Notes: generated from the letters alone by a model not told the origin. A stretch of 64,000 nt of DNA from Planctomycetota bacterium (GCA_044229935.1 JBGASC010000018.1:25496-89495); one strand, 5' to 3'. Shown: positions 1 through 64,000, numbered from the stretch's first letter. Made by a program: numbers and translations.

Positions 1-426
<426 letters not shown>

Positions 427-428
427 CC

Positions 429-989
429 ATGAGCTACCAAACGATCGTCAAGGACACCCGAGACAAGCTCGACAAGTCGCTGCACCACCTGCAGGACCTC
501 CTGCGCGCGATCCGCACCTCGCGCGCCTCGACCGCGCTGGTCGAGCACATCCGCGTCGACTACTACGGCACGCCGACGCCGATCTCGCAGATGGCGTCGA
601 TCTCGATCCCCGAGCCGCGCCAGATCGTGATCAAGCCCTTCGACGCCTCGGCGCTGATGGAGCTCAACAAGGCCATCCAGAAGTCCGACCTGGGCATCAA
701 CCCGCAGTCCGACGGCAAGATCCTGCGCCTGACGCTGCCGCCGCTCTCGGGCGACCAGCGCAAGAAGTACGCGGCCAAGGTCAAGGAGATCGCCGAGGAG
801 ACGCGCGTCGCGATGCGCAACGCGCGGCGCGACATGAACAAGCACGCCGAGGCCGAGTCCAAGAACGGCGGGCTGACCGAGGACGAGCACAAGAAGCTGC
901 AGGACGAGATCCAGAAGATCCTCAAGGAGTACGAGGACAAGGTCACGCAGGTGCTCGACAAGAAGACCGCCGAGATCATGGAGGTCTGA
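429..989 (+). CDS. frr: ribosome recycling factor
   Basis: ATG 429 lies 2 nt after the pyrH stop (M37 of track ORF 321-989). The product is 186 aa, with IRVDYYGTPTPISQMASIS and LTLPPLSGDQRKKY typical of Frr. Confidence 0.93.
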   Translation: MSYQTIVKDTRDKLDKSLHHLQDLLRAIRTSRASTALVEHIRVDYYGTPTPISQMASISIPEPRQIVIKPFDASALMELNKAIQKSDLGINPQSDGKILRLTLPPLSGDQRKKYAAKVKEIAEETRVAMRNARRDMNKHAEAESKNGGLTEDEHKKLQDEIQKILKEYEDKVTQVLDKKTAEIMEV

Positions 990-1053
990 TCCGCGCGCCC
1001 GCCGGGCGGTGCGCGCCCAGGGCCGCTTCGGGTATCCTCTCGCCCCTCGATCC

Positions 1054-1129
<76 letters not shown>

Positions 1130-1201
1130 CCTCCGGTCGAGGTGCGGACTTGCCTGGCGCGGGGGAGTTGCTATCCTCTCCGCCCTTCTTTCCGAAAACG
1201 T

Positions 1202-1277
1202 GCCCGCGTAGCTCAGTTGGTAGAGCAGGTGACTCTTAATCATCAGGTCCAAGGTTCGAGCCCTTGCGCGGGCACCA
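1202..1277 (+). tRNA. tRNA-Lys (anticodon CUU)
   Basis: Acceptor gcccgcg/cgcgggc, anticodon loop ctCTTaa, T arm caagg-ttcgagc-ccttg, and an encoded CCA end. Confidence 0.9.
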
Positions 1278-1323
1278 TCTCCTTCTCGCGCCGAGTCGAT
1301 TCGGAGGTGGCGGGGAGTCTGAG

Positions 1324-1920
1324 GTGAGCGCGGATGCGCTCGTGTTGTCCGGACGCGCCGACGCCTTCGAGCCGGCCCGCACGTGGACGCTCGGAGCGCG
1401 CGAGTTGCGCCTGGAGTTCGAGGATGGCCGCGTCGACGCGGAGTTCGAGTACGGCGAGATCGCCGAGCTCCGCCTGCGCAGGGCCGGCTCGCGACTGCAG
1501 CCCGAGCGCTGGGCCTGCCGCGTGCGCGCGCGCGACGGACGCGAGCGCGAGCTCGTCAGCCAGCACTGGCTCGGGCCCGGCCGCTTCGAGGACCGCCGCG
1601 AGTCCTACGCGGGGTTCGTGCGCGAGCTGTGCGTGCGCGTCGAGGCCTCGGGCGGCGGAGCGCGCTTCGTCGCGGGCCGGCCGCGGACGCTGCTCGCGCT
1701 CGAGCTCTCGCTGTTCGGTGTGGGGATGGTGGCGCCGATGCTGTTCCCCGGTCTGCTCGGGCTCGACTTCCGCGCGGATCCCTGGCTGTGGTTCGTCTGG
1801 CCGCTGGTGTGCCTGGCGCTGGCCGCTTGGCAGGCACGCAAGCGCCGGGCACAGCCCATCGACGCGAAGGCGATCCCGCCGGAGCTGCTGCCGCCGACGC
1901 AGACGCTGACGCTGCTCTGA
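1324..1920 (+). CDS. hypothetical membrane-anchored protein
   Basis: Based on track ORF 1264-1920. The listed start overlaps tRNA-Lys, so GTG 1324 is the first plausible start. C-terminal hydrophobic segments are LLALELSLFGVGMVAPMLFPGLLGL and WLWFVWPLVCLALAAW. Confidence 0.45.
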   Translation: MSADALVLSGRADAFEPARTWTLGARELRLEFEDGRVDAEFEYGEIAELRLRRAGSRLQPERWACRVRARDGRERELVSQHWLGPGRFEDRRESYAGFVRELCVRVEASGGGARFVAGRPRTLLALELSLFGVGMVAPMLFPGLLGLDFRADPWLWFVWPLVCLALAAWQARKRRAQPIDAKAIPPELLPPTQTLTLL

Positions 1921-1951
1921 GGCTGCGCGCGCGTTCGGCTGGCCGTTGCCC

Positions 1952-2914
1952 TCAGCTCGCCGTCGCCGGCGGCACGCTCGGACGGGCTGCGCTCGAGGCG
2001 CCGCTCTCGCCCAGCCCCGGCACCCCGTCCTCGGGCATCAGTCCGCCGAGCTCGCGGTAGATGCGCGCCCAGTACCTCGCGCGCGTCACGCCGACGAAGC
2101 CCCACAGCGCGGGCATCACGATCGGCAGCACCAGCACGCCGATGCAAGACACGATCAGGGCCGCGACGATCAGGCGCTGCACGATCCACAGCACCAGATC
2201 GAGCAGCGCCGCGCGCGTGGTCGCCCACGGACGATGGCGCGTGATGCGCCAGCCGTGGATCAGCGCCGAGTGCGCGCCGCGGCGGTTGTGGCCCAGGCTC
2301 GACAGCGCCAGCTGGTAGATCACGGAGACCAGCGCGAGGAAGACCAGGAACACGCCGGCGAAGGGTGCGACGAGCGCGACGAAGAGGCCCGAGTCGGGCT
2401 CGATGCCCAGGCCCTTGAAGAAGTAGTAGGGCGGCGCCACCAGCAGCGCGAGGCCGACGCAGCCCATGATCAGCATCTGCAGCGTCAGGCCGAAGCCCGA
2501 GAGCGTGATGCCGCGTCCGGCGCGCCAGGCCTGGGAGAGCGTGCCGACCGAGTTGCGCGCCTCGCGGCGGCTGCCCTCGGGCGTGCTGATCGCGGCGAGG
2601 CCGACGATCAGGCGCACGGGGAAGACGAGCAGCATCAGGCCGAGCGTGACCGCCAGCTGCGTCCCCAGCGCGAGCTTGACGTGCTCGCTCGTCGAGCCGC
2701 CGCTGACGAACACGCCGATGCCGCCGGGCACGAGGTCGAGCGCGGGGTAGGCGATCCCGGCGATCCAGAGCAGGCTCGGCACGCCCGCTTCGCGCGCCGA
2801 GAGCGCCAGCGCCTGGCGCGCCCGCGCCAGCGTCAGCTCCTCGCCCTCGATTCCCAGCCAGCGCGACACGCGCGAGGGCTGCGCGGACGGTTGCGGGCCA
2901 TTTCCCTGGCTCAT
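1952..2914 (-). CDS. polytopic membrane protein of unknown function
   Basis: A 320-aa ORF with several long hydrophobic stretches. It lies 13 nt downstream of pepP on the same strand. Confidence 0.55.
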   Translation of the reverse strand: MSQGNGPQPSAQPSRVSRWLGIEGEELTLARARQALALSAREAGVPSLLWIAGIAYPALDLVPGGIGVFVSGGSTSEHVKLALGTQLAVTLGLMLLVFPVRLIVGLAAISTPEGSRREARNSVGTLSQAWRAGRGITLSGFGLTLQMLIMGCVGLALLVAPPYYFFKGLGIEPDSGLFVALVAPFAGVFLVFLALVSVIYQLALSSLGHNRRGAHSALIHGWRITRHRPWATTRAALLDLVLWIVQRLIVAALIVSCIGVLVLPIVMPALWGFVGVTRARYWARIYRELGGLMPEDGVPGLGESGASSAARPSVPPATAS

Positions 2915-2927
2915 CGCGCGGCGCCGC

Positions 2928-4271
2928 TCAGGAGACGCCGGCCAGCGTGCGGCCCTGGCAGGCGGCCTCGACCTCGTCGATCGTCTTGGGGATGCCGGTG
3001 GTGAGCACCTCGTGGCCCGCCGCGGTGACGAGCAGGTCGTCCTCGATGCGGATGCCGATGCCGCGCCAGCGCGGCTCGACCGTGTCGTCGTCGCTCGCGA
3101 CGTAGCAGCCGGGCTCGATCGTCAGCACCATGCCCGGCTCGAGCGAGCGCGAGGCGCCGTCGACCACGTACGCGCCGCAGTCGTGCACGTCCAGGCCCAG
3201 CCAGTGGCTGGTGCGGTGCATGTAGAAGCGCCGGTAGGCCTCGGTCTCGATCAGCTCCTCGACGCGTCCGGCGAGCAGGCCCAGGCGCACGAAGCCCTCG
3301 GTCAGCACGCGCAGCGCGCGCTCGTGCACCGAGACGAAGCTGACGCCCGGCCGCACGTGCGCGATCGCCGCGAGCTGCGCGTCGAGCACGACCTGGTAGA
3401 GCGCGCGCTGCTCGGGCGAGAAGCGTCCGTTGACCGGGAACGTGCGCGTCACGTCGCTGGCGTAGTACTGCCACTCCGCGCCCGCGTCGATCAGCAGCAG
3501 CTCGCCGTCGACGAGCGTGGCGTCGTTCTCGATGTAGTGCAGCACGCAGGCGTTCGCCCCGCCCGCGACGATGCTGGTGTAGGCCGCGCCGCTCGAGCCG
3601 CGGCGGCGGAAGGTGTGCTCGAGCAGCGCGTCGAGCTCGAACTCGCGCTGGCCCGGCCGGCACTCGCGCATCGCGGCGAGGTGCGCCTCGCGCGTGATCG
3701 CGGCCGCGCGGCGCATGCGCTCGAGCTCCTCGGGCGACTTGAACAGGCGCAGCTCGTGCGTGAACGGCGCCACGTCGAGCAGCTCCAGCGGCGGCACGAC
3801 CATGCCGCGCGCGGCCCAGCGCAGCTTGGTCAGCACCTCGAGCAGCCGATGGTCGCGCTCGGGCTCGAGCCCGGTGCGCGTGACGATGCGCTGGTAGTTC
3901 TTCAGGAGCAGCGGCAGGTCGTCCCACAGCCGCTCGATCGGCCGCGCCTCGTCGACCAGCAGTCGCGCGGGCGCGGCCTCCAGTCCCAGGCGCCGGCCGG
4001 TCCAGATCTCGCGCTCGCGGTCCTTCTCGCGCAGGTAGAGCACCGCGCGCGCCGGGGCGTTGCCTTCCAGCGGCGGCAGGATCAGCAGCGCGCTCTCGGG
4101 CTCGGCGAAGCCGGTCAGCCACCAGAAGTCGCTCTCGGGCCGGAAGCGGTACTCGCTGTCGTGGTTGCGCACCTTGTGCGCGGCGGTGAAGAACAGGCCG
4201 GCCGCCCTGCGCGCGGCGAGGCGCTCGGCGAGGCGCTGGCGGTGCGTGCGGTGGAGCGCGGGATCGGACAT
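2928..4271 (-). CDS. pepP: Xaa-Pro aminopeptidase (M24B)
   Basis: 447 aa with M24 metal-ligand context LLIDAGAEWQYYASDVTRTF, HRTSHWLGLDVHD, GMVLTIEPG and GIGIRIEDD. Confidence 0.88.
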   Translation of the reverse strand: MSDPALHRTHRQRLAERLAARRAAGLFFTAAHKVRNHDSEYRFRPESDFWWLTGFAEPESALLILPPLEGNAPARAVLYLREKDREREIWTGRRLGLEAAPARLLVDEARPIERLWDDLPLLLKNYQRIVTRTGLEPERDHRLLEVLTKLRWAARGMVVPPLELLDVAPFTHELRLFKSPEELERMRRAAAITREAHLAAMRECRPGQREFELDALLEHTFRRRGSSGAAYTSIVAGGANACVLHYIENDATLVDGELLLIDAGAEWQYYASDVTRTFPVNGRFSPEQRALYQVVLDAQLAAIAHVRPGVSFVSVHERALRVLTEGFVRLGLLAGRVEELIETEAYRRFYMHRTSHWLGLDVHDCGAYVVDGASRSLEPGMVLTIEPGCYVASDDDTVEPRWRGIGIRIEDDLLVTAAGHEVLTTGIPKTIDEVEAACQGRTLAGVS

Positions 4272-4290
4272 GTCTGGGGTGCTCGTGCGC

Positions 4291-5919
4291 TCAGGGTTTC
4301 GCGGCGAGCGGGGCGGTGGCCGAGGCGGATGCGGCAGCCTTCTCCGCGGCCTTCTCGGCCGCCTCGTCGATCAGCTTGCCGAAGTAGGCCGGCATCTCGA
4401 CGCCGCCGATGTCCTTCATCATGTGCATCATCGGCGGCAGCGAGCCGGCGACGCCGCGCAGGAAGTTCCCGGTCGCATTGGTGCCGTCCTTGGTCGAGCC
4501 GCCGTCCCAGACGACGACCTTGTCGAACTTGACGTTGCTGATCGCCTGCGCCGCGGTCTTCGCCAGGCCGTCGATGTGCTCGAGCATCAGCAGCTGGAAG
4601 GCCTGCTGCGAGCCGCCGCAGCTCTCGATGATGCGCTTCAGGCCGTCGCCCTTCTTGGCCAGGATCTCGAACTCGCCCTTGGCCTGCGCCGCCAGGCGCG
4701 CGTAGATCGCCGCGGCCTCGCCCTCGGCCTCGATGCGGCGCTTCTCGGCCATCGCCTCGGCGTCGACGATCGTCTGCGCCTTGACGGCGCGCGCCAGCGA
4801 CTCGAGCTCGGCGCGCTTCTCGGCCTCGATCTTCTTGCCCTGCGCCTCGGCCGCCTTGGCCTGCGCGACGTACTGGGCCTCGAGCACCTTGGCCTGCGCC
4901 TCGCGCTGGCGCGTCTCGCCGATCTGGTAGGCGTCGGCCTCGCGCACGCGCAGCTCGGCGTTGGTGCCCGCGATCTCGGCCTTGGACTTGTTCTCGCCCG
5001 CGACGGCCTTGGCGTTGGCCTCCGCGACGGCGACGCGCATGACGCGCTCGGCCTCGCGCACCTGCGCCTCGCGCTCGAAGGCGGCCTTCTGCTCGCCGAT
5101 CGTGCGCTCCTTCTCGAGCTCGGCCACGCGCACGGCGCGCTCGCGTTCGGCGTCCTTGGTGCCGATGTCGCGCAGCTTCTCGTTGTTGGCGACCTCGATC
5201 TGGCGGTCCTTGCTGGCGGCCGCGACGCCGATCGCGCCGAGCTTCTCCTGGTGCGCGACGTCGATCTGCGCCTGCTGGATCGCCTCGGAGGCGGCCTTCT
5301 TGCCGATCGCCTCGATGTAGCCCGACTCGTCGCTGATGTCCTTGATGTTGACGTTCAGCAGCACGAGGCCGATCTTCTTCAGCTCCGGCTCGAGCGAGCT
5401 CTGGATCTTCGAGAGGAAGGTGTCGCGGTCCTTGTTGATCTCGTCGATCTTCATCGACGCGATCACCTGGCGCAGCTGGCCCAGGATCATGTCCTCGGCG
5501 AGCTTCATGATCGCGCGCGGATCCAGGCCGAGCAGGCGGATCGCCGCGTTGTTCATGGTCTCCTCGTCGGTGCCGATCGCGACGGTGAAGACGCTCGGCA
5601 CGTTGACGCGGATGTTCTCGATCGAGAGCGCGCCCGAGAGCGGGATCTCGATCTGCATCGGGTCGAGGGAGAGGAAGGCGTAGTCGCGGATCAGCGGCAT
5701 CACGAACGTGCCGCCGCCGTGCAGGCACTTGGCCGAGCGCCCCGCGCTGGTCTTGCCGTAGACGACCAGGATGCGGTTCGACGGGCAGCGCTTGTAGCGC
5801 CGCACGAAGACCATCAGGAAGCTGAAGACGACCAGCGCGGTGAGCGCGATGCCGACGAACCAGGCCAGCGCGGTGCCTTCGGGGAGGATCTGGAGCGTTG
5901 CGAGGGGAAGTGCGTGCAT
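4291..5919 (-). CDS. flotillin-like SPFH/band-7 protein (YqiK/FloT type)
   Basis: 542 aa with an N-terminal TM anchor, an SPFH core, and a long Ala/Glu/Lys-rich coiled-coil (EA repeats). An NfeD-like gene lies immediately upstream. Confidence 0.88.
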   Translation of the reverse strand: MHALPLATLQILPEGTALAWFVGIALTALVVFSFLMVFVRRYKRCPSNRILVVYGKTSAGRSAKCLHGGGTFVMPLIRDYAFLSLDPMQIEIPLSGALSIENIRVNVPSVFTVAIGTDEETMNNAAIRLLGLDPRAIMKLAEDMILGQLRQVIASMKIDEINKDRDTFLSKIQSSLEPELKKIGLVLLNVNIKDISDESGYIEAIGKKAASEAIQQAQIDVAHQEKLGAIGVAAASKDRQIEVANNEKLRDIGTKDAERERAVRVAELEKERTIGEQKAAFEREAQVREAERVMRVAVAEANAKAVAGENKSKAEIAGTNAELRVREADAYQIGETRQREAQAKVLEAQYVAQAKAAEAQGKKIEAEKRAELESLARAVKAQTIVDAEAMAEKRRIEAEGEAAAIYARLAAQAKGEFEILAKKGDGLKRIIESCGGSQQAFQLLMLEHIDGLAKTAAQAISNVKFDKVVVWDGGSTKDGTNATGNFLRGVAGSLPPMMHMMKDIGGVEMPAYFGKLIDEAAEKAAEKAAASASATAPLAAKP

Positions 5920-5926
5920 GGTTCGT

Positions 5927-6472
5927 TCAGGCGAGCGGTTCGACTTCGAAGGTGTCGGAGGTGATCAGCTTGGCGATGCGCACCTCGGCGCCGGTGGGGA
6001 TCTCGGCCCCGCGCGTGCAGGCGTGGAACTCCGCGGTTCGGCCCTGCAGCACGAGCGTGATCTTGCCCTTGCCGGCGTTGTTGGCCGGGATGCGCAGGTA
6101 GACGTGCGCCACCGCGCCGACGGCGTTCTGCGGCTCGAGGTTGCCCTCCGAGTGCATCTTGGTCGGCAGGCGGAAGAGCAGCGCCACGCCGATCAGCATC
6201 ACGGTGCCGGCGAACAGGCCGACCGCCAGCGAGGCGTACGGGTTCCAGCCCGCCTTGAGCGCGCCCCAGCTCGCGAGGCCGAAGAAGGCGATGAAGGCCG
6301 AGACCGAGCGCACCGAGATCAGGTTCGCTGCCGCATCGTGCCCGGCCGGATCGCCGACATCGTGGTGCATGTCGCCGTGGTCGCCGCCGAAGAGCGACAT
6401 CACGGTCTGCAGCGCGAGCACGACGCCGCCGAAGACGGCGCAGCCCAGGCACAGCATTTCGATCCAGTTCAT
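5927..6472 (-). CDS. NfeD-like membrane protein (YqiJ-like partner of flotillin)
   Basis: ATG 6472 (M31 of track ORF 5927-6562) gives MNWIEMLCLGCAVFGG. The product has TM helices plus a C-terminal OB-like segment GKGKITLVLQGRTAEFHA..GAEVRIAKL. Its stop is 7 nt upstream of the flotillin start. Confidence 0.75.
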   Translation of the reverse strand: MNWIEMLCLGCAVFGGVVLALQTVMSLFGGDHGDMHHDVGDPAGHDAAANLISVRSVSAFIAFFGLASWGALKAGWNPYASLAVGLFAGTVMLIGVALLFRLPTKMHSEGNLEPQNAVGAVAHVYLRIPANNAGKGKITLVLQGRTAEFHACTRGAEIPTGAEVRIAKLITSDTFEVEPLA

Positions 6473-6602
6473 GGGGCGAGGCTCCGGGGGGCGCGGGGGG
6501 GAGGTCGGGAGGCCGCTGAGCGTACTGAGCGGCGGGTCGCGCGTCACGAACCGCCCGCACACGGGAGCTGCAGGGGGCCTACGCGCCTCGCGCGGCCGGC
6601 AT

Positions 6603-7622
6603 TCAGTGCGGCGCGAGCACGAAGCGCTCGATCATCCCGCACAGGTCGGCGATGCGCAGCGCGCGCTCGGCGGGCTGCGTGAGGTCGATGCGCAGGCCGG
6701 GCGGGATCGGCTGCGTCCCGCGCACCCAGACCGTCGCGCCGAGCTCCAGCGGCGGCGCCTTCCAGCTCGCGGCGATCGCGGCGAGCAGCGCGGCCTCGGC
6801 GTCGCCGGGCAAGAGCTCGAGCACGAGCCCCTGTCGGCGCACGAGCTCGGGCAGCTTCGCGGGCACGTGCTCGGGCCCGCGGATGGGGCGCGGCTCGAGC
6901 CGGCCGTAGAGCGTGTGCGGCTCGTCGCCCGGCTTGAGCTCGACGCGCAACGCGCTGCCGTGCGTCTCCTGCGCGTACCAGTCGATGTACTCGTTGGCGA
7001 AGACGTAGCCCGCCTCGCAGGGGAGCACGACGCCCACTGTGCAGCCCTCGCCCGCGACGTGCGCGAGCTCGACCACGACGCCGTCGTATTCGAGCGCCAC
7101 GCGCAGCGCGAGCGTGGCCTTGCCGACGTGCAGGGCGGCGAGCTTCATCTCGCGCCGCTCGATGCGCCCGGGCGGCGCGTCGCCCCTGGCCGGCGGCAGC
7201 GCGGGACGCAGCTCGACGCCGTCGGGCAGCGCGCCGGCGAAGCCGTCTGGGCCGAGCGGCGCCGCTGCGTCCGCACCGGGCAGGAAGCGCGGCAGGAGGC
7301 CGGCGAGCAGCTCTGGATCCCCGCCGCAGCGCGCGAAGTGCTGCCAGGCCTGCTCCCAGCGCGCCTGCTCGAGCGCGAAGAGCGCGAGGCGCGCCTCGTG
7401 CTCGGGCTCGGGCGCCGCCGCTGCGCGCGCGGCCGCGAGATCGGCGCTCCACGCGCTCCAGCTCTCGCTCGCGCGCCAGGATCCGATCGCGACGCGCCGG
7501 GCTGCCACGCCGCCGTGCAGCGCCGCCGCGGCGCGCTCCGCGCCGGTCCCCTCGGGCAGGACCCGCGGCGGCGGCGCATCCTGTGCGGCGGCGAGCAGCA
7601 GGGCGGCCAGGAGCGGGAGCAT
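6603..7622 (-). CDS. secreted hypothetical protein
   Basis: A 339-aa ORF with a signal-like N-terminus MLPLLAALLLAAAQD. No motif was recognised. Confidence 0.55.
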   Translation of the reverse strand: MLPLLAALLLAAAQDAPPPRVLPEGTGAERAAAALHGGVAARRVAIGSWRASESWSAWSADLAAARAAAAPEPEHEARLALFALEQARWEQAWQHFARCGGDPELLAGLLPRFLPGADAAAPLGPDGFAGALPDGVELRPALPPARGDAPPGRIERREMKLAALHVGKATLALRVALEYDGVVVELAHVAGEGCTVGVVLPCEAGYVFANEYIDWYAQETHGSALRVELKPGDEPHTLYGRLEPRPIRGPEHVPAKLPELVRRQGLVLELLPGDAEAALLAAIAASWKAPPLELGATVWVRGTQPIPPGLRIDLTQPAERALRIADLCGMIERFVLAPH

Positions 7623-7693
7623 CGCCAGACACTCGCCGGCCGCGCGCGGGCTGTCAAGCGCCGCACTTGAGCTCGCGCCCGCGATCGGCGAGC

Positions 7694-7951
7694 ATGGGCC
7701 GCGTGATCGACAAGGACCTCCTCGCCATCCTCGCCTGCCCCGCGACCCACCAGCCGCTCGCCGAGGCCAGCGCCGAGCTCGTGCAGCGAACCAACGCGCG
7801 CATCGCCACCGGCACGCTCAAGACGGTCGGCGGCACGCCGGTCAAGGAGGCGCTGCAGGCCGGGCTCGTGCGCCAGGACGGCAAGGTGCTCTACCCCGTG
7901 CGCGACGACATCCCGGTGCTCCTGATCGACGAAGGCCTCGCGCTGGCCTAG
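7694..7951 (+). CDS. Trm112/YcaR (UPF0434) family small protein
   Basis: ATG 7694 (M38 of track ORF 7583-7951). The family signatures LLAILACPATHQPL and YPVRDDIPVLLIDE are present. Confidence 0.8.
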   Translation: MGRVIDKDLLAILACPATHQPLAEASAELVQRTNARIATGTLKTVGGTPVKEALQAGLVRQDGKVLYPVRDDIPVLLIDEGLALA

Positions 7952-7961
7952 CGGGGGCGCC

Positions 7962-9230
7962 GTGCTCTGGACGCACCGCGATCATCCGGGCCGGTGCGTG
8001 CGCCTTGCGTACTGCCTGAACGTGCACGCCGCGGAGACGCTGCGCGAGCTCCAGGCGGGCCTCGCGTCGATCACCCTCCCGCTGCGCGACCGGCTGGCGC
8101 GAGCGGACGAGCACTTCGGCGTCGGCCTGTACCTCTCCGGGGCGCTCGTGCGCGAGCTCCCGGCCGGCTCGCGCGGCATCCGGGAGCTCGCGGAGTTCCT
8201 CGCGCGCGAACGCCTCGACGCCTTCACGTTCAACGCCTTCCCCTTCGGCGGGTTCGCGGCGGACGGCCTCAAGGAGCGCGTCTTCGAGCCGACCTGGGCC
8301 AGGCCCGAACGGCTGGAGTACACGCGCGAGGTCGCGCGCCTCGCGGCCGAGCTCGATCCCTCGCGCGGCCCGACGCGACACGTCTCGATCAGCACGCACA
8401 CCGGCGGCTTCGGCGCGGCGTTCGCGCACCGCGAGCGCGAGTACTGGGCGGGCCTGGGCGCGGTCGCGAACGAGCTCGACCTGCTCGAGCAGGCGACGGG
8501 CACGCGCTTCGTGCTGTCGCTCGAGGCCGAGCCGGGCGCGAACGCCGGCGACACGAGCGCGCTCGCCCGCTTCTTCCGGCGCTGGTCGGAAGAGCTCCTG
8601 GACGACGAGCACGGCCTGGGGCGGGAGCTGACGCGCCGCGTCTTCGAACGCTGCATCGGCGTGTGCCTCGACGCCTGCCACTCGGCGGTCGAGTTCGAGT
8701 CGCCGCCGCTGGTGCTCGAGCTCGTGCGCCGCGCGGGCGTGCTCGGCAAGCTGCAGTACACCAGCGCGCTCGCGCTCCCGGCTCCCGCGCGCGATCCGCG
8801 CGCCGTGGCGCGTCTGCTCGCGCTCGACGAGCCGCGCTACCTGCACCAGGTGCGCGGCCGCCTGGGCGCGCGCACGCTCGGGGCGCGCGACCTCGCCGAG
8901 CTCGGGCGCGCGCTGCGCGAGCCCGAGTCGGCCCGCGAGTGGCTCGACTGCGAGGAGTGGCGCTGCCACTTCCACGTCCCCGTCGACCGCGCGGAGTTCG
9001 GGCCGGGCCTCGCGACCACCCGGGCGCACGCCGAGGAGCTGCTCGGCCTCCTGCTGGCCGACCCCGCGCGCTGGGACACGCCCGAGCTGCACGTCGAGAT
9101 CGAGACCTACACCTGGGACGTGCTTCCGGGCTCCTCGCGCGCGAGCGGGGCGCTGGTCGACGGCCTGGAGCGCGAATACCGCCACGTGATGGGGGAGCTG
9201 GAGGCGGCCGGTTGGACCCGACCGGGTTGA
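7962..9230 (+). CDS. xylose-isomerase-like TIM-barrel protein, EboE-like
   Basis: 422 aa. The N-terminal pattern RLAYCLNVHAAETLRELQ resembles the YC.N.H..E start I recall for EboE metabolite traffic proteins. The assignment is from memory only. Confidence 0.5.
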   Translation: MLWTHRDHPGRCVRLAYCLNVHAAETLRELQAGLASITLPLRDRLARADEHFGVGLYLSGALVRELPAGSRGIRELAEFLARERLDAFTFNAFPFGGFAADGLKERVFEPTWARPERLEYTREVARLAAELDPSRGPTRHVSISTHTGGFGAAFAHREREYWAGLGAVANELDLLEQATGTRFVLSLEAEPGANAGDTSALARFFRRWSEELLDDEHGLGRELTRRVFERCIGVCLDACHSAVEFESPPLVLELVRRAGVLGKLQYTSALALPAPARDPRAVARLLALDEPRYLHQVRGRLGARTLGARDLAELGRALREPESAREWLDCEEWRCHFHVPVDRAEFGPGLATTRAHAEELLGLLLADPARWDTPELHVEIETYTWDVLPGSSRASGALVDGLEREYRHVMGELEAAGWTRPG

Positions 9231-9306
9231 CAGCGCCCCCGCCGGACACTACCTTTCCGCGCTCTCTGAAGTGCCGCGAGGCGCTTCGGAGCCACGTCGA
9301 ACACGT

Positions 9307-9384
9307 GGCCCCATCGTCTAGCCAGGCCTAGGACACCAGGTTTTCATCCTGGCGACAGGGGTTCAAATCCCCTTGGGGTCACCA
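9307..9384 (+). tRNA. tRNA-Glu (anticodon UUC)
   Basis: Acceptor ggcccca/tggggtc, anticodon stem ccagg/cctgg with loop ttTTCat, T arm agggg-ttcaaat-cccct, and an encoded CCA end. Confidence 0.9.
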
Positions 9385-9440
9385 TTCCACTGGAGCCCGT
9401 TCCTCCGCTCGCGGGGGAGCGGGCTCCGTTCGTTGGCGGG

Positions 9441-10868
9441 GTGACTGCGCCCTGGCGAGCGTCTACCCCGCGCATGCCCCCCGCATCGTCCCCGCGCGCG
9501 CTCGCGGCCCTCCTCCTCCTCGCCGGACTCGGCCGCGCCCAGACCACCACGCTGGTCAGCGTCAACCTCGCCGGAGCACCCGGCAACGGGGAGAGCGGGG
9601 TCCTCTTCGACCTGTCCGCACAGGTCTCGGCCTCCCAGCCCGGGCGGACGCTCTCCGCCGACGGCCGCTACGTCGTGTTCCAGAGCCTGGCCGACGATCT
9701 CGTGCCCGGCGACACCAACCAGTGCGCCGACGTGTTCGTCCGCGACCTCACCGCGGGGGTCACGACGCGCGTCAGCGTCGACTCCGCCGGCGCGCAGGCC
9801 GACTCCATCAGCTGCCTGCCCGCGATCTCGCCGGACGGTCGCTGGGTGGCGTTCGTGAGCTGGGCCTCCAACCTCGTCCCCGGCGCGGCCACCGCAGGCT
9901 TCGGGCAGGTCTACCGGCACGAGCTCGCGACGGGCACGACGATCTGCGCCAGCGTCGGCCTCTCCGGCCTGCCCGGGAACTTCCGCAGCGGCGCCTGGGT
10001 CCACGTCCCGACCAATCCCTTCCTGCCGAACACGTTCCTCGGTCAGGTCGCCGTGTCGGACGACGGGCGTGTTGCGTTTGCGAGCCAGGCGACCGACCTC
10101 GTGCCGAACGCCGGGAGCGCCGTCGACGTGTTCGTGCGCGATCCGGCCGCGGGGCGCACCGTGCGCGCCAGCGTCGGCCCGACCGGGACGCCGGGCAACG
10201 GATGGAGCGGGGTCGCGAGCCTGGTCGGCGGGAGCTTCCTGACGCTGGGCATTTCGATCTCCGCCGATGGCCGCTGGGTCGCGTTCGGCAGCCGCGCGAC
10301 GAACCTCGTCCCCGGCGTCGGAGCCGATCAGCTCTACGTGCACGACCTCGCGAGCGGTACGACGATCTGCGCCAGCCGGAACGCCCTCGGTCTCCCCGGC
10401 GATCAGCGCAGCCGGATGCCGGCGCTCTCCGCCGACGGGCGCTTCCTGGGCTTCGAGAGCGCCGCGACGAACCTCGTCCCGGGCGACACGAACGCGGCAC
10501 CCGACGTGTTCCGCTGCGATCTCGCCGGCCCCGCGCTCGTGCGCGCGACGCTGCTCGGCAGCGCGCCCTTCACGGGCGGCGGATCCGCGCCCGCGCTCTC
10601 GGGCAGCGGACGCTACGTGGTCTTCGAGAGCAGCAGCGACGTGCCGGCCCTCGGCGACACGAACGCGATGGCGGACATCTTCGTGCGCGACCTGCGCCTG
10701 GGGCGGACGAGCCTGCGTTCGCTCGGTCCGGGTTCGACGAACGGCAACGGCTGGAGCTCCTGCGCGTCGATCAGCGACGACGGGGCGACCGTCGCGTTCT
10801 CGAGCTCCGCCTCGAACCTCGTGGCGGGGGATGCGAACGGCCACGCCGACGTGTTCGTGAGGCGCTGA
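9441..10868 (+). CDS. secreted 7-bladed PD40/TolB-like beta-propeller repeat protein
   Basis: It has a signal-like N-terminus. A unit of about 55-60 aa recurs seven times in the form S.DGR.V.F.S.A.NLVPGDTN...DVFVRDL..G.T.R.S. Confidence 0.8.
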   Translation: MTAPWRASTPRMPPASSPRALAALLLLAGLGRAQTTTLVSVNLAGAPGNGESGVLFDLSAQVSASQPGRTLSADGRYVVFQSLADDLVPGDTNQCADVFVRDLTAGVTTRVSVDSAGAQADSISCLPAISPDGRWVAFVSWASNLVPGAATAGFGQVYRHELATGTTICASVGLSGLPGNFRSGAWVHVPTNPFLPNTFLGQVAVSDDGRVAFASQATDLVPNAGSAVDVFVRDPAAGRTVRASVGPTGTPGNGWSGVASLVGGSFLTLGISISADGRWVAFGSRATNLVPGVGADQLYVHDLASGTTICASRNALGLPGDQRSRMPALSADGRFLGFESAATNLVPGDTNAAPDVFRCDLAGPALVRATLLGSAPFTGGGSAPALSGSGRYVVFESSSDVPALGDTNAMADIFVRDLRLGRTSLRSLGPGSTNGNGWSSCASISDDGATVAFSSSASNLVAGDANGHADVFVRR

Positions 10869-10952
10869 GGCCTCGACGAATACGATTTCGGCGCCGCGCG
10901 GCGGCCAGCGCTGGCGTCCTGGGAGCCGTCCCCCAGACTGAGAGGAGCTCCC

Positions 10953-13067
10953 ATGACCCAGCCGCCGCGCCTGTCCCCGGATTCGCTGCTCGCCCACGAG
11001 CCCTTCGTGCGCGCGGTGGTGCGCGATCTCCTCCGCGACGAGCAGCACGTGCAGGACGTGCTTCAGGAGACCTGGATCCGCGCCCTGCACCGCTGTCCGC
11101 GCGAGGAGGGCTCGCTCAAGGGCTGGCTCGCGCGCGTCGCGCGTCGACTCGCGCTCGACCAGCACCGCGGGAGCGCGCGGCGCGAGCGGCGCGAGCGCGA
11201 GACGGCGCGCGGGGAGGCGCTCGAGTCAGTCGAGGCGCTGCACGCGCGACTGGAGGCGCAGCGCGAGGTCGTCGACGCGGTGCTCGCGCTCGAGGAGCCG
11301 TACAAGAGCGTCGTGCTGCTCGCCTACTACGAGGAGCTCGCGCCGCAGGCGATCGCAGAGCGCCTGGGCCGCAGCGCCGCGACCGTGCGCTCGCAGCTCT
11401 CGCGCGCGCACGAGATCCTCCGGCGCAGGCTCGATGCGCACCATGGCGGCGATCGTTCGGCGTGGGCGGGCGTGCTCGTTCCGTGGGCGCTCGCGACGAA
11501 GAGCAAGACGGGACTGCTCGTCGCGGCGGGGATCGGCGTGGCGCTGATCGGCGCGGGCGTGTGGGTGCTGCCGCGCATGCTCGCGCAGCGTCCGGCCCAG
11601 CCTCCTGCCGTCGCGCTCCAGCTTCCCGTCGACTCGGCCCCGCAGCCGCTTGCCGAGCCGGAGCCGGGCACGGCTCGCGCATCGGTTGCGGCACTCGTTG
11701 CCGCGCAGCCTGCGGCAGCGCTCGAGAAGCCGGATCTCGCGCGGCTCGGGCAGTCCGAATTGCGCGACCTCGCCGTGCAGGCGATGCGCACGCTCGAGAA
11801 GAAGCTGACGACTCCCGACGCGCGCTTCTTCGAGGAGCAGCGGGCCCTGCTCGCGCTGCCGGACACGGGCCTCACGAAGCTGATCGGGCGCAGGGAGGAT
11901 GGCTCGTTTCCCTACGGCGGAATGGTCCTCTCGCGCCTGGGCGCGAGCTACTTCTCGTTCGCCACGCTCAGCCACGACTACGATCGTGAGCCGGACCTCG
12001 AGTACTCGGCGGGAAGGAGGCTCTCCGGCGGTTTCTACGGCCTCGCGTTCGGCGTCATCCATCCGCTCGGAAGCGCGACGCTCGAGGACCTGTCCGCGGA
12101 ACAACGGGTCGGCCCCGAGGAGTTGCGCGTTCGGCCGCTCGCGTTCGACGAGGTCACGCTGCGGCCGCTGCAACATCGGATCGGCGAGCGAAGACTGTCG
12201 GATGCGCAGGCCCAAACGGGTGTCACCTACCTCGTGCGCAGCCTGTCCCCGGGCGAGCACGACCAACTCGTGGGCATCCGCGTGCTCGAAGCGACGGACG
12301 ACGACGTGACGATCGCCTGGCGTGTGCTGCAGCGGTTCCCGACACCCGGAGAGCGGAGCACGCCTCATCGCAAGCCCGAGTTCCGCGCGGTGGCCGAGGC
12401 TCCCGCCTGGATGCAGCCGCTGACGGTTTCGCAGCTCGTCGAGCTGATCCACGAAGTCCGCAGCGTCGCGCGCAACGTGCTTCCCAAGGTGCCCGAGGCT
12501 CTGCAGCAGGAGAACCGCTGGCGCCTGTCCGATGCGACGACCTCAGGGTTCTTCCGTGCCAGCTACGACGAGAACCTCACGCCCTTGCTCGAGAGCCGCA
12601 ACGAGATGGCCTGCTACTCGTGCGACCGTCGCGCGTACCCCGACCAGGATTGGGAGATCGCCGTGCGCAACAGCGGCGAGATCCAGGCCCTGCTCCAGTT
12701 CGACCTCGGCGAGCTGGATCGCGCGACCTACGAGAGCGCCGCGCGTGGCGAACTGCCGGCCGACCTGGGGACGATGCGCTCGGACTCGGTCGACTACGCG
12801 AGGCCCGCGGCCACGCGCATGCTCTGGAGCGCCCTCACGGTCCCCGGCCCGGATGGAACGGCTCGAGTGCTGAGCGAGGAAGCGGAGCGGGCGGACCCCG
12901 CGCGCCAGCTGTTGCAATGCGCCGTGGCCCGCACGGGCCACAGCTACCTCGTGCGCGCACTCGGACGCACGGATGGCAGCGATCACCTGCTGCTCGTGAG
13001 CGTGCTCGAGACTTCGAAGGACGGCACGAGCTTCAGCTGGCGCGAACTCCAGCGCTTCGACCGCTAG
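10953..13067 (+). CDS. ECF sigma-70 family factor fused through one TM helix to a large C-terminal extracytoplasmic extension
   Basis: Region 2 (QDVLQETWIRAL) and region 4 (LAPQAIAERLGRSAATVRSQLSRAHEILRRRL) lie within the first ~165 aa. A TM segment LLVAAGIGVALIGAGVWVLP follows, then about 490 aa containing an internal duplication. Confidence 0.8.
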   Translation: MTQPPRLSPDSLLAHEPFVRAVVRDLLRDEQHVQDVLQETWIRALHRCPREEGSLKGWLARVARRLALDQHRGSARRERRERETARGEALESVEALHARLEAQREVVDAVLALEEPYKSVVLLAYYEELAPQAIAERLGRSAATVRSQLSRAHEILRRRLDAHHGGDRSAWAGVLVPWALATKSKTGLLVAAGIGVALIGAGVWVLPRMLAQRPAQPPAVALQLPVDSAPQPLAEPEPGTARASVAALVAAQPAAALEKPDLARLGQSELRDLAVQAMRTLEKKLTTPDARFFEEQRALLALPDTGLTKLIGRREDGSFPYGGMVLSRLGASYFSFATLSHDYDREPDLEYSAGRRLSGGFYGLAFGVIHPLGSATLEDLSAEQRVGPEELRVRPLAFDEVTLRPLQHRIGERRLSDAQAQTGVTYLVRSLSPGEHDQLVGIRVLEATDDDVTIAWRVLQRFPTPGERSTPHRKPEFRAVAEAPAWMQPLTVSQLVELIHEVRSVARNVLPKVPEALQQENRWRLSDATTSGFFRASYDENLTPLLESRNEMACYSCDRRAYPDQDWEIAVRNSGEIQALLQFDLGELDRATYESAARGELPADLGTMRSDSVDYARPAATRMLWSALTVPGPDGTARVLSEEAERADPARQLLQCAVARTGHSYLVRALGRTDGSDHLLLVSVLETSKDGTSFSWRELQRFDR

Positions 13068-13522
13068 CCGACCGGCTCGAACACGACCGCACCCTCGTGC
13101 AGCGCGGCGTGCACGCAGCGCGGCTCCAGGTGCGCGTGGCGTTCCTTCAGGAGCTGCGCGGCGCGCAGGAGGTCCGCGCGCTGGCGCGCGAGGCGGCCGC
13201 GCTCGTCGAGCTCGGGGTGGCGCAGCTTGTAGTAGGCGCAGTCCTGGTGGCTGATCAGCCAGACCGCGCGCAGGTCGTGGTGCTCGACGAAGACGCGCAT
13301 CGCGCTGTCGAACACGCGCGCCTCGTCGAAGCTCGAGTTCCAGGGGTCGACGACCGCCGCGCCGCCGGGGACGGCGAAGAGGTCGGCGCGCTCGTCGACC
13401 TCGTGCTCGACGAACTCCTCGATCTGCGCGTGCCAGCGGCCGTCGGAGCAGCACACGACGAGCGTGCTCGGGCGTTCGGCCGACCAGCTGCGCCGGGCGC
13501 GGTAGTGCGCTGCGGAGCTCAT
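13064..13522 (-). CDS. small protein with beta-carbonic-anhydrase-like Cys/His/Cys motif arrangement
   Basis: 152 aa. VVCCSDGR, DLFAVPGG and LISHQDCAYY mirror the beta-CA C-x-D-x-R and H-x-x-C layout. The beta-CA RNAGN motif is absent. Confidence 0.45.
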   Translation of the reverse strand: MSSAAHYRARRSWSAERPSTLVVCCSDGRWHAQIEEFVEHEVDERADLFAVPGGAAVVDPWNSSFDEARVFDSAMRVFVEHHDLRAVWLISHQDCAYYKLRHPELDERGRLARQRADLLRAAQLLKERHAHLEPRCVHAALHEGAVVFEPVG

Positions 13523-14484
13523 CGCGTCCTCCGTCGCGCGGCAGCCGCGGCGTTCGCCCGAGGACGCGCTCGCGCGGCGGGCTCGGCGCTGCCGGCGCCG
13601 GCGCGCGGGTGGGCCTGCTCGTAGGCGGCGCGCAGGCGCTCGATCGAGACGTGCGTGTAGATCTGCGTCGTGGTCAGGTGTGCGTGGCCGAGCAGCTCCT
13701 GCACGCTGCGCAGGTCGGCGCCGCGGTCGAGCAGGTGCGTGGCGAAGCTGTGGCGCAGCGTGTGCGGCGTCGCGCGGCGCACGAGGCCGGCCTCGCGCAG
13801 GTAGCGCTCGAGGATGCGCCCGAGGCTGCGCGTCGTCAGGCGTCCGCCGCGCGCGTTGAGGAACAGCGCGTTCTTCGCGCGCCCCTGCGGGATCGGGCGG
13901 CGCGCGTCGCCCAGGTACGCGGCGAGCGCGGCCTGCGACGGCGGTCCGAGCGCGCCGAGGCGCTCCTTGCGGCCCTTGCCGAACAGGCGCACGAGGCCGC
14001 GCGCGAGATCGACGTCGCCGCGATCCAGGCCGACGGTCTCCGCCGCGCGCGTGCCGGCGGAGTACATCAACTCGAGGATCGCCTTGTCGCGCAGCCCGTC
14101 GATCGCCGCGAGGTCGGGCGCGGCGAGCAGCGTCTCGATCTCGCCGATCGAGAGCGCGGCGGGCAGCTTGCGCTCGCCGCGGCGCTGGCGCAGGCCGGCG
14201 GCGGGGTGCGCGTCGATGCGTCCGTGCTTGAGCAGGTGCTTGAAGAACGAGCGCGCGGCCGAGAGCTTGCGCGAGAGCGAGCTCTTGGCGAGCCCGCGCT
14301 CGGAGAGCTCGGCCATCCAGGCGCGCAGCGTGCGCGGCGTCACCTCGGCCGGATCGGCGATGCCGCGCTCGTCGAGGAAGGCGCAGAAGGGCTCGAGGTC
14401 GCCGCGGTAGGCGCGCAGCGTGTGCGGCGACGCGCCGCGCGCGGCCGCCAGCTCCTTGAGGAAGGACTCCAGGTGCGCGCGCAT
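13519..14484 (-). CDS. tyrosine recombinase, XerC/XerD family
   Basis: ATG 14484 (M51 of track ORF 13519-14634) lies just after the upstream gene's stop. Motifs include HTLRAYRGDL, HTLRHSFATHLLDRGADLRSVQELLGHAHLTTTQIYTHV. The C-terminal tail is Ala/Arg-rich. Confidence 0.85.
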   Translation of the reverse strand: MRAHLESFLKELAAARGASPHTLRAYRGDLEPFCAFLDERGIADPAEVTPRTLRAWMAELSERGLAKSSLSRKLSAARSFFKHLLKHGRIDAHPAAGLRQRRGERKLPAALSIGEIETLLAAPDLAAIDGLRDKAILELMYSAGTRAAETVGLDRGDVDLARGLVRLFGKGRKERLGALGPPSQAALAAYLGDARRPIPQGRAKNALFLNARGGRLTTRSLGRILERYLREAGLVRRATPHTLRHSFATHLLDRGADLRSVQELLGHAHLTTTQIYTHVSIERLRAAYEQAHPRAGAGSAEPAARARPRANAAAAARRRTR

Positions 14485-14498
14485 GCGGACGATCGCGG

Positions 14499-15314
14499 TC
14501 AGCGCTTCCAGTAGGCCTTGCGCGTCTGCGCGGCGAGCTGGCAGCGGATCTTCTGCGCGGGCCGCTCCCACTGCACGAGCACGTGCAGCCAGGGTGCCGC
14601 GCCCTCGGCGTGGAACCAGTAGCGCGCCAGGCACTGGCCGTCGCCGGCGTAGAGCCCCAGCTGGTGGGCCTGGAGCTTGCCGATCGGCAGCTCGAGCTCG
14701 TGCCGGCCCTCGTACTTGACGTGCGCCTCGACCGGATCGAGCGGCACCGCGATGTTGAAGCGCTGGAAGGGCACGAGCGCGAGCGTGAGCTCGGCGGGAT
14801 GCTCGAAGTCGTAGTCGCGCAGCGAGAGCGTCAGCGCGTCCTCGAGGGCGAGGTTCTTCGCCGCGCCCAGGCGGCCGTTCCTGTTGCCGCCGCCGGGGAA
14901 GTAGTTCGAGGTGTCCCAGAGCATGCGCCCGTCCTCGTCGCGCCAGAACTCCTTCAGGCTCGCGCCGCAGTCCTCGTGCGAGCTCATCGTCAGCTTGAAG
15001 GGCGCGAGATCGGCGGCGAGCGTGTAGCTCATCGTCGAGTAGTCGTAGTCGTAGTTCTGCGTCGGGATGCGCTCGCGCCAGTGGTGCTTGAAGACCTCGA
15101 CGCCCTTCTCGCCCTCGCTCTTGCAGCTGGTGCGCGGGTCGACGCTCTCCTTGTTGGTGTAGACGCTGGCGCGGTAGTGACGCACCTCGCCGTAGATCTC
15201 GCGCTCGGCGGCGTAGACGGCCACCTCGGCCTGGCCGTCGTACCAGACCGGATCGGTGCGCCAGGATGCATTGCCCGCGGGCGCGAGCGTGATCGCCAGG
15301 AGCAGGGACAGCAT
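14499..15314 (-). CDS. secreted hypothetical protein
   Basis: ATG 15314 (M16 of the track ORF) gives a signal-like MLSLLLAITLAPAG. It lies 4 nt downstream of the 15319-16566 gene. Confidence 0.6.
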   Translation of the reverse strand: MLSLLLAITLAPAGNASWRTDPVWYDGQAEVAVYAAEREIYGEVRHYRASVYTNKESVDPRTSCKSEGEKGVEVFKHHWRERIPTQNYDYDYSTMSYTLAADLAPFKLTMSSHEDCGASLKEFWRDEDGRMLWDTSNYFPGGGNRNGRLGAAKNLALEDALTLSLRDYDFEHPAELTLALVPFQRFNIAVPLDPVEAHVKYEGRHELELPIGKLQAHQLGLYAGDGQCLARYWFHAEGAAPWLHVLVQWERPAQKIRCQLAAQTRKAYWKR

Positions 15315-15318
15315 GGGT

Positions 15319-16566
15319 TCACTTCTCCTTGGTCGTGGTCCAGCCTGCGGGCGCGGCAAGGCGCGGCGCGACGAGCGCGAGCAAGGTCATCGCCGTGCCG
15401 AAGTTCTCGCTGCGCGGGAAGACGCGGTCGTTCCAGCCGCCGTCCTCCTCGCGCACGGCCCAGAGCAGCTTGGTCAGGCGCTCGCGCAGCGCGGGACGTT
15501 CGGCCTCGGGCAGGAACTCGATCGCCTGCGCGACGTAGCGGTGCGCGTAGAAGTAGAAGTAGGGCGCGATCATGTAGGGCGGGATGTGCGTCTGGTTCTG
15601 CCGGCGGCGCACCTCGAGCCACTCCCAGTGCTTGAAGAAGTCCTCGATCGAGCTGCGGATGTGTTCGACGCTGCCGCGGCCGGCGAGGTAGAGCGTCACC
15701 TCGCAGATCGGCGAGCGTCCGATCGAGCCCGCGACCTCCTCGATGCCCTTGCCGGTCTTGTGCTCCGGGCTCGTGCCGTACTGGAACGCGCCCGTCTCCA
15801 GGCGCGCGGACTCCAGCGTCGCGAGCGCCTTCTCGACCACCGCGCGGTCGACGTCCTCGCCGGCGCGCGCGGCCTCGAAGAGGACCTGCAGCGTCGGCGC
15901 GGTCATGAACGTCGACGGAGCGGCGTGCGTCGGGTCCTTGCTGCGCGCGTAGTTCCAGCCGCCCGGCTCGGCGATCGCGGTGCGCGCCAGGCGCGCGACC
16001 AGCGCGTGGATCGCCGTGTCGACCGCCGTGCGCTGCGCCGCGGGCACGATCTGCGCGTCGCGCGCGCGCAGCAGGAAGGCGAGCCCGTAGGCGTGGCCCC
16101 AGCCGCGCACGTCGTAGCCGTGCAGGAACTCGTCGTTGAGCAGCGGGTCCTCGAGCTTCTCGAGCACGAAGCCGAGCGCGCGCTCGAGCGCCTCGCGCAC
16201 CTCGGGCCGCGGCTTGCCGGCGCTGGCCTCGATCAGCGCGACGGCGGCGATCGACGTGCCGCCGACGCGGTAGCCCAGCGGGCTCACGGGCGGCTTGCCC
16301 GGCAGCTCCTGCGCGCGGTACACGCCCTCGTAGGGCCACTCGCGCTTGGACTCGTTGGCCGGGTCGAGCGACTCCTGCTCGGCCAGCAGCAGCACGATGC
16401 CGCGCTGGATCGCCGAGTCGATCTCGGCGCCGTCGACGGGCTTTCCCGCCAGGGCCTTCTCCTTCAGCTCGCGCTGCGCGTCGGCGCTGGGCGCGGGCTT
16501 GGCGGCCTTCGGCTTGGGATCCTGGGGGAGTGCGAGCGCGACGAGGAGCGGGAGGGCGTGCAGCAT
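15319..16566 (-). CDS. secreted prenyltransferase/squalene-oxidase-repeat (alpha/alpha-toroid) protein
   Basis: It has a signal-like N-terminus and repeated aromatic/Gly turns (EPGGWNYARS, RLETGAFQYG, REEDGGWNDRV). It is a paralog of 61754-62998, sharing the block ..YFYF..H.....AI..LPEAE.. Confidence 0.68.
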   Translation of the reverse strand: MLHALPLLVALALPQDPKPKAAKPAPSADAQRELKEKALAGKPVDGAEIDSAIQRGIVLLLAEQESLDPANESKREWPYEGVYRAQELPGKPPVSPLGYRVGGTSIAAVALIEASAGKPRPEVREALERALGFVLEKLEDPLLNDEFLHGYDVRGWGHAYGLAFLLRARDAQIVPAAQRTAVDTAIHALVARLARTAIAEPGGWNYARSKDPTHAAPSTFMTAPTLQVLFEAARAGEDVDRAVVEKALATLESARLETGAFQYGTSPEHKTGKGIEEVAGSIGRSPICEVTLYLAGRGSVEHIRSSIEDFFKHWEWLEVRRRQNQTHIPPYMIAPYFYFYAHRYVAQAIEFLPEAERPALRERLTKLLWAVREEDGGWNDRVFPRSENFGTAMTLLALVAPRLAAPAGWTTTKEK

Positions 16567-16645
16567 GGGTGCGATCGGCGCGGCAGCGTGACCTCACGCC
16601 GACGCGCGCTCCCATGGTGCGGCCCGGAGCGGGCCGAAGGAAGCC

Positions 16646-17053
16646 TCAGGGCTTGCGGGCCGGGGACTTCGCGTCGGGCCTGGGCGCGGGAAGGCTCGGG
16701 ACGCCCTGCTGGAGCTGGCCGAGCTGCTCGCGCCAGCCGCGCAGGAGGATGTGGCGCGAGTCGGGGTTGATGCCGTAGGTGAAGCCGGCCTTCTCGCTCT
16801 CGTCGAGCGTGTCGGCCATCGCCTTGGCGGCCTTGGACTGCGCGTCGAGGTACTTCTGCGTCGACTCGAGCATGCCGCGCGTCTCCTTGAGCTCTGCGGA
16901 GAGCTGCTCGACACGCGCCTTGGCGTCGGCGACGTCCTTGACGAGGCCCTCGATGCGCGCGTCGGCAGGCCCCTGCGGCGCGGCGGGAGCGAGGGCGTAG
17001 GCGGAGGCGAGCAGCACGGAGGCGGCCAGGACGACGAAGAGCTGAGGCTTCAT
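16646..17053 (-). CDS. small secreted coiled-coil protein
   Basis: ATG 17053 lies within the over-extended track ORF 16646-18481. The product is 135 aa with signal MKPQLFVVLAASVLLASAYA followed by a helical segment. Confidence 0.55.
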   Translation of the reverse strand: MKPQLFVVLAASVLLASAYALAPAAPQGPADARIEGLVKDVADAKARVEQLSAELKETRGMLESTQKYLDAQSKAAKAMADTLDESEKAGFTYGINPDSRHILLRGWREQLGQLQQGVPSLPAPRPDAKSPARKP

Positions 17054-17161
17054 GACGGGTCTCCTATCGGTGCGAGGCGCCAGTCGACCTGAAGCTCCAC
17101 GGGGAAAGGAGTTCCTCAGCGTCCCGCGCCTGCGCCTGCATTCCCTATACTGCGCGCTTCC

Positions 17162-18454
17162 ATGAGTGCCTCCAAGCCGGCGGGATCGGGCAAGTCGCCG
17201 CTGCTGTTCATCTTCCTCACGGTCTTCATCGACCTCCTGGGCTTCGGGATCGTCATCCCGCTGATGCCCATCTACTCGAAGGCCTTCAACTCGAGCGGAC
17301 TCGAGACGGGGCTGCTCTTCTCGTGCTTCTCGGGGATGCAGTTGCTCTTCGCGCCGATGTGGGGGCGGCTCTCCGATCGCATCGGCCGCCGCCCCGTGCT
17401 GATCGGCAGCCTGCTCGGCACCGCGGCCTCGTACGCGCTGTTCGCGCACGCGAACTCGATGGGGATGCTCTACGCCTCGCGACTCCTGGCGGGCTTCTTC
17501 GGCGCGAACATCTCCGTCGCGCAGGCCTACATCGCCGATGTCACCGAGGGCAAGGACCGCGCGAAGGGCATGGGCATGATCGGCGCGGCCTTCGGCCTGG
17601 GCTTCACGTTCGGACCGCTGATCGGGGGCATGCTCTCGGGGCTCGCGCACGTCGAGGGACAGCTGCCGCCGGTGCCCGGCTACGTCGCCGCGGGGCTCTC
17701 GCTCAGCGCGGCGCTGTTCGGCTTCTGGAAGCTGCCCGAGCCGGCGCGCCATGCCGGCGGCTCGCGCGCGTTCGGTCTCGATCAGATGCGCGAGGCCTTC
17801 GGCAACGGCCGGGTCGGGCTGCTGCTGCTGCTGAACTTCTGCAACATCACCGCGTTCTCGTGCTTCGAGACGATGTTCATCTACTTCGGGCTGGCCAAGT
17901 TTCCGGCCGCCTTCCACCAGTCCGCGGCGATCGAGCACCCGACGATGGACGACGTGCTCCCCGCGGCGCGCGTCGCCGGGTACTACCTCTTCGGCGTGGG
18001 CGTGCTCTCGGCGCTGATCCAGGGCGGCTTGATCCGACGCCTCGTGCCGCGCTTCGGCGAGACGCGCCTGGCGATCGCGGGGCCGGCGATCCTCGCGCTG
18101 GCCCTGGGCATCGTCGGCGGCGCGCCGACGTGGAGCCTGGTGATCTTCGGCTGCATCCTGATGCCGTGCGGGTTCGGCCTCTCGAACCCGTCGGTCAACG
18201 GGCTGCTCTCGCGCGCGGTGCCGGCCGAGCGCCAGGGCGCGTTCCTCGGCCTCAACCAGTCGGGCGGCAGCCTGGCGCGCCTGCTCGCGCCGGTCGTCGC
18301 GGGCACGCTCTTCACCAGCCTCGGTCCGTCGAGCCCGTTCTTCGCCGCGAGCGGCCTGCTGCTCGTCTCGACCGCGATCGCCTGGACCTACCACCGTCGC
18401 TACGCCGCGAGCTTCGCGCACGACGGCGGCGACGTGGTGATCGCGGAGGGCTGA
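17162..18454 (+). CDS. MFS transporter (drug/H+ antiporter-like, 12 TM)
   Basis: 430 aa with motif-A-like GRLSDRIGRRPVL and many TM segments. Confidence 0.85.
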   Translation: MSASKPAGSGKSPLLFIFLTVFIDLLGFGIVIPLMPIYSKAFNSSGLETGLLFSCFSGMQLLFAPMWGRLSDRIGRRPVLIGSLLGTAASYALFAHANSMGMLYASRLLAGFFGANISVAQAYIADVTEGKDRAKGMGMIGAAFGLGFTFGPLIGGMLSGLAHVEGQLPPVPGYVAAGLSLSAALFGFWKLPEPARHAGGSRAFGLDQMREAFGNGRVGLLLLLNFCNITAFSCFETMFIYFGLAKFPAAFHQSAAIEHPTMDDVLPAARVAGYYLFGVGVLSALIQGGLIRRLVPRFGETRLAIAGPAILALALGIVGGAPTWSLVIFGCILMPCGFGLSNPSVNGLLSRAVPAERQGAFLGLNQSGGSLARLLAPVVAGTLFTSLGPSSPFFAASGLLLVSTAIAWTYHRRYAASFAHDGGDVVIAEG

Positions 18455-18458
18455 ACGC

Positions 18459-19805
18459 GTGCCGCTCGCGCCGCGCGTCACGCCGCTCGGCCGCCAGGAG
18501 CCGCTGGCCGCGCTGCTGCCGCATTTCGCGGACGCGCGCGGTCTCGCGCTGCTCGAGGGCGCGGGCGAGCGGCCCGGTCGCTGGTCCTGGCTGCTCGTCG
18601 ATCCGCTCGAGGACGTCGAGGCGCCGCGCGAGCTCGACGGGCTGCGCAGCGCGCTCGCGCGCAGCGGGCTCGCGCCGGCCGAGGTGCCCGGGCCGTTCGC
18701 CGGCGGCTTCGTCGGCGCGCTCGCCTACGACCTCGGCCCGCCGGGAGAGCGCCTGGTCCTGCCGCGCGATCCGTGGAGTCTCCCGCGGGTCGCGGGCGGG
18801 GTCTACGCGGACTTCCTCGTGCGCGATGCACACAGCGGCGAGAGCTGGCTCGTCGCGCGCGACGCGCAGCACGAAGCAGCGCTGCGCGCGCGCCTGGCGG
18901 AACCGGCGCCCGCGCTCGCGCGCCCGCACGGCGTCGCGCCGCTCGTGCGCCACACCCAGGCCGCGGAGCACTGCGCGCGCATCGAGCGCATCCGCGCCGA
19001 CATCGCCGCGGGCGAGTACTACCAGGCCAACCTCGCACACCGATTCACGTGCGCGGTCGAAGGCCATCCGCTGGCCTGGTTCGAGCGACTCGTGCGCATC
19101 AACCCCGCTCCGTACATGGCCTTCCTCGACTTCGGCGCCGGCGCGCTGCTCTCCGCTTCGCCCGAGCTGCTGCTCGAGGTCGACGGCCGCAGTGCGCGTT
19201 CGCGGCCGATCAAGGGCACGGCGCGCCGCGCGAGCGAGACCGACGCGGATCGCGCGCTGGCCGAGGCGCTGCTCGCCAGCGAGAAGGACCGCGCCGAGCT
19301 GGCGATGATCGTCGACCTCGTGCGCAACGACCTGGGCCGCGTCGCGCGCACGGGGAGCGTGCGCGTCGAGGGCGACTTCCCGCGCCTGGAGAGCTTCGCC
19401 GGCGTGCACCACCTGCTGGCGGACGTCGTCGCGGAGCTCGCGCCCGGTCGCGACGCGATCGACGCGCTGGCGGCGCTCTTCCCCGGCGGCTCGATCACCG
19501 GCGCACCGAAGCTCGCGAGCATGGGCGCGATCGCGCGCGAGGAGGGCGCGGGCCGCGGCTTCTTCACGGGCTCGCTCGGCTTCGTCGACGTGCGCGGCCG
19601 GGCGGCCTGGAACATCCTGATCCGCACGCTGGTCTGGCGCCCCCGACCGGGCGCGGCCGGCGCGGGCGAGTTCAGCTTCCACGTCGGCGGCGGCATCACC
19701 TGGTCCTCGCGAGCCGAGGACGAGGAGCGCGAGACGCTGGTCAAGGCCGCGCGGCTGATCGAGACGCTCGCCGTCGGCGGGCGACGCGAGGTGGCGGCCG
19801 GATGA
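18459..19805 (+). CDS. pabB: aminodeoxychorismate synthase component I (chorismate-binding enzyme)
   Basis: Motifs PIKGTARR, SEKDRAELAMIVDLVRND, FPGGSITGAPK and FTGSLGF are present. The next gene is a class IV aminotransferase fold with an ATGA overlap. Confidence 0.82.
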   Translation: MPLAPRVTPLGRQEPLAALLPHFADARGLALLEGAGERPGRWSWLLVDPLEDVEAPRELDGLRSALARSGLAPAEVPGPFAGGFVGALAYDLGPPGERLVLPRDPWSLPRVAGGVYADFLVRDAHSGESWLVARDAQHEAALRARLAEPAPALARPHGVAPLVRHTQAAEHCARIERIRADIAAGEYYQANLAHRFTCAVEGHPLAWFERLVRINPAPYMAFLDFGAGALLSASPELLLEVDGRSARSRPIKGTARRASETDADRALAEALLASEKDRAELAMIVDLVRNDLGRVARTGSVRVEGDFPRLESFAGVHHLLADVVAELAPGRDAIDALAALFPGGSITGAPKLASMGAIAREEGAGRGFFTGSLGFVDVRGRAAWNILIRTLVWRPRPGAAGAGEFSFHVGGGITWSSRAEDEERETLVKAARLIETLAVGGRREVAAG

Positions 19806-20647
19806 GCGGCACCGCGGACTTCCCGGCCTGGATCGACGGCCGCCTGTGCGCCCCCGGCACGGGCCGCGTCTCCTGCGACGACGAGGGCCTGCTGCTGGGC
19901 TTCGCGGTCTTCGAGACCGTGCTCTTCGAGGGCGGCGTGGCCTGGATGCTCGAGCGCCACCTGGCGCGGCTCGCCGACGGCGCGCGCGAGCTCGGTCTGG
20001 CGCCGCGCGTCGATCCGGCCGCCGCGGTGCGCGAGTACTGCGCGGCGCTGGGGCCGCGCGACTGCGCGCTGCGCATCACGCTGACACGCGGCGCGCCGGG
20101 CGCAGGAGCCACGCTGCTCGTCGGCGCGCGCGCGATCGTGCGGCCGCCCGATCCGGGCGTGGTCGTGACGCTGGTGCGCGATGCGAAGGACGCGCACGAC
20201 CCGCTCGAGTCGATCAAGTCGACGAATCGCGTGCGCAACGTGCTCCTGCGCGAGCGGGCGCTGCGCGAGGGTGCCTTCGAAGCGCTCCTGTGCACGCGCG
20301 ACGGCGATGTCTGCGAGGGCACGCTCTCCAACCTCTGGGCCGTGGTCGACGGCGTCGTGTGCACCCCGGCGACCGAGCGCGGCTGTCTGGCGGGCGTGAT
20401 GCGCGGGCTGATCCTCGAGGGGCTCGCGGCGAGCGGGATCGCGCACGCCCAGGTGCGCCTGGAGCCCGCGCAGCTCGCGCGCGCGAGCGAGGTCTTCCTC
20501 TCGAACACGACCGGGCGCGCGCTGCCGGTGGTCGAGGTGCGCGGCCTCGTGCGCGGCCTGCCGGGCGCCGCGGGCACGCTGCTGCAGCGCGTTCGCGCCG
20601 CGATCCGCGAGCGCGAGGAGGCCTGGCTCGCGGCCTCGCGGCGCTAG
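19802..20647 (+). CDS. pabC: aminodeoxychorismate lyase / class IV aminotransferase fold
   Basis: ATG 19802 overlaps the pabB stop. The product is 281 aa, with EGTLSNLW and FLSNTTGRALPV typical of the fold. Confidence 0.75.
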   Translation: MSGTADFPAWIDGRLCAPGTGRVSCDDEGLLLGFAVFETVLFEGGVAWMLERHLARLADGARELGLAPRVDPAAAVREYCAALGPRDCALRITLTRGAPGAGATLLVGARAIVRPPDPGVVVTLVRDAKDAHDPLESIKSTNRVRNVLLRERALREGAFEALLCTRDGDVCEGTLSNLWAVVDGVVCTPATERGCLAGVMRGLILEGLAASGIAHAQVRLEPAQLARASEVFLSNTTGRALPVVEVRGLVRGLPGAAGTLLQRVRAAIREREEAWLAASRR

Positions 20648-20750
20648 AGCCTGTGCCCTCTGCTGCGGACAAGACCCCCAAGCCGACCCGCTCAGCGCGC
20701 TCTTGCCCCGGGGCATGGCGCTTGCGGTAATGGGGGCCTCGGTGAACGCC

Positions 20751-21557
20751 ATGTGGAAACCCATCGCCCTCTGTGTGCTGCTCCTCGCCCCGACCGCCGT
20801 GCCCGCCCGCGCCGCGCGCGCGCCCCTCTCGCAGGACCCCAAGCCTGCCGAGAACAAGGAGCCCGACAAGCGTCCCGAGGTCGCGGATCTGCTCGCCAAG
20901 CTCAAGACGATGATCGACGACCGCAAGGGCGAGAAGGACATCGACGCGATCGGCGTGATCGACCAGCTCGTGCCGCAGTTCCCCAAGTCCGGTCCGAAGG
21001 ACCGCGTGGCGATCGTGACCGCGCTCTCCAAGTGCTTCGAGGTGCGCCGCCTGGTCAAGGAGGGCGATCCGCCCAACAACAAGCTCTACATGGCCTCGGC
21101 CGTCGCGCTCTCGACGATGGCGCCCGAGAGCACCAAGGAGCTCTTGAAGTGGATCGGCCAGAAGGACCTCAAGAAGGACCAGGCGCTGCAGACGCGGCTG
21201 GTCGATTCGCTGGGGAAGACCAAGGACAAGGAAGCGCTCAAGCCGCTGCAGGACCTGCTCAACAGCAAGGACGACTGGATGGTCGCGGCCGCGGCCAACG
21301 CGCTCTCGAACTTCGGCGAGGTCGACCTCGAGACGCGCAAGACGGTCTTCGAGACCGTGCTCAAGTACCTGATGTCGGCGCGCGGGCAGACCGACGGCAA
21401 CCCGAACGACACCGTCGCGCGCCAGCGCTACGACGTGATCGCCGCGCCGATGATCACGGCGCTGCAGAAGCTCTCCAAGCACGACGAGCGCGATCCGGCC
21501 AAGTGGCAGACGTGGTGGAACAAGAACAAGCGCGACAACTGGGACAACCCGAAGTGA
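20751..21557 (+). CDS. exported HEAT-like repeat protein
   Basis: ATG 20751 (M17) gives the signal MWKPIALCVLLLAPTAVPARA. The body is Lys/Asp-rich and helical. The Trp-rich C-terminus is KWQTWWNKNKRDNWDNPK. Confidence 0.62.
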   Translation: MWKPIALCVLLLAPTAVPARAARAPLSQDPKPAENKEPDKRPEVADLLAKLKTMIDDRKGEKDIDAIGVIDQLVPQFPKSGPKDRVAIVTALSKCFEVRRLVKEGDPPNNKLYMASAVALSTMAPESTKELLKWIGQKDLKKDQALQTRLVDSLGKTKDKEALKPLQDLLNSKDDWMVAAAANALSNFGEVDLETRKTVFETVLKYLMSARGQTDGNPNDTVARQRYDVIAAPMITALQKLSKHDERDPAKWQTWWNKNKRDNWDNPK

Positions 21558-22195
21558 TCCGCAGGCAGGCGAGCACCTGGTTCGCCGCGGCGCTCGTCCC
21601 GCCGATCGCGCTCGCGGGCTGGCTCGCCTGGACTCGGCCGCCCGCCGAGCTGCCGCCCCGCGAGGAGGTCCCGCGAGCGAGCCGCGATCCCGGCCCGCTC
21701 GCGGCCCTGGAGGGGGAGCTCGAGCTGGGCGACGGCACGCGCCTGCACGTTCTGCTGCATCCGATGCACGCCGACCCGGTGCGGCAGGCCTTCGAGCGAC
21801 AGGCCCTGGCCAAGCGCCTGAGCCTTCCGGACGGCGCGCCCTGGAGCGTGTCGATCGAACGCACCGCCGCTGCGGCGGGACGCACACCGCGCCCGCTGGA
21901 AGTTCGCGCGCCGAGCGTCGTCGACGGAAGCGGAACATGCTTGCGCGCCCTCCCGCCCCCGGCCACGTCGACGGACAGGAAGCCGGACCCGTTGCGAACC
22001 CTGCTCGCGGGCCTGGAGGGCGACCTCCCGCCCGCGACGGTTCGCCGCGGTGTCCTGTGGGGCCGCGCGCCGCTCGCTCCGGGCCGTCTGGTCCTCGAAC
22101 GCGAGATCGAGCTGCGCGCCTGCACGGTGGCGGCGGCACGATCCGAGTCGGCCATGGTGCGCGTCGGTGCGGTCGCGGGCGGGGGAGCGCGTTGA
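21554..22195 (+). CDS. membrane-anchored hypothetical protein
   Basis: GTG 21554 overlaps the upstream TGA (gaaGTGAtc). An N-terminal TM segment is WFAAALVPPIALAGWLAW. Confidence 0.45.
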   Translation: MIRRQASTWFAAALVPPIALAGWLAWTRPPAELPPREEVPRASRDPGPLAALEGELELGDGTRLHVLLHPMHADPVRQAFERQALAKRLSLPDGAPWSVSIERTAAAAGRTPRPLEVRAPSVVDGSGTCLRALPPPATSTDRKPDPLRTLLAGLEGDLPPATVRRGVLWGRAPLAPGRLVLEREIELRACTVAAARSESAMVRVGAVAGGGAR

Positions 22196-22200
22196 GCCCG

Positions 22201-23481
22201 ATGCGCGCCCTGCTCCTCGCCTTCGGCCTGCTCGCGCTCGGCGCGTGCAGCGACTCGAGCGCCGCGCCCTCGCCTCCGCAGTCGGCGCCGGCTCCTTTGC
22301 CGCCCGCGGCCGCGAACGCCAAGGCGCCGCAGAGCTCGCCCGTCCCCGCGCCGGCTGCGCCCCTCGACGCGGCCGCTCTGGCGCGCGAGAACGCCGACCT
22401 GCGGGCGCGGCTGGACGCAGCCGAAGCGCGCATCGCCGAACTGCGCTCCGAGCTCGAGGCCGAGCGTTCCGCGCGCCTGGAGCGCGAGCAGCAGTGGCTG
22501 CGCTTCACGCGCGGCATCCGCGAGCTCTCCGCGGCCGCCGGCGTGCCCGCGCCCGACTTCCCCGGGATGACGGAAGGCGCCTCGGCCGGCCCGGTCGCTC
22601 CGCCGCCGGACGCGACGCTCGCGCGGCGCGAGAAGCGCAGCCAGGAGCTGCTGCGCAAGCTGCGCGCGCTCTTCACCGTCGACGAAGTCGATGGGCTCGA
22701 CCTGCTCGAGATCGGGTTGCTCGGCGACGGCAGCATCGGCCCCGTCGTGCTGCGCACGCTCGACGCCTACGGCCGGCCCACGGGCACGCTCTGCGCCGAG
22801 CGGCTGCGCTTCGAGTGCAGCCAGGCCGCGCGCACGCTGACGCTGGTGCTCGAGCAGGGCTACGAACGCCGCGCGGGCCAGCGCATCCCGTTCCCCGAGG
22901 CGGGCGGGCTGGTCGGGGTTCCGGTCGCAGCCGACGCGAGCGAGCTCGCCGCGCGGCGCGGCACGCGGCGCATCGAGCTGCCCGAGGTCGATCCGACGCC
23001 GTGGATCGAGGCTGCGCCCGAGCTCTTCGGCCCGCAGGCCCCGCGCGAGTTGCTCGACGACGGCAAGCACGACCGCACCGCGCTGCGCGTGGCGCTCAAC
23101 CAGCTCCTGCGCGAGGACGCGGCCGGCGGCTGGTGGCGGCTCTCCGGGCTGGGGGGCGTGCAGAAGGACGTGCTGCGCGACATCGCGCTCGACGGCCTGG
23201 ACCGCGAGGGCAACCTGGAGCGCAAGCTCTTCGCCGATCGCCTGACGATCCTCGAGCAGGAGCACGGCGTGCAGATCCTGCTCGAGCAGGGCGCGCAGCT
23301 GCGCGGCGACCACAAGACGCCCTTCCTCGACGGCCGCTACCGCATCTTCCTGCCGCGCGCCAAGGCCGAGGCCTGGACCGCGGCCGGCGTGCCGGTGGTG
23401 CGCCTGCCTGCGCCCGCTCCCGCGCCGGCCGTTGCGCCGCCCGACCCGCCGCGGGACTCTGCGCCGCCGAAGCAGCATTGA
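22201..23481 (+). CDS. lipoprotein with coiled-coil segment
   Basis: ATG 22201 (M89 of the track ORF) gives a lipobox-like LLALGAC. A coiled coil RENADLRARLDAAEARIAELRSELEAERSARLEREQQW follows. Confidence 0.62.
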   Translation: MRALLLAFGLLALGACSDSSAAPSPPQSAPAPLPPAAANAKAPQSSPVPAPAAPLDAAALARENADLRARLDAAEARIAELRSELEAERSARLEREQQWLRFTRGIRELSAAAGVPAPDFPGMTEGASAGPVAPPPDATLARREKRSQELLRKLRALFTVDEVDGLDLLEIGLLGDGSIGPVVLRTLDAYGRPTGTLCAERLRFECSQAARTLTLVLEQGYERRAGQRIPFPEAGGLVGVPVAADASELAARRGTRRIELPEVDPTPWIEAAPELFGPQAPRELLDDGKHDRTALRVALNQLLREDAAGGWWRLSGLGGVQKDVLRDIALDGLDREGNLERKLFADRLTILEQEHGVQILLEQGAQLRGDHKTPFLDGRYRIFLPRAKAEAWTAAGVPVVRLPAPAPAPAVAPPDPPRDSAPPKQH

Positions 23482-23512
23482 CGCGGCGCGGCGGCGCGGA
23501 CATATAGAGCGC

Positions 23513-24856
23513 GTGAGCCTGCGCGACGCATCCGCCTCCGGCTTCCCGGAGGAGCCCTCGGCCGCCCCGTCCGCGCTCTTCGGCTCCCGCGTGATCGCCG
23601 TGCGCGAGCTGACGCGCGCGATCAAGACCAGCCTCGACGGCTTCGGACGCCTGGCCGTCGAGGGCGAGGTGACGCAGATCAAGCGCGCGGCGGCCGGGCA
23701 CCTCTATTTCGACCTCAAGGACCTCGACGCGAAGGTCTCCTGCGCGATCTGGCGCAGCGCGCTGCCGGCCGCGCTGCGCTTCGACCTCAAGGAGGGCGCC
23801 AAGGTCATCGCGCACGGCCGCCTCGACGTCTACGCGCCGCGCGGAACCTACTCGCTGATCGTGCAGCGCCTGGAGCTGCGCGGGATCGGCGATCTCCTGG
23901 CGAAGCTCGAGGCGCTCAAGGTCGAGCTCAAGGCGCGCGGATGGTTCGAGCGCCGCCGGGCGCTGCCGACGATGCCGCGCACGATCGGGCTGGTGACCAG
24001 CCGCGACACGGCCGCGCTGCAGGACTTCCTGCGCACGCGCTCGCTGCGCTGGCCGCTCTATCCGGTGCGCCTGGTGCACACCAGCGTGCAGGGAGCCGCG
24101 GCCGCGAACGAGATCGCCGCCGCGATCCGCCGCATCGACCAGAGCGGCGTCGACGTGATCGTCGTCTGCCGCGGCGGCGGATCGCTCGAGGACCTGTGGT
24201 GCTTCAACGAGCTGCCGGTGGCCGAGGCGATCTGGAACACGAGCGTGCCCGTCGTCACCGGCGTCGGCCACGAGACCGACACCACGCTCGCCGACCTCGT
24301 CGCCGACCACCGCGCGCACACGCCCACCGACGCGGCGCAGACCGTGATCCCGGACAAGCGCGCGCTGCTCGACGAGCTCGAGCGCCACGCGGGCTTCCTC
24401 GGCACCGCGATCGAGGGCGCGCTCGAGTCGCGCGCCACGCGCCTGGAACACGCCTCGCGCGCGCTGCGCTTCCAGGCCTCGAGCCTGGTCGACCGGCCCG
24501 CGGCGCGCCTCTCCGCGCTCGCGACGCGCGTCGAGCGCCACAACCCGCGCGCGCGGCTCGAGGCGCTCTCGGCGCGGCTGGCGCGCGCCGGCGTGCGCCT
24601 GCGGCATGCCGCGCAGGCCCCGCTCGCGCGCGTCGAGAAGCGCGTCGAGCGTGCTGCGGCGACGCTCGAGGCGACCTCGCCCTTCCGCGTGCTCGAGCGC
24701 GGCTACTCGATCACGCGCCGCGCCGATGGTCGCGCCGTGCGCTCGGCCGCCGAGGTCGCGCCCGGCGAGCGCATCGAGAGCGTGCTGCACCAGGGCACGC
24801 TCGAGAGCCGCGTGGAGTCGGTCGAGGCCGGCACGGCTCGCGCGGAGGAGCACTAG
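23513..24856 (+). CDS. xseA: exodeoxyribonuclease VII large subunit
   Basis: GTG 23513 is the first start after the upstream stop. OB-fold N-terminus VRELTRAIKTSL...VEGEVTQIK...GHLYFDLKD, then VTSRDTAALQDFL and RGGGSLEDLW. Confidence 0.85.
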   Translation: MSLRDASASGFPEEPSAAPSALFGSRVIAVRELTRAIKTSLDGFGRLAVEGEVTQIKRAAAGHLYFDLKDLDAKVSCAIWRSALPAALRFDLKEGAKVIAHGRLDVYAPRGTYSLIVQRLELRGIGDLLAKLEALKVELKARGWFERRRALPTMPRTIGLVTSRDTAALQDFLRTRSLRWPLYPVRLVHTSVQGAAAANEIAAAIRRIDQSGVDVIVVCRGGGSLEDLWCFNELPVAEAIWNTSVPVVTGVGHETDTTLADLVADHRAHTPTDAAQTVIPDKRALLDELERHAGFLGTAIEGALESRATRLEHASRALRFQASSLVDRPAARLSALATRVERHNPRARLEALSARLARAGVRLRHAAQAPLARVEKRVERAAATLEATSPFRVLERGYSITRRADGRAVRSAAEVAPGERIESVLHQGTLESRVESVEAGTARAEEH

Positions 24857-24859
24857 GGC

Positions 24860-25790
24860 GTGGAGCGCGCCTCGATCTACGCCGTCGTGGCCAACTGGAA
24901 CGGCGGCGAGCAGAACCTCGACTGCCTGCGCTCGCTGCTCGCGCAGGGGCTCCCGGAGTCGAACCTCGTGCTGGTCGACAACGGCTCGAGCGACGGTTCG
25001 CGGGAGCTCGTGCAGCAGGCGTTCCCCGCGCTGCGCGTGATCGAGAATGCCGAGAACCTCGGTTTCGGCGAGGCCTCGAACCAGGGCGCGCGGCGCGCGC
25101 TCGAGCTCGGCGCGCGCCGTGTTCTTCGTCAACAACGACGTGCTCGTGCCCGCGGGCGCGCTCGACGCGCTCGCACGCGCACTCGAGGCCGAGCCGCGCC
25201 GGGGCATCGTCGGCCCGCGCGTGGTCTACCGCGACCGGCCCGAGCTCGTCTGGTGCGCGGGCGGCGAACTGACCTGGCGCGAGAACCTCTCGACGCTCGC
25301 CGGCCACCGCCAGCCCGACGGCCCGCGCTGGCAGACGCCGCGCGCGGTCGACTACGTGCCCGGCTGCGCGCTGCTCGCGCGGCGCGAGGTGCTCGAAGAG
25401 GTCGGCCTGTTCGAGGCCGCCTACTTCGCGTACATGGAGGACGTCGACCTGTGCCTGCGCGCGCGCCGCGCCGGCTGGCGGGTCTGGCTCGAGGCGAGCG
25501 TCGCGGTGCGCCACGCCGCCTCGTCCGCGACCGGCGGCGGCTACAACCCGCGCCGCAAGTACATGATGGGCGTCAACTCGATCTGGTTCCTGCGCCGGCA
25601 CGCGCGCGCCGGCGAGTGGGCGCGGTTCCTCGTGTTCGACGTCGCGAGCCTGCCGCTGTTGTGGATCGCGGGGCTCTTCCGCGGCCGCGCGAAGGCGGTC
25701 GCGGCGAAAGCGCTGGGGATCCTCGACGGCTTGCGCGGCAAGCGCGTCACCGCCGAGGCGATCCGCGAGGGGGCGGGGTGGTTGTGGTGA
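24860..25790 (+). pseudogene. family-2 glycosyltransferase (rhamnosyltransferase-like), frame-disrupted as given
   Basis: The N-terminal part is in the frame of GTG 24860 (VVANWNGG, DNGSSDGS, NLGFGEASNQG). The rest is in the frame of ORF 25047-25790 (FFVNNDV, VDYVPGCALLARREV, FAYMEDVDLCLRARRAGW). The switch maps to ggcgcgcgcc at 25109-25118. Confidence 0.7.
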
Positions 25791-25847
25791 GGGCGCGGGA
25801 GATTCTCGTGCGCGGATCGTCACGTCCGCCGAGCGTCCCGTTAGTCG

Positions 25848-27240
25848 GTGTCGATGCGCCTGCCCGCGTGCTTCCTCCTCGCCGTCCTCGCGACGGGCGC
25901 GAGAGCGCAAGCTCCGGCCGATCCGTACGTGCGGAGCTCGGCCTCGGGCCGCTGGACCGCATTCGTCGAGCCCTCCGATCCCCAGGGCCGCGGGTCGAGC
26001 GAGCTCGCGCTCGTGCATGAGCGTGAGCGCGTCTCCGACCGCACGTTGCCCTTCACCCCACGCGATCTCGTCGTCGGCGACACGGGCGCGCTGCTCGCGC
26101 TGACGAGCGCGGGCCGCGTCCTCCTTGCGGAGGGTGCGCGCGAGTTCGTCGACTGCGGCCGGCCCGCAGGCGAGGAGCCCGCGCGCGAGCTCCTCGGCCT
26201 CCTCGATCTCTCGTGGAGCGGCTGCGCGATCGTGCGGGCCCGCCGCGCGACCGGCGCGGGCGAAGAGGTCTGGTGGCGCTTCGATCTCGAACGCGGGCGA
26301 TGGCTCGACGTCGTGCGGCCCGAGTCCGAACTCGGCGCGTGGAACAGCGGCTTCCTGCACACGCGCATCGAGGCGAGCGCCGGCTTGGTGCTGGTCGTCG
26401 AACGAGGCACGAAGGACACCAGCTGGTTGCGCGCGCTCGACGCCGACGGCTGCACGCAGGGCCTCGATCTGCTCGGCGGGATGGGCTTCGATCCGCTGCG
26501 GTTGCGGGCAGACGGAACTCCGGTGTGCGGGAATTGGCTGCGGTCGTATGTCCCGGCGCTCGTCGAGCTGCGTTCGGCGCGAGCGTTCGGGGTCGAGCAT
26601 CTGGCCGAGTGGCGCACGCAACTTCTCGAGGCCCGGGAGCCCGAGTGTCCCTGGCCGCACGTCCAGCTCCCGCGCATCGGCACGCTCGAGCACGCGAGCC
26701 TTGCCGTCGCCGAGCACGACGAGGTAACCGCGCTGCCCATGCGCGGACTCGACGGGCGCTGGCTCGGCGCGATCGCGGCCAGCGCGCGACTCGCAACCGG
26801 TGGACATGCGCTCGTCGCTCTCCCGGTCGAGGAACTCGGCGAGCGCGCCGCGCGCCTCGTGCTCACCGATGCGGCCGGAGGCGTCGTCGACGAACACGTG
26901 CTGCCGTTCGCGGACGCGCTCGAGGTCGTCGCGGATGCGCGCTGGGTTGCGGTCGTGCCACGCGGCCGGGCGAGCGTGGCGCTGCTGGAGCTCGCGACGA
27001 GCGTGCGGCGCGAGGTGTTGACGCGCACCTTCGGTCGCGCGGCGCGCGCCGTGCTCCGCCCAGGCGGCCGGCTCGAGGGTCGTCGACCTCGAGCGCGGGT
27101 ACCTCGAGCGCTTCGAGCTGCCGGATCGTTGACCGGGAAGCGCCGTGCAGCGCCCCGACCCGGCGCCACGCCAGCCCGAGCTGTGGCTGCTCGATCCGCA
27201 CACGCGGCGGATCGAGCGGTTCCGCCTGCCGGGGAGCTGA
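25848..27240 (+). pseudogene. secreted hypothetical protein with a 3' frame switch and internal TGA as given
   Basis: Signal MSMRLPACFLLAVLATGARA (alternative ATG 25854). GC3-rich coding moves to the +1 frame near 27075. An in-frame TGA lies at 27130-27132, and the terminal TGA 27238-27240 sits inside a palindromic terminator. Confidence 0.45.
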
Positions 27241-27257
27241 GCGCCGCGGCGCTCAGC
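27236..27257. terminator. perfect palindrome between convergent genes (bidirectional terminator candidate)
   Basis: gctgagcgcc-gc-ggcgctcagc. The left arm holds TGA 27238-27240 of the plus-strand gene. The right arm holds the stop (27253-27255) of the DUF547 gene. Confidence 0.5.
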
Positions 27258-27975
27258 GCCGCGCGTTGGGCTTCCAGTCGTACTCCTGGAACGTGATCTT
27301 CCAGCCCTTGGCCGGGTCGAGCGCGTCGAGCTTCTTGCCGTCGCTGACGTGCTTGCGCAGGAAGGCCTCGAGCGAACCGTCCTTGGCCGTGAAGTCGTCC
27401 TTGTACCACTCGCACAAGCGCGTCACGCGCAGCTCCTTCGTGGGCGGATCGAGCACGATCCCGGGACCGTCGAGGAAGGCCTGCGTCAGCTGCTCGAGCG
27501 TCGCGCCGAGCTTGTCGTCGACGAAGGCGCGCGCGAGCAGCGGCGGGCAGCTCTGCGCGCCGCAGTTGAAGGCGAAGTGCACGCGCGCGTCCTTCCACTG
27601 CTTGCGCACGAAGCCCTCGAGCTCGTTGAGCGTCTCGTCGACGCCGTTGATCCGGTGCTTCCTCGTGTCGAAGAAGCCCTTGAGGTCGAGCACCTGTTCG
27701 GGCAGCTTCGGCCCGCTGTCGAGCAGCGAGGCGATCACCGTCGCGTTGTAGGCGTTGAGCCAGAACGCGAGGCCGTGCTCGCCGCGCGCGTCGGCGACGG
27801 CCTTGAGGTACTCGTCGAGCGCCGCGCGGTCCTTGCGCAGGCCCTCGTAGTCGACGAGGCCCTTCGCGACGTGCTTCTCGAGCAGCGCGGAGTACCTCGT
27901 CGTGTCCGGATCGGGCACCTTCTTGGGCGGTTCCTGGACGAGCGAGGCGAGGACCAGCAGTGCGGAGAGGATCAT
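27253..27975 (-). CDS. DUF547 family protein (exported)
   Basis: FWLNAYNATVIASL and HFAFNCGAQSCPPL match the DUF547 signature as I recall it. The N-terminus is signal-like. Confidence 0.78.
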   Translation of the reverse strand: MILSALLVLASLVQEPPKKVPDPDTTRYSALLEKHVAKGLVDYEGLRKDRAALDEYLKAVADARGEHGLAFWLNAYNATVIASLLDSGPKLPEQVLDLKGFFDTRKHRINGVDETLNELEGFVRKQWKDARVHFAFNCGAQSCPPLLARAFVDDKLGATLEQLTQAFLDGPGIVLDPPTKELRVTRLCEWYKDDFTAKDGSLEAFLRKHVSDGKKLDALDPAKGWKITFQEYDWKPNARR

Positions 27976-28085
27976 CCTGCCGAGCCTACGCTCGTGCGGC
28001 CTGCTTGGGACGTCCGAACCGCGAACGACGTACGACGCCCGGGCGCTGCGCGTACGGCCTGCGACTCGAGGTAGACTCCTCCGCC

Positions 28086-28649
28086 ATGCAAGAGCGCTCG
28101 CCGACCGACTCGATCGCCTACCTCAAGGGCGTGCCGCCGGACTCGGACCCCTCCGCGCCTCGTCCGCTCGCGCAGGGGGACATGCCCGTGCTTGTCCCGT
28201 TTGCGCCCGGTCTCCTGTGCGCCTACCTGTGGGACGAAGGCGATCGCTTCTCCTACGTCCAGAACCGACACCTGCTCGCGGCACGACTCGACCAGGGCCG
28301 GATGCATGCGAGCGCGATCGAGAACCTGAAGCGCCAGGTCGGTACGAACCTGCAGCTGCACGTGCAAGGTGCATCCTGGATGCTGACCTGCGACGGGAAC
28401 TTCGAGGCCAGTCTCCTGATGGTGGACGAGCTGTGGGAGAAGCTCCTCCGCGATCAGGCGGGAGAAGAACCGGTGGCCGCTGTTCCGGCCCGCGACATCT
28501 TGTGTTTCTGTCCTTCGACCCTTCGGGAGGGCATCGGACAGCTGCACGGGATCGTCGAGCGTGTTTGGGAGGGCGGGGATCACCTCGTTTCGCGGCAGCT
28601 CTACACTCGCCGCGCGGGGCGCTGGAGCCCGCTCGATCCGGAGCGCTGA
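28086..28649 (+). CDS. hypothetical cytoplasmic protein (DUF1444-like pattern)
   Basis: ATG 28086 (M43 of the track ORF). PARDILCFCP resembles the DUF1444/YtpQ-type motif, but recognition is weak. Confidence 0.45.
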   Translation: MQERSPTDSIAYLKGVPPDSDPSAPRPLAQGDMPVLVPFAPGLLCAYLWDEGDRFSYVQNRHLLAARLDQGRMHASAIENLKRQVGTNLQLHVQGASWMLTCDGNFEASLLMVDELWEKLLRDQAGEEPVAAVPARDILCFCPSTLREGIGQLHGIVERVWEGGDHLVSRQLYTRRAGRWSPLDPER

Positions 28650-28682
28650 TTCCTGCGTGCGCGCGAGGAGCCCCCGACAGGG

Positions 28683-30017
28683 TCAGCGCTTTGCGGCGGG
28701 CCTGCGCGTGGTCCTGGCCGGCGCAGGCTTCGCCGGCGCGCGCGTCGCGCCCGCCAGCGGGTAGCGGCTCTCCTTCGATAGGCGCGCGGCGTTGCGCTTG
28801 ACCTCCTTCATCAGCTTCGCGAGCAGCTCCTCGCGCCGCGCGAGCAGGCGGTAGCCCTCGCGCGGACGCAGGTAGCCGCGCGCCGCGGGGTGCTTCTCGA
28901 AGAGCGCCTCGCGCCCCATCTTCTCGGCCCAGCGCTCGAAGCGCGCGCGCTTCTCGAGCAGGGCGCGCGCGAGGAAGGGCATCACCATCGAGTAGTCGGC
29001 CTGCATGCTCTCGCAGGTCGAGCGGAAGTGCTGCTGGTCGACCTTGCCCCAGGTGACCGCCTCGGCCGGCGGACAGGAGGAGAGCGAGCCGTCGGTGACG
29101 GGCGCGCTGGTGATCTGGATGTCGTAGAGGTAGCCCGAGATGTCGTCGAGGCCGAAGATCTGCGAGAGCGCGGGCTCGGGCTGCAGGTTGAAGTTCTTGG
29201 GCACGCCGCCGCCGAGGATCAGCGTGCCGATCGCGCCGTGCTCGTTCTCGCGCAGGCCCCAGAAGTGGTAGGCGCAGCTCTCGAAGACCTCCTCGTGCAG
29301 GTCGAGCTCGAAGCGGTGCTCGCCGCCTGCCGCCTGCGCGAGCGCCCAGAGCTTCATCGAGTTGAGGAAGACCGAGCCGTCGCCCGGCGCGCCGACGAAG
29401 ATCGGCAGGTCCTTGCGCGCGCACAGCGCGAGCAGTCCCTCGGGGCAGCCGTTCTGCTTCTCCTGCGCGGCGAAGCGCCGGCCGAGCAGCTGGCGGAACT
29501 GCGGGCCCGTCATGCGGCGCTGGAACTCGCTCTCGCGCAGGCAGGCCGTGATGAACTGGTCCTGCTCGAGCAGCACGTCCTCGTCGAAGCCGATGTCGGT
29601 GACGCGGATCGTCTTCTCGTCGCGCAGCGCGCTGTCGTCGCCGAAGATCGGCACCTCGTGGAAGGGGTGCTGCTTGGCGCCGTCGAGCGCGCGGTGTCCG
29701 TCGTGGTAGCAGACCGCGTCGGTGGTCGAGAGCAGCATGAACCAGCCCGTGTCGAGCAGCGGGTTGAGCCAGGCGTAGTGCTGCCCCGAGACCGTCACCG
29801 GCCCCGCGATCGAGACCGTCATCGGCAGGCCCTTGCCGACGCACTCGTCGAGCAGCGTCCAGACGCGGCGCAGGTACGCGCCGCCGAACGAGGGCAGCGA
29901 GCGCTCGAAGAGCTGGTCGAGCCCCTCGGTCTCCATCACGTTGGTCGTGACGAGCTCGCGTTGCGCGTCGGCGGAGGCGGAGAAGCAGCGGGCCTGGTGG
30001 TCTTTGCGGGTCGCCAT
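28683..30017 (-). CDS. deoxyhypusine synthase family protein with basic C-terminal extension
   Basis: LILGGGVPKNF and SLSSCPPAEAVTWGKV mirror the DHS GGG..K.. and EAVSWGK motifs. An extra tail of about 90 aa ends in RAPAKPAPARTTRRPAAKR. Confidence 0.75.
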   Translation of the reverse strand: MATRKDHQARCFSASADAQRELVTTNVMETEGLDQLFERSLPSFGGAYLRRVWTLLDECVGKGLPMTVSIAGPVTVSGQHYAWLNPLLDTGWFMLLSTTDAVCYHDGHRALDGAKQHPFHEVPIFGDDSALRDEKTIRVTDIGFDEDVLLEQDQFITACLRESEFQRRMTGPQFRQLLGRRFAAQEKQNGCPEGLLALCARKDLPIFVGAPGDGSVFLNSMKLWALAQAAGGEHRFELDLHEEVFESCAYHFWGLRENEHGAIGTLILGGGVPKNFNLQPEPALSQIFGLDDISGYLYDIQITSAPVTDGSLSSCPPAEAVTWGKVDQQHFRSTCESMQADYSMVMPFLARALLEKRARFERWAEKMGREALFEKHPAARGYLRPREGYRLLARREELLAKLMKEVKRNAARLSKESRYPLAGATRAPAKPAPARTTRRPAAKR

Positions 30018-30065
30018 GGGGCCGCAGAGTGTACGGGCTCGCGCGCGGCGCGGAAGCCCGCGCGT

Positions 30066-30794
30066 TCACCAGCGCCAGGAGATGCCGAAGCCCGCCAGCC
30101 AGTCGCCCGAGCTCTCGCCCAGCCCGGCATCGACGTAGAGGTCGAGCTGCACGTCGTTCGAGGCGAGCTGGGTCAGGCCGCAGCCGGCGAAGAGCGGATC
30201 CTCGTGCGTGCGCAGCGCGGGGAACCAGCCCAGCTCGGTGTACACGTTGCCGTTCTCCCAGGCGGGCAGGCTGGCGCTGCCGGCGAAGCTCGCCACGAGC
30301 GAGTCGATCTGCGGATCCCAGGCGAGACCGAGCGAGGTCTCCAGCTGCCAGGGACCGTCCGGCGAGAAGCTGAGCACGCCGGAGATCGACGCGGCGAGGC
30401 CGTGGTTGCCGAGCTCGCCCGCGCCGGTCGGCAGGCGCACCTCGGCGGTCCAGGAGGCGGCGTCGGCCGAGCTGAGGTCGAGATCGGCCCAGTGCCGGTC
30501 GATCGGACGCTTGATGCCCAGCGTGAGGTCGCCCCAGCCCGAGGCGTCCGGCGCTCCGTGCGCGTCGATGTGCGTCCAGCCCGCGGTGGAGGCGCGCAGC
30601 TCCAGATCCTCCTGGAGTCCGTAGCGCAGCGCGATCGGCGTGGCCGCGGCGTCGCTCGCGCCGCGTTCGTGCTCGAGCGCGGCGCCGGTCTCCACCTGCC
30701 AGCGGCCGATCGGGACGAGCGTGGGGCTGTTCAGGAAGCCGGGGCGGTCGGCGCTGATGGGGGCGTCGCCCGCGAGGAGCAGCAGCGTCAGCAT
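30066..30794 (-). CDS. outer-membrane beta-barrel, transporter family (MetA-pathway/phenol-degradation-like)
   Basis: 242 aa with alternating beta-strand pattern and a C-terminal aromatic end GFGISWRW. It lies 14 nt downstream of kdpC. Confidence 0.6.
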   Translation of the reverse strand: MLTLLLLAGDAPISADRPGFLNSPTLVPIGRWQVETGAALEHERGASDAAATPIALRYGLQEDLELRASTAGWTHIDAHGAPDASGWGDLTLGIKRPIDRHWADLDLSSADAASWTAEVRLPTGAGELGNHGLAASISGVLSFSPDGPWQLETSLGLAWDPQIDSLVASFAGSASLPAWENGNVYTELGWFPALRTHEDPLFAGCGLTQLASNDVQLDLYVDAGLGESSGDWLAGFGISWRW

Positions 30795-30808
30795 GGGGTG
30801 GCGAGAGG

Positions 30809-31393
30809 CTAGCGCGGCGCGCGCGCGCTGTCACCCGCGTCGAGCGCGAGGTTGAGCTCGAGCACGTTGACGCGCGGCTCGCCCAGGAAGCCGAGGGTGC
30901 GGCCCTCGACGTGCGCCTCGACCAGCGCGCGCAGCTCCTCGACGCGCATCCCGCGTGCCGCCGCGACGCGCGCGACCTGGAAGCGCGCGGCCGCGGGGCT
31001 GATGTGCGGGTCGAGTCCGCTGCCGGAGCTCGTGACGAGGTCGACCGGGATCGGCGCGTCGCCGCCCGGGGCGGCGCGCAGCTTCGCGATGCGCTCGGCC
31101 AGCGCCTGCGCCAGCGCGGGGTTGGTCGGTCCGAGGTTGGAGCCGCTCGAGGCCGAGGCGTTGTAGGCCGGACTGGTCGCCGAAGGCCGGCTCCAGAAGT
31201 ACTGCGGCGTGTCGAAGGCCTGGCCGATCAGCCGCGAGCCGCGCGTGCGGCCGCCCTCGACGATCAGGCTGCCGTTCGACTGCGCGGGGAAGCACAGCTG
31301 CGCCAGCGCCGTCACCAGGAGCGGGTAGACGATGCCGGTCACCAGGCTCAGCACGAGCAGCATGCGCGCGGCGACGGAGAGTTGCTTGAACAT
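30809..31393 (-). CDS. kdpC: K+-transporting ATPase subunit C
   Basis: ATG 31393 lies within the over-extended ORF 30809-33256. The product is 194 aa, with [18 protein letters not shown] typical of KdpC. Confidence 0.9.
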
Positions 31394-31404
31394 CGTGTGC
31401 TCCT

Positions 31405-33465
31405 TCACGAGAGGCCCAGTCCGGAGAGCGCGAGGTCGATCAGCTTGATCCCGGCGAAGGGCACGAGCAGGCCGCCCAGGCCGTAGACCCACAGGTTGCG
31501 GCGCAGGAGCGCCGCGGCGCCGACAGGCCGGTAGGCGACGCCGCGCAGCGCCAGCGGGACGAGGAAGACGATGATCAGCGCGTTGAAGATCACCGCCGAG
31601 AGGATCGCGGAGCTCGGCGTGGCGAGGTGCATCACGTCGAGCGACTTGAGCTCGGGGTAGGTCAGCGCGAACGCGGCCGGGATGATCGCGAAGTACTTGG
31701 CGACGTCGTTGGCGATGCTGAAGGTCGTCAGCGAGCCGCGCGTCATCAGCATCTGCTTGCCGATCTCGACGATCTCGATCAGCTTGGTCGGGTTCGAGTC
31801 GAGGTCGATCAGGTTGCCGGCCTCCTTGGCCGCCTGCGTGCCGCTGTTCATCGCCACGGCCACGTCGGCCTGCGCCAGCGCGGGCGCGTCGTTGGTGCCG
31901 TCGCCGGCCATCGCGACCAGGTGGCCGCGCGACTGGTGCTCGCGGATCAGCGCGAGCTTCGTCTCGGGCGTCGCCTGCGCCAGGAAGTCGTCGACGCCGG
32001 CCTCGGCCGCGATCGCCGCGGCGGTCAGCGGGTTGTCGCCGGTGATCATGATCGTGCGGATGCCCATGCGGCGCAGCTCGCCGAAGCGCTCGCGGATGCC
32101 GCCCTTGACCACGTCCTTGAGGTGGATCACGCCCAGCACGCGCGCGCTCTCGGCGACGAGCAGCGGCGTGCCGCCGCCGCGCGCGATCTTCTCGACCTGC
32201 GCGCGCAGCTCGGGCGCGTAGCTCCCGCCGCGGGCCGCCACCCACGCGCCGAGCGCGTCCTCCGCGCCCTTGCGGATCCGGCGTCCCTCGATGTCGACGC
32301 CGCTCATGCGCGTCTGCGCCGTGAAGGGAACGAAGGTCGCGCCGAGCTCGCTGATGCGGCGCTCGCGCAGGTTGTAGCGCGTCTTGGCCAGCACCACGAT
32401 GCTGCGCCCCTCGGGCGTCTCGTCCGCGAGCGAGGCGAGCTGCGCCGCGTCGGCCAGCTCGGCCTCGCTGACGCCCGGCGCGGGCACGAACTCGACCGCC
32501 TGGCGGTTGCCCAGCGTGATCGTGCCGGTCTTGTCGAGCAGCAGCACGTCGACGTCGCCCGCCGCCTCGACGGCGCGGCCGGAGTTGGCGATCACGTTGG
32601 CCTGGATCATGCGGTCCATGCCGGCGATGCCGATCGCCGAGAGCAGGCCGCCGATCGTGGTCGGGATCAGGCACACCAGCAGCGCGACGAGCACCGTGAC
32701 GCTGACGACCTGGCCCTGGCCGCTGGCGGAGACCGCGTAGGCCGAGAAGGGCAGCAGCGTGGCCGTCGCGAGCAGGAACACGATCGTCAGCGCGGCAAGC
32801 AGGATGCCCAGCGCGATCTCGTTGGGCGTCTTCTGGCGCTTGGAGCCCTCGACCAGCGCGATCATGCGGTCGAGGAAGGCCTCGCCCGGGTTGGCGCCGA
32901 CGCGCACGACCAGCCAGTCCGAGAGCACGCGCGTCCCGCCCGTGACCGAGCTGCGGTCGCCGCCCGACTCGCGGATCACCGGCGCGCTCTCGCCCGTGAT
33001 CGCGCTCTCGTCGACCGAGGCGACGCCCTCGAGCACCTCGCCGTCGCAGGGCACGACGTCGCCAGCCTCGACCAGCACGAGTTCGCCCTTGCGCAGGTTC
33101 GGCGCGGGCACGCTCTCGTGGCGCGTGCGGTCGCGCGCGTCGGTCATGCGCTTGGCCAGCACGTCGCGGCGCGTCTTGCGCAGCGACTCGGCCTGCGCCT
33201 TGCCGCGCCCCTCGGCCAGCGCCTCGGCGAAGTTCGCGAAGAGCAGCGTGACCCACAGCCAGAACGAGACGGCCAGGATGAACGTCCAGGGCGCCTCGCC
33301 CTGGCCGAGCAGCGCCTGCAGCGCGAGACCGCTGGTGAAGACCGCGCAGACCCAGACGACGAACATGACCGGGTTGCGGATCGAAAGGCGCGGGTCGAGC
33401 TTGCGGAAGCTGTCGCGCACGGCGCGACGCGTCAGGGCAGGGTCGAAGAGCTTCGTCTGGTTCAT
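31405..33465 (-). CDS. kdpB: K+-transporting P-type ATPase subunit B
   Basis: 686 aa with motifs [24 protein letters not shown] and [17 protein letters not shown]. Confidence 0.95.
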
Positions 33466-33472
33466 GGCGACC

Positions 33473-35188
33473 TCAGCGCAGCATCTGCAGCTGCTCGATG
33501 ATCGGACCCAGCGCCAGGGCGGGGATGAACGTCAGCGCGCCGACCAGCAGCACGGTCGAGACGAGCAGCAGGACGAACAGCGGGCCGTGCGTGGGCAGCG
33601 TGCCCGGTCCGGCGGGGACGAGCTTCTTCGCCGCCAGCGAGCCGGCGATCGCCAGCACGGGCAGCTTGACGAGGTAGCGTCCGATCAGCATCGCCGCACC
33701 CAGCGCGAAGTTGTAGAAGGGCGTGTTGGCCGAGAGGCCGGCGAAGGCGCTGCCGTTGTTGTTGCTGGCCGAGCTGAACGCGTAGAGGATCTCGCTGAAG
33801 CCGTGCGCGCCCGGGTTGGCGACGCCCGCGCGTCCACCGTCGACCAGCACGGCCAGCGCGCTGCCGAGCAGCACCGCCAGGCACGGCGCGAGGATCGCGA
33901 ACGAGGCCCACTGCATCTCGAAGGCGCCGATCTTCTTGCCGAGGTACTCGGGCGTGCGCCCGACCATCAGCCCGGCGACGAAGACGGCGACGATCGCGAA
34001 GAGCAGCAGGCCGTAGAGGCCCGAGCCCACGCCGCCGAAGACGACCTCGCCCAGCTGCATCAGCCACATCGGCCACAGGCCGCCCAGCGGCGTGAACGAG
34101 TCGTGCATCGCGTTGACCGATCCGTTCGAGGCGGCCGTCGTCGCGGCGGCCCAGATCGCGGAGTTGGCGATGCCCAGGCGCAGCTCCTTGCCCTCCATGT
34201 TGCCGCCCGGCTGCGACTCGTCGGCGTCGAGCACGAGCCCGGCCTGCTGCTGCGCGCGCGTGCCGGCCTGCTCGGAGACGTGCACCAGCACGATGCAGGG
34301 CACGAGCACGAGCAGCATCGTCGCCAGCAGCGCCAAGCCCTGGCGCCGGTCGCGCACGAGCTGTCCGAACGTGAAGCACAGCCCGCCGGAGAGCACCAGG
34401 ATCGAGAGCATCTCGAGCAGGTTCGAGACCGCCGTCGGGTTCTCGAGCGGGTGCGCCGAGTTGGCGTTGAAGAAGCCGCCGCCGTTGGTGCCCAGCTGCT
34501 TGATCGCGACCTGCGAGGCGGCCGGGCCGAGCGAGATCGGCTGCTCCGCGCCCGCGAGCGTGTGCGCGACGACCGGCGCGGAGACGTTCTGCACCACGCC
34601 CTGCGAGACGAGCAGCAGCGCCAGCACCAGGCTGAGCGGCAGCAGGATGTAGACGGTCGAGCGCACGAGGTCGACCCAGAAGCTGCCGATCGTGCGGCTC
34701 GACGCGCGCGCGAAGCCGCGCACCAGCGCGACCAGCACCGCCATGCCCGACGCGGCCGAGACGAAGTTCTGCACGCACAGGCCGAGCATCTGCGTCAGGT
34801 GGCTCATCGTCGTCTCGCCCGAGTAGCCCTGCCAGTTCGTGTTGGTGGCGAAGCTGACCGCGGTGTTGAACGAGGAGTCGGGCGAGACCGCGCCCATGCC
34901 GGCCGGGTTCAGCGGCAGCACGCCCTGCAGCCGCTGCAGCGCGTAGACTGCCAGCAGTCCGAGCAGGTTGAACGCGAGCATCGCGCCCGCGTAGGACTTC
35001 CAGCCCTGCTCCTGGTCGGCGCGCAGGCCGCAGACGCGGTAGATCGCGCGCTCCAGCGGCGCGAGCCAGCGCACGAGCAGCGGGATGTCGCCGCTGTAGA
35101 CGCGCGCCATGAACCCGCCCAGCGGCCAGGCCAGCAGCACGAGCGCGAGGAGGTAGACGAGGATCTGTACCCAGCTCATGGCGCTCAC
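33473..35188 (-). CDS. kdpA: K+-transporting ATPase subunit A
   Basis: Colinear with KdpA, including [41 protein letters not shown] and TPEYLGKK. The start is either GTG 35188 or ATG 35179. Confidence 0.95.
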
Positions 35189-35192
35189 CCGC

Positions 35193-35285
35193 TCAGTCGA
35201 AGCCCTCGGGCCGGAAGAGCGCGAGGAAGAGGTAGACGAAGAGCGCCACGGTCACGACGGCGGCGATCCAGTGGACGGTGCTCAT
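35193..35285 (-). CDS. kdpF: K+-transporting ATPase subunit F (30 aa, below the ORF-track cutoff)
   Basis: Hand translation gives [30 protein letters not shown]. This has the KdpF shape: a single TM helix followed by L..RPE.F. The stop lies 4 nt before the kdpA GTG. Confidence 0.8.
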
Positions 35286-35289
35286 GGGG

Positions 35290-35397
35290 TCAGCGCTTTC
35301 CCTGGGAGTCCGGATCGCCGATGCGTGCGACGATCCGGTCCAGCAGCACGAAGAACGCGAGCACGCTCGCGAGGCAGACGAGGTCGAGGAGGCTCAT
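35290..35397 (-). CDS. candidate 35-aa hydrophobic micro-protein upstream of kdpF
   Basis: Hand translation gives MSLLDLVCLASVLAFFVLLDRIVARIGDPDSQGKR. 32 of 35 codons end in G/C. The stop lies 4 nt before the kdpF ATG. Confidence 0.4.
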   Translation of the reverse strand: MSLLDLVCLASVLAFFVLLDRIVARIGDPDSQGKR

Positions 35398-35553
35398 GGC
35401 GCGAGGCCTTGCGGGTGCGTCGTGCACCGGATCGAAGCGTAGTCGCGCTGCGCGCTAAAAAGGCACTAAGACGCGCACTGCGCGTCGGAACGGCGCGCGA
35501 AATCCGCGCGTCTGGAGTCGCTGCGCGGTGCCTGCTACGCTGCGTGCGTCCGC
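35398..35553. promoter_or_regulatory. divergent kdp control region (kdpFABC versus kdpDE)
   Basis: This is a 156-nt intergenic spacer. Its only AT-rich patch is ctaaaaaggcactaag at 35455-35470. No box was verified. Confidence 0.3.
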
Positions 35554-38274
35554 ATGAGCGACACGCGCCCGAGCCCCGAGGACCTGCTGGCGCGCATCGC
35601 GCGCGAGAAGGAGGCGGCGCAGCGCGGACGGCTCAAGCTCTTCTTCGGCATGGCGCCGGGCGTGGGCAAGACCTACGCGATGCTCGAGGAGGCGCGCGCG
35701 CGCGCGGCGCGCGGCACCGACGTGCTCGTCGGCGTGGTGCTGACGCACGGCCGCGCGGAGACCGAGCGCCTCGTGCACGGGCTCGCGCGTCTCGCGCCGC
35801 GGCGCGTCGAGCACCGCGGCATCGTGCTCGACGAGTTCGACCTCGACGCGGCGCTGGCGCGCAGGCCGGGCCTGCTCCTGCTCGACGAGCTGGCGCACTC
35901 GAACGCGCCCGGCTCGCGCCACGCACGGCGCTGGCAGGACGTCGAGGAGCTGCTCGACGCCGGCATCGACGTCTACACCACGCTCAACGTGCAGCACGTC
36001 GAGAGCCTGAACGACGTGGTCGAGCGCGTCACCGGCGTGCGCGTGCAGGAGACCGTGCCCGACTCGATCCTCGAGCGCGCCGACGCGATCGAGCTGGTCG
36101 ACCTGCCGCCCGACGAGCTGCTCGCGCGCCTCTCCGAGGGCAAGGTCTACGTCCCCGCGCAGGCCGAGCGCGCGCTGCAGAGCTTCTTCCGCAAGGAGAA
36201 CCTGATCGCGCTGCGCGAGCTGGCGCTGCGCAAGACGGCCGAGCGCGTCGACCAGCAGGCGCGCGAGTACCGCCGCGCGCAGGGGCGCACCCAGGCGGGC
36301 GCCGCGCGCGAACGGCTGCTGATCGTGCTGCAGCCCGGCGCGCGCGCTCTCGACGTGCTGCGCGCCGGCCGGCGCCTGGCGGTCGAGCTGCGCGCGCCCT
36401 GGATCGCGCTCGTGCCCGAGTCCGAGCGCCTGGAGCGCCTCTCCGACGAGCGGCGCGAGGAGGTGGCCGAGCTGCTCGAGCTCGCGCGCCAGCTGGGCGG
36501 CGAGAGCCTGGTCGTCGGCAGCGAGCGCGCGGCCGAGCAGATCCTGCACGTCGCGCGCGATCGCGGCGTGACGCGCATCGTGGTCGGCAGCTCGCGTCCG
36601 CGCGGCCTGCTCGCGGCGCTCTTCCCGCCGCTCTCCGAGGAGCTCGTGCGCCGCGCCACGGACCTCGAGGTGCTCGTCACGCCCGGCATCCAGGACGACG
36701 ACGCGGGCGAGGGGCGCCGCGAGCCGCGGGCCGCGCTGGCGACGCCCACGCGCGAGTACCCGCTGGCGCTCGTGCCCGTGCTCGCGGCGGTGCTCGTCTG
36801 CACGGCGACGCGCGAGTCGCTGACGATCGCCGACCACGCGCTGATCCACCTCCTGGCGCTGCTGATCTCGGCCAGCGTCGCCGGGCGCGGGCCGGCCTTC
36901 GTCGCCACGCTGGCGAGCGTCGCGAGCTTCGACTTCTTCTCGATCCCGCCCTACTACACCTTCGCCGTCAGCGACCTGCACCACGTGCTGACCTTCGTCG
37001 TGATGCTCGTCGTCGGCTTCATCGCCAGCCAGCGCACGGTGGTGATCCGCGAGCAGGCGGCGGCCTCGCAGGAGCGCGAGCGGCGCACGGCGGCGCTCTA
37101 CGCGATGACGCGGGCCTTCGCGGTGGAAGACGATCCGCTGGCGATCGCGCGCTCGAGCGTCGAGCGCGTGCACGACCTGCTCGGGGCCGAGGCCTGCCTG
37201 TTCGTGCCCGATGCGGGCGGCGCGCTCCGCATCGCAGCGCAGACCGAGGGCTGGCGGGCCGAGGAGGAGCGCGAGCTCGCCGTCGCGCGCTGGGTCTTCG
37301 AGAACGACAAGCGCGCCGGCTTCGGCACCGACACGCTGCCTTCGGCGCGCGCTCTCTACCTTCCGATGAGCGTGCCGCGCGGCACGATCGCCGTGATGGG
37401 TGTCGGCCTGGGCGCGCTCGAACGCGAGCTGCGGCCCTCCGACCACCAGATGCTCGACACCTTCGTCGCGCAGGCGGCCCTGGCCCTGGAGCGCGTGCGC
37501 CTGCGCGCCGAGGCCGACGAGGCGCGCCACGCGGTCGAGGCCGAGCGCCTGCGCACCGACCTGCTCTCGAGCGTCAGCCACGACCTGCGCACGCCGCTCT
37601 CCTCGATCGCGGGCTCGGCCGGCGTGCTGCTCGCCGGCGACGCAGGCGGCGCGGGGCTGCGGCCCAGCGAGCGGCGCGAGCTGCTCGAGACGATCCAGTC
37701 GGAGAGCCAGCGCCTCTCCGAGCTGGTCTCGAACCTGCTCGACCTGACGCGGCTGGACTCGGGCGCGCTGCAGCCGCGGCGCGAGTGGTGCCCGGTCGAG
37801 GAGCTGGTGCACGGCGCGCTCGACCGCCTCGCGCCGCGCATCGCCGACCGTCCGCTGGAGCTCGGCCTGCCGCGCGAGATCCTGCAGGTGGACGTCGATC
37901 CGGTGCTGCTCGAGCAGGCGCTGGTGCACCTCGTCGAGAACGCGCTCAAGTACAGCCCGGCCGGCTCGCCGATCGAGATCCGCGCCAGCGGCAGTCCGGG
38001 CGAGGTGCTGCTCGAGGTCTCCGACCGCGGCCCGGGCATCCCGGCCGGCGAGGAGCAGCGCATCTTCGAGAAGTTCGTGCGCCTGCCCGACGGCCAGCGC
38101 GCCTCCGGTTCGGGCCTGGGCCTCTCGGTCTGCCGCGCGATCCTGCGCGCGCACGGCGGCAGCGTCGCGGCCGAGAACCGCCTCGGCGGGGGAGCGACGT
38201 TCCGCCTGCGCCTGCCGGTGACGCGCACGCCGCCGCCGCCGCCGCCGCGCATGCAGGGAGAGGGCGCGCCATGA
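35554..38274 (+). CDS. kdpD: osmosensitive K+ channel sensor histidine kinase KdpD
   Basis: 906 aa. It has an N-terminal KdpD domain with FFGMAPGVGKTYAML, a four-TM block, H-box SSVSHDLRTPLSSI, and a G-box GSGLGLSVCRAIL. Confidence 0.95.
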   Translation: MSDTRPSPEDLLARIAREKEAAQRGRLKLFFGMAPGVGKTYAMLEEARARAARGTDVLVGVVLTHGRAETERLVHGLARLAPRRVEHRGIVLDEFDLDAALARRPGLLLLDELAHSNAPGSRHARRWQDVEELLDAGIDVYTTLNVQHVESLNDVVERVTGVRVQETVPDSILERADAIELVDLPPDELLARLSEGKVYVPAQAERALQSFFRKENLIALRELALRKTAERVDQQAREYRRAQGRTQAGAARERLLIVLQPGARALDVLRAGRRLAVELRAPWIALVPESERLERLSDERREEVAELLELARQLGGESLVVGSERAAEQILHVARDRGVTRIVVGSSRPRGLLAALFPPLSEELVRRATDLEVLVTPGIQDDDAGEGRREPRAALATPTREYPLALVPVLAAVLVCTATRESLTIADHALIHLLALLISASVAGRGPAFVATLASVASFDFFSIPPYYTFAVSDLHHVLTFVVMLVVGFIASQRTVVIREQAAASQERERRTAALYAMTRAFAVEDDPLAIARSSVERVHDLLGAEACLFVPDAGGALRIAAQTEGWRAEEERELAVARWVFENDKRAGFGTDTLPSARALYLPMSVPRGTIAVMGVGLGALERELRPSDHQMLDTFVAQAALALERVRLRAEADEARHAVEAERLRTDLLSSVSHDLRTPLSSIAGSAGVLLAGDAGGAGLRPSERRELLETIQSESQRLSELVSNLLDLTRLDSGALQPRREWCPVEELVHGALDRLAPRIADRPLELGLPREILQVDVDPVLLEQALVHLVENALKYSPAGSPIEIRASGSPGEVLLEVSDRGPGIPAGEEQRIFEKFVRLPDGQRASGSGLGLSVCRAILRAHGGSVAAENRLGGGATFRLRLPVTRTPPPPPPRMQGEGAP

Positions 38275-39029
38275 CGGGCGACGCCGTGCGCGTGCTGGTG
38301 ATCGAGGACGACCCGCAGGTGCGGCGCTTCCTGCGCACCAGCCTCGCCGCGCACGGCTTCGTCGTGCACGAGGCCGCCGACGGCGCGACCGGGCTGCGCG
38401 AGGCGGTGCAGCACGTGCCCGAGATCGTGCTGCTGGACCTGGGCCTGCCGGATCTGGACGGGCTGGAGATCGTGCGGCGGCTGCGCACCTGGAGCCGCGT
38501 GCCGATCCTGATCCTCTCGGCCCGCGGCGAGGAGCGCCGCAAGGTCGAGGCGCTCGACGAGGGCGCTGACGACTACCTGACCAAGCCCTTCGGCTTCGCC
38601 GAGCTGCTCGCGCGCATGCGTGCGGCGCTGCGGCGCGCCGCCCGGCCCGACCCGGCCGCCGAGAGCGAGCTCGCACGCGGGCCGCTGCGGATCGACTTCG
38701 CGCGCAGGCGGGTCGAGCTCTCCGGGCGCGAGGTGCACCTGACGCCGATCGAGTTCCGCCTGCTGGCGGTCCTGGCGCGCCACGCGGGCCGCGTCGTGAC
38801 GCACCGGCAGCTCCTGACCGAGGTCTGGGGGCCGCAGTGCGCGGCCGAGACGCAGTACCTGCGCGTCTACATGACCCACCTGCGGCGCAAGCTCGAAGCC
38901 GACTCGGCGCTGGGCCGGATCTTCCACAACGAGGCCGGCGTCGGCTACCGTCTCGAGCTCGCGGGACCGGCGGAGGACGAGCGTCCCTCCGCGCCGCAGC
39001 CCCCAACTCCCAGGCCACCGCCCCCATGA
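38271..39029 (+). CDS. kdpE: OmpR-family response regulator KdpE
   Basis: ATG 38271 overlaps the kdpD TGA (cATGAc). Motifs VLVIEDD, LLDLGLPDLDG, KPF and the winged-helix end GVGYRL are present. Confidence 0.9.
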   Translation: MTGDAVRVLVIEDDPQVRRFLRTSLAAHGFVVHEAADGATGLREAVQHVPEIVLLDLGLPDLDGLEIVRRLRTWSRVPILILSARGEERRKVEALDEGADDYLTKPFGFAELLARMRAALRRAARPDPAAESELARGPLRIDFARRRVELSGREVHLTPIEFRLLAVLARHAGRVVTHRQLLTEVWGPQCAAETQYLRVYMTHLRRKLEADSALGRIFHNEAGVGYRLELAGPAEDERPSAPQPPTPRPPPP

Positions 39030-39565
39030 CGAAGTTCTCCCCCGGCGCCGAGGCGCGCTACACCAAGCAGGACTACTCCCCGAAGAAGCGCATCGAGGGC
39101 GTCGAGATCGTCGAGCTCAAGCGCTTCAACGACGACGGCGGCTCGATGACCGAGCTCGGACGGCTGGAGCAGGGCGTGCACAAGCAGCTGCCGGGCTTCG
39201 TCGTGCGCCAGATCAACTTCTCCGTGCTCGAGCCGCTGGCGATCAAGGCCTTCCACATGCACCGGCGCCAGACCGACGTGTGGTTCGTGCCGCCGGGCGA
39301 CAAGATCCTGCTCGTGCTCGCCGACGTGCGCGCGGGCTCGCCGACCGAGGGCCAGGTGATGCGCTTCGTGCTCGGCGACGGCAACTCGCGCCTGGTGCGC
39401 ATCCCGCCCGGCGTGGCGCACGGCTGCCGCAACCTGCGCCCGGCGACGACGAGCACGATCATCTACTTCGTCGACGTGCAGTTCACGGTCGACGAGCAGT
39501 GCGACGAGGGCCGCCTGCCCTGGGACCACTTCGGCGCGCAGCTGTGGGAGGTCGAGCGCGGCTGA
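39026..39565 (+). CDS. dTDP-4-dehydrorhamnose 3,5-epimerase-like cupin
   Basis: ATG 39026 overlaps the kdpE TGA. The product is 179 aa, with FNDDGGSMTEL, AFHMHRRQTDVWFV, VLADVRAGSPT and IPPGVAHG following the RmlC-like layout. Confidence 0.72.
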   Translation: MTKFSPGAEARYTKQDYSPKKRIEGVEIVELKRFNDDGGSMTELGRLEQGVHKQLPGFVVRQINFSVLEPLAIKAFHMHRRQTDVWFVPPGDKILLVLADVRAGSPTEGQVMRFVLGDGNSRLVRIPPGVAHGCRNLRPATTSTIIYFVDVQFTVDEQCDEGRLPWDHFGAQLWEVERG

Positions 39566-39583
39566 GAGCGCGCAGCGGCGCGC

Positions 39584-41587
39584 TCAGAGGAACTCGAGCA
39601 CGCCCTGGCCCGTCCCGCTGAAGAGCGTCTCGCTGGTCGCGCGCCAGGCGAGGTGCTCGCGGATCGGCGCGGCCCACGGCCGCTCCTCGCTCTCGCACAG
39701 CATGCCCAGCGCGACCGCGAGGTAGGCGCGCGAGCGCCGCGTCAGGCGCTCGTCGCGCAGCCCGGCCGTGATGCGCGGCAGCGCACGCGCGTCGCCGACC
39801 TCGCCCAGTGCCAGCGCGAACCAGCCGCGGCGCGGCACGGCCAGCGCGCGGTCGAGCCCGGCGCACAGGTCGTCGAGCACGCTCTTGTCGTCGACGAGCG
39901 CCAGCGCCACGGCGCAGGATTCCAGCGTGAAGGGCTGCTCGGCCGACGCGCGCAGCACCGCGTGCACGAGCGGCGCGCGCTCGCTGCAGCCGGCCAGTCC
40001 CAGTCCCAGCGCGCAGTAGCCGCGCGCGGCGTCGTCGCTCGTGCGCAGGAGCTCGTCCGCGAGGAGGGTGCAAGCCTCGTCGCCGCGCACGAGACCGAGC
40101 GCGAGGGCCGTCGCGCCACGCACGTCGGGGCTGGCATCGCGCGTCCACAGTGCGCGCAGCGCTTGCCCGCTCGCGGCGCGGACCTGCCCGCCGGCGCGGG
40201 CGAAGCGCGCCTCGAGCACGCCCAGCGCGAGCGCCGACCACGCGCGCGTGCGCGCGGCGGGCGCGGAGCTCGCCTCGACGAGGGCCGCGCGCAGGCGATC
40301 CAGCGTCGGATCGGGCACGTGCGTCGCCGCCGAGCGCCCCGCGCTCGCGAGCAGCGCCAGACGCGCGGCATCGGCGTCGGAACCCGAGCCCTTCTGCAGC
40401 AGCCCGAACAGCTGCGCGATCGCGGCCGCGTCGGCGGGCCGGCCGAAGTCCACCAGCTCGCCCAGGCCCAGGATGCAGGCCTCGCGCACCAGCGCGTCGA
40501 CGCCCTCGGTGGCCAGCAGCGCCGCCGCGTCCTGTGCGGCGCGCTCGCGCAACTGGTCCTGCGCCGTCGCGGCCAGGCGGGCCCGCGAAGCCCAGGCATG
40601 CGCACGCACCAGGCGCGCGGCCTCCGGACGCTCGGCGCAGCGCTCGAGGAACGCGAGCAGCGTTTGGCGCGAGATCCACGGCGCGCTCGTCGCGCCCAGG
40701 GGATCCGGATCCAGTGCGCACAGGCCCAGGGAGAGCAGGCAGGCCACCTGCGTGTCGAGCGGGGGCGCCGGCTCCGCCTCCAGCGCGTCGGTCAGCGCGC
40801 GTGCCGCGACCTGCCGCTCGCGGTTGGTTCGCGCCGCGTGCGCCAGCAGGCCCAGGCCGTACGCGGCGAGCGAGCGCATGCGCCAGGGGACTGCGTCGAG
40901 CGCGACCAGCCGGCGTCCCTCCGCCCCGTCGCGCACGAGCGCGCCCAGGAGCTCGAACGCGCTCGCGTCGGCCTGGATCGCCAGCGCGATCACCGCAGTC
41001 TCGGCCAGCCCGCGCACGGGCGAGGCCAGCGCGGCGCGCAGGATGCGGCGCGCGCGCTCGCTCGGCGTGCGGTCGGCGCGCGCGCCCAGGCGCGCGAGGC
41101 CCATCAGCGCGCCCGCGGCGAGCTCGCTGCTCGCGCCCTCGGCGAGCTGGGCGAGCACCGGCTCGACCTCCTCCTCGATCTCGCCCGGCAGCGGGCGCGG
41201 CGCGCGCGCGAACTGCGCCGCGAGCAGCGGGTCCTGCGCGAACTGTGGCGGGACGATCACGCCGGCGTGCACGTGGCGGCGCGGGTCGAGGAACTCCTGC
41301 TGGTGGAAGTGCCACCACACGTCCCAGTCCAGCTCGAGCGCGCCGGGCGTCTGGGGTTTCGCCGGCATGGCGGCCGCACCGCTGATCGCGCTCGCCGAGC
41401 CCGTCGCGGACGGCCCCTTGGCGTTCGGCGCCGGCGGCGTCGCCGCGACCTCCGCCGGGCGCGGGGGCATCACCGTGTCGGGCGGGCCGTGCTGTGCGCC
41501 GTTGTCGTAGCGAGTGCCCTGCGCGTGCGCTCTCGCCGTCACGTCGACGGCCAGACACGCGAGGAGGATCGTCAGGGTGCGGCGCAT
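39584..41587 (-). CDS. exported HEAT/ARM-like repeat protein, paralog 1 of 4 (most divergent)
   Basis: ATG 41587 lies within the over-extended ORF 39584-42595. The product is 667 aa, with signal MRRTLTILLACLAV, W block LDWDVWWHFHQQEFL and tail WRATSETLFSGTGQGVLEFL. Confidence 0.75.
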   Translation of the reverse strand: MRRTLTILLACLAVDVTARAHAQGTRYDNGAQHGPPDTVMPPRPAEVAATPPAPNAKGPSATGSASAISGAAAMPAKPQTPGALELDWDVWWHFHQQEFLDPRRHVHAGVIVPPQFAQDPLLAAQFARAPRPLPGEIEEEVEPVLAQLAEGASSELAAGALMGLARLGARADRTPSERARRILRAALASPVRGLAETAVIALAIQADASAFELLGALVRDGAEGRRLVALDAVPWRMRSLAAYGLGLLAHAARTNRERQVAARALTDALEAEPAPPLDTQVACLLSLGLCALDPDPLGATSAPWISRQTLLAFLERCAERPEAARLVRAHAWASRARLAATAQDQLRERAAQDAAALLATEGVDALVREACILGLGELVDFGRPADAAAIAQLFGLLQKGSGSDADAARLALLASAGRSAATHVPDPTLDRLRAALVEASSAPAARTRAWSALALGVLEARFARAGGQVRAASGQALRALWTRDASPDVRGATALALGLVRGDEACTLLADELLRTSDDAARGYCALGLGLAGCSERAPLVHAVLRASAEQPFTLESCAVALALVDDKSVLDDLCAGLDRALAVPRRGWFALALGEVGDARALPRITAGLRDERLTRRSRAYLAVALGMLCESEERPWAAPIREHLAWRATSETLFSGTGQGVLEFL

Positions 41588-41671
41588 GCGGGGCGCGGTA
41601 GTCCGGCGCGTGGCGCGCGTCACGCCGCGCCGGGGATTGCGCGCCGCGGCGGCCCAGGCTGCAATGGCCGG

Positions 41672-42604
41672 ATGGAGAGCCTCGACGAGGTCCGCATCCG
41701 GCCCGAGCTCGAGTCGCTGCGCCCGCTGGCGCAGAGCGTGCTGACGCGCCTGCGCGCGCCGGCCGACGACGACCGCTGGCACAAGCTGGCCGTGCTGCTC
41801 GCCAGCGTGTGCGCCTTCGTCGCCTTCGAGTGGGTGCGCGCGAACTTCTGGAGCGTGCTGGGGGTGCTGGCCGTGCTGTTCCTGCACGAGGCCGGACACT
41901 ACGTCGCGATGCGCGTGCTGGGCTACCGCAACCGGCGCATCTTCTTCATCCCGTTCTACGGCGGCGAGTCGGCCTGCGAGGACCACCACGCGCCGTCCGA
42001 GCAGCGCGTGCTGGTCGCGCTGGCCGGGCCGCTGCCGGGGATCGTGCTCGGGCTCGCCGCGGCCGCCGTGTTCCACTCGACGGCCGTCAAGCAGGTGTCC
42101 GAGCTGGTCGTGCTGGTCAACGTGTTCAACCTGCTGCCCTTCCTGCCGCTGGACGGCGGGCACATCTGGCACCAGCTCCTGTTCTGCCGCAGCCGCTTTC
42201 TCGAGACGGGCTTCCTCCTCTTCGGGATGCTGTTCCTGTGGGCGCTCGCGCTCGGCCGCGGCGAGTGGCTGCTCGGCGTGCTCGGGATCCTGATGGGCTG
42301 GAAGGCCTGGTACGCCTGGCGCGTCGACGCGATCAGCGACGAGCTGCGCGCCTCGGGCCAGCGCGAGCGGCTGCGCCACATCGACGAGCTGCGCGAGGCC
42401 GAGCTCCTGCCGCTGATCGTGCGCATCCGCGAGCAGTTCCCTCACGCGCGCGACGCCAAGGCGGTCGAGGCGCGCCTGCGCGACGTGCTCGCCTCGAGCT
42501 TCGCCGACCCGCCCGCGGTGCGCGCGCTGTGGTGGCTGGCGGGTGCCTACTTCGTCTCGATCGCGCTGGCCGCGATCGCGCTGCAGCAGGCGCACCGGCC
42601 CTGA
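41672..42604 (+). CDS. M50 family (site-2-protease type) intramembrane metalloprotease
   Basis: ATG 41672 lies within the over-extended ORF 39653-42604. HEAGH sits in a TM segment, followed by NLLPFLPLDGG. No PDZ-like segment was noticed. Confidence 0.8.
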   Translation: MESLDEVRIRPELESLRPLAQSVLTRLRAPADDDRWHKLAVLLASVCAFVAFEWVRANFWSVLGVLAVLFLHEAGHYVAMRVLGYRNRRIFFIPFYGGESACEDHHAPSEQRVLVALAGPLPGIVLGLAAAAVFHSTAVKQVSELVVLVNVFNLLPFLPLDGGHIWHQLLFCRSRFLETGFLLFGMLFLWALALGRGEWLLGVLGILMGWKAWYAWRVDAISDELRASGQRERLRHIDELREAELLPLIVRIREQFPHARDAKAVEARLRDVLASSFADPPAVRALWWLAGAYFVSIALAAIALQQAHRP

Positions 42605-42629
42605 GCCTCGCGCGAGCCGCAGCGCTCCC

Positions 42630-44681
42630 TCAGAGGATCTCGAGCACGCCGACGCCGGTGCCCGAGAGCAGCGTCGAGCTCGTCGCGCGCCAGTTGACCA
42701 GCGAGGTCAGCACGTGCGTCCAGGGCAGGGCGTCCTTGTCGCAGACGATGCCCAGCGCCGAGGCGACGCTGCCGCGCGCGGGGTCGGTGATGTCGTGGTC
42801 GCGCAGCATCGCCGCCAGCACGGGCACCGTGCGCGAGTCGCCGACCTTGCCCAGCGCCTGCGAGGTCCAGCTCTGGCTCGCCTGTCCCTGTGCCGCGCGC
42901 AGGGCCTGCGCCAGCTCGGGCGCGAGGCTCTTGTCGCCGAGCAGGGCGAGGCCGATCGCGCTCTGCAGGAGCAGGAAGGGACGGAAGCGCGCGTCGGCGG
43001 CGGCGGCGCGCAGCGCGGGGGCGAGCTCGGCGTTGCCCGCGAGCCCGACGCTCAGCGCGAGGTAGCCGCGCAGCACCTCGTCCCCGCCCTTGGACAGACG
43101 CTCGGCGAGATCCTTGGCCGCCTCGCCGTCGGCGCACAGGCCGAGCGAGATGGCGGCGGCGCAGACCTCGTCGGGACCCGAGGCCTCGGCCAGCGCCTTG
43201 CGCAGCGCCTCCCGCACCGTCGGCACGGGAGCGGCGTTCGCTTGCTGCAGCCGGAACTCCTCGACGCCCAGGGCCAGCATGGCCCAGCTGCGCGTGCGCG
43301 ACTTGCCGTGGCCGAGTTCCTCGAGCAGCGCTTCGCGCACCTCGCCCAGCGCCGTGCCGGGCTCGACGCCCGCGCCGCGGCGGGTGCTGGTCTCCGAGAG
43401 CGACATCAGCGCGAAGGCGCGCTCGGTGATCGAGCTGGCGATCAGCGTGCGGCGCAGCTCGCCGCGGATGCGCTTGTCGACCGCGTCCTGGTCGTCGTCG
43501 CCCAGCCGCCCCAGCCCGATCAGGCAGCTCTCGCGCACCGGCGCCTCGGTGCCGTCGCGGTGCAGGGCCGCGCAGAGCGCGTCGACCACGGCCTCCTTCG
43601 CCTCGAGGCTGGCATCGCTCGCCAGCGCCGCGAGCGAGGTGGCCGCGTGCGCGCGCAGCACCGCGCGGGTTTCGCGCACCTCGAAGAGCTTGAGCAGGAA
43701 GCGCAGCTCGGTCTGGCGCGAGATCCAGGCCGCGCTGGAGCTCTCCTCGCGCTCGAGCTCGAGCGGTGTCAGGCCCAGCGCGATCACGCAGGCCACCTGC
43801 GTGTCGGCCGGCACGCCCTCGCTCAGCGAGAGCACGTCGGTCAGCGCGCGCGCGATCATCTGCCGCGCGCGGTTCGAGCGCAGGTGCTGCGCCAGGATGC
43901 CCAGGCCGTAGGCGGCGAAGGAGCGCGTGCGCATCGAGACCTCGCGCTGCCCCGTCGCGTTGCGGCCGCGCTCGTCGTCGCGCAGGATGCCCTCGAGCAG
44001 GGGGGCATTCTCCTCGGCACCGAGGATGCCCAGCGCGAGCGCGGCGGTCTCGACGATCTCCTGGTTGGGGTCGCGCAGCCGCGCGATCATCTGCGGCGCG
44101 AAGCGCTCGGCGGCCGCGACGCCGGCGAGCTCGCCCACGCGCGCCTCGGCCAGCAGCGCGCTGGTGATCAGCTCGTTGTTCGATTCGCGCGCGAGCACCT
44201 CGCGCAGCGCGGGCGCGGCCTCCTCCACGAGCTGCTTGGGCGTGGGGCGGAAGCTCGACACCAGCTGCGGGCCGAGGAGGTCCCCGCGCGAGAGGCTCTC
44301 GGGGGAGTGCGGCGCCTCGTACACGCGCTGCTTGAGGCGCAGGAACTCCTCCTTGTGGAAGTGCCACCAGATGTCCCAGGTCGGATCGAGGTAGCGATCC
44401 ACGCCGCTGCCCGTGCCCGTCTGCGGACCGCCGGCGTTGGGTCCACCCGAGCGCGGACCCGCACCGGTGGGCGCGCCCGCGCCGCCGGAGGTCGGCGTGC
44501 TCGGGGAGGGCACGGCCGGCGCCGGGCTCGGCGTCGAGGGCCCCGAGGGCCGGCCGGTCGTGTCGCCCGGTCCGCCGTAGGAGCCCGGACCGACGGGCTG
44601 GAGCGTCGGCGGGTGCGGAACCGGGTTGCCGTGCAGGGCGGGCGCCGCGGGTGCGAGCGTGAGTGCGAGAGCGAGAATCAT
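42630..44681 (-). CDS. exported HEAT/ARM-like repeat protein, paralog 2 of 4
   Basis: 683 aa with a P/G/S-rich linker, W block PTWDIWWHFHKEEFLRLK and tail NWRATSSTLLSGTGVGVLEIL. Confidence 0.8.
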   Translation of the reverse strand: MILALALTLAPAAPALHGNPVPHPPTLQPVGPGSYGGPGDTTGRPSGPSTPSPAPAVPSPSTPTSGGAGAPTGAGPRSGGPNAGGPQTGTGSGVDRYLDPTWDIWWHFHKEEFLRLKQRVYEAPHSPESLSRGDLLGPQLVSSFRPTPKQLVEEAAPALREVLARESNNELITSALLAEARVGELAGVAAAERFAPQMIARLRDPNQEIVETAALALGILGAEENAPLLEGILRDDERGRNATGQREVSMRTRSFAAYGLGILAQHLRSNRARQMIARALTDVLSLSEGVPADTQVACVIALGLTPLELEREESSSAAWISRQTELRFLLKLFEVRETRAVLRAHAATSLAALASDASLEAKEAVVDALCAALHRDGTEAPVRESCLIGLGRLGDDDQDAVDKRIRGELRRTLIASSITERAFALMSLSETSTRRGAGVEPGTALGEVREALLEELGHGKSRTRSWAMLALGVEEFRLQQANAAPVPTVREALRKALAEASGPDEVCAAAISLGLCADGEAAKDLAERLSKGGDEVLRGYLALSVGLAGNAELAPALRAAAADARFRPFLLLQSAIGLALLGDKSLAPELAQALRAAQGQASQSWTSQALGKVGDSRTVPVLAAMLRDHDITDPARGSVASALGIVCDKDALPWTHVLTSLVNWRATSSTLLSGTGVGVLEIL

Positions 44682-44751
44682 GAGGTCACCTTCCGCGAGC
44701 GCCGCTTCCTAGCCTGCCCTCGAGCACACGTCAGCCGGGCCAGTGTCGGGT

Positions 44752-46881
44752 TCACAAGATCTCCAGCACACCCGTTCCGTCGCCGCTGAGCAAGGTCGAA
44801 GTGACCGCGCGCCAGTTGAACGAGCTCCCGATGGGGTAGTTCCAGCTGACGTCGTCCTTGTCGCACACGATCCCCAGCGCCAGCTCGACGTAGCCGCGCG
44901 AGCGCGGGTTGCGGTGGACGTCGCGCGCCAGCCCCAGCAGGCCCGGGACGCTGCTCGCGTCGCCGACGAAGCCCAGCGCCTGCGCCAGCCAGCCCTGGCT
45001 CGCGGTGCCCTGGGCCGTCTCCAGCTCGGCCAGCAGCTCCTGCACGTGCGCCTTCTCGCCCAGCAGCGTCAGCGCGATCGCGGTCTGCTGCAGCAGGAAG
45101 GGCCGGAACGCCGAGCGGCCGACCAGGGCGCGCAGCGCGGGTGCGTGGCGCGTGTCGTGCAGCAGGCCCAGCGACAGCGCGACGTACGCGCGCGGCACCT
45201 CATCGGTGGCCTTCTCCAGGCGCGCGAGGAGCACCGCACCTGCCGCCTCGTCGCGGCACAGCCCGAGCGCGATCGCGCAGGCGGTCTGCTCCTCGGGGCC
45301 CGCGGCCTCCTCGAACACGCGCCGCAGCGCGGCACCGACGGCGGGCGGCGTGCTCGCTCCGCGCCGCTGCAGGCGGAACTCGAGCACGCCCAGCGCCAGC
45401 GCGGACCACGAACGCATCCGGCCGTTGCCCTGCGCGAGCTCCTCGAGCAGGCGCGTGCGCACGGCGGCGACGGTCGCCTGGCACGAGGCTTCGCGGCCGG
45501 GCCGCGCGGCGACCTCGGAGAGTGCCATCAGCGCGAAGCAGCGCTCCGCCGTCGAGCCGCCGGCGAGCGCGCGCAGCAGCTCGGTGCGCAGCTCGCGGTC
45601 CAGATCGTCCTCGTCGTCGTCGCCGAGCGTGCCCAGCGCGATCAGCGCGCACTCGCGTACCAGGCCCTCGCTGCGCCCGCGGCGCAGGGCGTCGAGCGCA
45701 CAGTCGGCGACCGCCTGGCGCAGCTCGGGACCCGCGCCGCGCTGCAGGAGTGCCAACGCGTCGAGCGCGTGCGCGCGCAGCAGCGTGCGCGCCTCGCGGT
45801 CGCGCGCGAGATCGAGCAGGAACGCGATCTGGGTCTGGCGCGAGATCCAGGGCGCGCTCTGGCTGGGGAGCGGCTCGGGATCGAGCGGCGTCAGGCCCAG
45901 CGCGATCACGCTGGCCGCCTGCGTGTCGGCGGCGACGCCCTCGCGCGCCGCGATCGCCGCGCAGAGGGTGCGCGCGACCAGCTGCCGCACGCGGTTGTTG
46001 TGCGTGCGCCGGCCGATCAGGCCCAGGCCGTAGGCGGCGAACGAGCGCACGCGCAGCGGGACGCTGCGCGCCCCGGCCGCGACGCGACCGTCGGGCTCGT
46101 CGAGCACCAGGCTGCCGAGCAGCGGCACGCTGGCTTCGTCGCCGAGCACGCCCAGGGCGAGGGCCGCGCGCTCGCCGATCTCCTGGTTGGGGTCGGCGAT
46201 CAGGCGCGCCAGGCGCGGGGCCGAGCGCGCGCCCGCTTCCGCGCCGGGAACCTCGCCGATGCGCGCGAGCGCCAGCTCCGCACCGGCGACGACATCGTTG
46301 CCGTGCTCGCTGGCGAGCAGCTGCTGCAGCGCGGGCACCACCTGCGTGTGGATCTCCTGCGCGCTCGGGCGCAGGCTGCGGTTGGCGAGCAGGCGCGCGA
46401 GATCGTCGTCGGGTTCCAGGCCGGCCGGGGTCTCCAGGCCTGCGCCGACGCTCTGCTTGAGCTCGAGGAACTCCTCGCGGTGCAGCAGCCACCACACGTC
46501 CCAGGTGGGCTCGAGCATCGCCGCCAGACCGCCGCCGGTGCTCGGTCCGCCCTGGCTCGCGCCGGGGACCTTCGGCAGCGTGCCTCCGGTCGCCGGACCG
46601 CTGCCGTTCGAGGCCGGTCCGCCGGTCGCCGGACCGTTGGCCGGGGCGGGCGTTCCCTCCGCGGGCGGCCCGCCGGACCTGCCGCCGCCGCGGGGTCCGG
46701 GCGGAACCGGCGAGGCGGGCGCCGGCGTGCTCGGGCCGCCGGAGGTCGGGTTGCCGGCGCCGGTGGAGCTTCCCGCTCCCGTGCTGCCCGAGCCGTGCAG
46801 CGGCGGCGTCCAGCCTCCGCCTCCGCCGTCGACCAGCAGCGGGAGGCACAGCACCAGGCTCAGCGAGTGGATGTTCAGCAT
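44752..46881 (-). CDS. exported HEAT/ARM-like repeat protein, paralog 3 of 4
   Basis: ATG 46881 is preceded by aaggagagagag. The product is 709 aa, with W block PTWDVWWLLHREEFLELK and tail NWRAVTSTLLSGDGTGVLEIL. Confidence 0.8.
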   Translation of the reverse strand: MLNIHSLSLVLCLPLLVDGGGGGWTPPLHGSGSTGAGSSTGAGNPTSGGPSTPAPASPVPPGPRGGGRSGGPPAEGTPAPANGPATGGPASNGSGPATGGTLPKVPGASQGGPSTGGGLAAMLEPTWDVWWLLHREEFLELKQSVGAGLETPAGLEPDDDLARLLANRSLRPSAQEIHTQVVPALQQLLASEHGNDVVAGAELALARIGEVPGAEAGARSAPRLARLIADPNQEIGERAALALGVLGDEASVPLLGSLVLDEPDGRVAAGARSVPLRVRSFAAYGLGLIGRRTHNNRVRQLVARTLCAAIAAREGVAADTQAASVIALGLTPLDPEPLPSQSAPWISRQTQIAFLLDLARDREARTLLRAHALDALALLQRGAGPELRQAVADCALDALRRGRSEGLVRECALIALGTLGDDDEDDLDRELRTELLRALAGGSTAERCFALMALSEVAARPGREASCQATVAAVRTRLLEELAQGNGRMRSWSALALGVLEFRLQRRGASTPPAVGAALRRVFEEAAGPEEQTACAIALGLCRDEAAGAVLLARLEKATDEVPRAYVALSLGLLHDTRHAPALRALVGRSAFRPFLLQQTAIALTLLGEKAHVQELLAELETAQGTASQGWLAQALGFVGDASSVPGLLGLARDVHRNPRSRGYVELALGIVCDKDDVSWNYPIGSSFNWRAVTSTLLSGDGTGVLEIL

Positions 46882-46943
46882 CTCTCTCTCCTTCTTGCGT
46901 TGCAGGCGGGGGCGAGCGCCGCGAGGTCGCGGCCTTCCCGCAT

Positions 46944-48935
46944 TCAGAAGATCTCCAGGAGGCCCTGGCCGTCGCCGCCCAAGAGCGTCGGCGTGACGGC
47001 CCGGTAGTTCCGGTCGCGCGCCAGGGGTACGTACCAGGCGCGATCCCCGCGCTCGGCCAGCATGCCCAGCGCGATCACCGCCGCCGCGCGCGCGCCGCTC
47101 GAGGAGCTCTCGCTCTTCGCCAGCGCCAACAGCGGTTCGAGCGCACGCGCATCGGCGACCAGGCCCAGCGCGTGCGCGAGCGAGGCCTGCAGCGCGAGGC
47201 TCTGCGAGTCGCGCAGCGCCTCGAGCAGCTCCGACTGCAGCTCGTGGTCGCCGAGCAGCGCGAGCCCCTCGGCTGCCGGCTCGAGCACCCAGGGCCGGAA
47301 GCGCGCGCCCTTGGCGATGCTGCGCAGCTGCGGGATCGCCTCGGTCGTGCCGAGCATGCCCAGCGCCAGCGCCAGGAAGCCCTGCGCCTCGGTCGGGCCG
47401 CTCGCGGCGAGCTTCTCGCGCAGGAGCGGCGGCGCGGCTTCGGCGCGCGCCAGGGCCAGTGCGATCGCGCCGGCACCGAGCTCTTCGGGGCTGTTCTGCG
47501 CGCGCGTCCAGTCGAGCAGCGCGCTGCGGGCGAGATCGGACGGCGCGCCGCCGCCCTCGCGCACGCGGAACTCCTGCACGCCCAGCGCCAGCGCGGCCCA
47601 GGGCTTGAGCCGGCTGCGCCCGCGCAGGAGCTCGTTGACCAGCGCGTTGCGGCACTGCGCGCGGCCCTCCTCGGCGCGCTCGCCGTGGCCCGCATGCGCG
47701 CCGGCCTCGCCCAGCGCGATCGCGGCGAAGAAGCGCGTCGACTGGTCCGCATCGTCGAGCTCGCGCACCAGCGCCGCGCGCAGCTCGCCGTCGAGCTCGT
47801 CGGCATCGGCATCGGCCAGGAGCCCGGCTGCCTGCACGGCGCACTGCACGACCTCGTTCTCCAGCGCGCGTTCGCGGCGCAAGAGCACGAGGAGCTCGCG
47901 TCGCACCTCGTCGCGCAGGATCGCCGGAGCGTCGAGCACCAGGCGCGTCAGCGTCGAGAGCGCGTGCGCGCGCGCCAGCGCCCGGCGCTGCGGGTCGCGC
48001 TCGATCTCGAGCAGCGCGTGCACCAGCGACTGGCGCGAGACCCAGGCTGCGCTCTGCGCCTCGCCGCGCTCGAGGTCGAGCCGGTCGAGCGAGAGCGCCA
48101 CGACCGTCGCGACCTCCAGGTCCACCGGAGGCGGGCGCGCGCCGGCATCCAGGAGCGGCAGCAGCGCGCGCGCGACCAGCTGGCGCACGCGGTTGTTGCG
48201 CGCCCCGTCGGCGAGCAGGCCCAGGCCGTAGGCCGCGAAGGCGCGCGTGCGCGTCGAGACCGAGCGCCCGGCGAGCAGCGCGCGGCCGCGCTCGCCGTCG
48301 GCGCACAGGTCTTCGAGCGTCGCGAGCGCGCTCTCGTCGCCGAGCACGCCCAGTGCCAGCGCGGCGGTCTCGCTGACCTCCTGCGACGCGTCGGTCAATC
48401 GGGCGCGCAGGAGCGGCACGAGCGAGGCCGAGGCCTCGGCCGGCTGCGGATCGCCGACGCGGGCGAGCGCCAGCAGCGCTGCGGTGGCGAGCTCGTTCGA
48501 GCGTTCGTCACGCAGGATGCGCGCCAGCGCCGGGACGAGCGTGTCGTGCACCTGCGCGCGCGAGGGGCGCATCGCCAGCAGCGTGCGCAGCACGTTGGCC
48601 GGTCCATCGCTGCCCGTGCGCACCGACGCAGCCTCGATCGAGTTGCGCAGGTCGAGGAAACCGTCCTGGTTGAAGTGCCACCAGTCGCGCCAGGAGAGCA
48701 GGTCGCCCAGCGGGTCTCCGCCGGTCTTGGGGTTCGCGCCCGGCGCACCGCCGCTCATCGGTCCCGGACCGCTGGGGGCGCCCGTGGTGGGGTTGCCCGG
48801 GTTGCCGGGGATCGGCAGTCCCCAGCCCACGGGCGTGTACGCACCGCCGTGCGCGGAGAGCGGCAAGGTGGCGCCGACGAGTGCGGCGAGTGCGAGCAGG
48901 AGACGAGCGATGCTGGAACCCAATCCTCCCTCCAA
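46944..48935 (-). CDS. exported HEAT/ARM-like repeat protein, paralog 4 of 4
   Basis: 663 aa with W block SWRDWWHFNQDGFLDLR and tail NYRAVTPTLLGGDGQGLLEIF. Confidence 0.8.
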   Translation of the reverse strand: MEGGLGSSIARLLLALAALVGATLPLSAHGGAYTPVGWGLPIPGNPGNPTTGAPSGPGPMSGGAPGANPKTGGDPLGDLLSWRDWWHFNQDGFLDLRNSIEAASVRTGSDGPANVLRTLLAMRPSRAQVHDTLVPALARILRDERSNELATAALLALARVGDPQPAEASASLVPLLRARLTDASQEVSETAALALGVLGDESALATLEDLCADGERGRALLAGRSVSTRTRAFAAYGLGLLADGARNNRVRQLVARALLPLLDAGARPPPVDLEVATVVALSLDRLDLERGEAQSAAWVSRQSLVHALLEIERDPQRRALARAHALSTLTRLVLDAPAILRDEVRRELLVLLRRERALENEVVQCAVQAAGLLADADADELDGELRAALVRELDDADQSTRFFAAIALGEAGAHAGHGERAEEGRAQCRNALVNELLRGRSRLKPWAALALGVQEFRVREGGGAPSDLARSALLDWTRAQNSPEELGAGAIALALARAEAAPPLLREKLAASGPTEAQGFLALALGMLGTTEAIPQLRSIAKGARFRPWVLEPAAEGLALLGDHELQSELLEALRDSQSLALQASLAHALGLVADARALEPLLALAKSESSSSGARAAAVIALGMLAERGDRAWYVPLARDRNYRAVTPTLLGGDGQGLLEIF

Positions 48936-49014
48936 TGCGGGGTCGAGGCTGCCAGGCCAGCGCGCTCACTATACGGCCTCGCGCGGTCGGTTGCCGAGCA
49001 CCTCCTGGAATGCG

Positions 49015-49047
49015 CGAGCGGGCGGCATCCAGGGGAGGCCGCCCGCT
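49015..49047 (-). terminator. 11-bp stem hairpin downstream of the 49072-50181 gene
   Basis: gagcgggcggc-(11 nt loop)-gccgcccgctc. It lies between the stop at 49072 and the paralog-4 start at 48935. No U-tract follows. Confidence 0.4.
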
Positions 49048-49071
49048 CGAGTGCAGACCGTCGCGTCCGGC

Positions 49072-50181
49072 TCAGGGCCAGATCACCGAGACCGCGTTCG
49101 ACACGTTGAACGTGTTGCCCGGGGGCGCCGCGCAGAAGCTCGGCGAGGCATCGCGGTAGTAGGCCTGGTAGTAGCGCGTGGCCCCGGCCGGGATCACGTC
49201 GCCCAGCGCGGCCGACTGCGCGCGCACGCCCAGGTCGCCGACCGCCGGCGCGGAGACCGCACCGCCGACCGCGCTCTTGGCGTAGAGGCGCTTGAGGTTG
49301 CCGCCCGTGCAGCGCACGCCGTCACCGAAGATCGAGCCCGGCGCGGTGTTGACGTCGCCCTGCAGGAAGATCGTCAGCGCGGTGGGCAACTCGCCCGTGA
49401 CGCTGAGCACCAGCGCGTCGGGGTTGAGGTTGCCGGAGCCGGCGAGCTGCGCGCCGCCGGTGCTGGCCGAGTTCTCGCAGCCGCGGCCCGCAGTACCGAG
49501 GTTGCCGCAGGGGCAGAGCGTCGAGCTGCCGTCGCCGAAGCAGAAGGTGGCGATCGGTCCACCGCCGGCCTGCTTGATCAGCTGGAAGCCGTTGACGCAG
49601 CCCAGGCCGACCGAGGACTGCACGTTGACCACGATCGTGCCGTTGCCGATCGTGACGTGGTGCAGCGCGTAGGTCAGTCCCTGCGCGTGCGTGCCGGCCC
49701 AGGCTCCGCCGACCAGCTGCGTGCCTTCGACCGCGCCCTGGACCGCCACGCCCGTGCGGTAGGTGACGTCGTCGGGCGCCCAGCCGTACGTGTACACGCT
49801 GTAGGTGCCGTTGACGAGGTTGCTGAACGTCCAGGTGGCGGTGCCCGTCGAGAGCGGCGGCGAATTGATGTCCATCGCGTCGTCGAGCAGGTTCTGGTCG
49901 TCGCCGGTCGTGGCCGCGTTGTTGAACCCGAAGTCGCCCAGTCCGCCCGAGGGCAGCAGCGTCGCCGAGAGCGTCGTGCCTGCGAGGTCCTTGAGCGCGA
50001 CGGGCGAGGTGGCCGCGGCGGACACGCGCGTCCACACTCCGGCCTGGGAAGCAGCGGCGGCGTACGCAGCGCTGGGGATCGAGGAATTGGAGCTGCCGAC
50101 GTCGACGTTCAGGCTCTGCGCAAAGGTCAGCGGAGCCGAGGCGAGGAGGCAGGCCAGCGGGAGGAGGGGGCGTGTGATCAT
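49072..50181 (-). CDS. secreted protein: beta-rich N-domain plus six-Cys C-terminal domain
   Basis: Signal MITRPLLPLACLLASAPLTFA. The C-terminal ~165 aa, starting at FCFGDGSSTLCPCGN, are shared with the next gene. Confidence 0.75.
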   Translation of the reverse strand: MITRPLLPLACLLASAPLTFAQSLNVDVGSSNSSIPSAAYAAAASQAGVWTRVSAAATSPVALKDLAGTTLSATLLPSGGLGDFGFNNAATTGDDQNLLDDAMDINSPPLSTGTATWTFSNLVNGTYSVYTYGWAPDDVTYRTGVAVQGAVEGTQLVGGAWAGTHAQGLTYALHHVTIGNGTIVVNVQSSVGLGCVNGFQLIKQAGGGPIATFCFGDGSSTLCPCGNLGTAGRGCENSASTGGAQLAGSGNLNPDALVLSVTGELPTALTIFLQGDVNTAPGSIFGDGVRCTGGNLKRLYAKSAVGGAVSAPAVGDLGVRAQSAALGDVIPAGATRYYQAYYRDASPSFCAAPPGNTFNVSNAVSVIWP

Positions 50182-50301
50182 GATGGGGAGCAGGGATGGA
50201 AAGAGGGCGTCAAGGAAAGCTATCCCGTGCTCCCGCCCGAGGTCGGCTCGGGCCCGGAAACTGCCCCGAAAACGCGGACCTGCCCGCGTGGCCCGGCCCG
50301 A

Positions 50302-50862
50302 TCACGGGGTCCAGCGCACGCTCAGCCCGCTCGAGAAGTTGTAGGCCTCGCTCATGCAGAAGCTGGCGTTGTTGCGGTACCAGCCCTGGTAGAAGCGCAG
50401 GCCGCCCGTTGCGGGCAGGCTCCCGGCGACCGAGATGCGCGGATCCCCGGCGACGCCGTAGCCGAACGAGGCACTGCCGCCCGCCGCGCTGCGCACGCCC
50501 ATGCGGATCAGGCCGCTGTTGACGCACAAGAGGCCGTCCCCGAGCGCGGTGCCCAGTCCGGCGTTCTGCGCCAGCATGCCCTGGAAGAAGATGATCGTGG
50601 TCGTCGTCGGCAGGTGGTTCGCGCTCAAGGTCAGCGTGTCGTTCGCGACCGAGATGCTGCCGCTGCCGGCGAGGTGCGAGCCCTGGCCGAACGAGTTGAT
50701 GCAGCCCTGCTGCAGGCCGGGCGGCGAGTTGTTGCCGCACGGACAGGGCGTGCCCGCGCCGTCGCCGAAGCAGAACGAGTTGATCGACTGCGCGTCGCTG
50801 CGCGGAGCGCACAGCACGGACGCGCCGAAGGCCAGCAGCACGCGCGGGACGGTTGAGTTCAT
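50302..50862 (-). CDS. secreted protein consisting of the six-Cys domain only
   Basis: ATG 50862 (M15 of the track ORF; alternative start 50904) gives the signal MNSTVPRVLLAFGASVLCA. The domain starts at FCFGDGAGTPCPCGN and ends at GLSVRWTP. Confidence 0.72.
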   Translation of the reverse strand: MNSTVPRVLLAFGASVLCAPRSDAQSINSFCFGDGAGTPCPCGNNSPPGLQQGCINSFGQGSHLAGSGSISVANDTLTLSANHLPTTTTIIFFQGMLAQNAGLGTALGDGLLCVNSGLIRMGVRSAAGGSASFGYGVAGDPRISVAGSLPATGGLRFYQGWYRNNASFCMSEAYNFSSGLSVRWTP

Positions 50863-50976
50863 CGCAGGAAGCCTCGCACTCCTGCAGGCCGAGGATTGCA
50901 GCATCCTGCTGCTCGGCTCGGAGGGTCGCGATGCTAGGCCGAGGACGCGATTCCGGCAATGTGCCGCGTGGCGGAT

Positions 50977-52338
50977 TCAGTCGCGCGCTGCGCCCTCGGT
51001 GATGGCGATCATGCGCTCGAGCGCCGTCCGTGCGTGGCCGATCAGCTCGCGGCGCTCGCTCTCGGAGAGGCGCTCGCGCGAGCCGGTCAGCTCGTCGACG
51101 ACGTCGCCGGCGAGGACGCGGTTGATGTCGGGGGGCGTGCCCTTGCGCAGGAGGTCGAGCATGCCCGCCAGGTGCGGCGGATCGTTGCGCGACATCGTCG
51201 CGCAGCCGCAGCCGCCGGAGCCGAAGGCGGGGTCGGGGATGTCGGCGAGATGCATGATCTCGACGCCGCGCAGCGCGGCCTGCTCGCGCGCGTTGCGCAC
51301 GAAGTGCCCCTCGGTGCCGATCGCGATGCGGGCGCCGGCCGGCGCCGTGGCGATCGCCTTCCAGAGGTAGTCGGTCGAACCCGAGCCGTCGGCGACGGCG
51401 ACGACGTCCTCGGGGCACTCCGGGTGCACGAGCACGCGCCAGCCGCGCGCGTGCCACCAGTCGACGTGCGCGGGACGGAAGATCGTGTGCACGCCGCAGA
51501 AGGAGCCCCACAGGATCACGCGCGCGGCGTCGAGCGCGGCGAGCCCGCCGGGGATCGAAGGGTTGCGCAGGGAGAGGTTGGCGCGGAAGAGCTGCGGATC
51601 GGGGAGCGCGACGACCTGCGAGCGCGGGATGCCCAGGCGGTTGGCGGTGTTCTGGCCCAGGTGGCGGTCGGGCACGAAGAGCACGCGCTTGTGCGTGCGC
51701 AGGACCGCGTCGACGACCAGGTGCGCGTTGGAGGACGTGCAGACGGCGCCTCCGGTGCGTCCGGCGATCGCCTTGAGCCGGCCGGAGGTGTTCATGTACG
51801 CGACCACGGCGAGCTCGGAGCCGTAGCGCTCGACGAGCTGGTCGACCACGGGCGTCACGAGGTAGTCCTTGGCCAGCATCTCCATCGTGCACCCGGCCTT
51901 GGGGTTGGTGATGAAGACCTGCTGGTGCGGGAGCGCGAGCGTCGCGATCGTCTCCGCCATGAAGTGCACGGCCGACTCGACGATGATCGACTTGTCGGGG
52001 TTGCGCGAGGCCTGCAGCGCGAGCGCGTAGGAGTCCGCGACCTTGCCGCCGTAGCGCTCGACGAGCTTGACGATCTCGCCGCCCATGTAGAAGTGCGCGA
52101 GCAGGAGCAGCGATGGGCCGAAGTGCTCGACGGCGGGGATCGCGTAGCGGTCGAGCCAGGGGAGGACGGTCGCGGGCGTGCGATCGGGAAGGGCGAGGTA
52201 CTCCTCCGCGTAGGAGCGGAACTCGGACTGGTACCAGTCGAGCGGGAGATCGGTCTGGCAGATCGGGAGGTGGGGCTGGAGCTGGATCCCGGAGGAGGCG
52301 ATCGCGCCGGTGCGTTGGGGAGCGGTGGGGAGCGGCAT
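50977..52338 (-). CDS. nadA: quinolinate synthase (long form)
   Basis: ATG 52338 (M48 of the track ORF). Motifs VESAVHFMAET, CTMEM, VAYMNTS, HPECP and the C-terminal GGCGCATMSRNDPPHL are present. Confidence 0.82.
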   Translation of the reverse strand: MPLPTAPQRTGAIASSGIQLQPHLPICQTDLPLDWYQSEFRSYAEEYLALPDRTPATVLPWLDRYAIPAVEHFGPSLLLLAHFYMGGEIVKLVERYGGKVADSYALALQASRNPDKSIIVESAVHFMAETIATLALPHQQVFITNPKAGCTMEMLAKDYLVTPVVDQLVERYGSELAVVAYMNTSGRLKAIAGRTGGAVCTSSNAHLVVDAVLRTHKRVLFVPDRHLGQNTANRLGIPRSQVVALPDPQLFRANLSLRNPSIPGGLAALDAARVILWGSFCGVHTIFRPAHVDWWHARGWRVLVHPECPEDVVAVADGSGSTDYLWKAIATAPAGARIAIGTEGHFVRNAREQAALRGVEIMHLADIPDPAFGSGGCGCATMSRNDPPHLAGMLDLLRKGTPPDINRVLAGDVVDELTGSRERLSESERRELIGHARTALERMIAITEGAARD

Positions 52339-52406
52339 GCGGGAGGAACAGGATAGGGGATGCGGGCGGGGCGCGGTACGCTCGCCGGTCACGAAGGAGA
52401 GCGGAC

Positions 52407-54209
52407 ATGAGGATGGGTGTTGTGATCGCGTGTGTGGCGGGTTGCGTGGTGACGGGCGTGGCGCGCGCTGCGGCGGCAACGGAGGGGGCGCGCACGGCGC
52501 TGGCGCCGGGCGAGGTGAAGCCGGTGGCGGGCGAGACGCTGCTCGTGAAGGAGAGCGTCAAGGTGGCGGCGGGGAAGTACGTGCTGCCGCCGGTGGGCGA
52601 GGGTGGCCTGCGCGGGGTGGTGCGCGTCGAGGGGGTCAGCGGTGTGGTGCTGGATCTGACCGGGGTCGAGTTGCGCGGCACCGCGGAGGGGACGGATCTG
52701 GATCGGGATGCTGGGTGGGGCGTGGTGCTGGTCGGGTGCAAGGACGTGGTCGTGCGCGGAGGGAAGCTCGGCGGGTTCAAGGGGTGCGTGGTCGCGGAGA
52801 AGTGCGAGGGGATCGTGCTCGATGGGGTGGAGTTCGCAGGGTGGTACGGAAGCCGGCTGCTCTCGAACGTCGCGTACGAGGACCAGTCGGACTGGCTGTA
52901 CGCGCATCACAACGACGCGGGGGAGTGGATCCGGAACTACGGCGGCGCGGTCAGCATGAGCGATTGCCGGAGGGTGGAGGTCAAGGGCTGCAAGGGGCGG
53001 AAGGGACAGAACGGGTTGCTCTTCACGAGGTGCGAGGGAGGCGAGGTGTGGGACTGCGACTTCTCGTTCCTGAGCGGATGGGGATTGGGGATGTACCGGA
53101 CGTCGAAGTTCGTCGTCAGCCACTGCATGTTCGACTACTGCGTGCGAGGGTTCAGTGATGGAGTGTATTGGAGGGGGCAGGATTCGGCGGGGATCCTGAT
53201 GTTCGAGAGGTGCTGCGAGAACGTGTTCGTCGAGAACAGCGCGACGCACGGCGGGGATGGCGTGTTCCTGTTCGCGGGGTTGGACGTGGTGGACGAGGGG
53301 AATGCGTGGAAGCGCGGGGAGAAGGAGCCGGGCGGCTGTGATCGGAACGTCTGGTACCGGAACGACTTCTCGTACGCGGTCGCGAACGCGGTGGAGGCGA
53401 CGTTCTCGAGGGACAACTGGGTGATCGGGAACGCGCTGAACGGGAGCCACCAGCACGGCGTGTGGGGCGGGTACTCGAGCCGGATGGTGATGCTGGGGAA
53501 CGTGATCGAGCGGACGATCGGTGGCGGCGTGAGCATCGAGCACGGGCAGGAGAACGCCGTGGTCGAGAACCAGATCGAGGCGAATCAGGTCGGCGTGGAG
53601 CTGTGGTGGAGCGAGAACAAGGCGCTGGACGAGGGTCCGTTCGGGCAGCACTTCGACACCAAGTCGCGGGATGCGTGGGTGTACGGGAACGCGTTCGGGA
53701 GGAACGGGAAGGACGTGGTGGTCAAGAAGACCACGGGGCTACGGATGGGCGGGAACAGTTTCGATGGCGCGGGCGAGATGAAGATGACGCGCACGAAGGT
53801 GTCGGGCGGGGAAGTGACGGCGTGGATGACGGGGAGGAACGGGAAGAGCGGGAGCGGGGAGTTGGAGGATGCGACGGTGGGGACGTGGGATGGGAAGGAG
53901 CCGGAGTGGGTGAAGCGTGCGCGGGCGTGGAAGCCGGGGATGGTGAAGGGGACGTTGCGAGTGTTCGCGAAGGAGAGGGGCGAGACGCAGGGGCTGGGGA
54001 CGATCGTGATGGGGGAATGGGGGCCGTGGGATTGGAGGAGTGGTGAGGCGAGGCCGAAGGCGAAGTTGCCGGGTGGGTTGTTGAAGGACGTGGTGTGGAT
54101 CGGGACGTGGTGGAGTTGGAAGGGTGGTGTGGATCCGCGGGAAAAGGAGGCGGAATGGAGGGCGCTGGCGGGCAAACCGAATTGGTGGATCCGGGTGGGA
54201 TCGAGGTGA
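52407..54209 (+). CDS. secreted right-handed parallel beta-helix repeat protein
   Basis: ATG 52407 is preceded by aaggaga. It has a signal MRMGVVIACVAGCVVTGVARA and repeated Gly/Asn/Val turns (NSATHGGDGVF, NALNGSHQHGVWG, GGVSIEHGQENAVVENQIEAN). G+C is visibly lower than the surrounding window. Confidence 0.72.
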   Translation: MRMGVVIACVAGCVVTGVARAAAATEGARTALAPGEVKPVAGETLLVKESVKVAAGKYVLPPVGEGGLRGVVRVEGVSGVVLDLTGVELRGTAEGTDLDRDAGWGVVLVGCKDVVVRGGKLGGFKGCVVAEKCEGIVLDGVEFAGWYGSRLLSNVAYEDQSDWLYAHHNDAGEWIRNYGGAVSMSDCRRVEVKGCKGRKGQNGLLFTRCEGGEVWDCDFSFLSGWGLGMYRTSKFVVSHCMFDYCVRGFSDGVYWRGQDSAGILMFERCCENVFVENSATHGGDGVFLFAGLDVVDEGNAWKRGEKEPGGCDRNVWYRNDFSYAVANAVEATFSRDNWVIGNALNGSHQHGVWGGYSSRMVMLGNVIERTIGGGVSIEHGQENAVVENQIEANQVGVELWWSENKALDEGPFGQHFDTKSRDAWVYGNAFGRNGKDVVVKKTTGLRMGGNSFDGAGEMKMTRTKVSGGEVTAWMTGRNGKSGSGELEDATVGTWDGKEPEWVKRARAWKPGMVKGTLRVFAKERGETQGLGTIVMGEWGPWDWRSGEARPKAKLPGGLLKDVVWIGTWWSWKGGVDPREKEAEWRALAGKPNWWIRVGSR

Positions 54210-54235
54210 TATCGGACGGATCACTTCCGGGATGA

Positions 54236-54439
54236 GCAAAGGAGGTCGAAGTGGATGATATGGGGAAGCACCGGTGGCGGTGATGATGATGGTGTTGAAG
54301 GTGGACGGAAGAGCGGTAGACCAGGCAGAGGGATGAGGCGGTGGTGGAGTTGGGGAGCGGGAAGCACAAGTTGGAGGTGGAGTACTTCCAGATCGATGGC
54401 GCGTGGGCGCTGAACGTGGAGATGGTGAAGGCGGAGTGA
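54236..54439 (+). pseudogene. decayed PA14-like domain remnant
   Basis: Fragments lie in three frames: AKEVEVDDMGKHRWR, GGGDDDGV, LKVDGRAVDQAEG and DEAVVELGSGKHKLEVEYFQIDGAWALNVEM. Joined, they resemble the C-terminal half of a PA14 domain. Confidence 0.4.
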
Positions 54440-54465
54440 GGGAGCGGGCGGCGAGGGAGGTGAAG

Positions 54466-54488
54466 GCGGGGCGGCAAAGCCGCCCCGC
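54466..54488. terminator. 10-bp GC stem hairpin
   Basis: gcggggcggc-aaa-gccgccccgc, between the convergent beta-helix/PA14 remnant and the 54576-55886 gene. Confidence 0.45.
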
Positions 54489-54503
54489 GACTCCGCGCAC
54501 TGC

Positions 54504-54526
54504 ATCGCGGCGCAGAGCGCCGCGAT
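54504..54526. terminator. second 10-bp stem hairpin, nested in an outer 8-bp inverted repeat
   Basis: atcgcggcgc-aga-gcgccgcgat followed by tt. It is flanked by ctccgcgc (54491-54498) and gcgcggag (54532-54539). Confidence 0.45.
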
Positions 54527-54575
54527 TTCGCGCGCGGAGTTCAGGGAGTGGCGGTGGGCGAGGCCGTCGAGGGGG

Positions 54576-55886
54576 TCAGTTGTTGCTGGCTGTCTTGAAG
54601 AGGGCGCCGAGGGTGCCGATCACGTCGTTCATGCCGAGGAAGAGGCTGATGGTGTTCTCGTCGTGGGTCGTGCCGAGCGTCGCGCGCACGCCGATGAAGA
54701 GGCCTTTGCCGGCGTCGCCGCCGAAACGCAGTTGGCCCTCCATGGTCCAGATCCGATTGCCGAGTTGGGCGTCGTCGCCGTAGGTGAGCAGGAAGGAGCG
54801 ATAGAGGAGCGGATTGCGATTGGATAGCGTCGCGTCGGCGTGTTCCCCGATGTGCAGGCCGATGCCGTAGTACGGGTTGACGGTGTCCACGCCGGAGGCC
54901 TGCTTGTCGATGAAGGTGCTTGCGCCCTGGCGGAAGTAGAGGCTGGCGAACCCCGTCTCGCCATCGTCGGAGGAGTGCCATTGAGCCAGGCGATACTCGG
55001 CACCGACGTTCACGGAAGCCGACCGCTCGGCATCGGATGTCGTCGTCCCGGCGCTGGTCTGCGACGTGGGCAGCGAGATGAGCTCGACGTTCGTGAAGGA
55101 GTAGAGTCGGTTCCAGGACCAGGAGCCCCAGCTGGTTCCAAGGTCCGTGAAGGTGCTGCGGTCATTGCTCGGATTGCCGAAGCGTTCGCTCCCCGTGAAG
55201 CGCAGGAATTCGCGCAGGTGCGCGAACCTCTGATCCTCCTGGGAGAGCTGAGCTCCGCCGATGAGCTCCCAGTTGAAGGCGGCCGTCGTCTTCGTGACGG
55301 CCTTCGGAATGGCCGCTGCGACTGCGTCGAGGAGGGTCTTGTTGGTGGTGTCGCCTGCTGCCGCGGTGTCGGCCTGCACCGCAGCCAGGCGGGACTGCGC
55401 CGTCTCGAGCTCGGAGGTGCGTTGCGGCCTCTCCGCGTCGCTCGCGTGTGCGAGAGCGCGCACGGCCCTCTTCACCTCGATCTGGGCTCGCCCGAGCAGG
55501 AATTGGTGCTTGGCGGCGACTGCCGCGCGGATCCGGGCCAGTGCGGCTTCCGGCGTGATCACGTCGCTGCCCAGCGTGGAGCTCAGGGTCTTGGACTGCG
55601 CGTCCCAGGCGACGAAGGCGTCGTCGGCGCTGGCCTGGGCGGTCGAGAACTCCGTCTCGGTGGGCTCGGGGGAACGACCGTAGAGTTCCTCCTGGGCGCG
55701 CAGCGCCTTGGCGAGCACGGTCCAGGCGTCCGTGAGGGACGGGGGAAGGTCCTTCGGCGGCGTCGTGGCGGGGACTTGCGTTGCGATCGCGGGCGCCGGG
55801 CGAGGCGCGATGGCAAGTGCGGGCCACCCGACCGCGGACGTGGACCCCGGCGTGCAGAGGGAAGCGAGGAGGATGAGCGGGTACAT
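54576..55886 (-). CDS. secreted protein, helical N-half and beta-rich C-half (possible outer-membrane protein)
   Basis: 436 aa with a signal-like MYPLILLASLCTPGSTSA. The C-half has alternating-residue strands. G+C is lower than the window norm. Confidence 0.55.
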   Translation of the reverse strand: MYPLILLASLCTPGSTSAVGWPALAIAPRPAPAIATQVPATTPPKDLPPSLTDAWTVLAKALRAQEELYGRSPEPTETEFSTAQASADDAFVAWDAQSKTLSSTLGSDVITPEAALARIRAAVAAKHQFLLGRAQIEVKRAVRALAHASDAERPQRTSELETAQSRLAAVQADTAAAGDTTNKTLLDAVAAAIPKAVTKTTAAFNWELIGGAQLSQEDQRFAHLREFLRFTGSERFGNPSNDRSTFTDLGTSWGSWSWNRLYSFTNVELISLPTSQTSAGTTTSDAERSASVNVGAEYRLAQWHSSDDGETGFASLYFRQGASTFIDKQASGVDTVNPYYGIGLHIGEHADATLSNRNPLLYRSFLLTYGDDAQLGNRIWTMEGQLRFGGDAGKGLFIGVRATLGTTHDENTISLFLGMNDVIGTLGALFKTASNN

Positions 55887-56026
55887 GCTGTAGGAGCTCC
55901 GATCGTGGAGGGAAATGAGAGCGGTTCACTGCGTGCTCGCCCGCAAGGCGAGCCTGCTCGGGGGGAGCGCGTGCCGTTCGCTGCGGGCTGCGCCTGGGAC
56001 GCTCGCGGCTGCGCGCGACTGCCGGG

Positions 56027-56980
56027 TCAGATGCGTTCGGCATCCAGTCGCTGCGTGAGCTCGCTCAGCCGGAACGGCCGGGCGTGCTCGAGGCGGGCCA
56101 ACGGCGGCGCGATCTGGCAGTACGGATCGCGCACGCAATACCAACCTCGCACGGGGCGAGCCGTGCGTGCGCCGTCGATGACGATCGGTGGCAGCCGCTC
56201 GTGGAAGAACTTCACTGTCTGCCACAGGTGCTCGGGCGAGGTGTTCCGCTCGTGCGCGCCCGGCGCGAGGTCGATGCCGGCCGCGTCGTACGCGAGTTGG
56301 ACGAACGCGGAACAGTAGACGGCGTGGCCCTGGGCGAGCGGATTGGGCTGGTTCGCGCGATTCGTCAGATACGCGTACCAGGTGCCGAGCAATCCGAGGA
56401 TGTCGTAGTGCAACTGGTCGACGTCGGGATCGTCGGCGCGATCGAGAATCGCCGTGCGCTCGTCGCGCGTCAGTCCGATCGCGATGATCGCGACGTTCGG
56501 ACAGGAGTGCGCCGCGAAGGGATCGAAGCGTGCGCGCGAGTACTCGCCGATCCGACGCGGCCCGACGCCATTGCGGTCCGTGAAGCGGTTGAAGGCGGTC
56601 GCCGGTTCGAGCGTGCTCTCCCAGATCCAAGGCGAGTTCCGCGGATCGCGGTTCGCCTTCGCATCCGCAGACAACGGCTGTGCGAGCAGGAAGGCATGCG
56701 ACCAGTAGGAGGGCGTGTGGTCGACACGCAGGACCTCGAGGGCGCGCCGGATGCCGTATCCGATCAATCCGAACTCGCCGAGGAGTCCGATGCACCCGAT
56801 CCCGCCGGCATCGAAGTACGCCCCGGTGACGGGGTCCGCCGCCGCCTCGGACAGCCGGGTGCGAACCTCCGCGAGGAACTCCGCGTTGTCGCGCCGGAGG
56901 AACGGCTCGGTCAGGTCGACGAGCTCGGGGTTGACGGGGCTTCCGCGGACGTAGCGCAGGATGGTGTTGACGTTCGGCAT
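56027..56980 (-). CDS. candidate permuted papain-like (NlpC/P60 superfamily, C92-like) hydrolase
   Basis: ATG 56980 lies within the over-extended ORF 56027-57679. The product is 317 aa. A His context (SYWSHAFLL) precedes a Cys context (HAVYCSAFVQLAYDAAG), as in permuted papain folds. Confidence 0.45.
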   Translation of the reverse strand: MPNVNTILRYVRGSPVNPELVDLTEPFLRRDNAEFLAEVRTRLSEAAADPVTGAYFDAGGIGCIGLLGEFGLIGYGIRRALEVLRVDHTPSYWSHAFLLAQPLSADAKANRDPRNSPWIWESTLEPATAFNRFTDRNGVGPRRIGEYSRARFDPFAAHSCPNVAIIAIGLTRDERTAILDRADDPDVDQLHYDILGLLGTWYAYLTNRANQPNPLAQGHAVYCSAFVQLAYDAAGIDLAPGAHERNTSPEHLWQTVKFFHERLPPIVIDGARTARPVRGWYCVRDPYCQIAPPLARLEHARPFRLSELTQRLDAERI

Positions 56981-56988
56981 GGGTGCGG

Positions 56989-58803
56989 TCAGTTCAGGTC
57001 GAAGGATCCCTCGGCCAGCCGGTAGGGGAGAACGGGCGCTTGCGCGTCGCACGACCACAAGCTTGCCCGCGCCCTCAACGCGGACCCGGAAAGCTGTGTG
57101 CCGCCCTGCAGGGAGAGCAACGTGTACGTGCTCGTGCCGTTTCTCGCGTAGATGCGCTGCCAGGCGGCCTTGGGCCGGCCGTCGCGCGTTGCGAAGGTGC
57201 CCGAGGCGTCGTCGACGTCCCGGCTGCCCTTGTCCTGCGCGATGCGCGCCAGCGGCGACGCGATCAGCTCGTACACGCTGCGCTGCGCGCGATCCGGTCT
57301 CGACACGCGGTAGAGCCGGCTCCAGTGGATGTCCCCGGAGACGATCAGGACGTCGTGCGGTGCCTCGAACACGCTCTCCCACAGCGCAGCGAAGTCGTCC
57401 TCGTAGTCGGGGAGGTTGTTGTCGCCCATCGTGTGCAGGGTCCGCGAGAACCAGCCGTTGCGCTTCTCGACCATCGGCTGCGACACGAACAGGAGCCCGG
57501 GAGCGGGCAACCCGCGCAGCCAGTCCCGCGCGGACTGCAGCCAATCCGGCTGGGTGAAGTGCGGACCGCCGAGAGGTTCCTCGCGGTCGAAGCGCGTGCG
57601 CTCCGTGCGCGTGTCGAGCAGGAAAATCGGCACCGGGGAGTCGACGAGTTCGAGCGTGCGGCCGTGCTGGAGGATCCAATCCGGCGTGACGGGGTTCGGT
57701 GCCGTCAGCCAGGTGCGCGCATCGATGTTGAGCGCGAACTGGAAGATCGCGAGGGCCGTGCGGGCTGCCTCCTCGAGCTGGGAGCCCGTGCGAGCGAACG
57801 GGAGCCAGACGTTGTAGTGAGGGTAGTCGTTCCAGAGCTCGTGATCGTCCGCCATCGTCAGCGTCGGCGACCTGCGCCAGAAGCCCGCGAAGTGATCACT
57901 CTCCCATTGACGCTCGTATTGCCTTCGAACGTCGGGGATCGAAGTGCGGAAGAGGTAGGGGGAGCCCGTGTCGGGATCGAAGTCCGCGTAGATCTGGTCG
58001 CCGAGCAGGAACCGCATGTGAACCGGATTCGAGTCCGCGCGAATCTCCGCCGGCTCGGGGCTCGCTCGGAGTTTCCCGCGGTCCTCGTACGCGCTGTAGC
58101 ACGTGCCGAGCTGGATGTTGAACGGCACGTCGAGGCGCAGTGCGACCGGGAGGGTGCGCGTCGAGCAGGAGTGCTGCGTTCTCTCTGGGTCGGCCACGCG
58201 GAGCGTGTAGGCGCTGTCCGGCCGGGCGCCGTCGAGGGCAGCGACCGCGATGTAGCGCCCCTTGACGTCCTGGATGCGGACCAGGCACGACGGATCCACG
58301 CGTCCGTCGGGACCGTCGATGATCGGCTGCCCCGGGGTGCCGGAACGCGAGTACATCCACCAGGTCACCCCGCGCGAGGTGGGACGTCCGGGCGCGAGGA
58401 TCACCGCGGCCTCCCCGCCGGCGGACGTGCGGGCGCGGCCTGATTCGCCTCCGAGCTCCGGCAGGAGCCAGTCGCAGCAGGCGCGTGCCGCTGCAGCTTC
58501 GAACTCCTCGCGCGGCACGTCCACGGGTGCCGGGTCGATCTCGAGCTCGATCGAATTCCGTCGCGGGCAGGACGGAATCGGCGCGGCCGGAGACGGCCTG
58601 TGGATCTGGCGCGGATCGGGAAGTGGCGAGCCATGCGTGCGGAATCTGGATGGGGCCGGAGTCCAGCGTGTGAATGCGCTGGAAGTGCGATTCACACGCG
58701 CGGGAGCATACTCGCCAAGCTCCAAACGCACAATCGCGGTGGAGCGGTCCGCGCGGATTTCGATTCGAAGCAGCCGACGAATGTCGGGCCGTCGCGTCGA
58801 CAT
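56989..58803 (-). CDS. PhoD-like metallophosphatase; start uncertain
   Basis: Motifs FLLGDQIYAD, ADDHELWNDYP and VSGDIHWSRLY are present, preceded by a beta-sandwich-like segment. No signal peptide was seen at the listed start. Confidence 0.65.
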   Translation of the reverse strand: MSTRRPDIRRLLRIEIRADRSTAIVRLELGEYAPARVNRTSSAFTRWTPAPSRFRTHGSPLPDPRQIHRPSPAAPIPSCPRRNSIELEIDPAPVDVPREEFEAAAARACCDWLLPELGGESGRARTSAGGEAAVILAPGRPTSRGVTWWMYSRSGTPGQPIIDGPDGRVDPSCLVRIQDVKGRYIAVAALDGARPDSAYTLRVADPERTQHSCSTRTLPVALRLDVPFNIQLGTCYSAYEDRGKLRASPEPAEIRADSNPVHMRFLLGDQIYADFDPDTGSPYLFRTSIPDVRRQYERQWESDHFAGFWRRSPTLTMADDHELWNDYPHYNVWLPFARTGSQLEEAARTALAIFQFALNIDARTWLTAPNPVTPDWILQHGRTLELVDSPVPIFLLDTRTERTRFDREEPLGGPHFTQPDWLQSARDWLRGLPAPGLLFVSQPMVEKRNGWFSRTLHTMGDNNLPDYEDDFAALWESVFEAPHDVLIVSGDIHWSRLYRVSRPDRAQRSVYELIASPLARIAQDKGSRDVDDASGTFATRDGRPKAAWQRIYARNGTSTYTLLSLQGGTQLSGSALRARASLWSCDAQAPVLPYRLAEGSFDLN

Positions 58804-58875
58804 TCCAGAATGAGACCTTGGGGACTGCGGATCCCGCCTGGAATGGCCCTACCCGCCGGCGTTGCGCGCCACGGG

Positions 58876-59151
58876 TCAGTCCTTCTTGAGCAGCGTGTAG
58901 ATGCCGATCGCGATGAAGCCGATGCCGGCGATGTAGCGCAGGAGCGTGGGCGAGAGGGCTTTGCCGAGGGCGGCGCCGGCGAGCACGCCGAGGGCAGAGG
59001 TCGTGACCAGCGCGAGCGAGGCGGCGAGGAAGACGTTCCAGCGCGAGTGGCGCGCGTCGGCGGCGAAGAGGAGCGTCGAGAGTTGGGTCTTGTCGCCGAG
59101 TTCGGCGACGAAGACGGAGGAGAAGATGGTGGCGAAGGCGGACCAGTTCAT
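58876..59151 (-). CDS. UPF0016 (GDT1/TMEM165) family, single-repeat half-size protein
   Basis: 91 aa with the E-x-G-D-K-T signature (AELGDKTQ) and three hydrophobic segments. Confidence 0.78.
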   Translation of the reverse strand: MNWSAFATIFSSVFVAELGDKTQLSTLLFAADARHSRWNVFLAASLALVTTSALGVLAGAALGKALSPTLLRYIAGIGFIAIGIYTLLKKD

Positions 59152-59166
59152 GGGCGGGCTCGCGGG

Positions 59167-60798
<1,632 letters not shown>

Positions 60799-60938
60799 GG
60801 GGGTGTCCGGGGGTGCGAGGTCGAGCCGGGGAGTATCCCAACGTGACGCGTGCAGGTCGAGGCCGCGCTCCGATCTTCCCCTCCGGTGCGCCGGCGTTCA
60901 TCATGTGCGACCCGCACCCCCCAACTCGGAGTCGATCC

Positions 60939-61757
60939 ATGACCGTCCGCACGCACCTCCTGCTCCCCGCACTGGCCTCGCTCGCGCTCGCCTCCTCCTG
61001 CGCCACCACGCCGAAGGCGGAGCCCGCGGCCGGCGAGAACGCGGCGGCCGAAGCGCCCGCGCAGAAGCCCGAGGCCGGCGCCGACGAGGAGAAGGAGTCG
61101 CCGCAGAAGCAGCTCGACAAGAAGCGCTTCGAGCTCGACTGCAAGCGCCTGGAGGCGCGCATCGAGCGCCTGGAGCGCGAGGCCGCGACGCGCGAGGCCA
61201 AGGACGACGTCGACGAGGCCGAGTTCGAGCGCAGCCAGGTGCAGAAGGAGCTCGAGAACTTCCAGAAGGTCACGAAGGTGCACGAGATCGAGGAGGCGCA
61301 GCTGGACCTCGAGCGCGGCGAGGAACACCTGAAGGAGCAGCAGCAGGAGCTCGACGAGCTGTTGGCGATGTACAAGAACGACACCTTCGCCGACCTGACC
61401 AAGGAGCTCGTGGTCAACCGCCACAAGGCCGCGATCGAGTTCGCGCGGCGCGGGCGCGACCTCGAGAAGCGCGCCTTCGAGAACAAGCGCGACTTCGAGC
61501 TGGCGCAGAAGGAGGCCGAGCTCGCGCAGAAGCTCGTCAAGGCCGAGCACGGCGTGCGCGAGGCGAAGGCCAAGCAGGAGCGTTCGAAGCAGGAGACCGA
61601 TCTCAAGAACAAGAAGACCGAGCACGAGCTCGACGAGCTCGAGGCCGAGGTCAAGAAGCTCGACGAGAAGGTCAAGGCCGCGAAGGCCGCCGAGAAGCCC
61701 GCGCCCAAGCCCGCCGAGCCCAAGAAGGACGAGAAGAAGAAAGAGGAGAAGAAGTGA
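60939..61757 (+). CDS. lipoprotein with long Glu/Lys-rich coiled coil
   Basis: ATG 60939 (M43 of the track ORF) gives a lipobox-like LALASSC. The body is highly charged and helical, with a KKDEKKKEEKK tail. Confidence 0.68.
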   Translation: MTVRTHLLLPALASLALASSCATTPKAEPAAGENAAAEAPAQKPEAGADEEKESPQKQLDKKRFELDCKRLEARIERLEREAATREAKDDVDEAEFERSQVQKELENFQKVTKVHEIEEAQLDLERGEEHLKEQQQELDELLAMYKNDTFADLTKELVVNRHKAAIEFARRGRDLEKRAFENKRDFELAQKEAELAQKLVKAEHGVREAKAKQERSKQETDLKNKKTEHELDELEAEVKKLDEKVKAAKAAEKPAPKPAEPKKDEKKKEEKK

Positions 61758-62998
61758 GCGCGCTGCTGCTCGCGCTCGCGCTCGCGCTGCAGGCGGCTCC
61801 GGCGCCCGCCAACGCGCAAGCCGGCAATGCTCCCGCCGCGCAGGGCGATCCCGTGATGGCGCGGCCGGTCGCGCCGCTGGGCGCGGACGAGGCGCGCACG
61901 GTCGAGCACCGCGCGGTCGGCTGGATCCTCGGCAAGCAGAACGCCGACGGCTCGTGGGGCAGCGACAACCCGGTCTCGCTCTGGGAGCAGAACTACTCCA
62001 AGGCCAGCTTCTACGCCTGGCAGATGGCGGGCGATGCGCTCTGCTGCCAGGCGCTGATGGTCGTCGACGAGACGCCGCAGGTGCGCGAGGCGCTCGAGAA
62101 GGCGCTCCTGTGGGTCGTCACGCAGCCGATCCCCAAGCGCGGCGACCACTGGGACATCGACAGCACCTGGCCCGCGCTGATGGGCTTCAACTGCATGGTC
62201 CAGGCGGCCAGCGATCCGCGCTTCCAGACGGCCGAGTGGCAGCAGAAGATCCACGCGCGCGCGCTCGAGTGGAACAGCTACCTCGCCGCGACGCAGGATC
62301 CCTTCGGGGGCTGGGGCTACTACGAGGGACCGGTGGTCTCGCGCCGTCCGACCTGGTCGACCAGCTTCGCCACCTCGAGCGTGATCCCCGCGCTGCTCGA
62401 CGCGCCGAAGCTCGGCTGGCCGGTCGACCCGAAGATGACCGAGCGCGCGGTCGCGTACGTCAACAAGTGCCGCCTGCCGAGCGGAGCCTTCGAGTACTCC
62501 TTCTCGGTGATCCCCGATCCGGGCGCGCGCGAGAACATCAACAACGTCAAGGGCAGCCTCGGCCGCATCCAGGCCTCGCACTGGGCGCTGCGCATGGCGG
62601 GCGACAAGACGATCACCGACGAGCGCATTCGCTGGGGCCTCGAGCAGTTCTTCCAGAACCACAAGTTCCTCGACGCGGCCTACCAGCGACCGATCCCGCA
62701 CGAGGCGTACTACGCCAATGCCGGCTACTTCTACTTCTTCGGGCACTACCACGCCGCGCGCGCGATCAACTGCCTGCCCGAGGCGGAGCAGGAGAGCTGG
62801 CACGCGAAGCTGCGCGCGGAGATCGCCAAGGCGCAGCAGAAGGACGGCTCGATGGCCGACTTCATCGGTTCGTTCTACAGCTGGACCTACGCGACGAGCT
62901 TCAGCGTGATGGCGCTCGAGCTCGGCCTGCACCCCGAGCGCTTCGCGCGCCCCAAGGACGCCGCCGCGCCGACCTCGAAGGCAGCCCCCGCGAAATGA
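61754..62998 (+). CDS. secreted prenyltransferase/squalene-oxidase-repeat (alpha/alpha-toroid) protein
   Basis: GTG 61754 overlaps the upstream TGA. It has a signal-like LLLALALALQAAPAPANA and repeat turns ADGSWGSDN, DPFGGWGYYEG, LPSGAFEYS and KDGSMADF. Confidence 0.68.
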   Translation: MSALLLALALALQAAPAPANAQAGNAPAAQGDPVMARPVAPLGADEARTVEHRAVGWILGKQNADGSWGSDNPVSLWEQNYSKASFYAWQMAGDALCCQALMVVDETPQVREALEKALLWVVTQPIPKRGDHWDIDSTWPALMGFNCMVQAASDPRFQTAEWQQKIHARALEWNSYLAATQDPFGGWGYYEGPVVSRRPTWSTSFATSSVIPALLDAPKLGWPVDPKMTERAVAYVNKCRLPSGAFEYSFSVIPDPGARENINNVKGSLGRIQASHWALRMAGDKTITDERIRWGLEQFFQNHKFLDAAYQRPIPHEAYYANAGYFYFFGHYHAARAINCLPEAEQESWHAKLRAEIAKAQQKDGSMADFIGSFYSWTYATSFSVMALELGLHPERFARPKDAAAPTSKAAPAK

Positions 62999-63768
62999 AC
63001 GCCGTCAGCGAACTCCTCGCCGCGCGCTTGCGCGCCGACCTCAGCCCGCAAGCCTGGAGCTGGCTCGAGGGCGCGGCCGCCGAGCTCGCGCGCGGCGCGA
63101 GCGTCGAGCGCTTCTGCGCCCTGCTCTCGCTCGCCAGCCGCTACGTGCCGCGCCGCGGCGTGTGTGCCTGGACGTCCGCCGATCGCGCGCGCGCGACGGC
63201 GCTGGTCGAAGGCTGGAACCCCGAGCGCGGGACGAAGCTCGAGAGCGCGCGCGCGCTGCTCGTGCTCGCGCGCAGCGACCTCGCGACGCCGGCGGGAGCG
63301 GCTGCGGTCGAGGAGGCCTTCCGCTACGCCGACATGGGCGAATGGTGCGCGCTCTACAAGGTGCTCGCGCTGCTGCCCCAGCCCCAGCGCTTCGTCTGGC
63401 GCGCGGGCGAAGGCTGCCGCAGCAGCATGAAGTCGGTCTTCGAGTCGGTCGCCTGCGACAATCCGCTGCCCGTGCGCCACTTCGACGACGTCGCGTGGAG
63501 GCAGATGCTGATCAAGGCGCTCTTCGTCGAGGCGCCGCTGGAGCGCGTCTTCGGCCTCGAGGCGCGTCTGGACGGCGAGACCGCGCGCATGGCGCTCGAC
63601 CTCGCCGACGAGCGCCGCAGCGCCGGACGTCCGGTCAACCCCGACAGCTGGCGCCTGGTCGCGAACTTCGGCGGCGCGCGCGGGATCGCCTCGCTCGAGC
63701 GCGAGCTCGCCTCCGGCACGAGCGCGGGCAAGGCCGCCGCATCCGCCGTGCTGGCGCGCCTGCGCTGA
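62995..63768 (+). CDS. eboA: EboA-like protein (first gene of an ebo cluster)
   Basis: ATG 62995 overlaps the upstream TGA. The product is 257 aa. The call rests mainly on position directly before an EboB-type TatD gene, plus a remembered family resemblance. Confidence 0.5.
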   Translation: MNAVSELLAARLRADLSPQAWSWLEGAAAELARGASVERFCALLSLASRYVPRRGVCAWTSADRARATALVEGWNPERGTKLESARALLVLARSDLATPAGAAAVEEAFRYADMGEWCALYKVLALLPQPQRFVWRAGEGCRSSMKSVFESVACDNPLPVRHFDDVAWRQMLIKALFVEAPLERVFGLEARLDGETARMALDLADERRSAGRPVNPDSWRLVANFGGARGIASLERELASGTSAGKAAASAVLARLR

Positions 63769-63785
63769 TGGAGTAGGGTAGTGCC

Positions 63786-64000
63786 ATGCGCTTCTTCGAC
63801 CCGCACATCCACCTGACCAGCCGCACGACCGACGACCTCGAGGCGATGGCCAAGGCCGGCGTGCGCGCGGTGATCGAGCCGGCCTTCTGGCTGGGCCAGC
63901 CGCGCACGCAGAAGGGCTCCTTCGTCGACTACTTCTCCAGCCTCGTCGGCTGGGAACGCTTCCGGGCCTCGCAGTTCGGCATCGCGCACTACTGCGCGAT
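63786..64000 (+). CDS. eboB: TatD-family hydrolase, EboB type, 3'-truncated by the window edge
   Basis: MRFFDPHIHLTSRTTDDLEAMAKAGVRAVIEPAFWLGQPRT matches the EboB-type TatD N-terminus as I recall it. Confidence 0.65.
   Translation, partial: MRFFDPHIHLTSRTTDDLEAMAKAGVRAVIEPAFWLGQPRTQKGSFVDYFSSLVGWERFRASQFGIAHYCA

Follow-up and report, generated by a model that had tools for sequence, protein, structure and literature searches.

Tandem paralogs of a family of predicted exported PBS-type HEAT-repeat proteins with conserved ends in Planctomycetota

PBS-lyase-type HEAT proteins (HEAT_2, PF13646, and HEAT_PBS, PF03130) are built from repeats of about 31 residues with the consensus R..AA.ALG..GD, and the alphaRep proteins are consensus designs from such PBS-type HEAT repeats. 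Longer HEAT/ARM alpha-solenoids occur in eukaryotic scaffolds; in one of these, importin-alpha, an N-terminal peptide docks in the groove of the protein's own repeats. In the bacterial envelope, LpoA/LpoB, TonB-type Pro-rich spacers and the AlgK/BamD TPR scaffolds are examples of modules on disordered Pro-rich spacers. The PVC membrane-coat-like proteins consist of a beta-propeller followed by an alpha-solenoid.

In this study we analysed a stretch of DNA of 64,000 nucleotides from a Planctomycetota bacterium (the window), in which a preliminary description had reported four tandem genes, here called A to D, for exported HEAT/ARM-like proteins with private N- and C-terminal signatures. These signatures proved not to be limited to A-D but to characterise a whole family, with at least 1,355 clusters at 50% identity.

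The four genes and their surroundings

The four same-strand genes were confirmed as intact ORFs, all on the minus strand (Table 1). Their GC3 values of 0.93 to 0.97 in DNA of 73% G+C indicate that the frames are real coding sequences, and the long antisense and overlapping ORFs of the region were rejected as high-GC artefacts. Paralogy was borne out by pairwise BLASTP identities of 34 to 50% over at least 600 residues (E values from 8e-53 to 9e-173), and a tblastn search of the window found no fifth copy. The proportion of the window ascribed to the array, about 15%, is right for the span including the intervening gene (14.6%) and too high for the four genes alone (12.8%). The four Trp blocks and tails had been quoted correctly, but the tail of A, AWRATSETLFSGTGQGVLEFL, is off the proposed pattern at three positions. 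For D, the TTG at 48923 appears a more likely start than the one at 48935; the Shine-Dalgarno sequence GGAGGGAGGA lies directly upstream of it, and the resulting 659 aa match the ortholog P0122, the remaining D orthologs having 660 to 664 aa.

The order D, C, B, with gaps of 62 bp (D-C) and 70 bp (C-B), suggests that D is the first gene of a D-C-B unit and that the three genes are probably co-transcribed. A sigma-70-like match, which is a consensus match only, sits 33 bp upstream of the annotated start of D and is the sole one between positions 39000 and 51200 (1 observed versus 0.0 expected from shuffles). A is transcribed separately, divergently from a gene for an M50-family intramembrane metalloprotease (84-bp gap), which itself converges on B (25-bp gap). 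The M50 gene carries the motifs HEAGH and NLLPFLPLDGG and scores 59 bits against Peptidase_M50 (PF02163; cut-off 27.2). Its co-occurrence with the family, which the preliminary description had suggested checking, was limited to near relatives: it adjoins family genes only in L001, which is the window's own sequence, and in L086 and L087, two near-identical contigs, and the other 80-odd loci lack it. The rseP-type M50 genes found about 10 kb from canonical arrays are part of a housekeeping dxr-rseP pair. Linkage of the array to six-Cys genes was patchy across loci.

Table 1. Coordinates of the features of the array region, counted from the first nucleotide of the window
Feature	Position	Strand	Remarks
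Paralog A	39584-41587	minus	667 aa; most diverged of the four copies
Paralog B	42630-44681	minus	683 aa
Paralog C	44752-46881	minus	709 aa, B-type
Paralog D	46944-48935	minus	663 aa (TTG 48935) or 659 aa (TTG 48923)
M50-family intramembrane metalloprotease gene	41672-42604	plus	310 aa; between A and B, not a family member
Trp block of A	41276-41338	minus	
Trp block of B	44328-44390	minus	
Trp block of C	46453-46515	minus	
Trp block of D	48642-48704	minus	
Tail of A	39587-39658	minus	final residues LEFL
Tail of B	42633-42704	minus	SLVNWRATSSTLLSGTGVGVLEIL
Tail of C	44755-44826	minus	
Tail of D	46947-47018	minus	RDRNYRAVTPTLLGGDGQGLLEIF
HGGAY of D	48837-48851	minus	sole window copy with the family's N-terminal H-G-G-x-Y
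Sigma-70-like promoter match	48968-48997	minus	TCGGCA, 18-nt spacer, TATAGT; consensus match only

Architecture and predicted structure of the family

At a threshold of E<=1e-30 the family comprised 1,355 representatives of 50%-identity clusters, a lower bound, and nearly all of them are about 690 aa long. By hmmsearch with the family profile, A-D each scored 570 to 758 bits across profile positions 1-692, for a family length of about 650 to 730 aa. All named members belong to Planctomycetota MAGs or to Engelhardtia mirabilis, a free-living isolate of the Saltatorellus group, and the family was shown by these sequence searches to be restricted to one Planctomycetota lineage. As anticipated, only a generic HEAT-like call could be made from Pfam, which detected HEAT_2 alone (A 31.8, B 63.0, C 55.3 and D 64.7 bits; gathering cut-off 27.7), and Pfam, NCBIfam, PADLOC, PDB-sequence and Foldseek searches assigned neither the Trp block nor the tail to a named family. 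Profile and structure searches placed the full-length proteins in no characterised family beyond HEAT_2. As judged from its sequences, the family is unnamed, with the HEAT_2/PBS-type HEAT repeat superfamily as its only wider assignment; the best PDB sequence matches of its profile were alphaRep proteins (E down to 1.8e-64). Several candidates were rejected: the CpcE/CpcF/NblB equivalogs of NCBIfam (best scores of A-D 9-20 bits against cut-offs of 220-330), the DVU0298 family (NF045662; B 22.2 and D 11.0 bits, cut-off 75) and anti-phage defence, for which the sole match in PADLOC-DB was that of D with HEAT-ARM_XIII (E 4.9e-5, aligned over 75 residues to a model of 1,972 positions).

Family proteins consist, in this order, of a signal peptide, an HGG peptide, a Pro/Gly/Ser/Thr tether, a Trp block, a HEAT body and a tail. 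The signal-like N-termini and the linkers noticed earlier are indeed present, the linkers being modelled as disordered. The signal peptide has small residues at -1 and -3; residue -1, preceding a His at median position 25, is A, G or S in 142 of 161 sequences, and neither a lipobox nor a transmembrane anchor was found in the family. From the hydrophobic N-terminus and the cleavage-site pattern we infer Sec-dependent export to the periplasm, with cleavage immediately ahead of the His, H-G-G-x-Y-R-G-P-G-D-x-V-P-P probably being the mature N-terminus. This motif had been overlooked because D alone retains it in the window. At the predicted cleavage site D has SA followed by HGGAY, whereas B and C have just HG and A just H. 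Remnants of the motif follow the signal-like residues 1-16 of B (HG...YGGPGDT) and the signal MRRTLTILLACLAVDVTARA of A (HAQG...HGPPDTVMPP). Against the inferred export, B and C have signal peptides that lack a basic n-region. In a 55-member alignment H and the G next to it never vary, and conservation of the second G and of Y is 90% or more. The motif is also specific, since all 107 assessable matches on 120 metagenome contigs were family genes, and the 1.38 Mb of loci contained no match other than those in family genes.

The low-complexity tether varies within narrow limits in length, with a median His-to-Trp-block distance of 75 aa (interquartile range 72-77); the linker of C, the longest of the four, measures 98 aa. 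The Trp block consists of two helices with the consensus DLTxWxFWWEFNKxPYLxLK. In all of A-D the pattern W..WW.[FLH][NH] and an amphipathic helix directly precede the first HEAT repeat, and within the 1.38 Mb of loci the pattern occurred in 137 genes, all of them family members. The body is a predicted alpha-solenoid of about 15 PBS-type HEAT repeats. The islands singled out earlier (RSFAAYGLG, DTQVA..ALGL, VRES..I.LG.LGDDD and RSW..LALGV) are not separate motifs, as sequence, model helices and alphaRep matches identify them as the PBS-HEAT consensus, one per repeat. The tail, NYRAxTxTL....GxG[IV]L[DEN][IL]L-COOH, has an extended form and is conserved through the final residue: of 250 family tails, 243 carry G at -6 and 240 carry L at -4. 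In the window the end pattern G-[IVL]-L-[DEN]-[ILF]-[LF]-COOH reads GVLEFL in A, GVLEIL in B and C, and GLLEIF in D. Two stretches stand out as best conserved, the N-terminal third (residues 201-260 of B) and the body's C-terminal fifth, with a variable middle between them.

AlphaFold2 predicted an alpha-solenoid for B (pLDDT 87) and for the canonical member P0059 (pLDDT 85). The model of B contains 32 helices (31 when that of the signal peptide is left out) and is free of strands, and its pLDDT is >=90 at 542 of 683 residues; residues 10-91 are disordered, the Trp-block helices span 102-114 and 116-121, and the tail has a pLDDT of about 91. P0059 likewise begins with some 90 disordered residues and shows confident Trp-block helices and tail, its strands amounting to two isolated bridge residues. 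These confidence values and secondary structures suggest that the solenoid is probably capped by the Trp block at one end and by the tail at the other. Docking of the N-terminal motif on the protein's own body was not predicted by AlphaFold2 in either B or P0059 (pLDDT <50), and cis binding is therefore unsupported. The best Foldseek matches were the PP2A A subunit, importin-alpha and proteasome Rpn1/Rpn2, with TM-scores of 0.22-0.43 and 10-16% identity.

Evolution of the arrays and candidate functions

Same-strand arrays of 2-6 copies are the typical arrangement of the family, present in 41 of 80 related loci, with 1 to 6 copies among related genomes and four in Engelhardtia mirabilis. That the duplications are old and not a recent amplification was corroborated by orthologs of D and of B in three other genomes each and of A in one (100% bootstrap): those of D are L002_1, L088_1 and L086_1, those of B show 59-74% identity, and that of A is a fragment in L086 with 62% identity. 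C falls inside the A/B/C clade (99% bootstrap), its position as sister of the B orthologs having 55% support only, and it was absent from L086, L002 and L088. L002 and L088 are syntenic with the window and carry D+B only and no M50 gene; L086 has the order D-B-M50-A. Array and neighbourhood are conserved in these related genomes. From the synteny and the bootstrap tree, the ancestral state in the window's sub-lineage was shown to be a D+B pair flanked by nadA and by a cupin gene that adjoins kdpDE, and the window's lineage to have gained C and an inserted M50-protease+A module. Elsewhere, copies 1-3 of L003, 1-2 of L068 and 3-4 of L023 are each monophyletic (100%), as lineage-specific duplications. 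Ortholog dN/dS values of 0.39-0.62 are unreliable at 97% GC3. Loss of the N-terminal motif goes along with loss of the canonical tail (counts 105/2/18/16; odds ratio 47, a figure that ignores phylogeny). Loss of the motif grows down the array, from first copies (71 of 80 with the motif) to third copies (7 of 14), and the decay of HGG in the window is mirrored in late copies of other arrays.

We tentatively propose that the A-D family may comprise co-expressed periplasmic scaffold subunits docking via a tethered N-terminal peptide. Motif specificity, co-loss of motif and tail, positional loss, linker length and conservation peaks suggest that the free peptide would act as a tethered ligand. It would probably dock near the C-terminal end of a family member, either its own or a neighbouring subunit, and the paralogs would build mixed periplasmic assemblies, in which copies without peptide and tail might be non-propagating or specialised subunits. 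The lack of HGGxY in three of the four window copies speaks against such a scaffold. Repeated independent duplications agree equally well or better with birth-and-death diversification than with a fixed hetero-complex, and the genes could instead encode exported binding proteins that diversify as a set, every copy acting by itself as a receptor or adaptor in the periplasm or at the surface. Variable central repeats would then take different ligands (polymer, protein or phage), the conserved ends would only anchor or fold, and arrays would grow and shrink without any hetero-oligomer. This is conceivable, if doubtful: the varying copy number, the duplications repeated within lineages, the solenoid middle as the least conserved part and the want of a fixed partner gene beside the arrays across lineages all agree with it, but the co-loss of peptide and tail and the conserved tether length point to a mechanism shared by both ends and not to simple anchoring, and with named members all from Planctomycetota MAGs or free-living Engelhardtia no host-interaction setting is evident.

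The remaining readings fare less well than the scaffold proposal. Periplasmic copper handling, with the mature H-G-G-x-Y as a Cu(II) site and the solenoid as carrier or sensor, seems unlikely. The metal would be coordinated by the imidazole of the His, by the amide nitrogens of both adjoining glycines and possibly by the free amino group. This would be much as in the prion octarepeat HGGGW, in which Cu(II) is bound by the imidazole together with the amides of the glycine pair after the His (PMC6721516), and of which the family motif matches only the sequence pattern H-G-G-x-aromatic. The conservation of these residues, the His at the predicted cleavage site and a nearby NosD-like beta-helix gene (a family-name match only) would suit this role; against it, the argument is one of motif resemblance and nothing else, metal binding would give no reason for the RGPGDxVPP remainder, none of the examined loci had linked genes for copper resistance or copper enzymes, and the site is missing from most late array copies as well as from A, B and C. 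It is very improbable that A, or the whole family, are substrates or partners of the M50 protease, which would process the signal/anchor segment in a dedicated proteolytic maturation. Although the M50 gene lies inside the array, shares the 84-bp divergent region with A and is kept with A in the relative L086, whose B is 74% identical to that of the window, its restriction to L001, L086 and L087, the ancestral D+B pair without it and the housekeeping nature of the rseP-type genes already largely refute this reading at the family level. Finally, cytoplasmic PBS-lyase-type enzymes or chaperones (CpcE/CpcF/NblB-like), in which the hydrophobic N-terminus would have no role, are scarcely credible: the repeats are of PBS-HEAT type and match CpcE and NblB weakly in NCBIfam (E 4e-4 to 0.3), but these scores, of 10-20 bits, are far under the cut-offs of 300-330, the signal peptide and its cleavage-site pattern are conserved family-wide, a phycobiliprotein context is absent, and the proteins are about three times as long as CpcE or NblB.

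Comparison with described systems

The family shares the repeat length and consensus of PBS-lyase-type HEAT proteins and differs from them in its predicted export, its approximately 15 repeats in a rigid architecture of about 690 aa, and the N-terminal peptide, tether, Trp block and C-terminal tail, which it alone possesses. Like the PP2A A subunit, importin-alpha and Rpn1/Rpn2 it forms predicted long alpha-solenoids; the low TM-scores and identities limit this likeness to fold class, and these eukaryotic scaffolds are cytoplasmic or nuclear. The proposed tethered ligand would work much like the docking peptide of importin-alpha, although docking in cis is not predicted here. The PVC membrane-coat-like proteins are also alpha-solenoids of planctomycete-type cells with an enlarged, invaginated periplasm, but membership was rejected since the defining beta-propeller is absent from the models of B and P0059; the repeat type differs as well. 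Like the prion octarepeat, the family motif opens a flexible region rich in Gly; the prion sequence is an internal repeat and the family motif a single one, at the probable mature N-terminus, with the rest of it unrelated. No sequence or profile relationship was found to LpoA/LpoB, TonB, AlgK or BamD; these systems resemble the family in carrying an exported helical-repeat or binding module on a spacer of defined reach, and the family departs from them in that its tether, free of lipobox or transmembrane anchor, ends in a free conserved peptide.

Four paralogous genes in the window

Because of its high G+C content (67-77%), the window holds many long spurious ORFs. Four minus-strand genes, designated A to D, were singled out by third-position GC (0.93-0.97) and a frame plot, which also revealed a plus-strand gene between A and B, encoding an intramembrane metalloprotease of the M50 type. 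All-against-all BLASTP gave pairwise identities of 34-50% over at least 600 residues (E 8e-53 to 9e-173) for A-D, and the four proteins align colinearly from a Trp-rich two-helix stretch (the Trp block) to the last residue. No further copy was found within the window by tblastn. The four paralogous same-strand genes of the preliminary description are thus real, and their translations carry the features ascribed to them, with three amendments. The four genes cover 12.8% of the window instead of about 15%, the nearly invariant C-terminal tail is present with a correction needed for A, and the more probable start of D is the second TTG (48923), immediately behind GGAGGGAGGA, which gives a protein of 659 aa, as in its ortholog P0122.

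Features of the window, with positions counted from its first nucleotide
Feature	Position	Strand	Remark
tRNA-Lys(ttt), tRNA-Lys(ctt), tRNA-Glu(ttc)	1054-1277 and 9307-9384	+	
Deoxyhypusine-synthase-like gene	28683-30017		
kdpABC	30809-35188		
kdpD and kdpE	35554-39029		
Small RmlC-like cupin gene	39026-39565		abuts paralog A
Paralog A	39584-41587	-	
M50 gene	41672-42604	+	310 aa
Paralog B	42630-44681	-	
Paralog C	44752-46881	-	
Paralog D	46944-48935	-	as first delimited
Promoter-like site	48997-48968	-	TCGGCA-18-TATAGT
"Six-Cys" gene 1	49072-50181	-	signal-peptide protein, 369 aa
"Six-Cys" gene 2	50302-50904	-	signal-peptide protein, 200 aa
Beta-helix/NosD-like gene	52407-54209	+	product rich in W, G, V, K

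The intergenic gaps are 62 bp between D and C and 70 bp between C and B, and A and the M50 gene are transcribed divergently across 84 bp. The promoter-like site just upstream of D is the sole sigma-70-like match in 12 kb, and behind the stop of the gene upstream of D lies a GC-rich hairpin that lacks a T-run. Rfam and tRNA scans detected no RNA element in or beside the array. The tRNA genes were the only RNA genes detected in the window; neither riboswitches nor other Rfam families turned up, not even upstream of kdp or of the array.

Fold and definition of the family

Only HEAT_2 was matched in Pfam, above cut-off in all four proteins, while for A-D NCBIfam gave no score near any cut-off and PADLOC no meaningful match. 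The AlphaFold2 model of B, built on a 56-sequence alignment (pLDDT 87, pTM 0.85), has residues 10-91 disordered, the Trp block as a pair of confidently predicted helices (102-114, 116-121), then a series of about 15 helix pairs, and a final stretch of 24 residues without regular secondary structure at a pLDDT of about 91. Foldseek comparison of the model with the PDB retrieved generic solenoids only (PP2A-A, importin-alpha, Rpn1/Rpn2; TM 0.22-0.43). The best PDB-sequence matches of the family profile were alphaRep proteins, which are consensus designs on PBS-type HEAT repeats. Pfam, NCBIfam, PADLOC, the PDB sequences and Foldseek thus gave generic HEAT/ARM matches only, and the Trp block and the tail fall in no named family, as the preliminary description had it. 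A-D are members of the PBS-type HEAT superfamily, outside any characterised family in it. When the sequence of B was compared with its predicted helices, the conserved islands noticed earlier (QEIVETAALALGILG, RTRSFAAYGLGIL, DTQVACVIALGL, VRESCLIGLGRLGD, RTRSWAMLALGV and ARGSVASALGIVCD) were each found to open the second helix of one repeat. The islands exist, but they represent the PBS-HEAT consensus, which returns once in every repeat, and are not separate private motifs.

A word-indexed search with B returned 155 relatives, nearly all of 640-740 aa, and a full HMMER scan with the four-sequence profile gave end-to-end matches (E<=1e-30) to 1,355 cluster representatives (clustering at 50% identity). 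All named sources are Planctomycetota MAGs or Engelhardtia mirabilis, the sole cultured member found here. A full-text literature search on planctomycete HEAT-repeat signal-peptide proteins and Engelhardtia found nothing on this family.

Inspection of 261 sequences revealed an N-terminal signature, H-G-G-x-Y-R-G-P-G-D-x-V-P-P, after the hydrophobic N-terminus. It was invisible in the preliminary description because it survives in only one of the four window copies, having decayed in the others. Its His lies at median position 25. Position -1 is A, G or S in 142 of 161 sequences, and position -3 is occupied by A, S, L, V, T or G. A second, independent alignment of 55 sequences shows no variation at the H and the first G, and at least 90% conservation of the second G, Y, G and P. 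The linker that follows has a median Pro/Gly/Ser/Thr content of 78%, and the distance from His to Trp (median 75 aa, interquartile range 72-77) indicates a tightly held tether length. Conservation of the tail reaches the last residue, with G at -6 (243/250), L at -4 (240/250), D/E/N at -3, I/L at -2 and L at -1 (199/250). Conservation of the body has its maxima at B residues 201-260 and 561-683 and its minimum in the middle.

A pattern scan of metagenome DNA for the N-terminal motif gave 123 matches on 120 contigs. The Trp block follows in 107; in the other 16 the contig breaks off too early, and no assessable match is without the block. The motif as a general sorting signal common to other families was therefore rejected, since the Trp block follows in 107 of 107 assessable matches. 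Among array members, 105 carry both motif and canonical tail, 2 the motif only, 18 the tail only and 16 neither (odds ratio 47, kinship ignored), and loss of the motif rises along the arrays.

The earlier interpretation is correct overall, and the feature is now widened to a defined family. The HEAT solenoid is a familiar fold, and many repeat-protein families lack a characterised member, so the array by itself is unsurprising. What is new is a precise, testable definition of a large one-lineage family conserved up to both mature termini, with a tether of restricted length, an N-terminal peptide found nowhere else in the examined data and end signatures that decay together in tandem arrays.

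Arrays, their history and neighbouring genes

Two to six same-strand copies are held by 41 of 80 related loci, Engelhardtia having four. Two relatives (L002 and L088) contain only orthologs of D and B between the same flanks as in the window, namely nadA and the beta-helix gene on one side and the cupin gene with kdpDE-kdpFABC on the other, and in a nearer relative (L086; B 74% identical) the order is D-B-M50-A. A bootstrapped NJ tree supports the window clade at 96%, joins D and B to their respective orthologs and the L086 fragment to A (100% each), and places A and C within a B-type clade (99%) yet outside the B orthologs. From synteny and tree together, D and B are the old pair, to which A, together with the M50 gene, and C were added later; both additions are themselves well diverged. 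The view that the duplications are old and not a recent amplification thus holds. Strict positional orthology across all arrays, hinted at by an unsupported NJ tree, was abandoned, the deep nodes reaching only 3-44% bootstrap. Since these nodes are weak and arrays have also grown by their own duplications (L003 copies 1-3, L068 copies 1-2, L023 copies 3-4), we claim no universal fixed subunit set, and restrict positional orthology to close relatives. dN/dS was discarded as a selection test, the values (0.39-0.93; orthologs 0.39-0.62) being unreliable at 97% GC3. At two loci (L005 6644-8707 and L026 4677-6832) the family gene appears as two adjacent ORFs jointly covering the whole profile, likely through frameshifts or assembly errors, although they are possibly pseudogenes.

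Elsewhere, canonical arrays are followed downstream by a convergent block of a fused MFS/spermidine synthase (NF037959, 125 bits), a PHB-depolymerase-like esterase, a TPR protein and purM, then dxr-rseP (L003 14749-19105; also L083 and L084; about 39 of 79 genome loci), often with sdhCAB upstream of the array. Engelhardtia shares this block with lineages whose identity to B is only about 30%; the window array does not lie at this position. Its cupin and kdp flank is kept in L002, L088 and L011. The region of the beta-helix/NosD-like gene has a lower G+C (0.67) and a very strong GC skew (+0.37) over 52-54 kb, and in L002 and L088 beta-helix/NosD/PA14 genes occupy the corresponding place next to nadA.

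The two "six-Cys" proteins have a common Cys-rich C-terminal domain of about 160 aa (FCFGDG..T.CPCGN...GC.NS...FGDG.RC...YYQ.WYRD..FC..FN.SN..V.W.P), which matched nothing in Pfam, NCBIfam or PADLOC. The suggested co-occurrence with the family was found in part: relatives lie within a few kb of family genes at five other loci (L033, L069 with four copies, L071, L086 and L088), but the linkage is patchy and may be lineage synteny. The M50 gene, inserted in the array, encodes the motifs HEAGH and NLLPFLPLDGG and no PDZ or CBS domain. Its sole NCBIfam hint is a weak match to a daptide-biosynthesis HExxH protease (E 3e-4), and the module of M50 gene and A is common only to the window and its near relatives L086 and L087.

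Possible role of the N-terminal peptide

The signal-peptide pattern suggests that the family proteins are exported. Judging from the basic-then-hydrophobic N-terminus, the body would lie outside the cytoplasm, with the N-terminal segment either cleaved or kept as an anchor. The peptide is best read as a tethered ligand whose target would be a site on a family member, a reading suggested by its restriction to the family, the fixed reach of the spacer and its covariation with the opposite end. Docking in cis found no support, as the peptide is not docked in the AlphaFold2 models; in P0059, a canonical member, the motif has a pLDDT below 50. Our preferred reading, held tentatively and at somewhat less than even chances, is therefore binding in trans between co-expressed paralogs.

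There are three rivals to binding in trans. The copies could be independent diversifying binders. The N-terminus could instead bind Cu(II) in the manner of HGGGW (PMC6721516). The family could also belong to an M50-linked maturation system; the protease was rejected as a family partner, as its adjacency to family genes is confined to the window and the closest relatives.

An extension of trans binding, which we regard as improbable, is that the family forms a self-assembling periplasmic skeleton, linked head to tail and specific to the shape-shifting Saltatorellus/Engelhardtia branch of Planctomycetota. The free HGGxYRGPGDxVPP peptide, possibly metal-loaded, would span a tether of about 60 residues and attach to the following solenoid at its tail end, giving chains or lattices in which array copies without both ends would be chain terminators. 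If true, such a polymer, lying in a periplasm that is both enlarged and strongly curved, would represent a bacterial envelope cytoskeleton of a new type. Engelhardtia's group is described as shape-shifting, with an unusually elaborate periplasm and invaginations (bioRxiv 10.1101/817700); that report does not mention these proteins. An abundant exported scaffold family specific to this group is a reasonable candidate for envelope architecture, its link to the shape-shifting biology being speculative, and E. mirabilis is the organism where the idea could be examined.

Among known systems, A-D differ from CpcE/CpcF/NblB and from the DVU0298 family, as they do not reach the respective cut-offs. 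They are not membrane-coat-like proteins either, since these have a beta-propeller and the models contain none.
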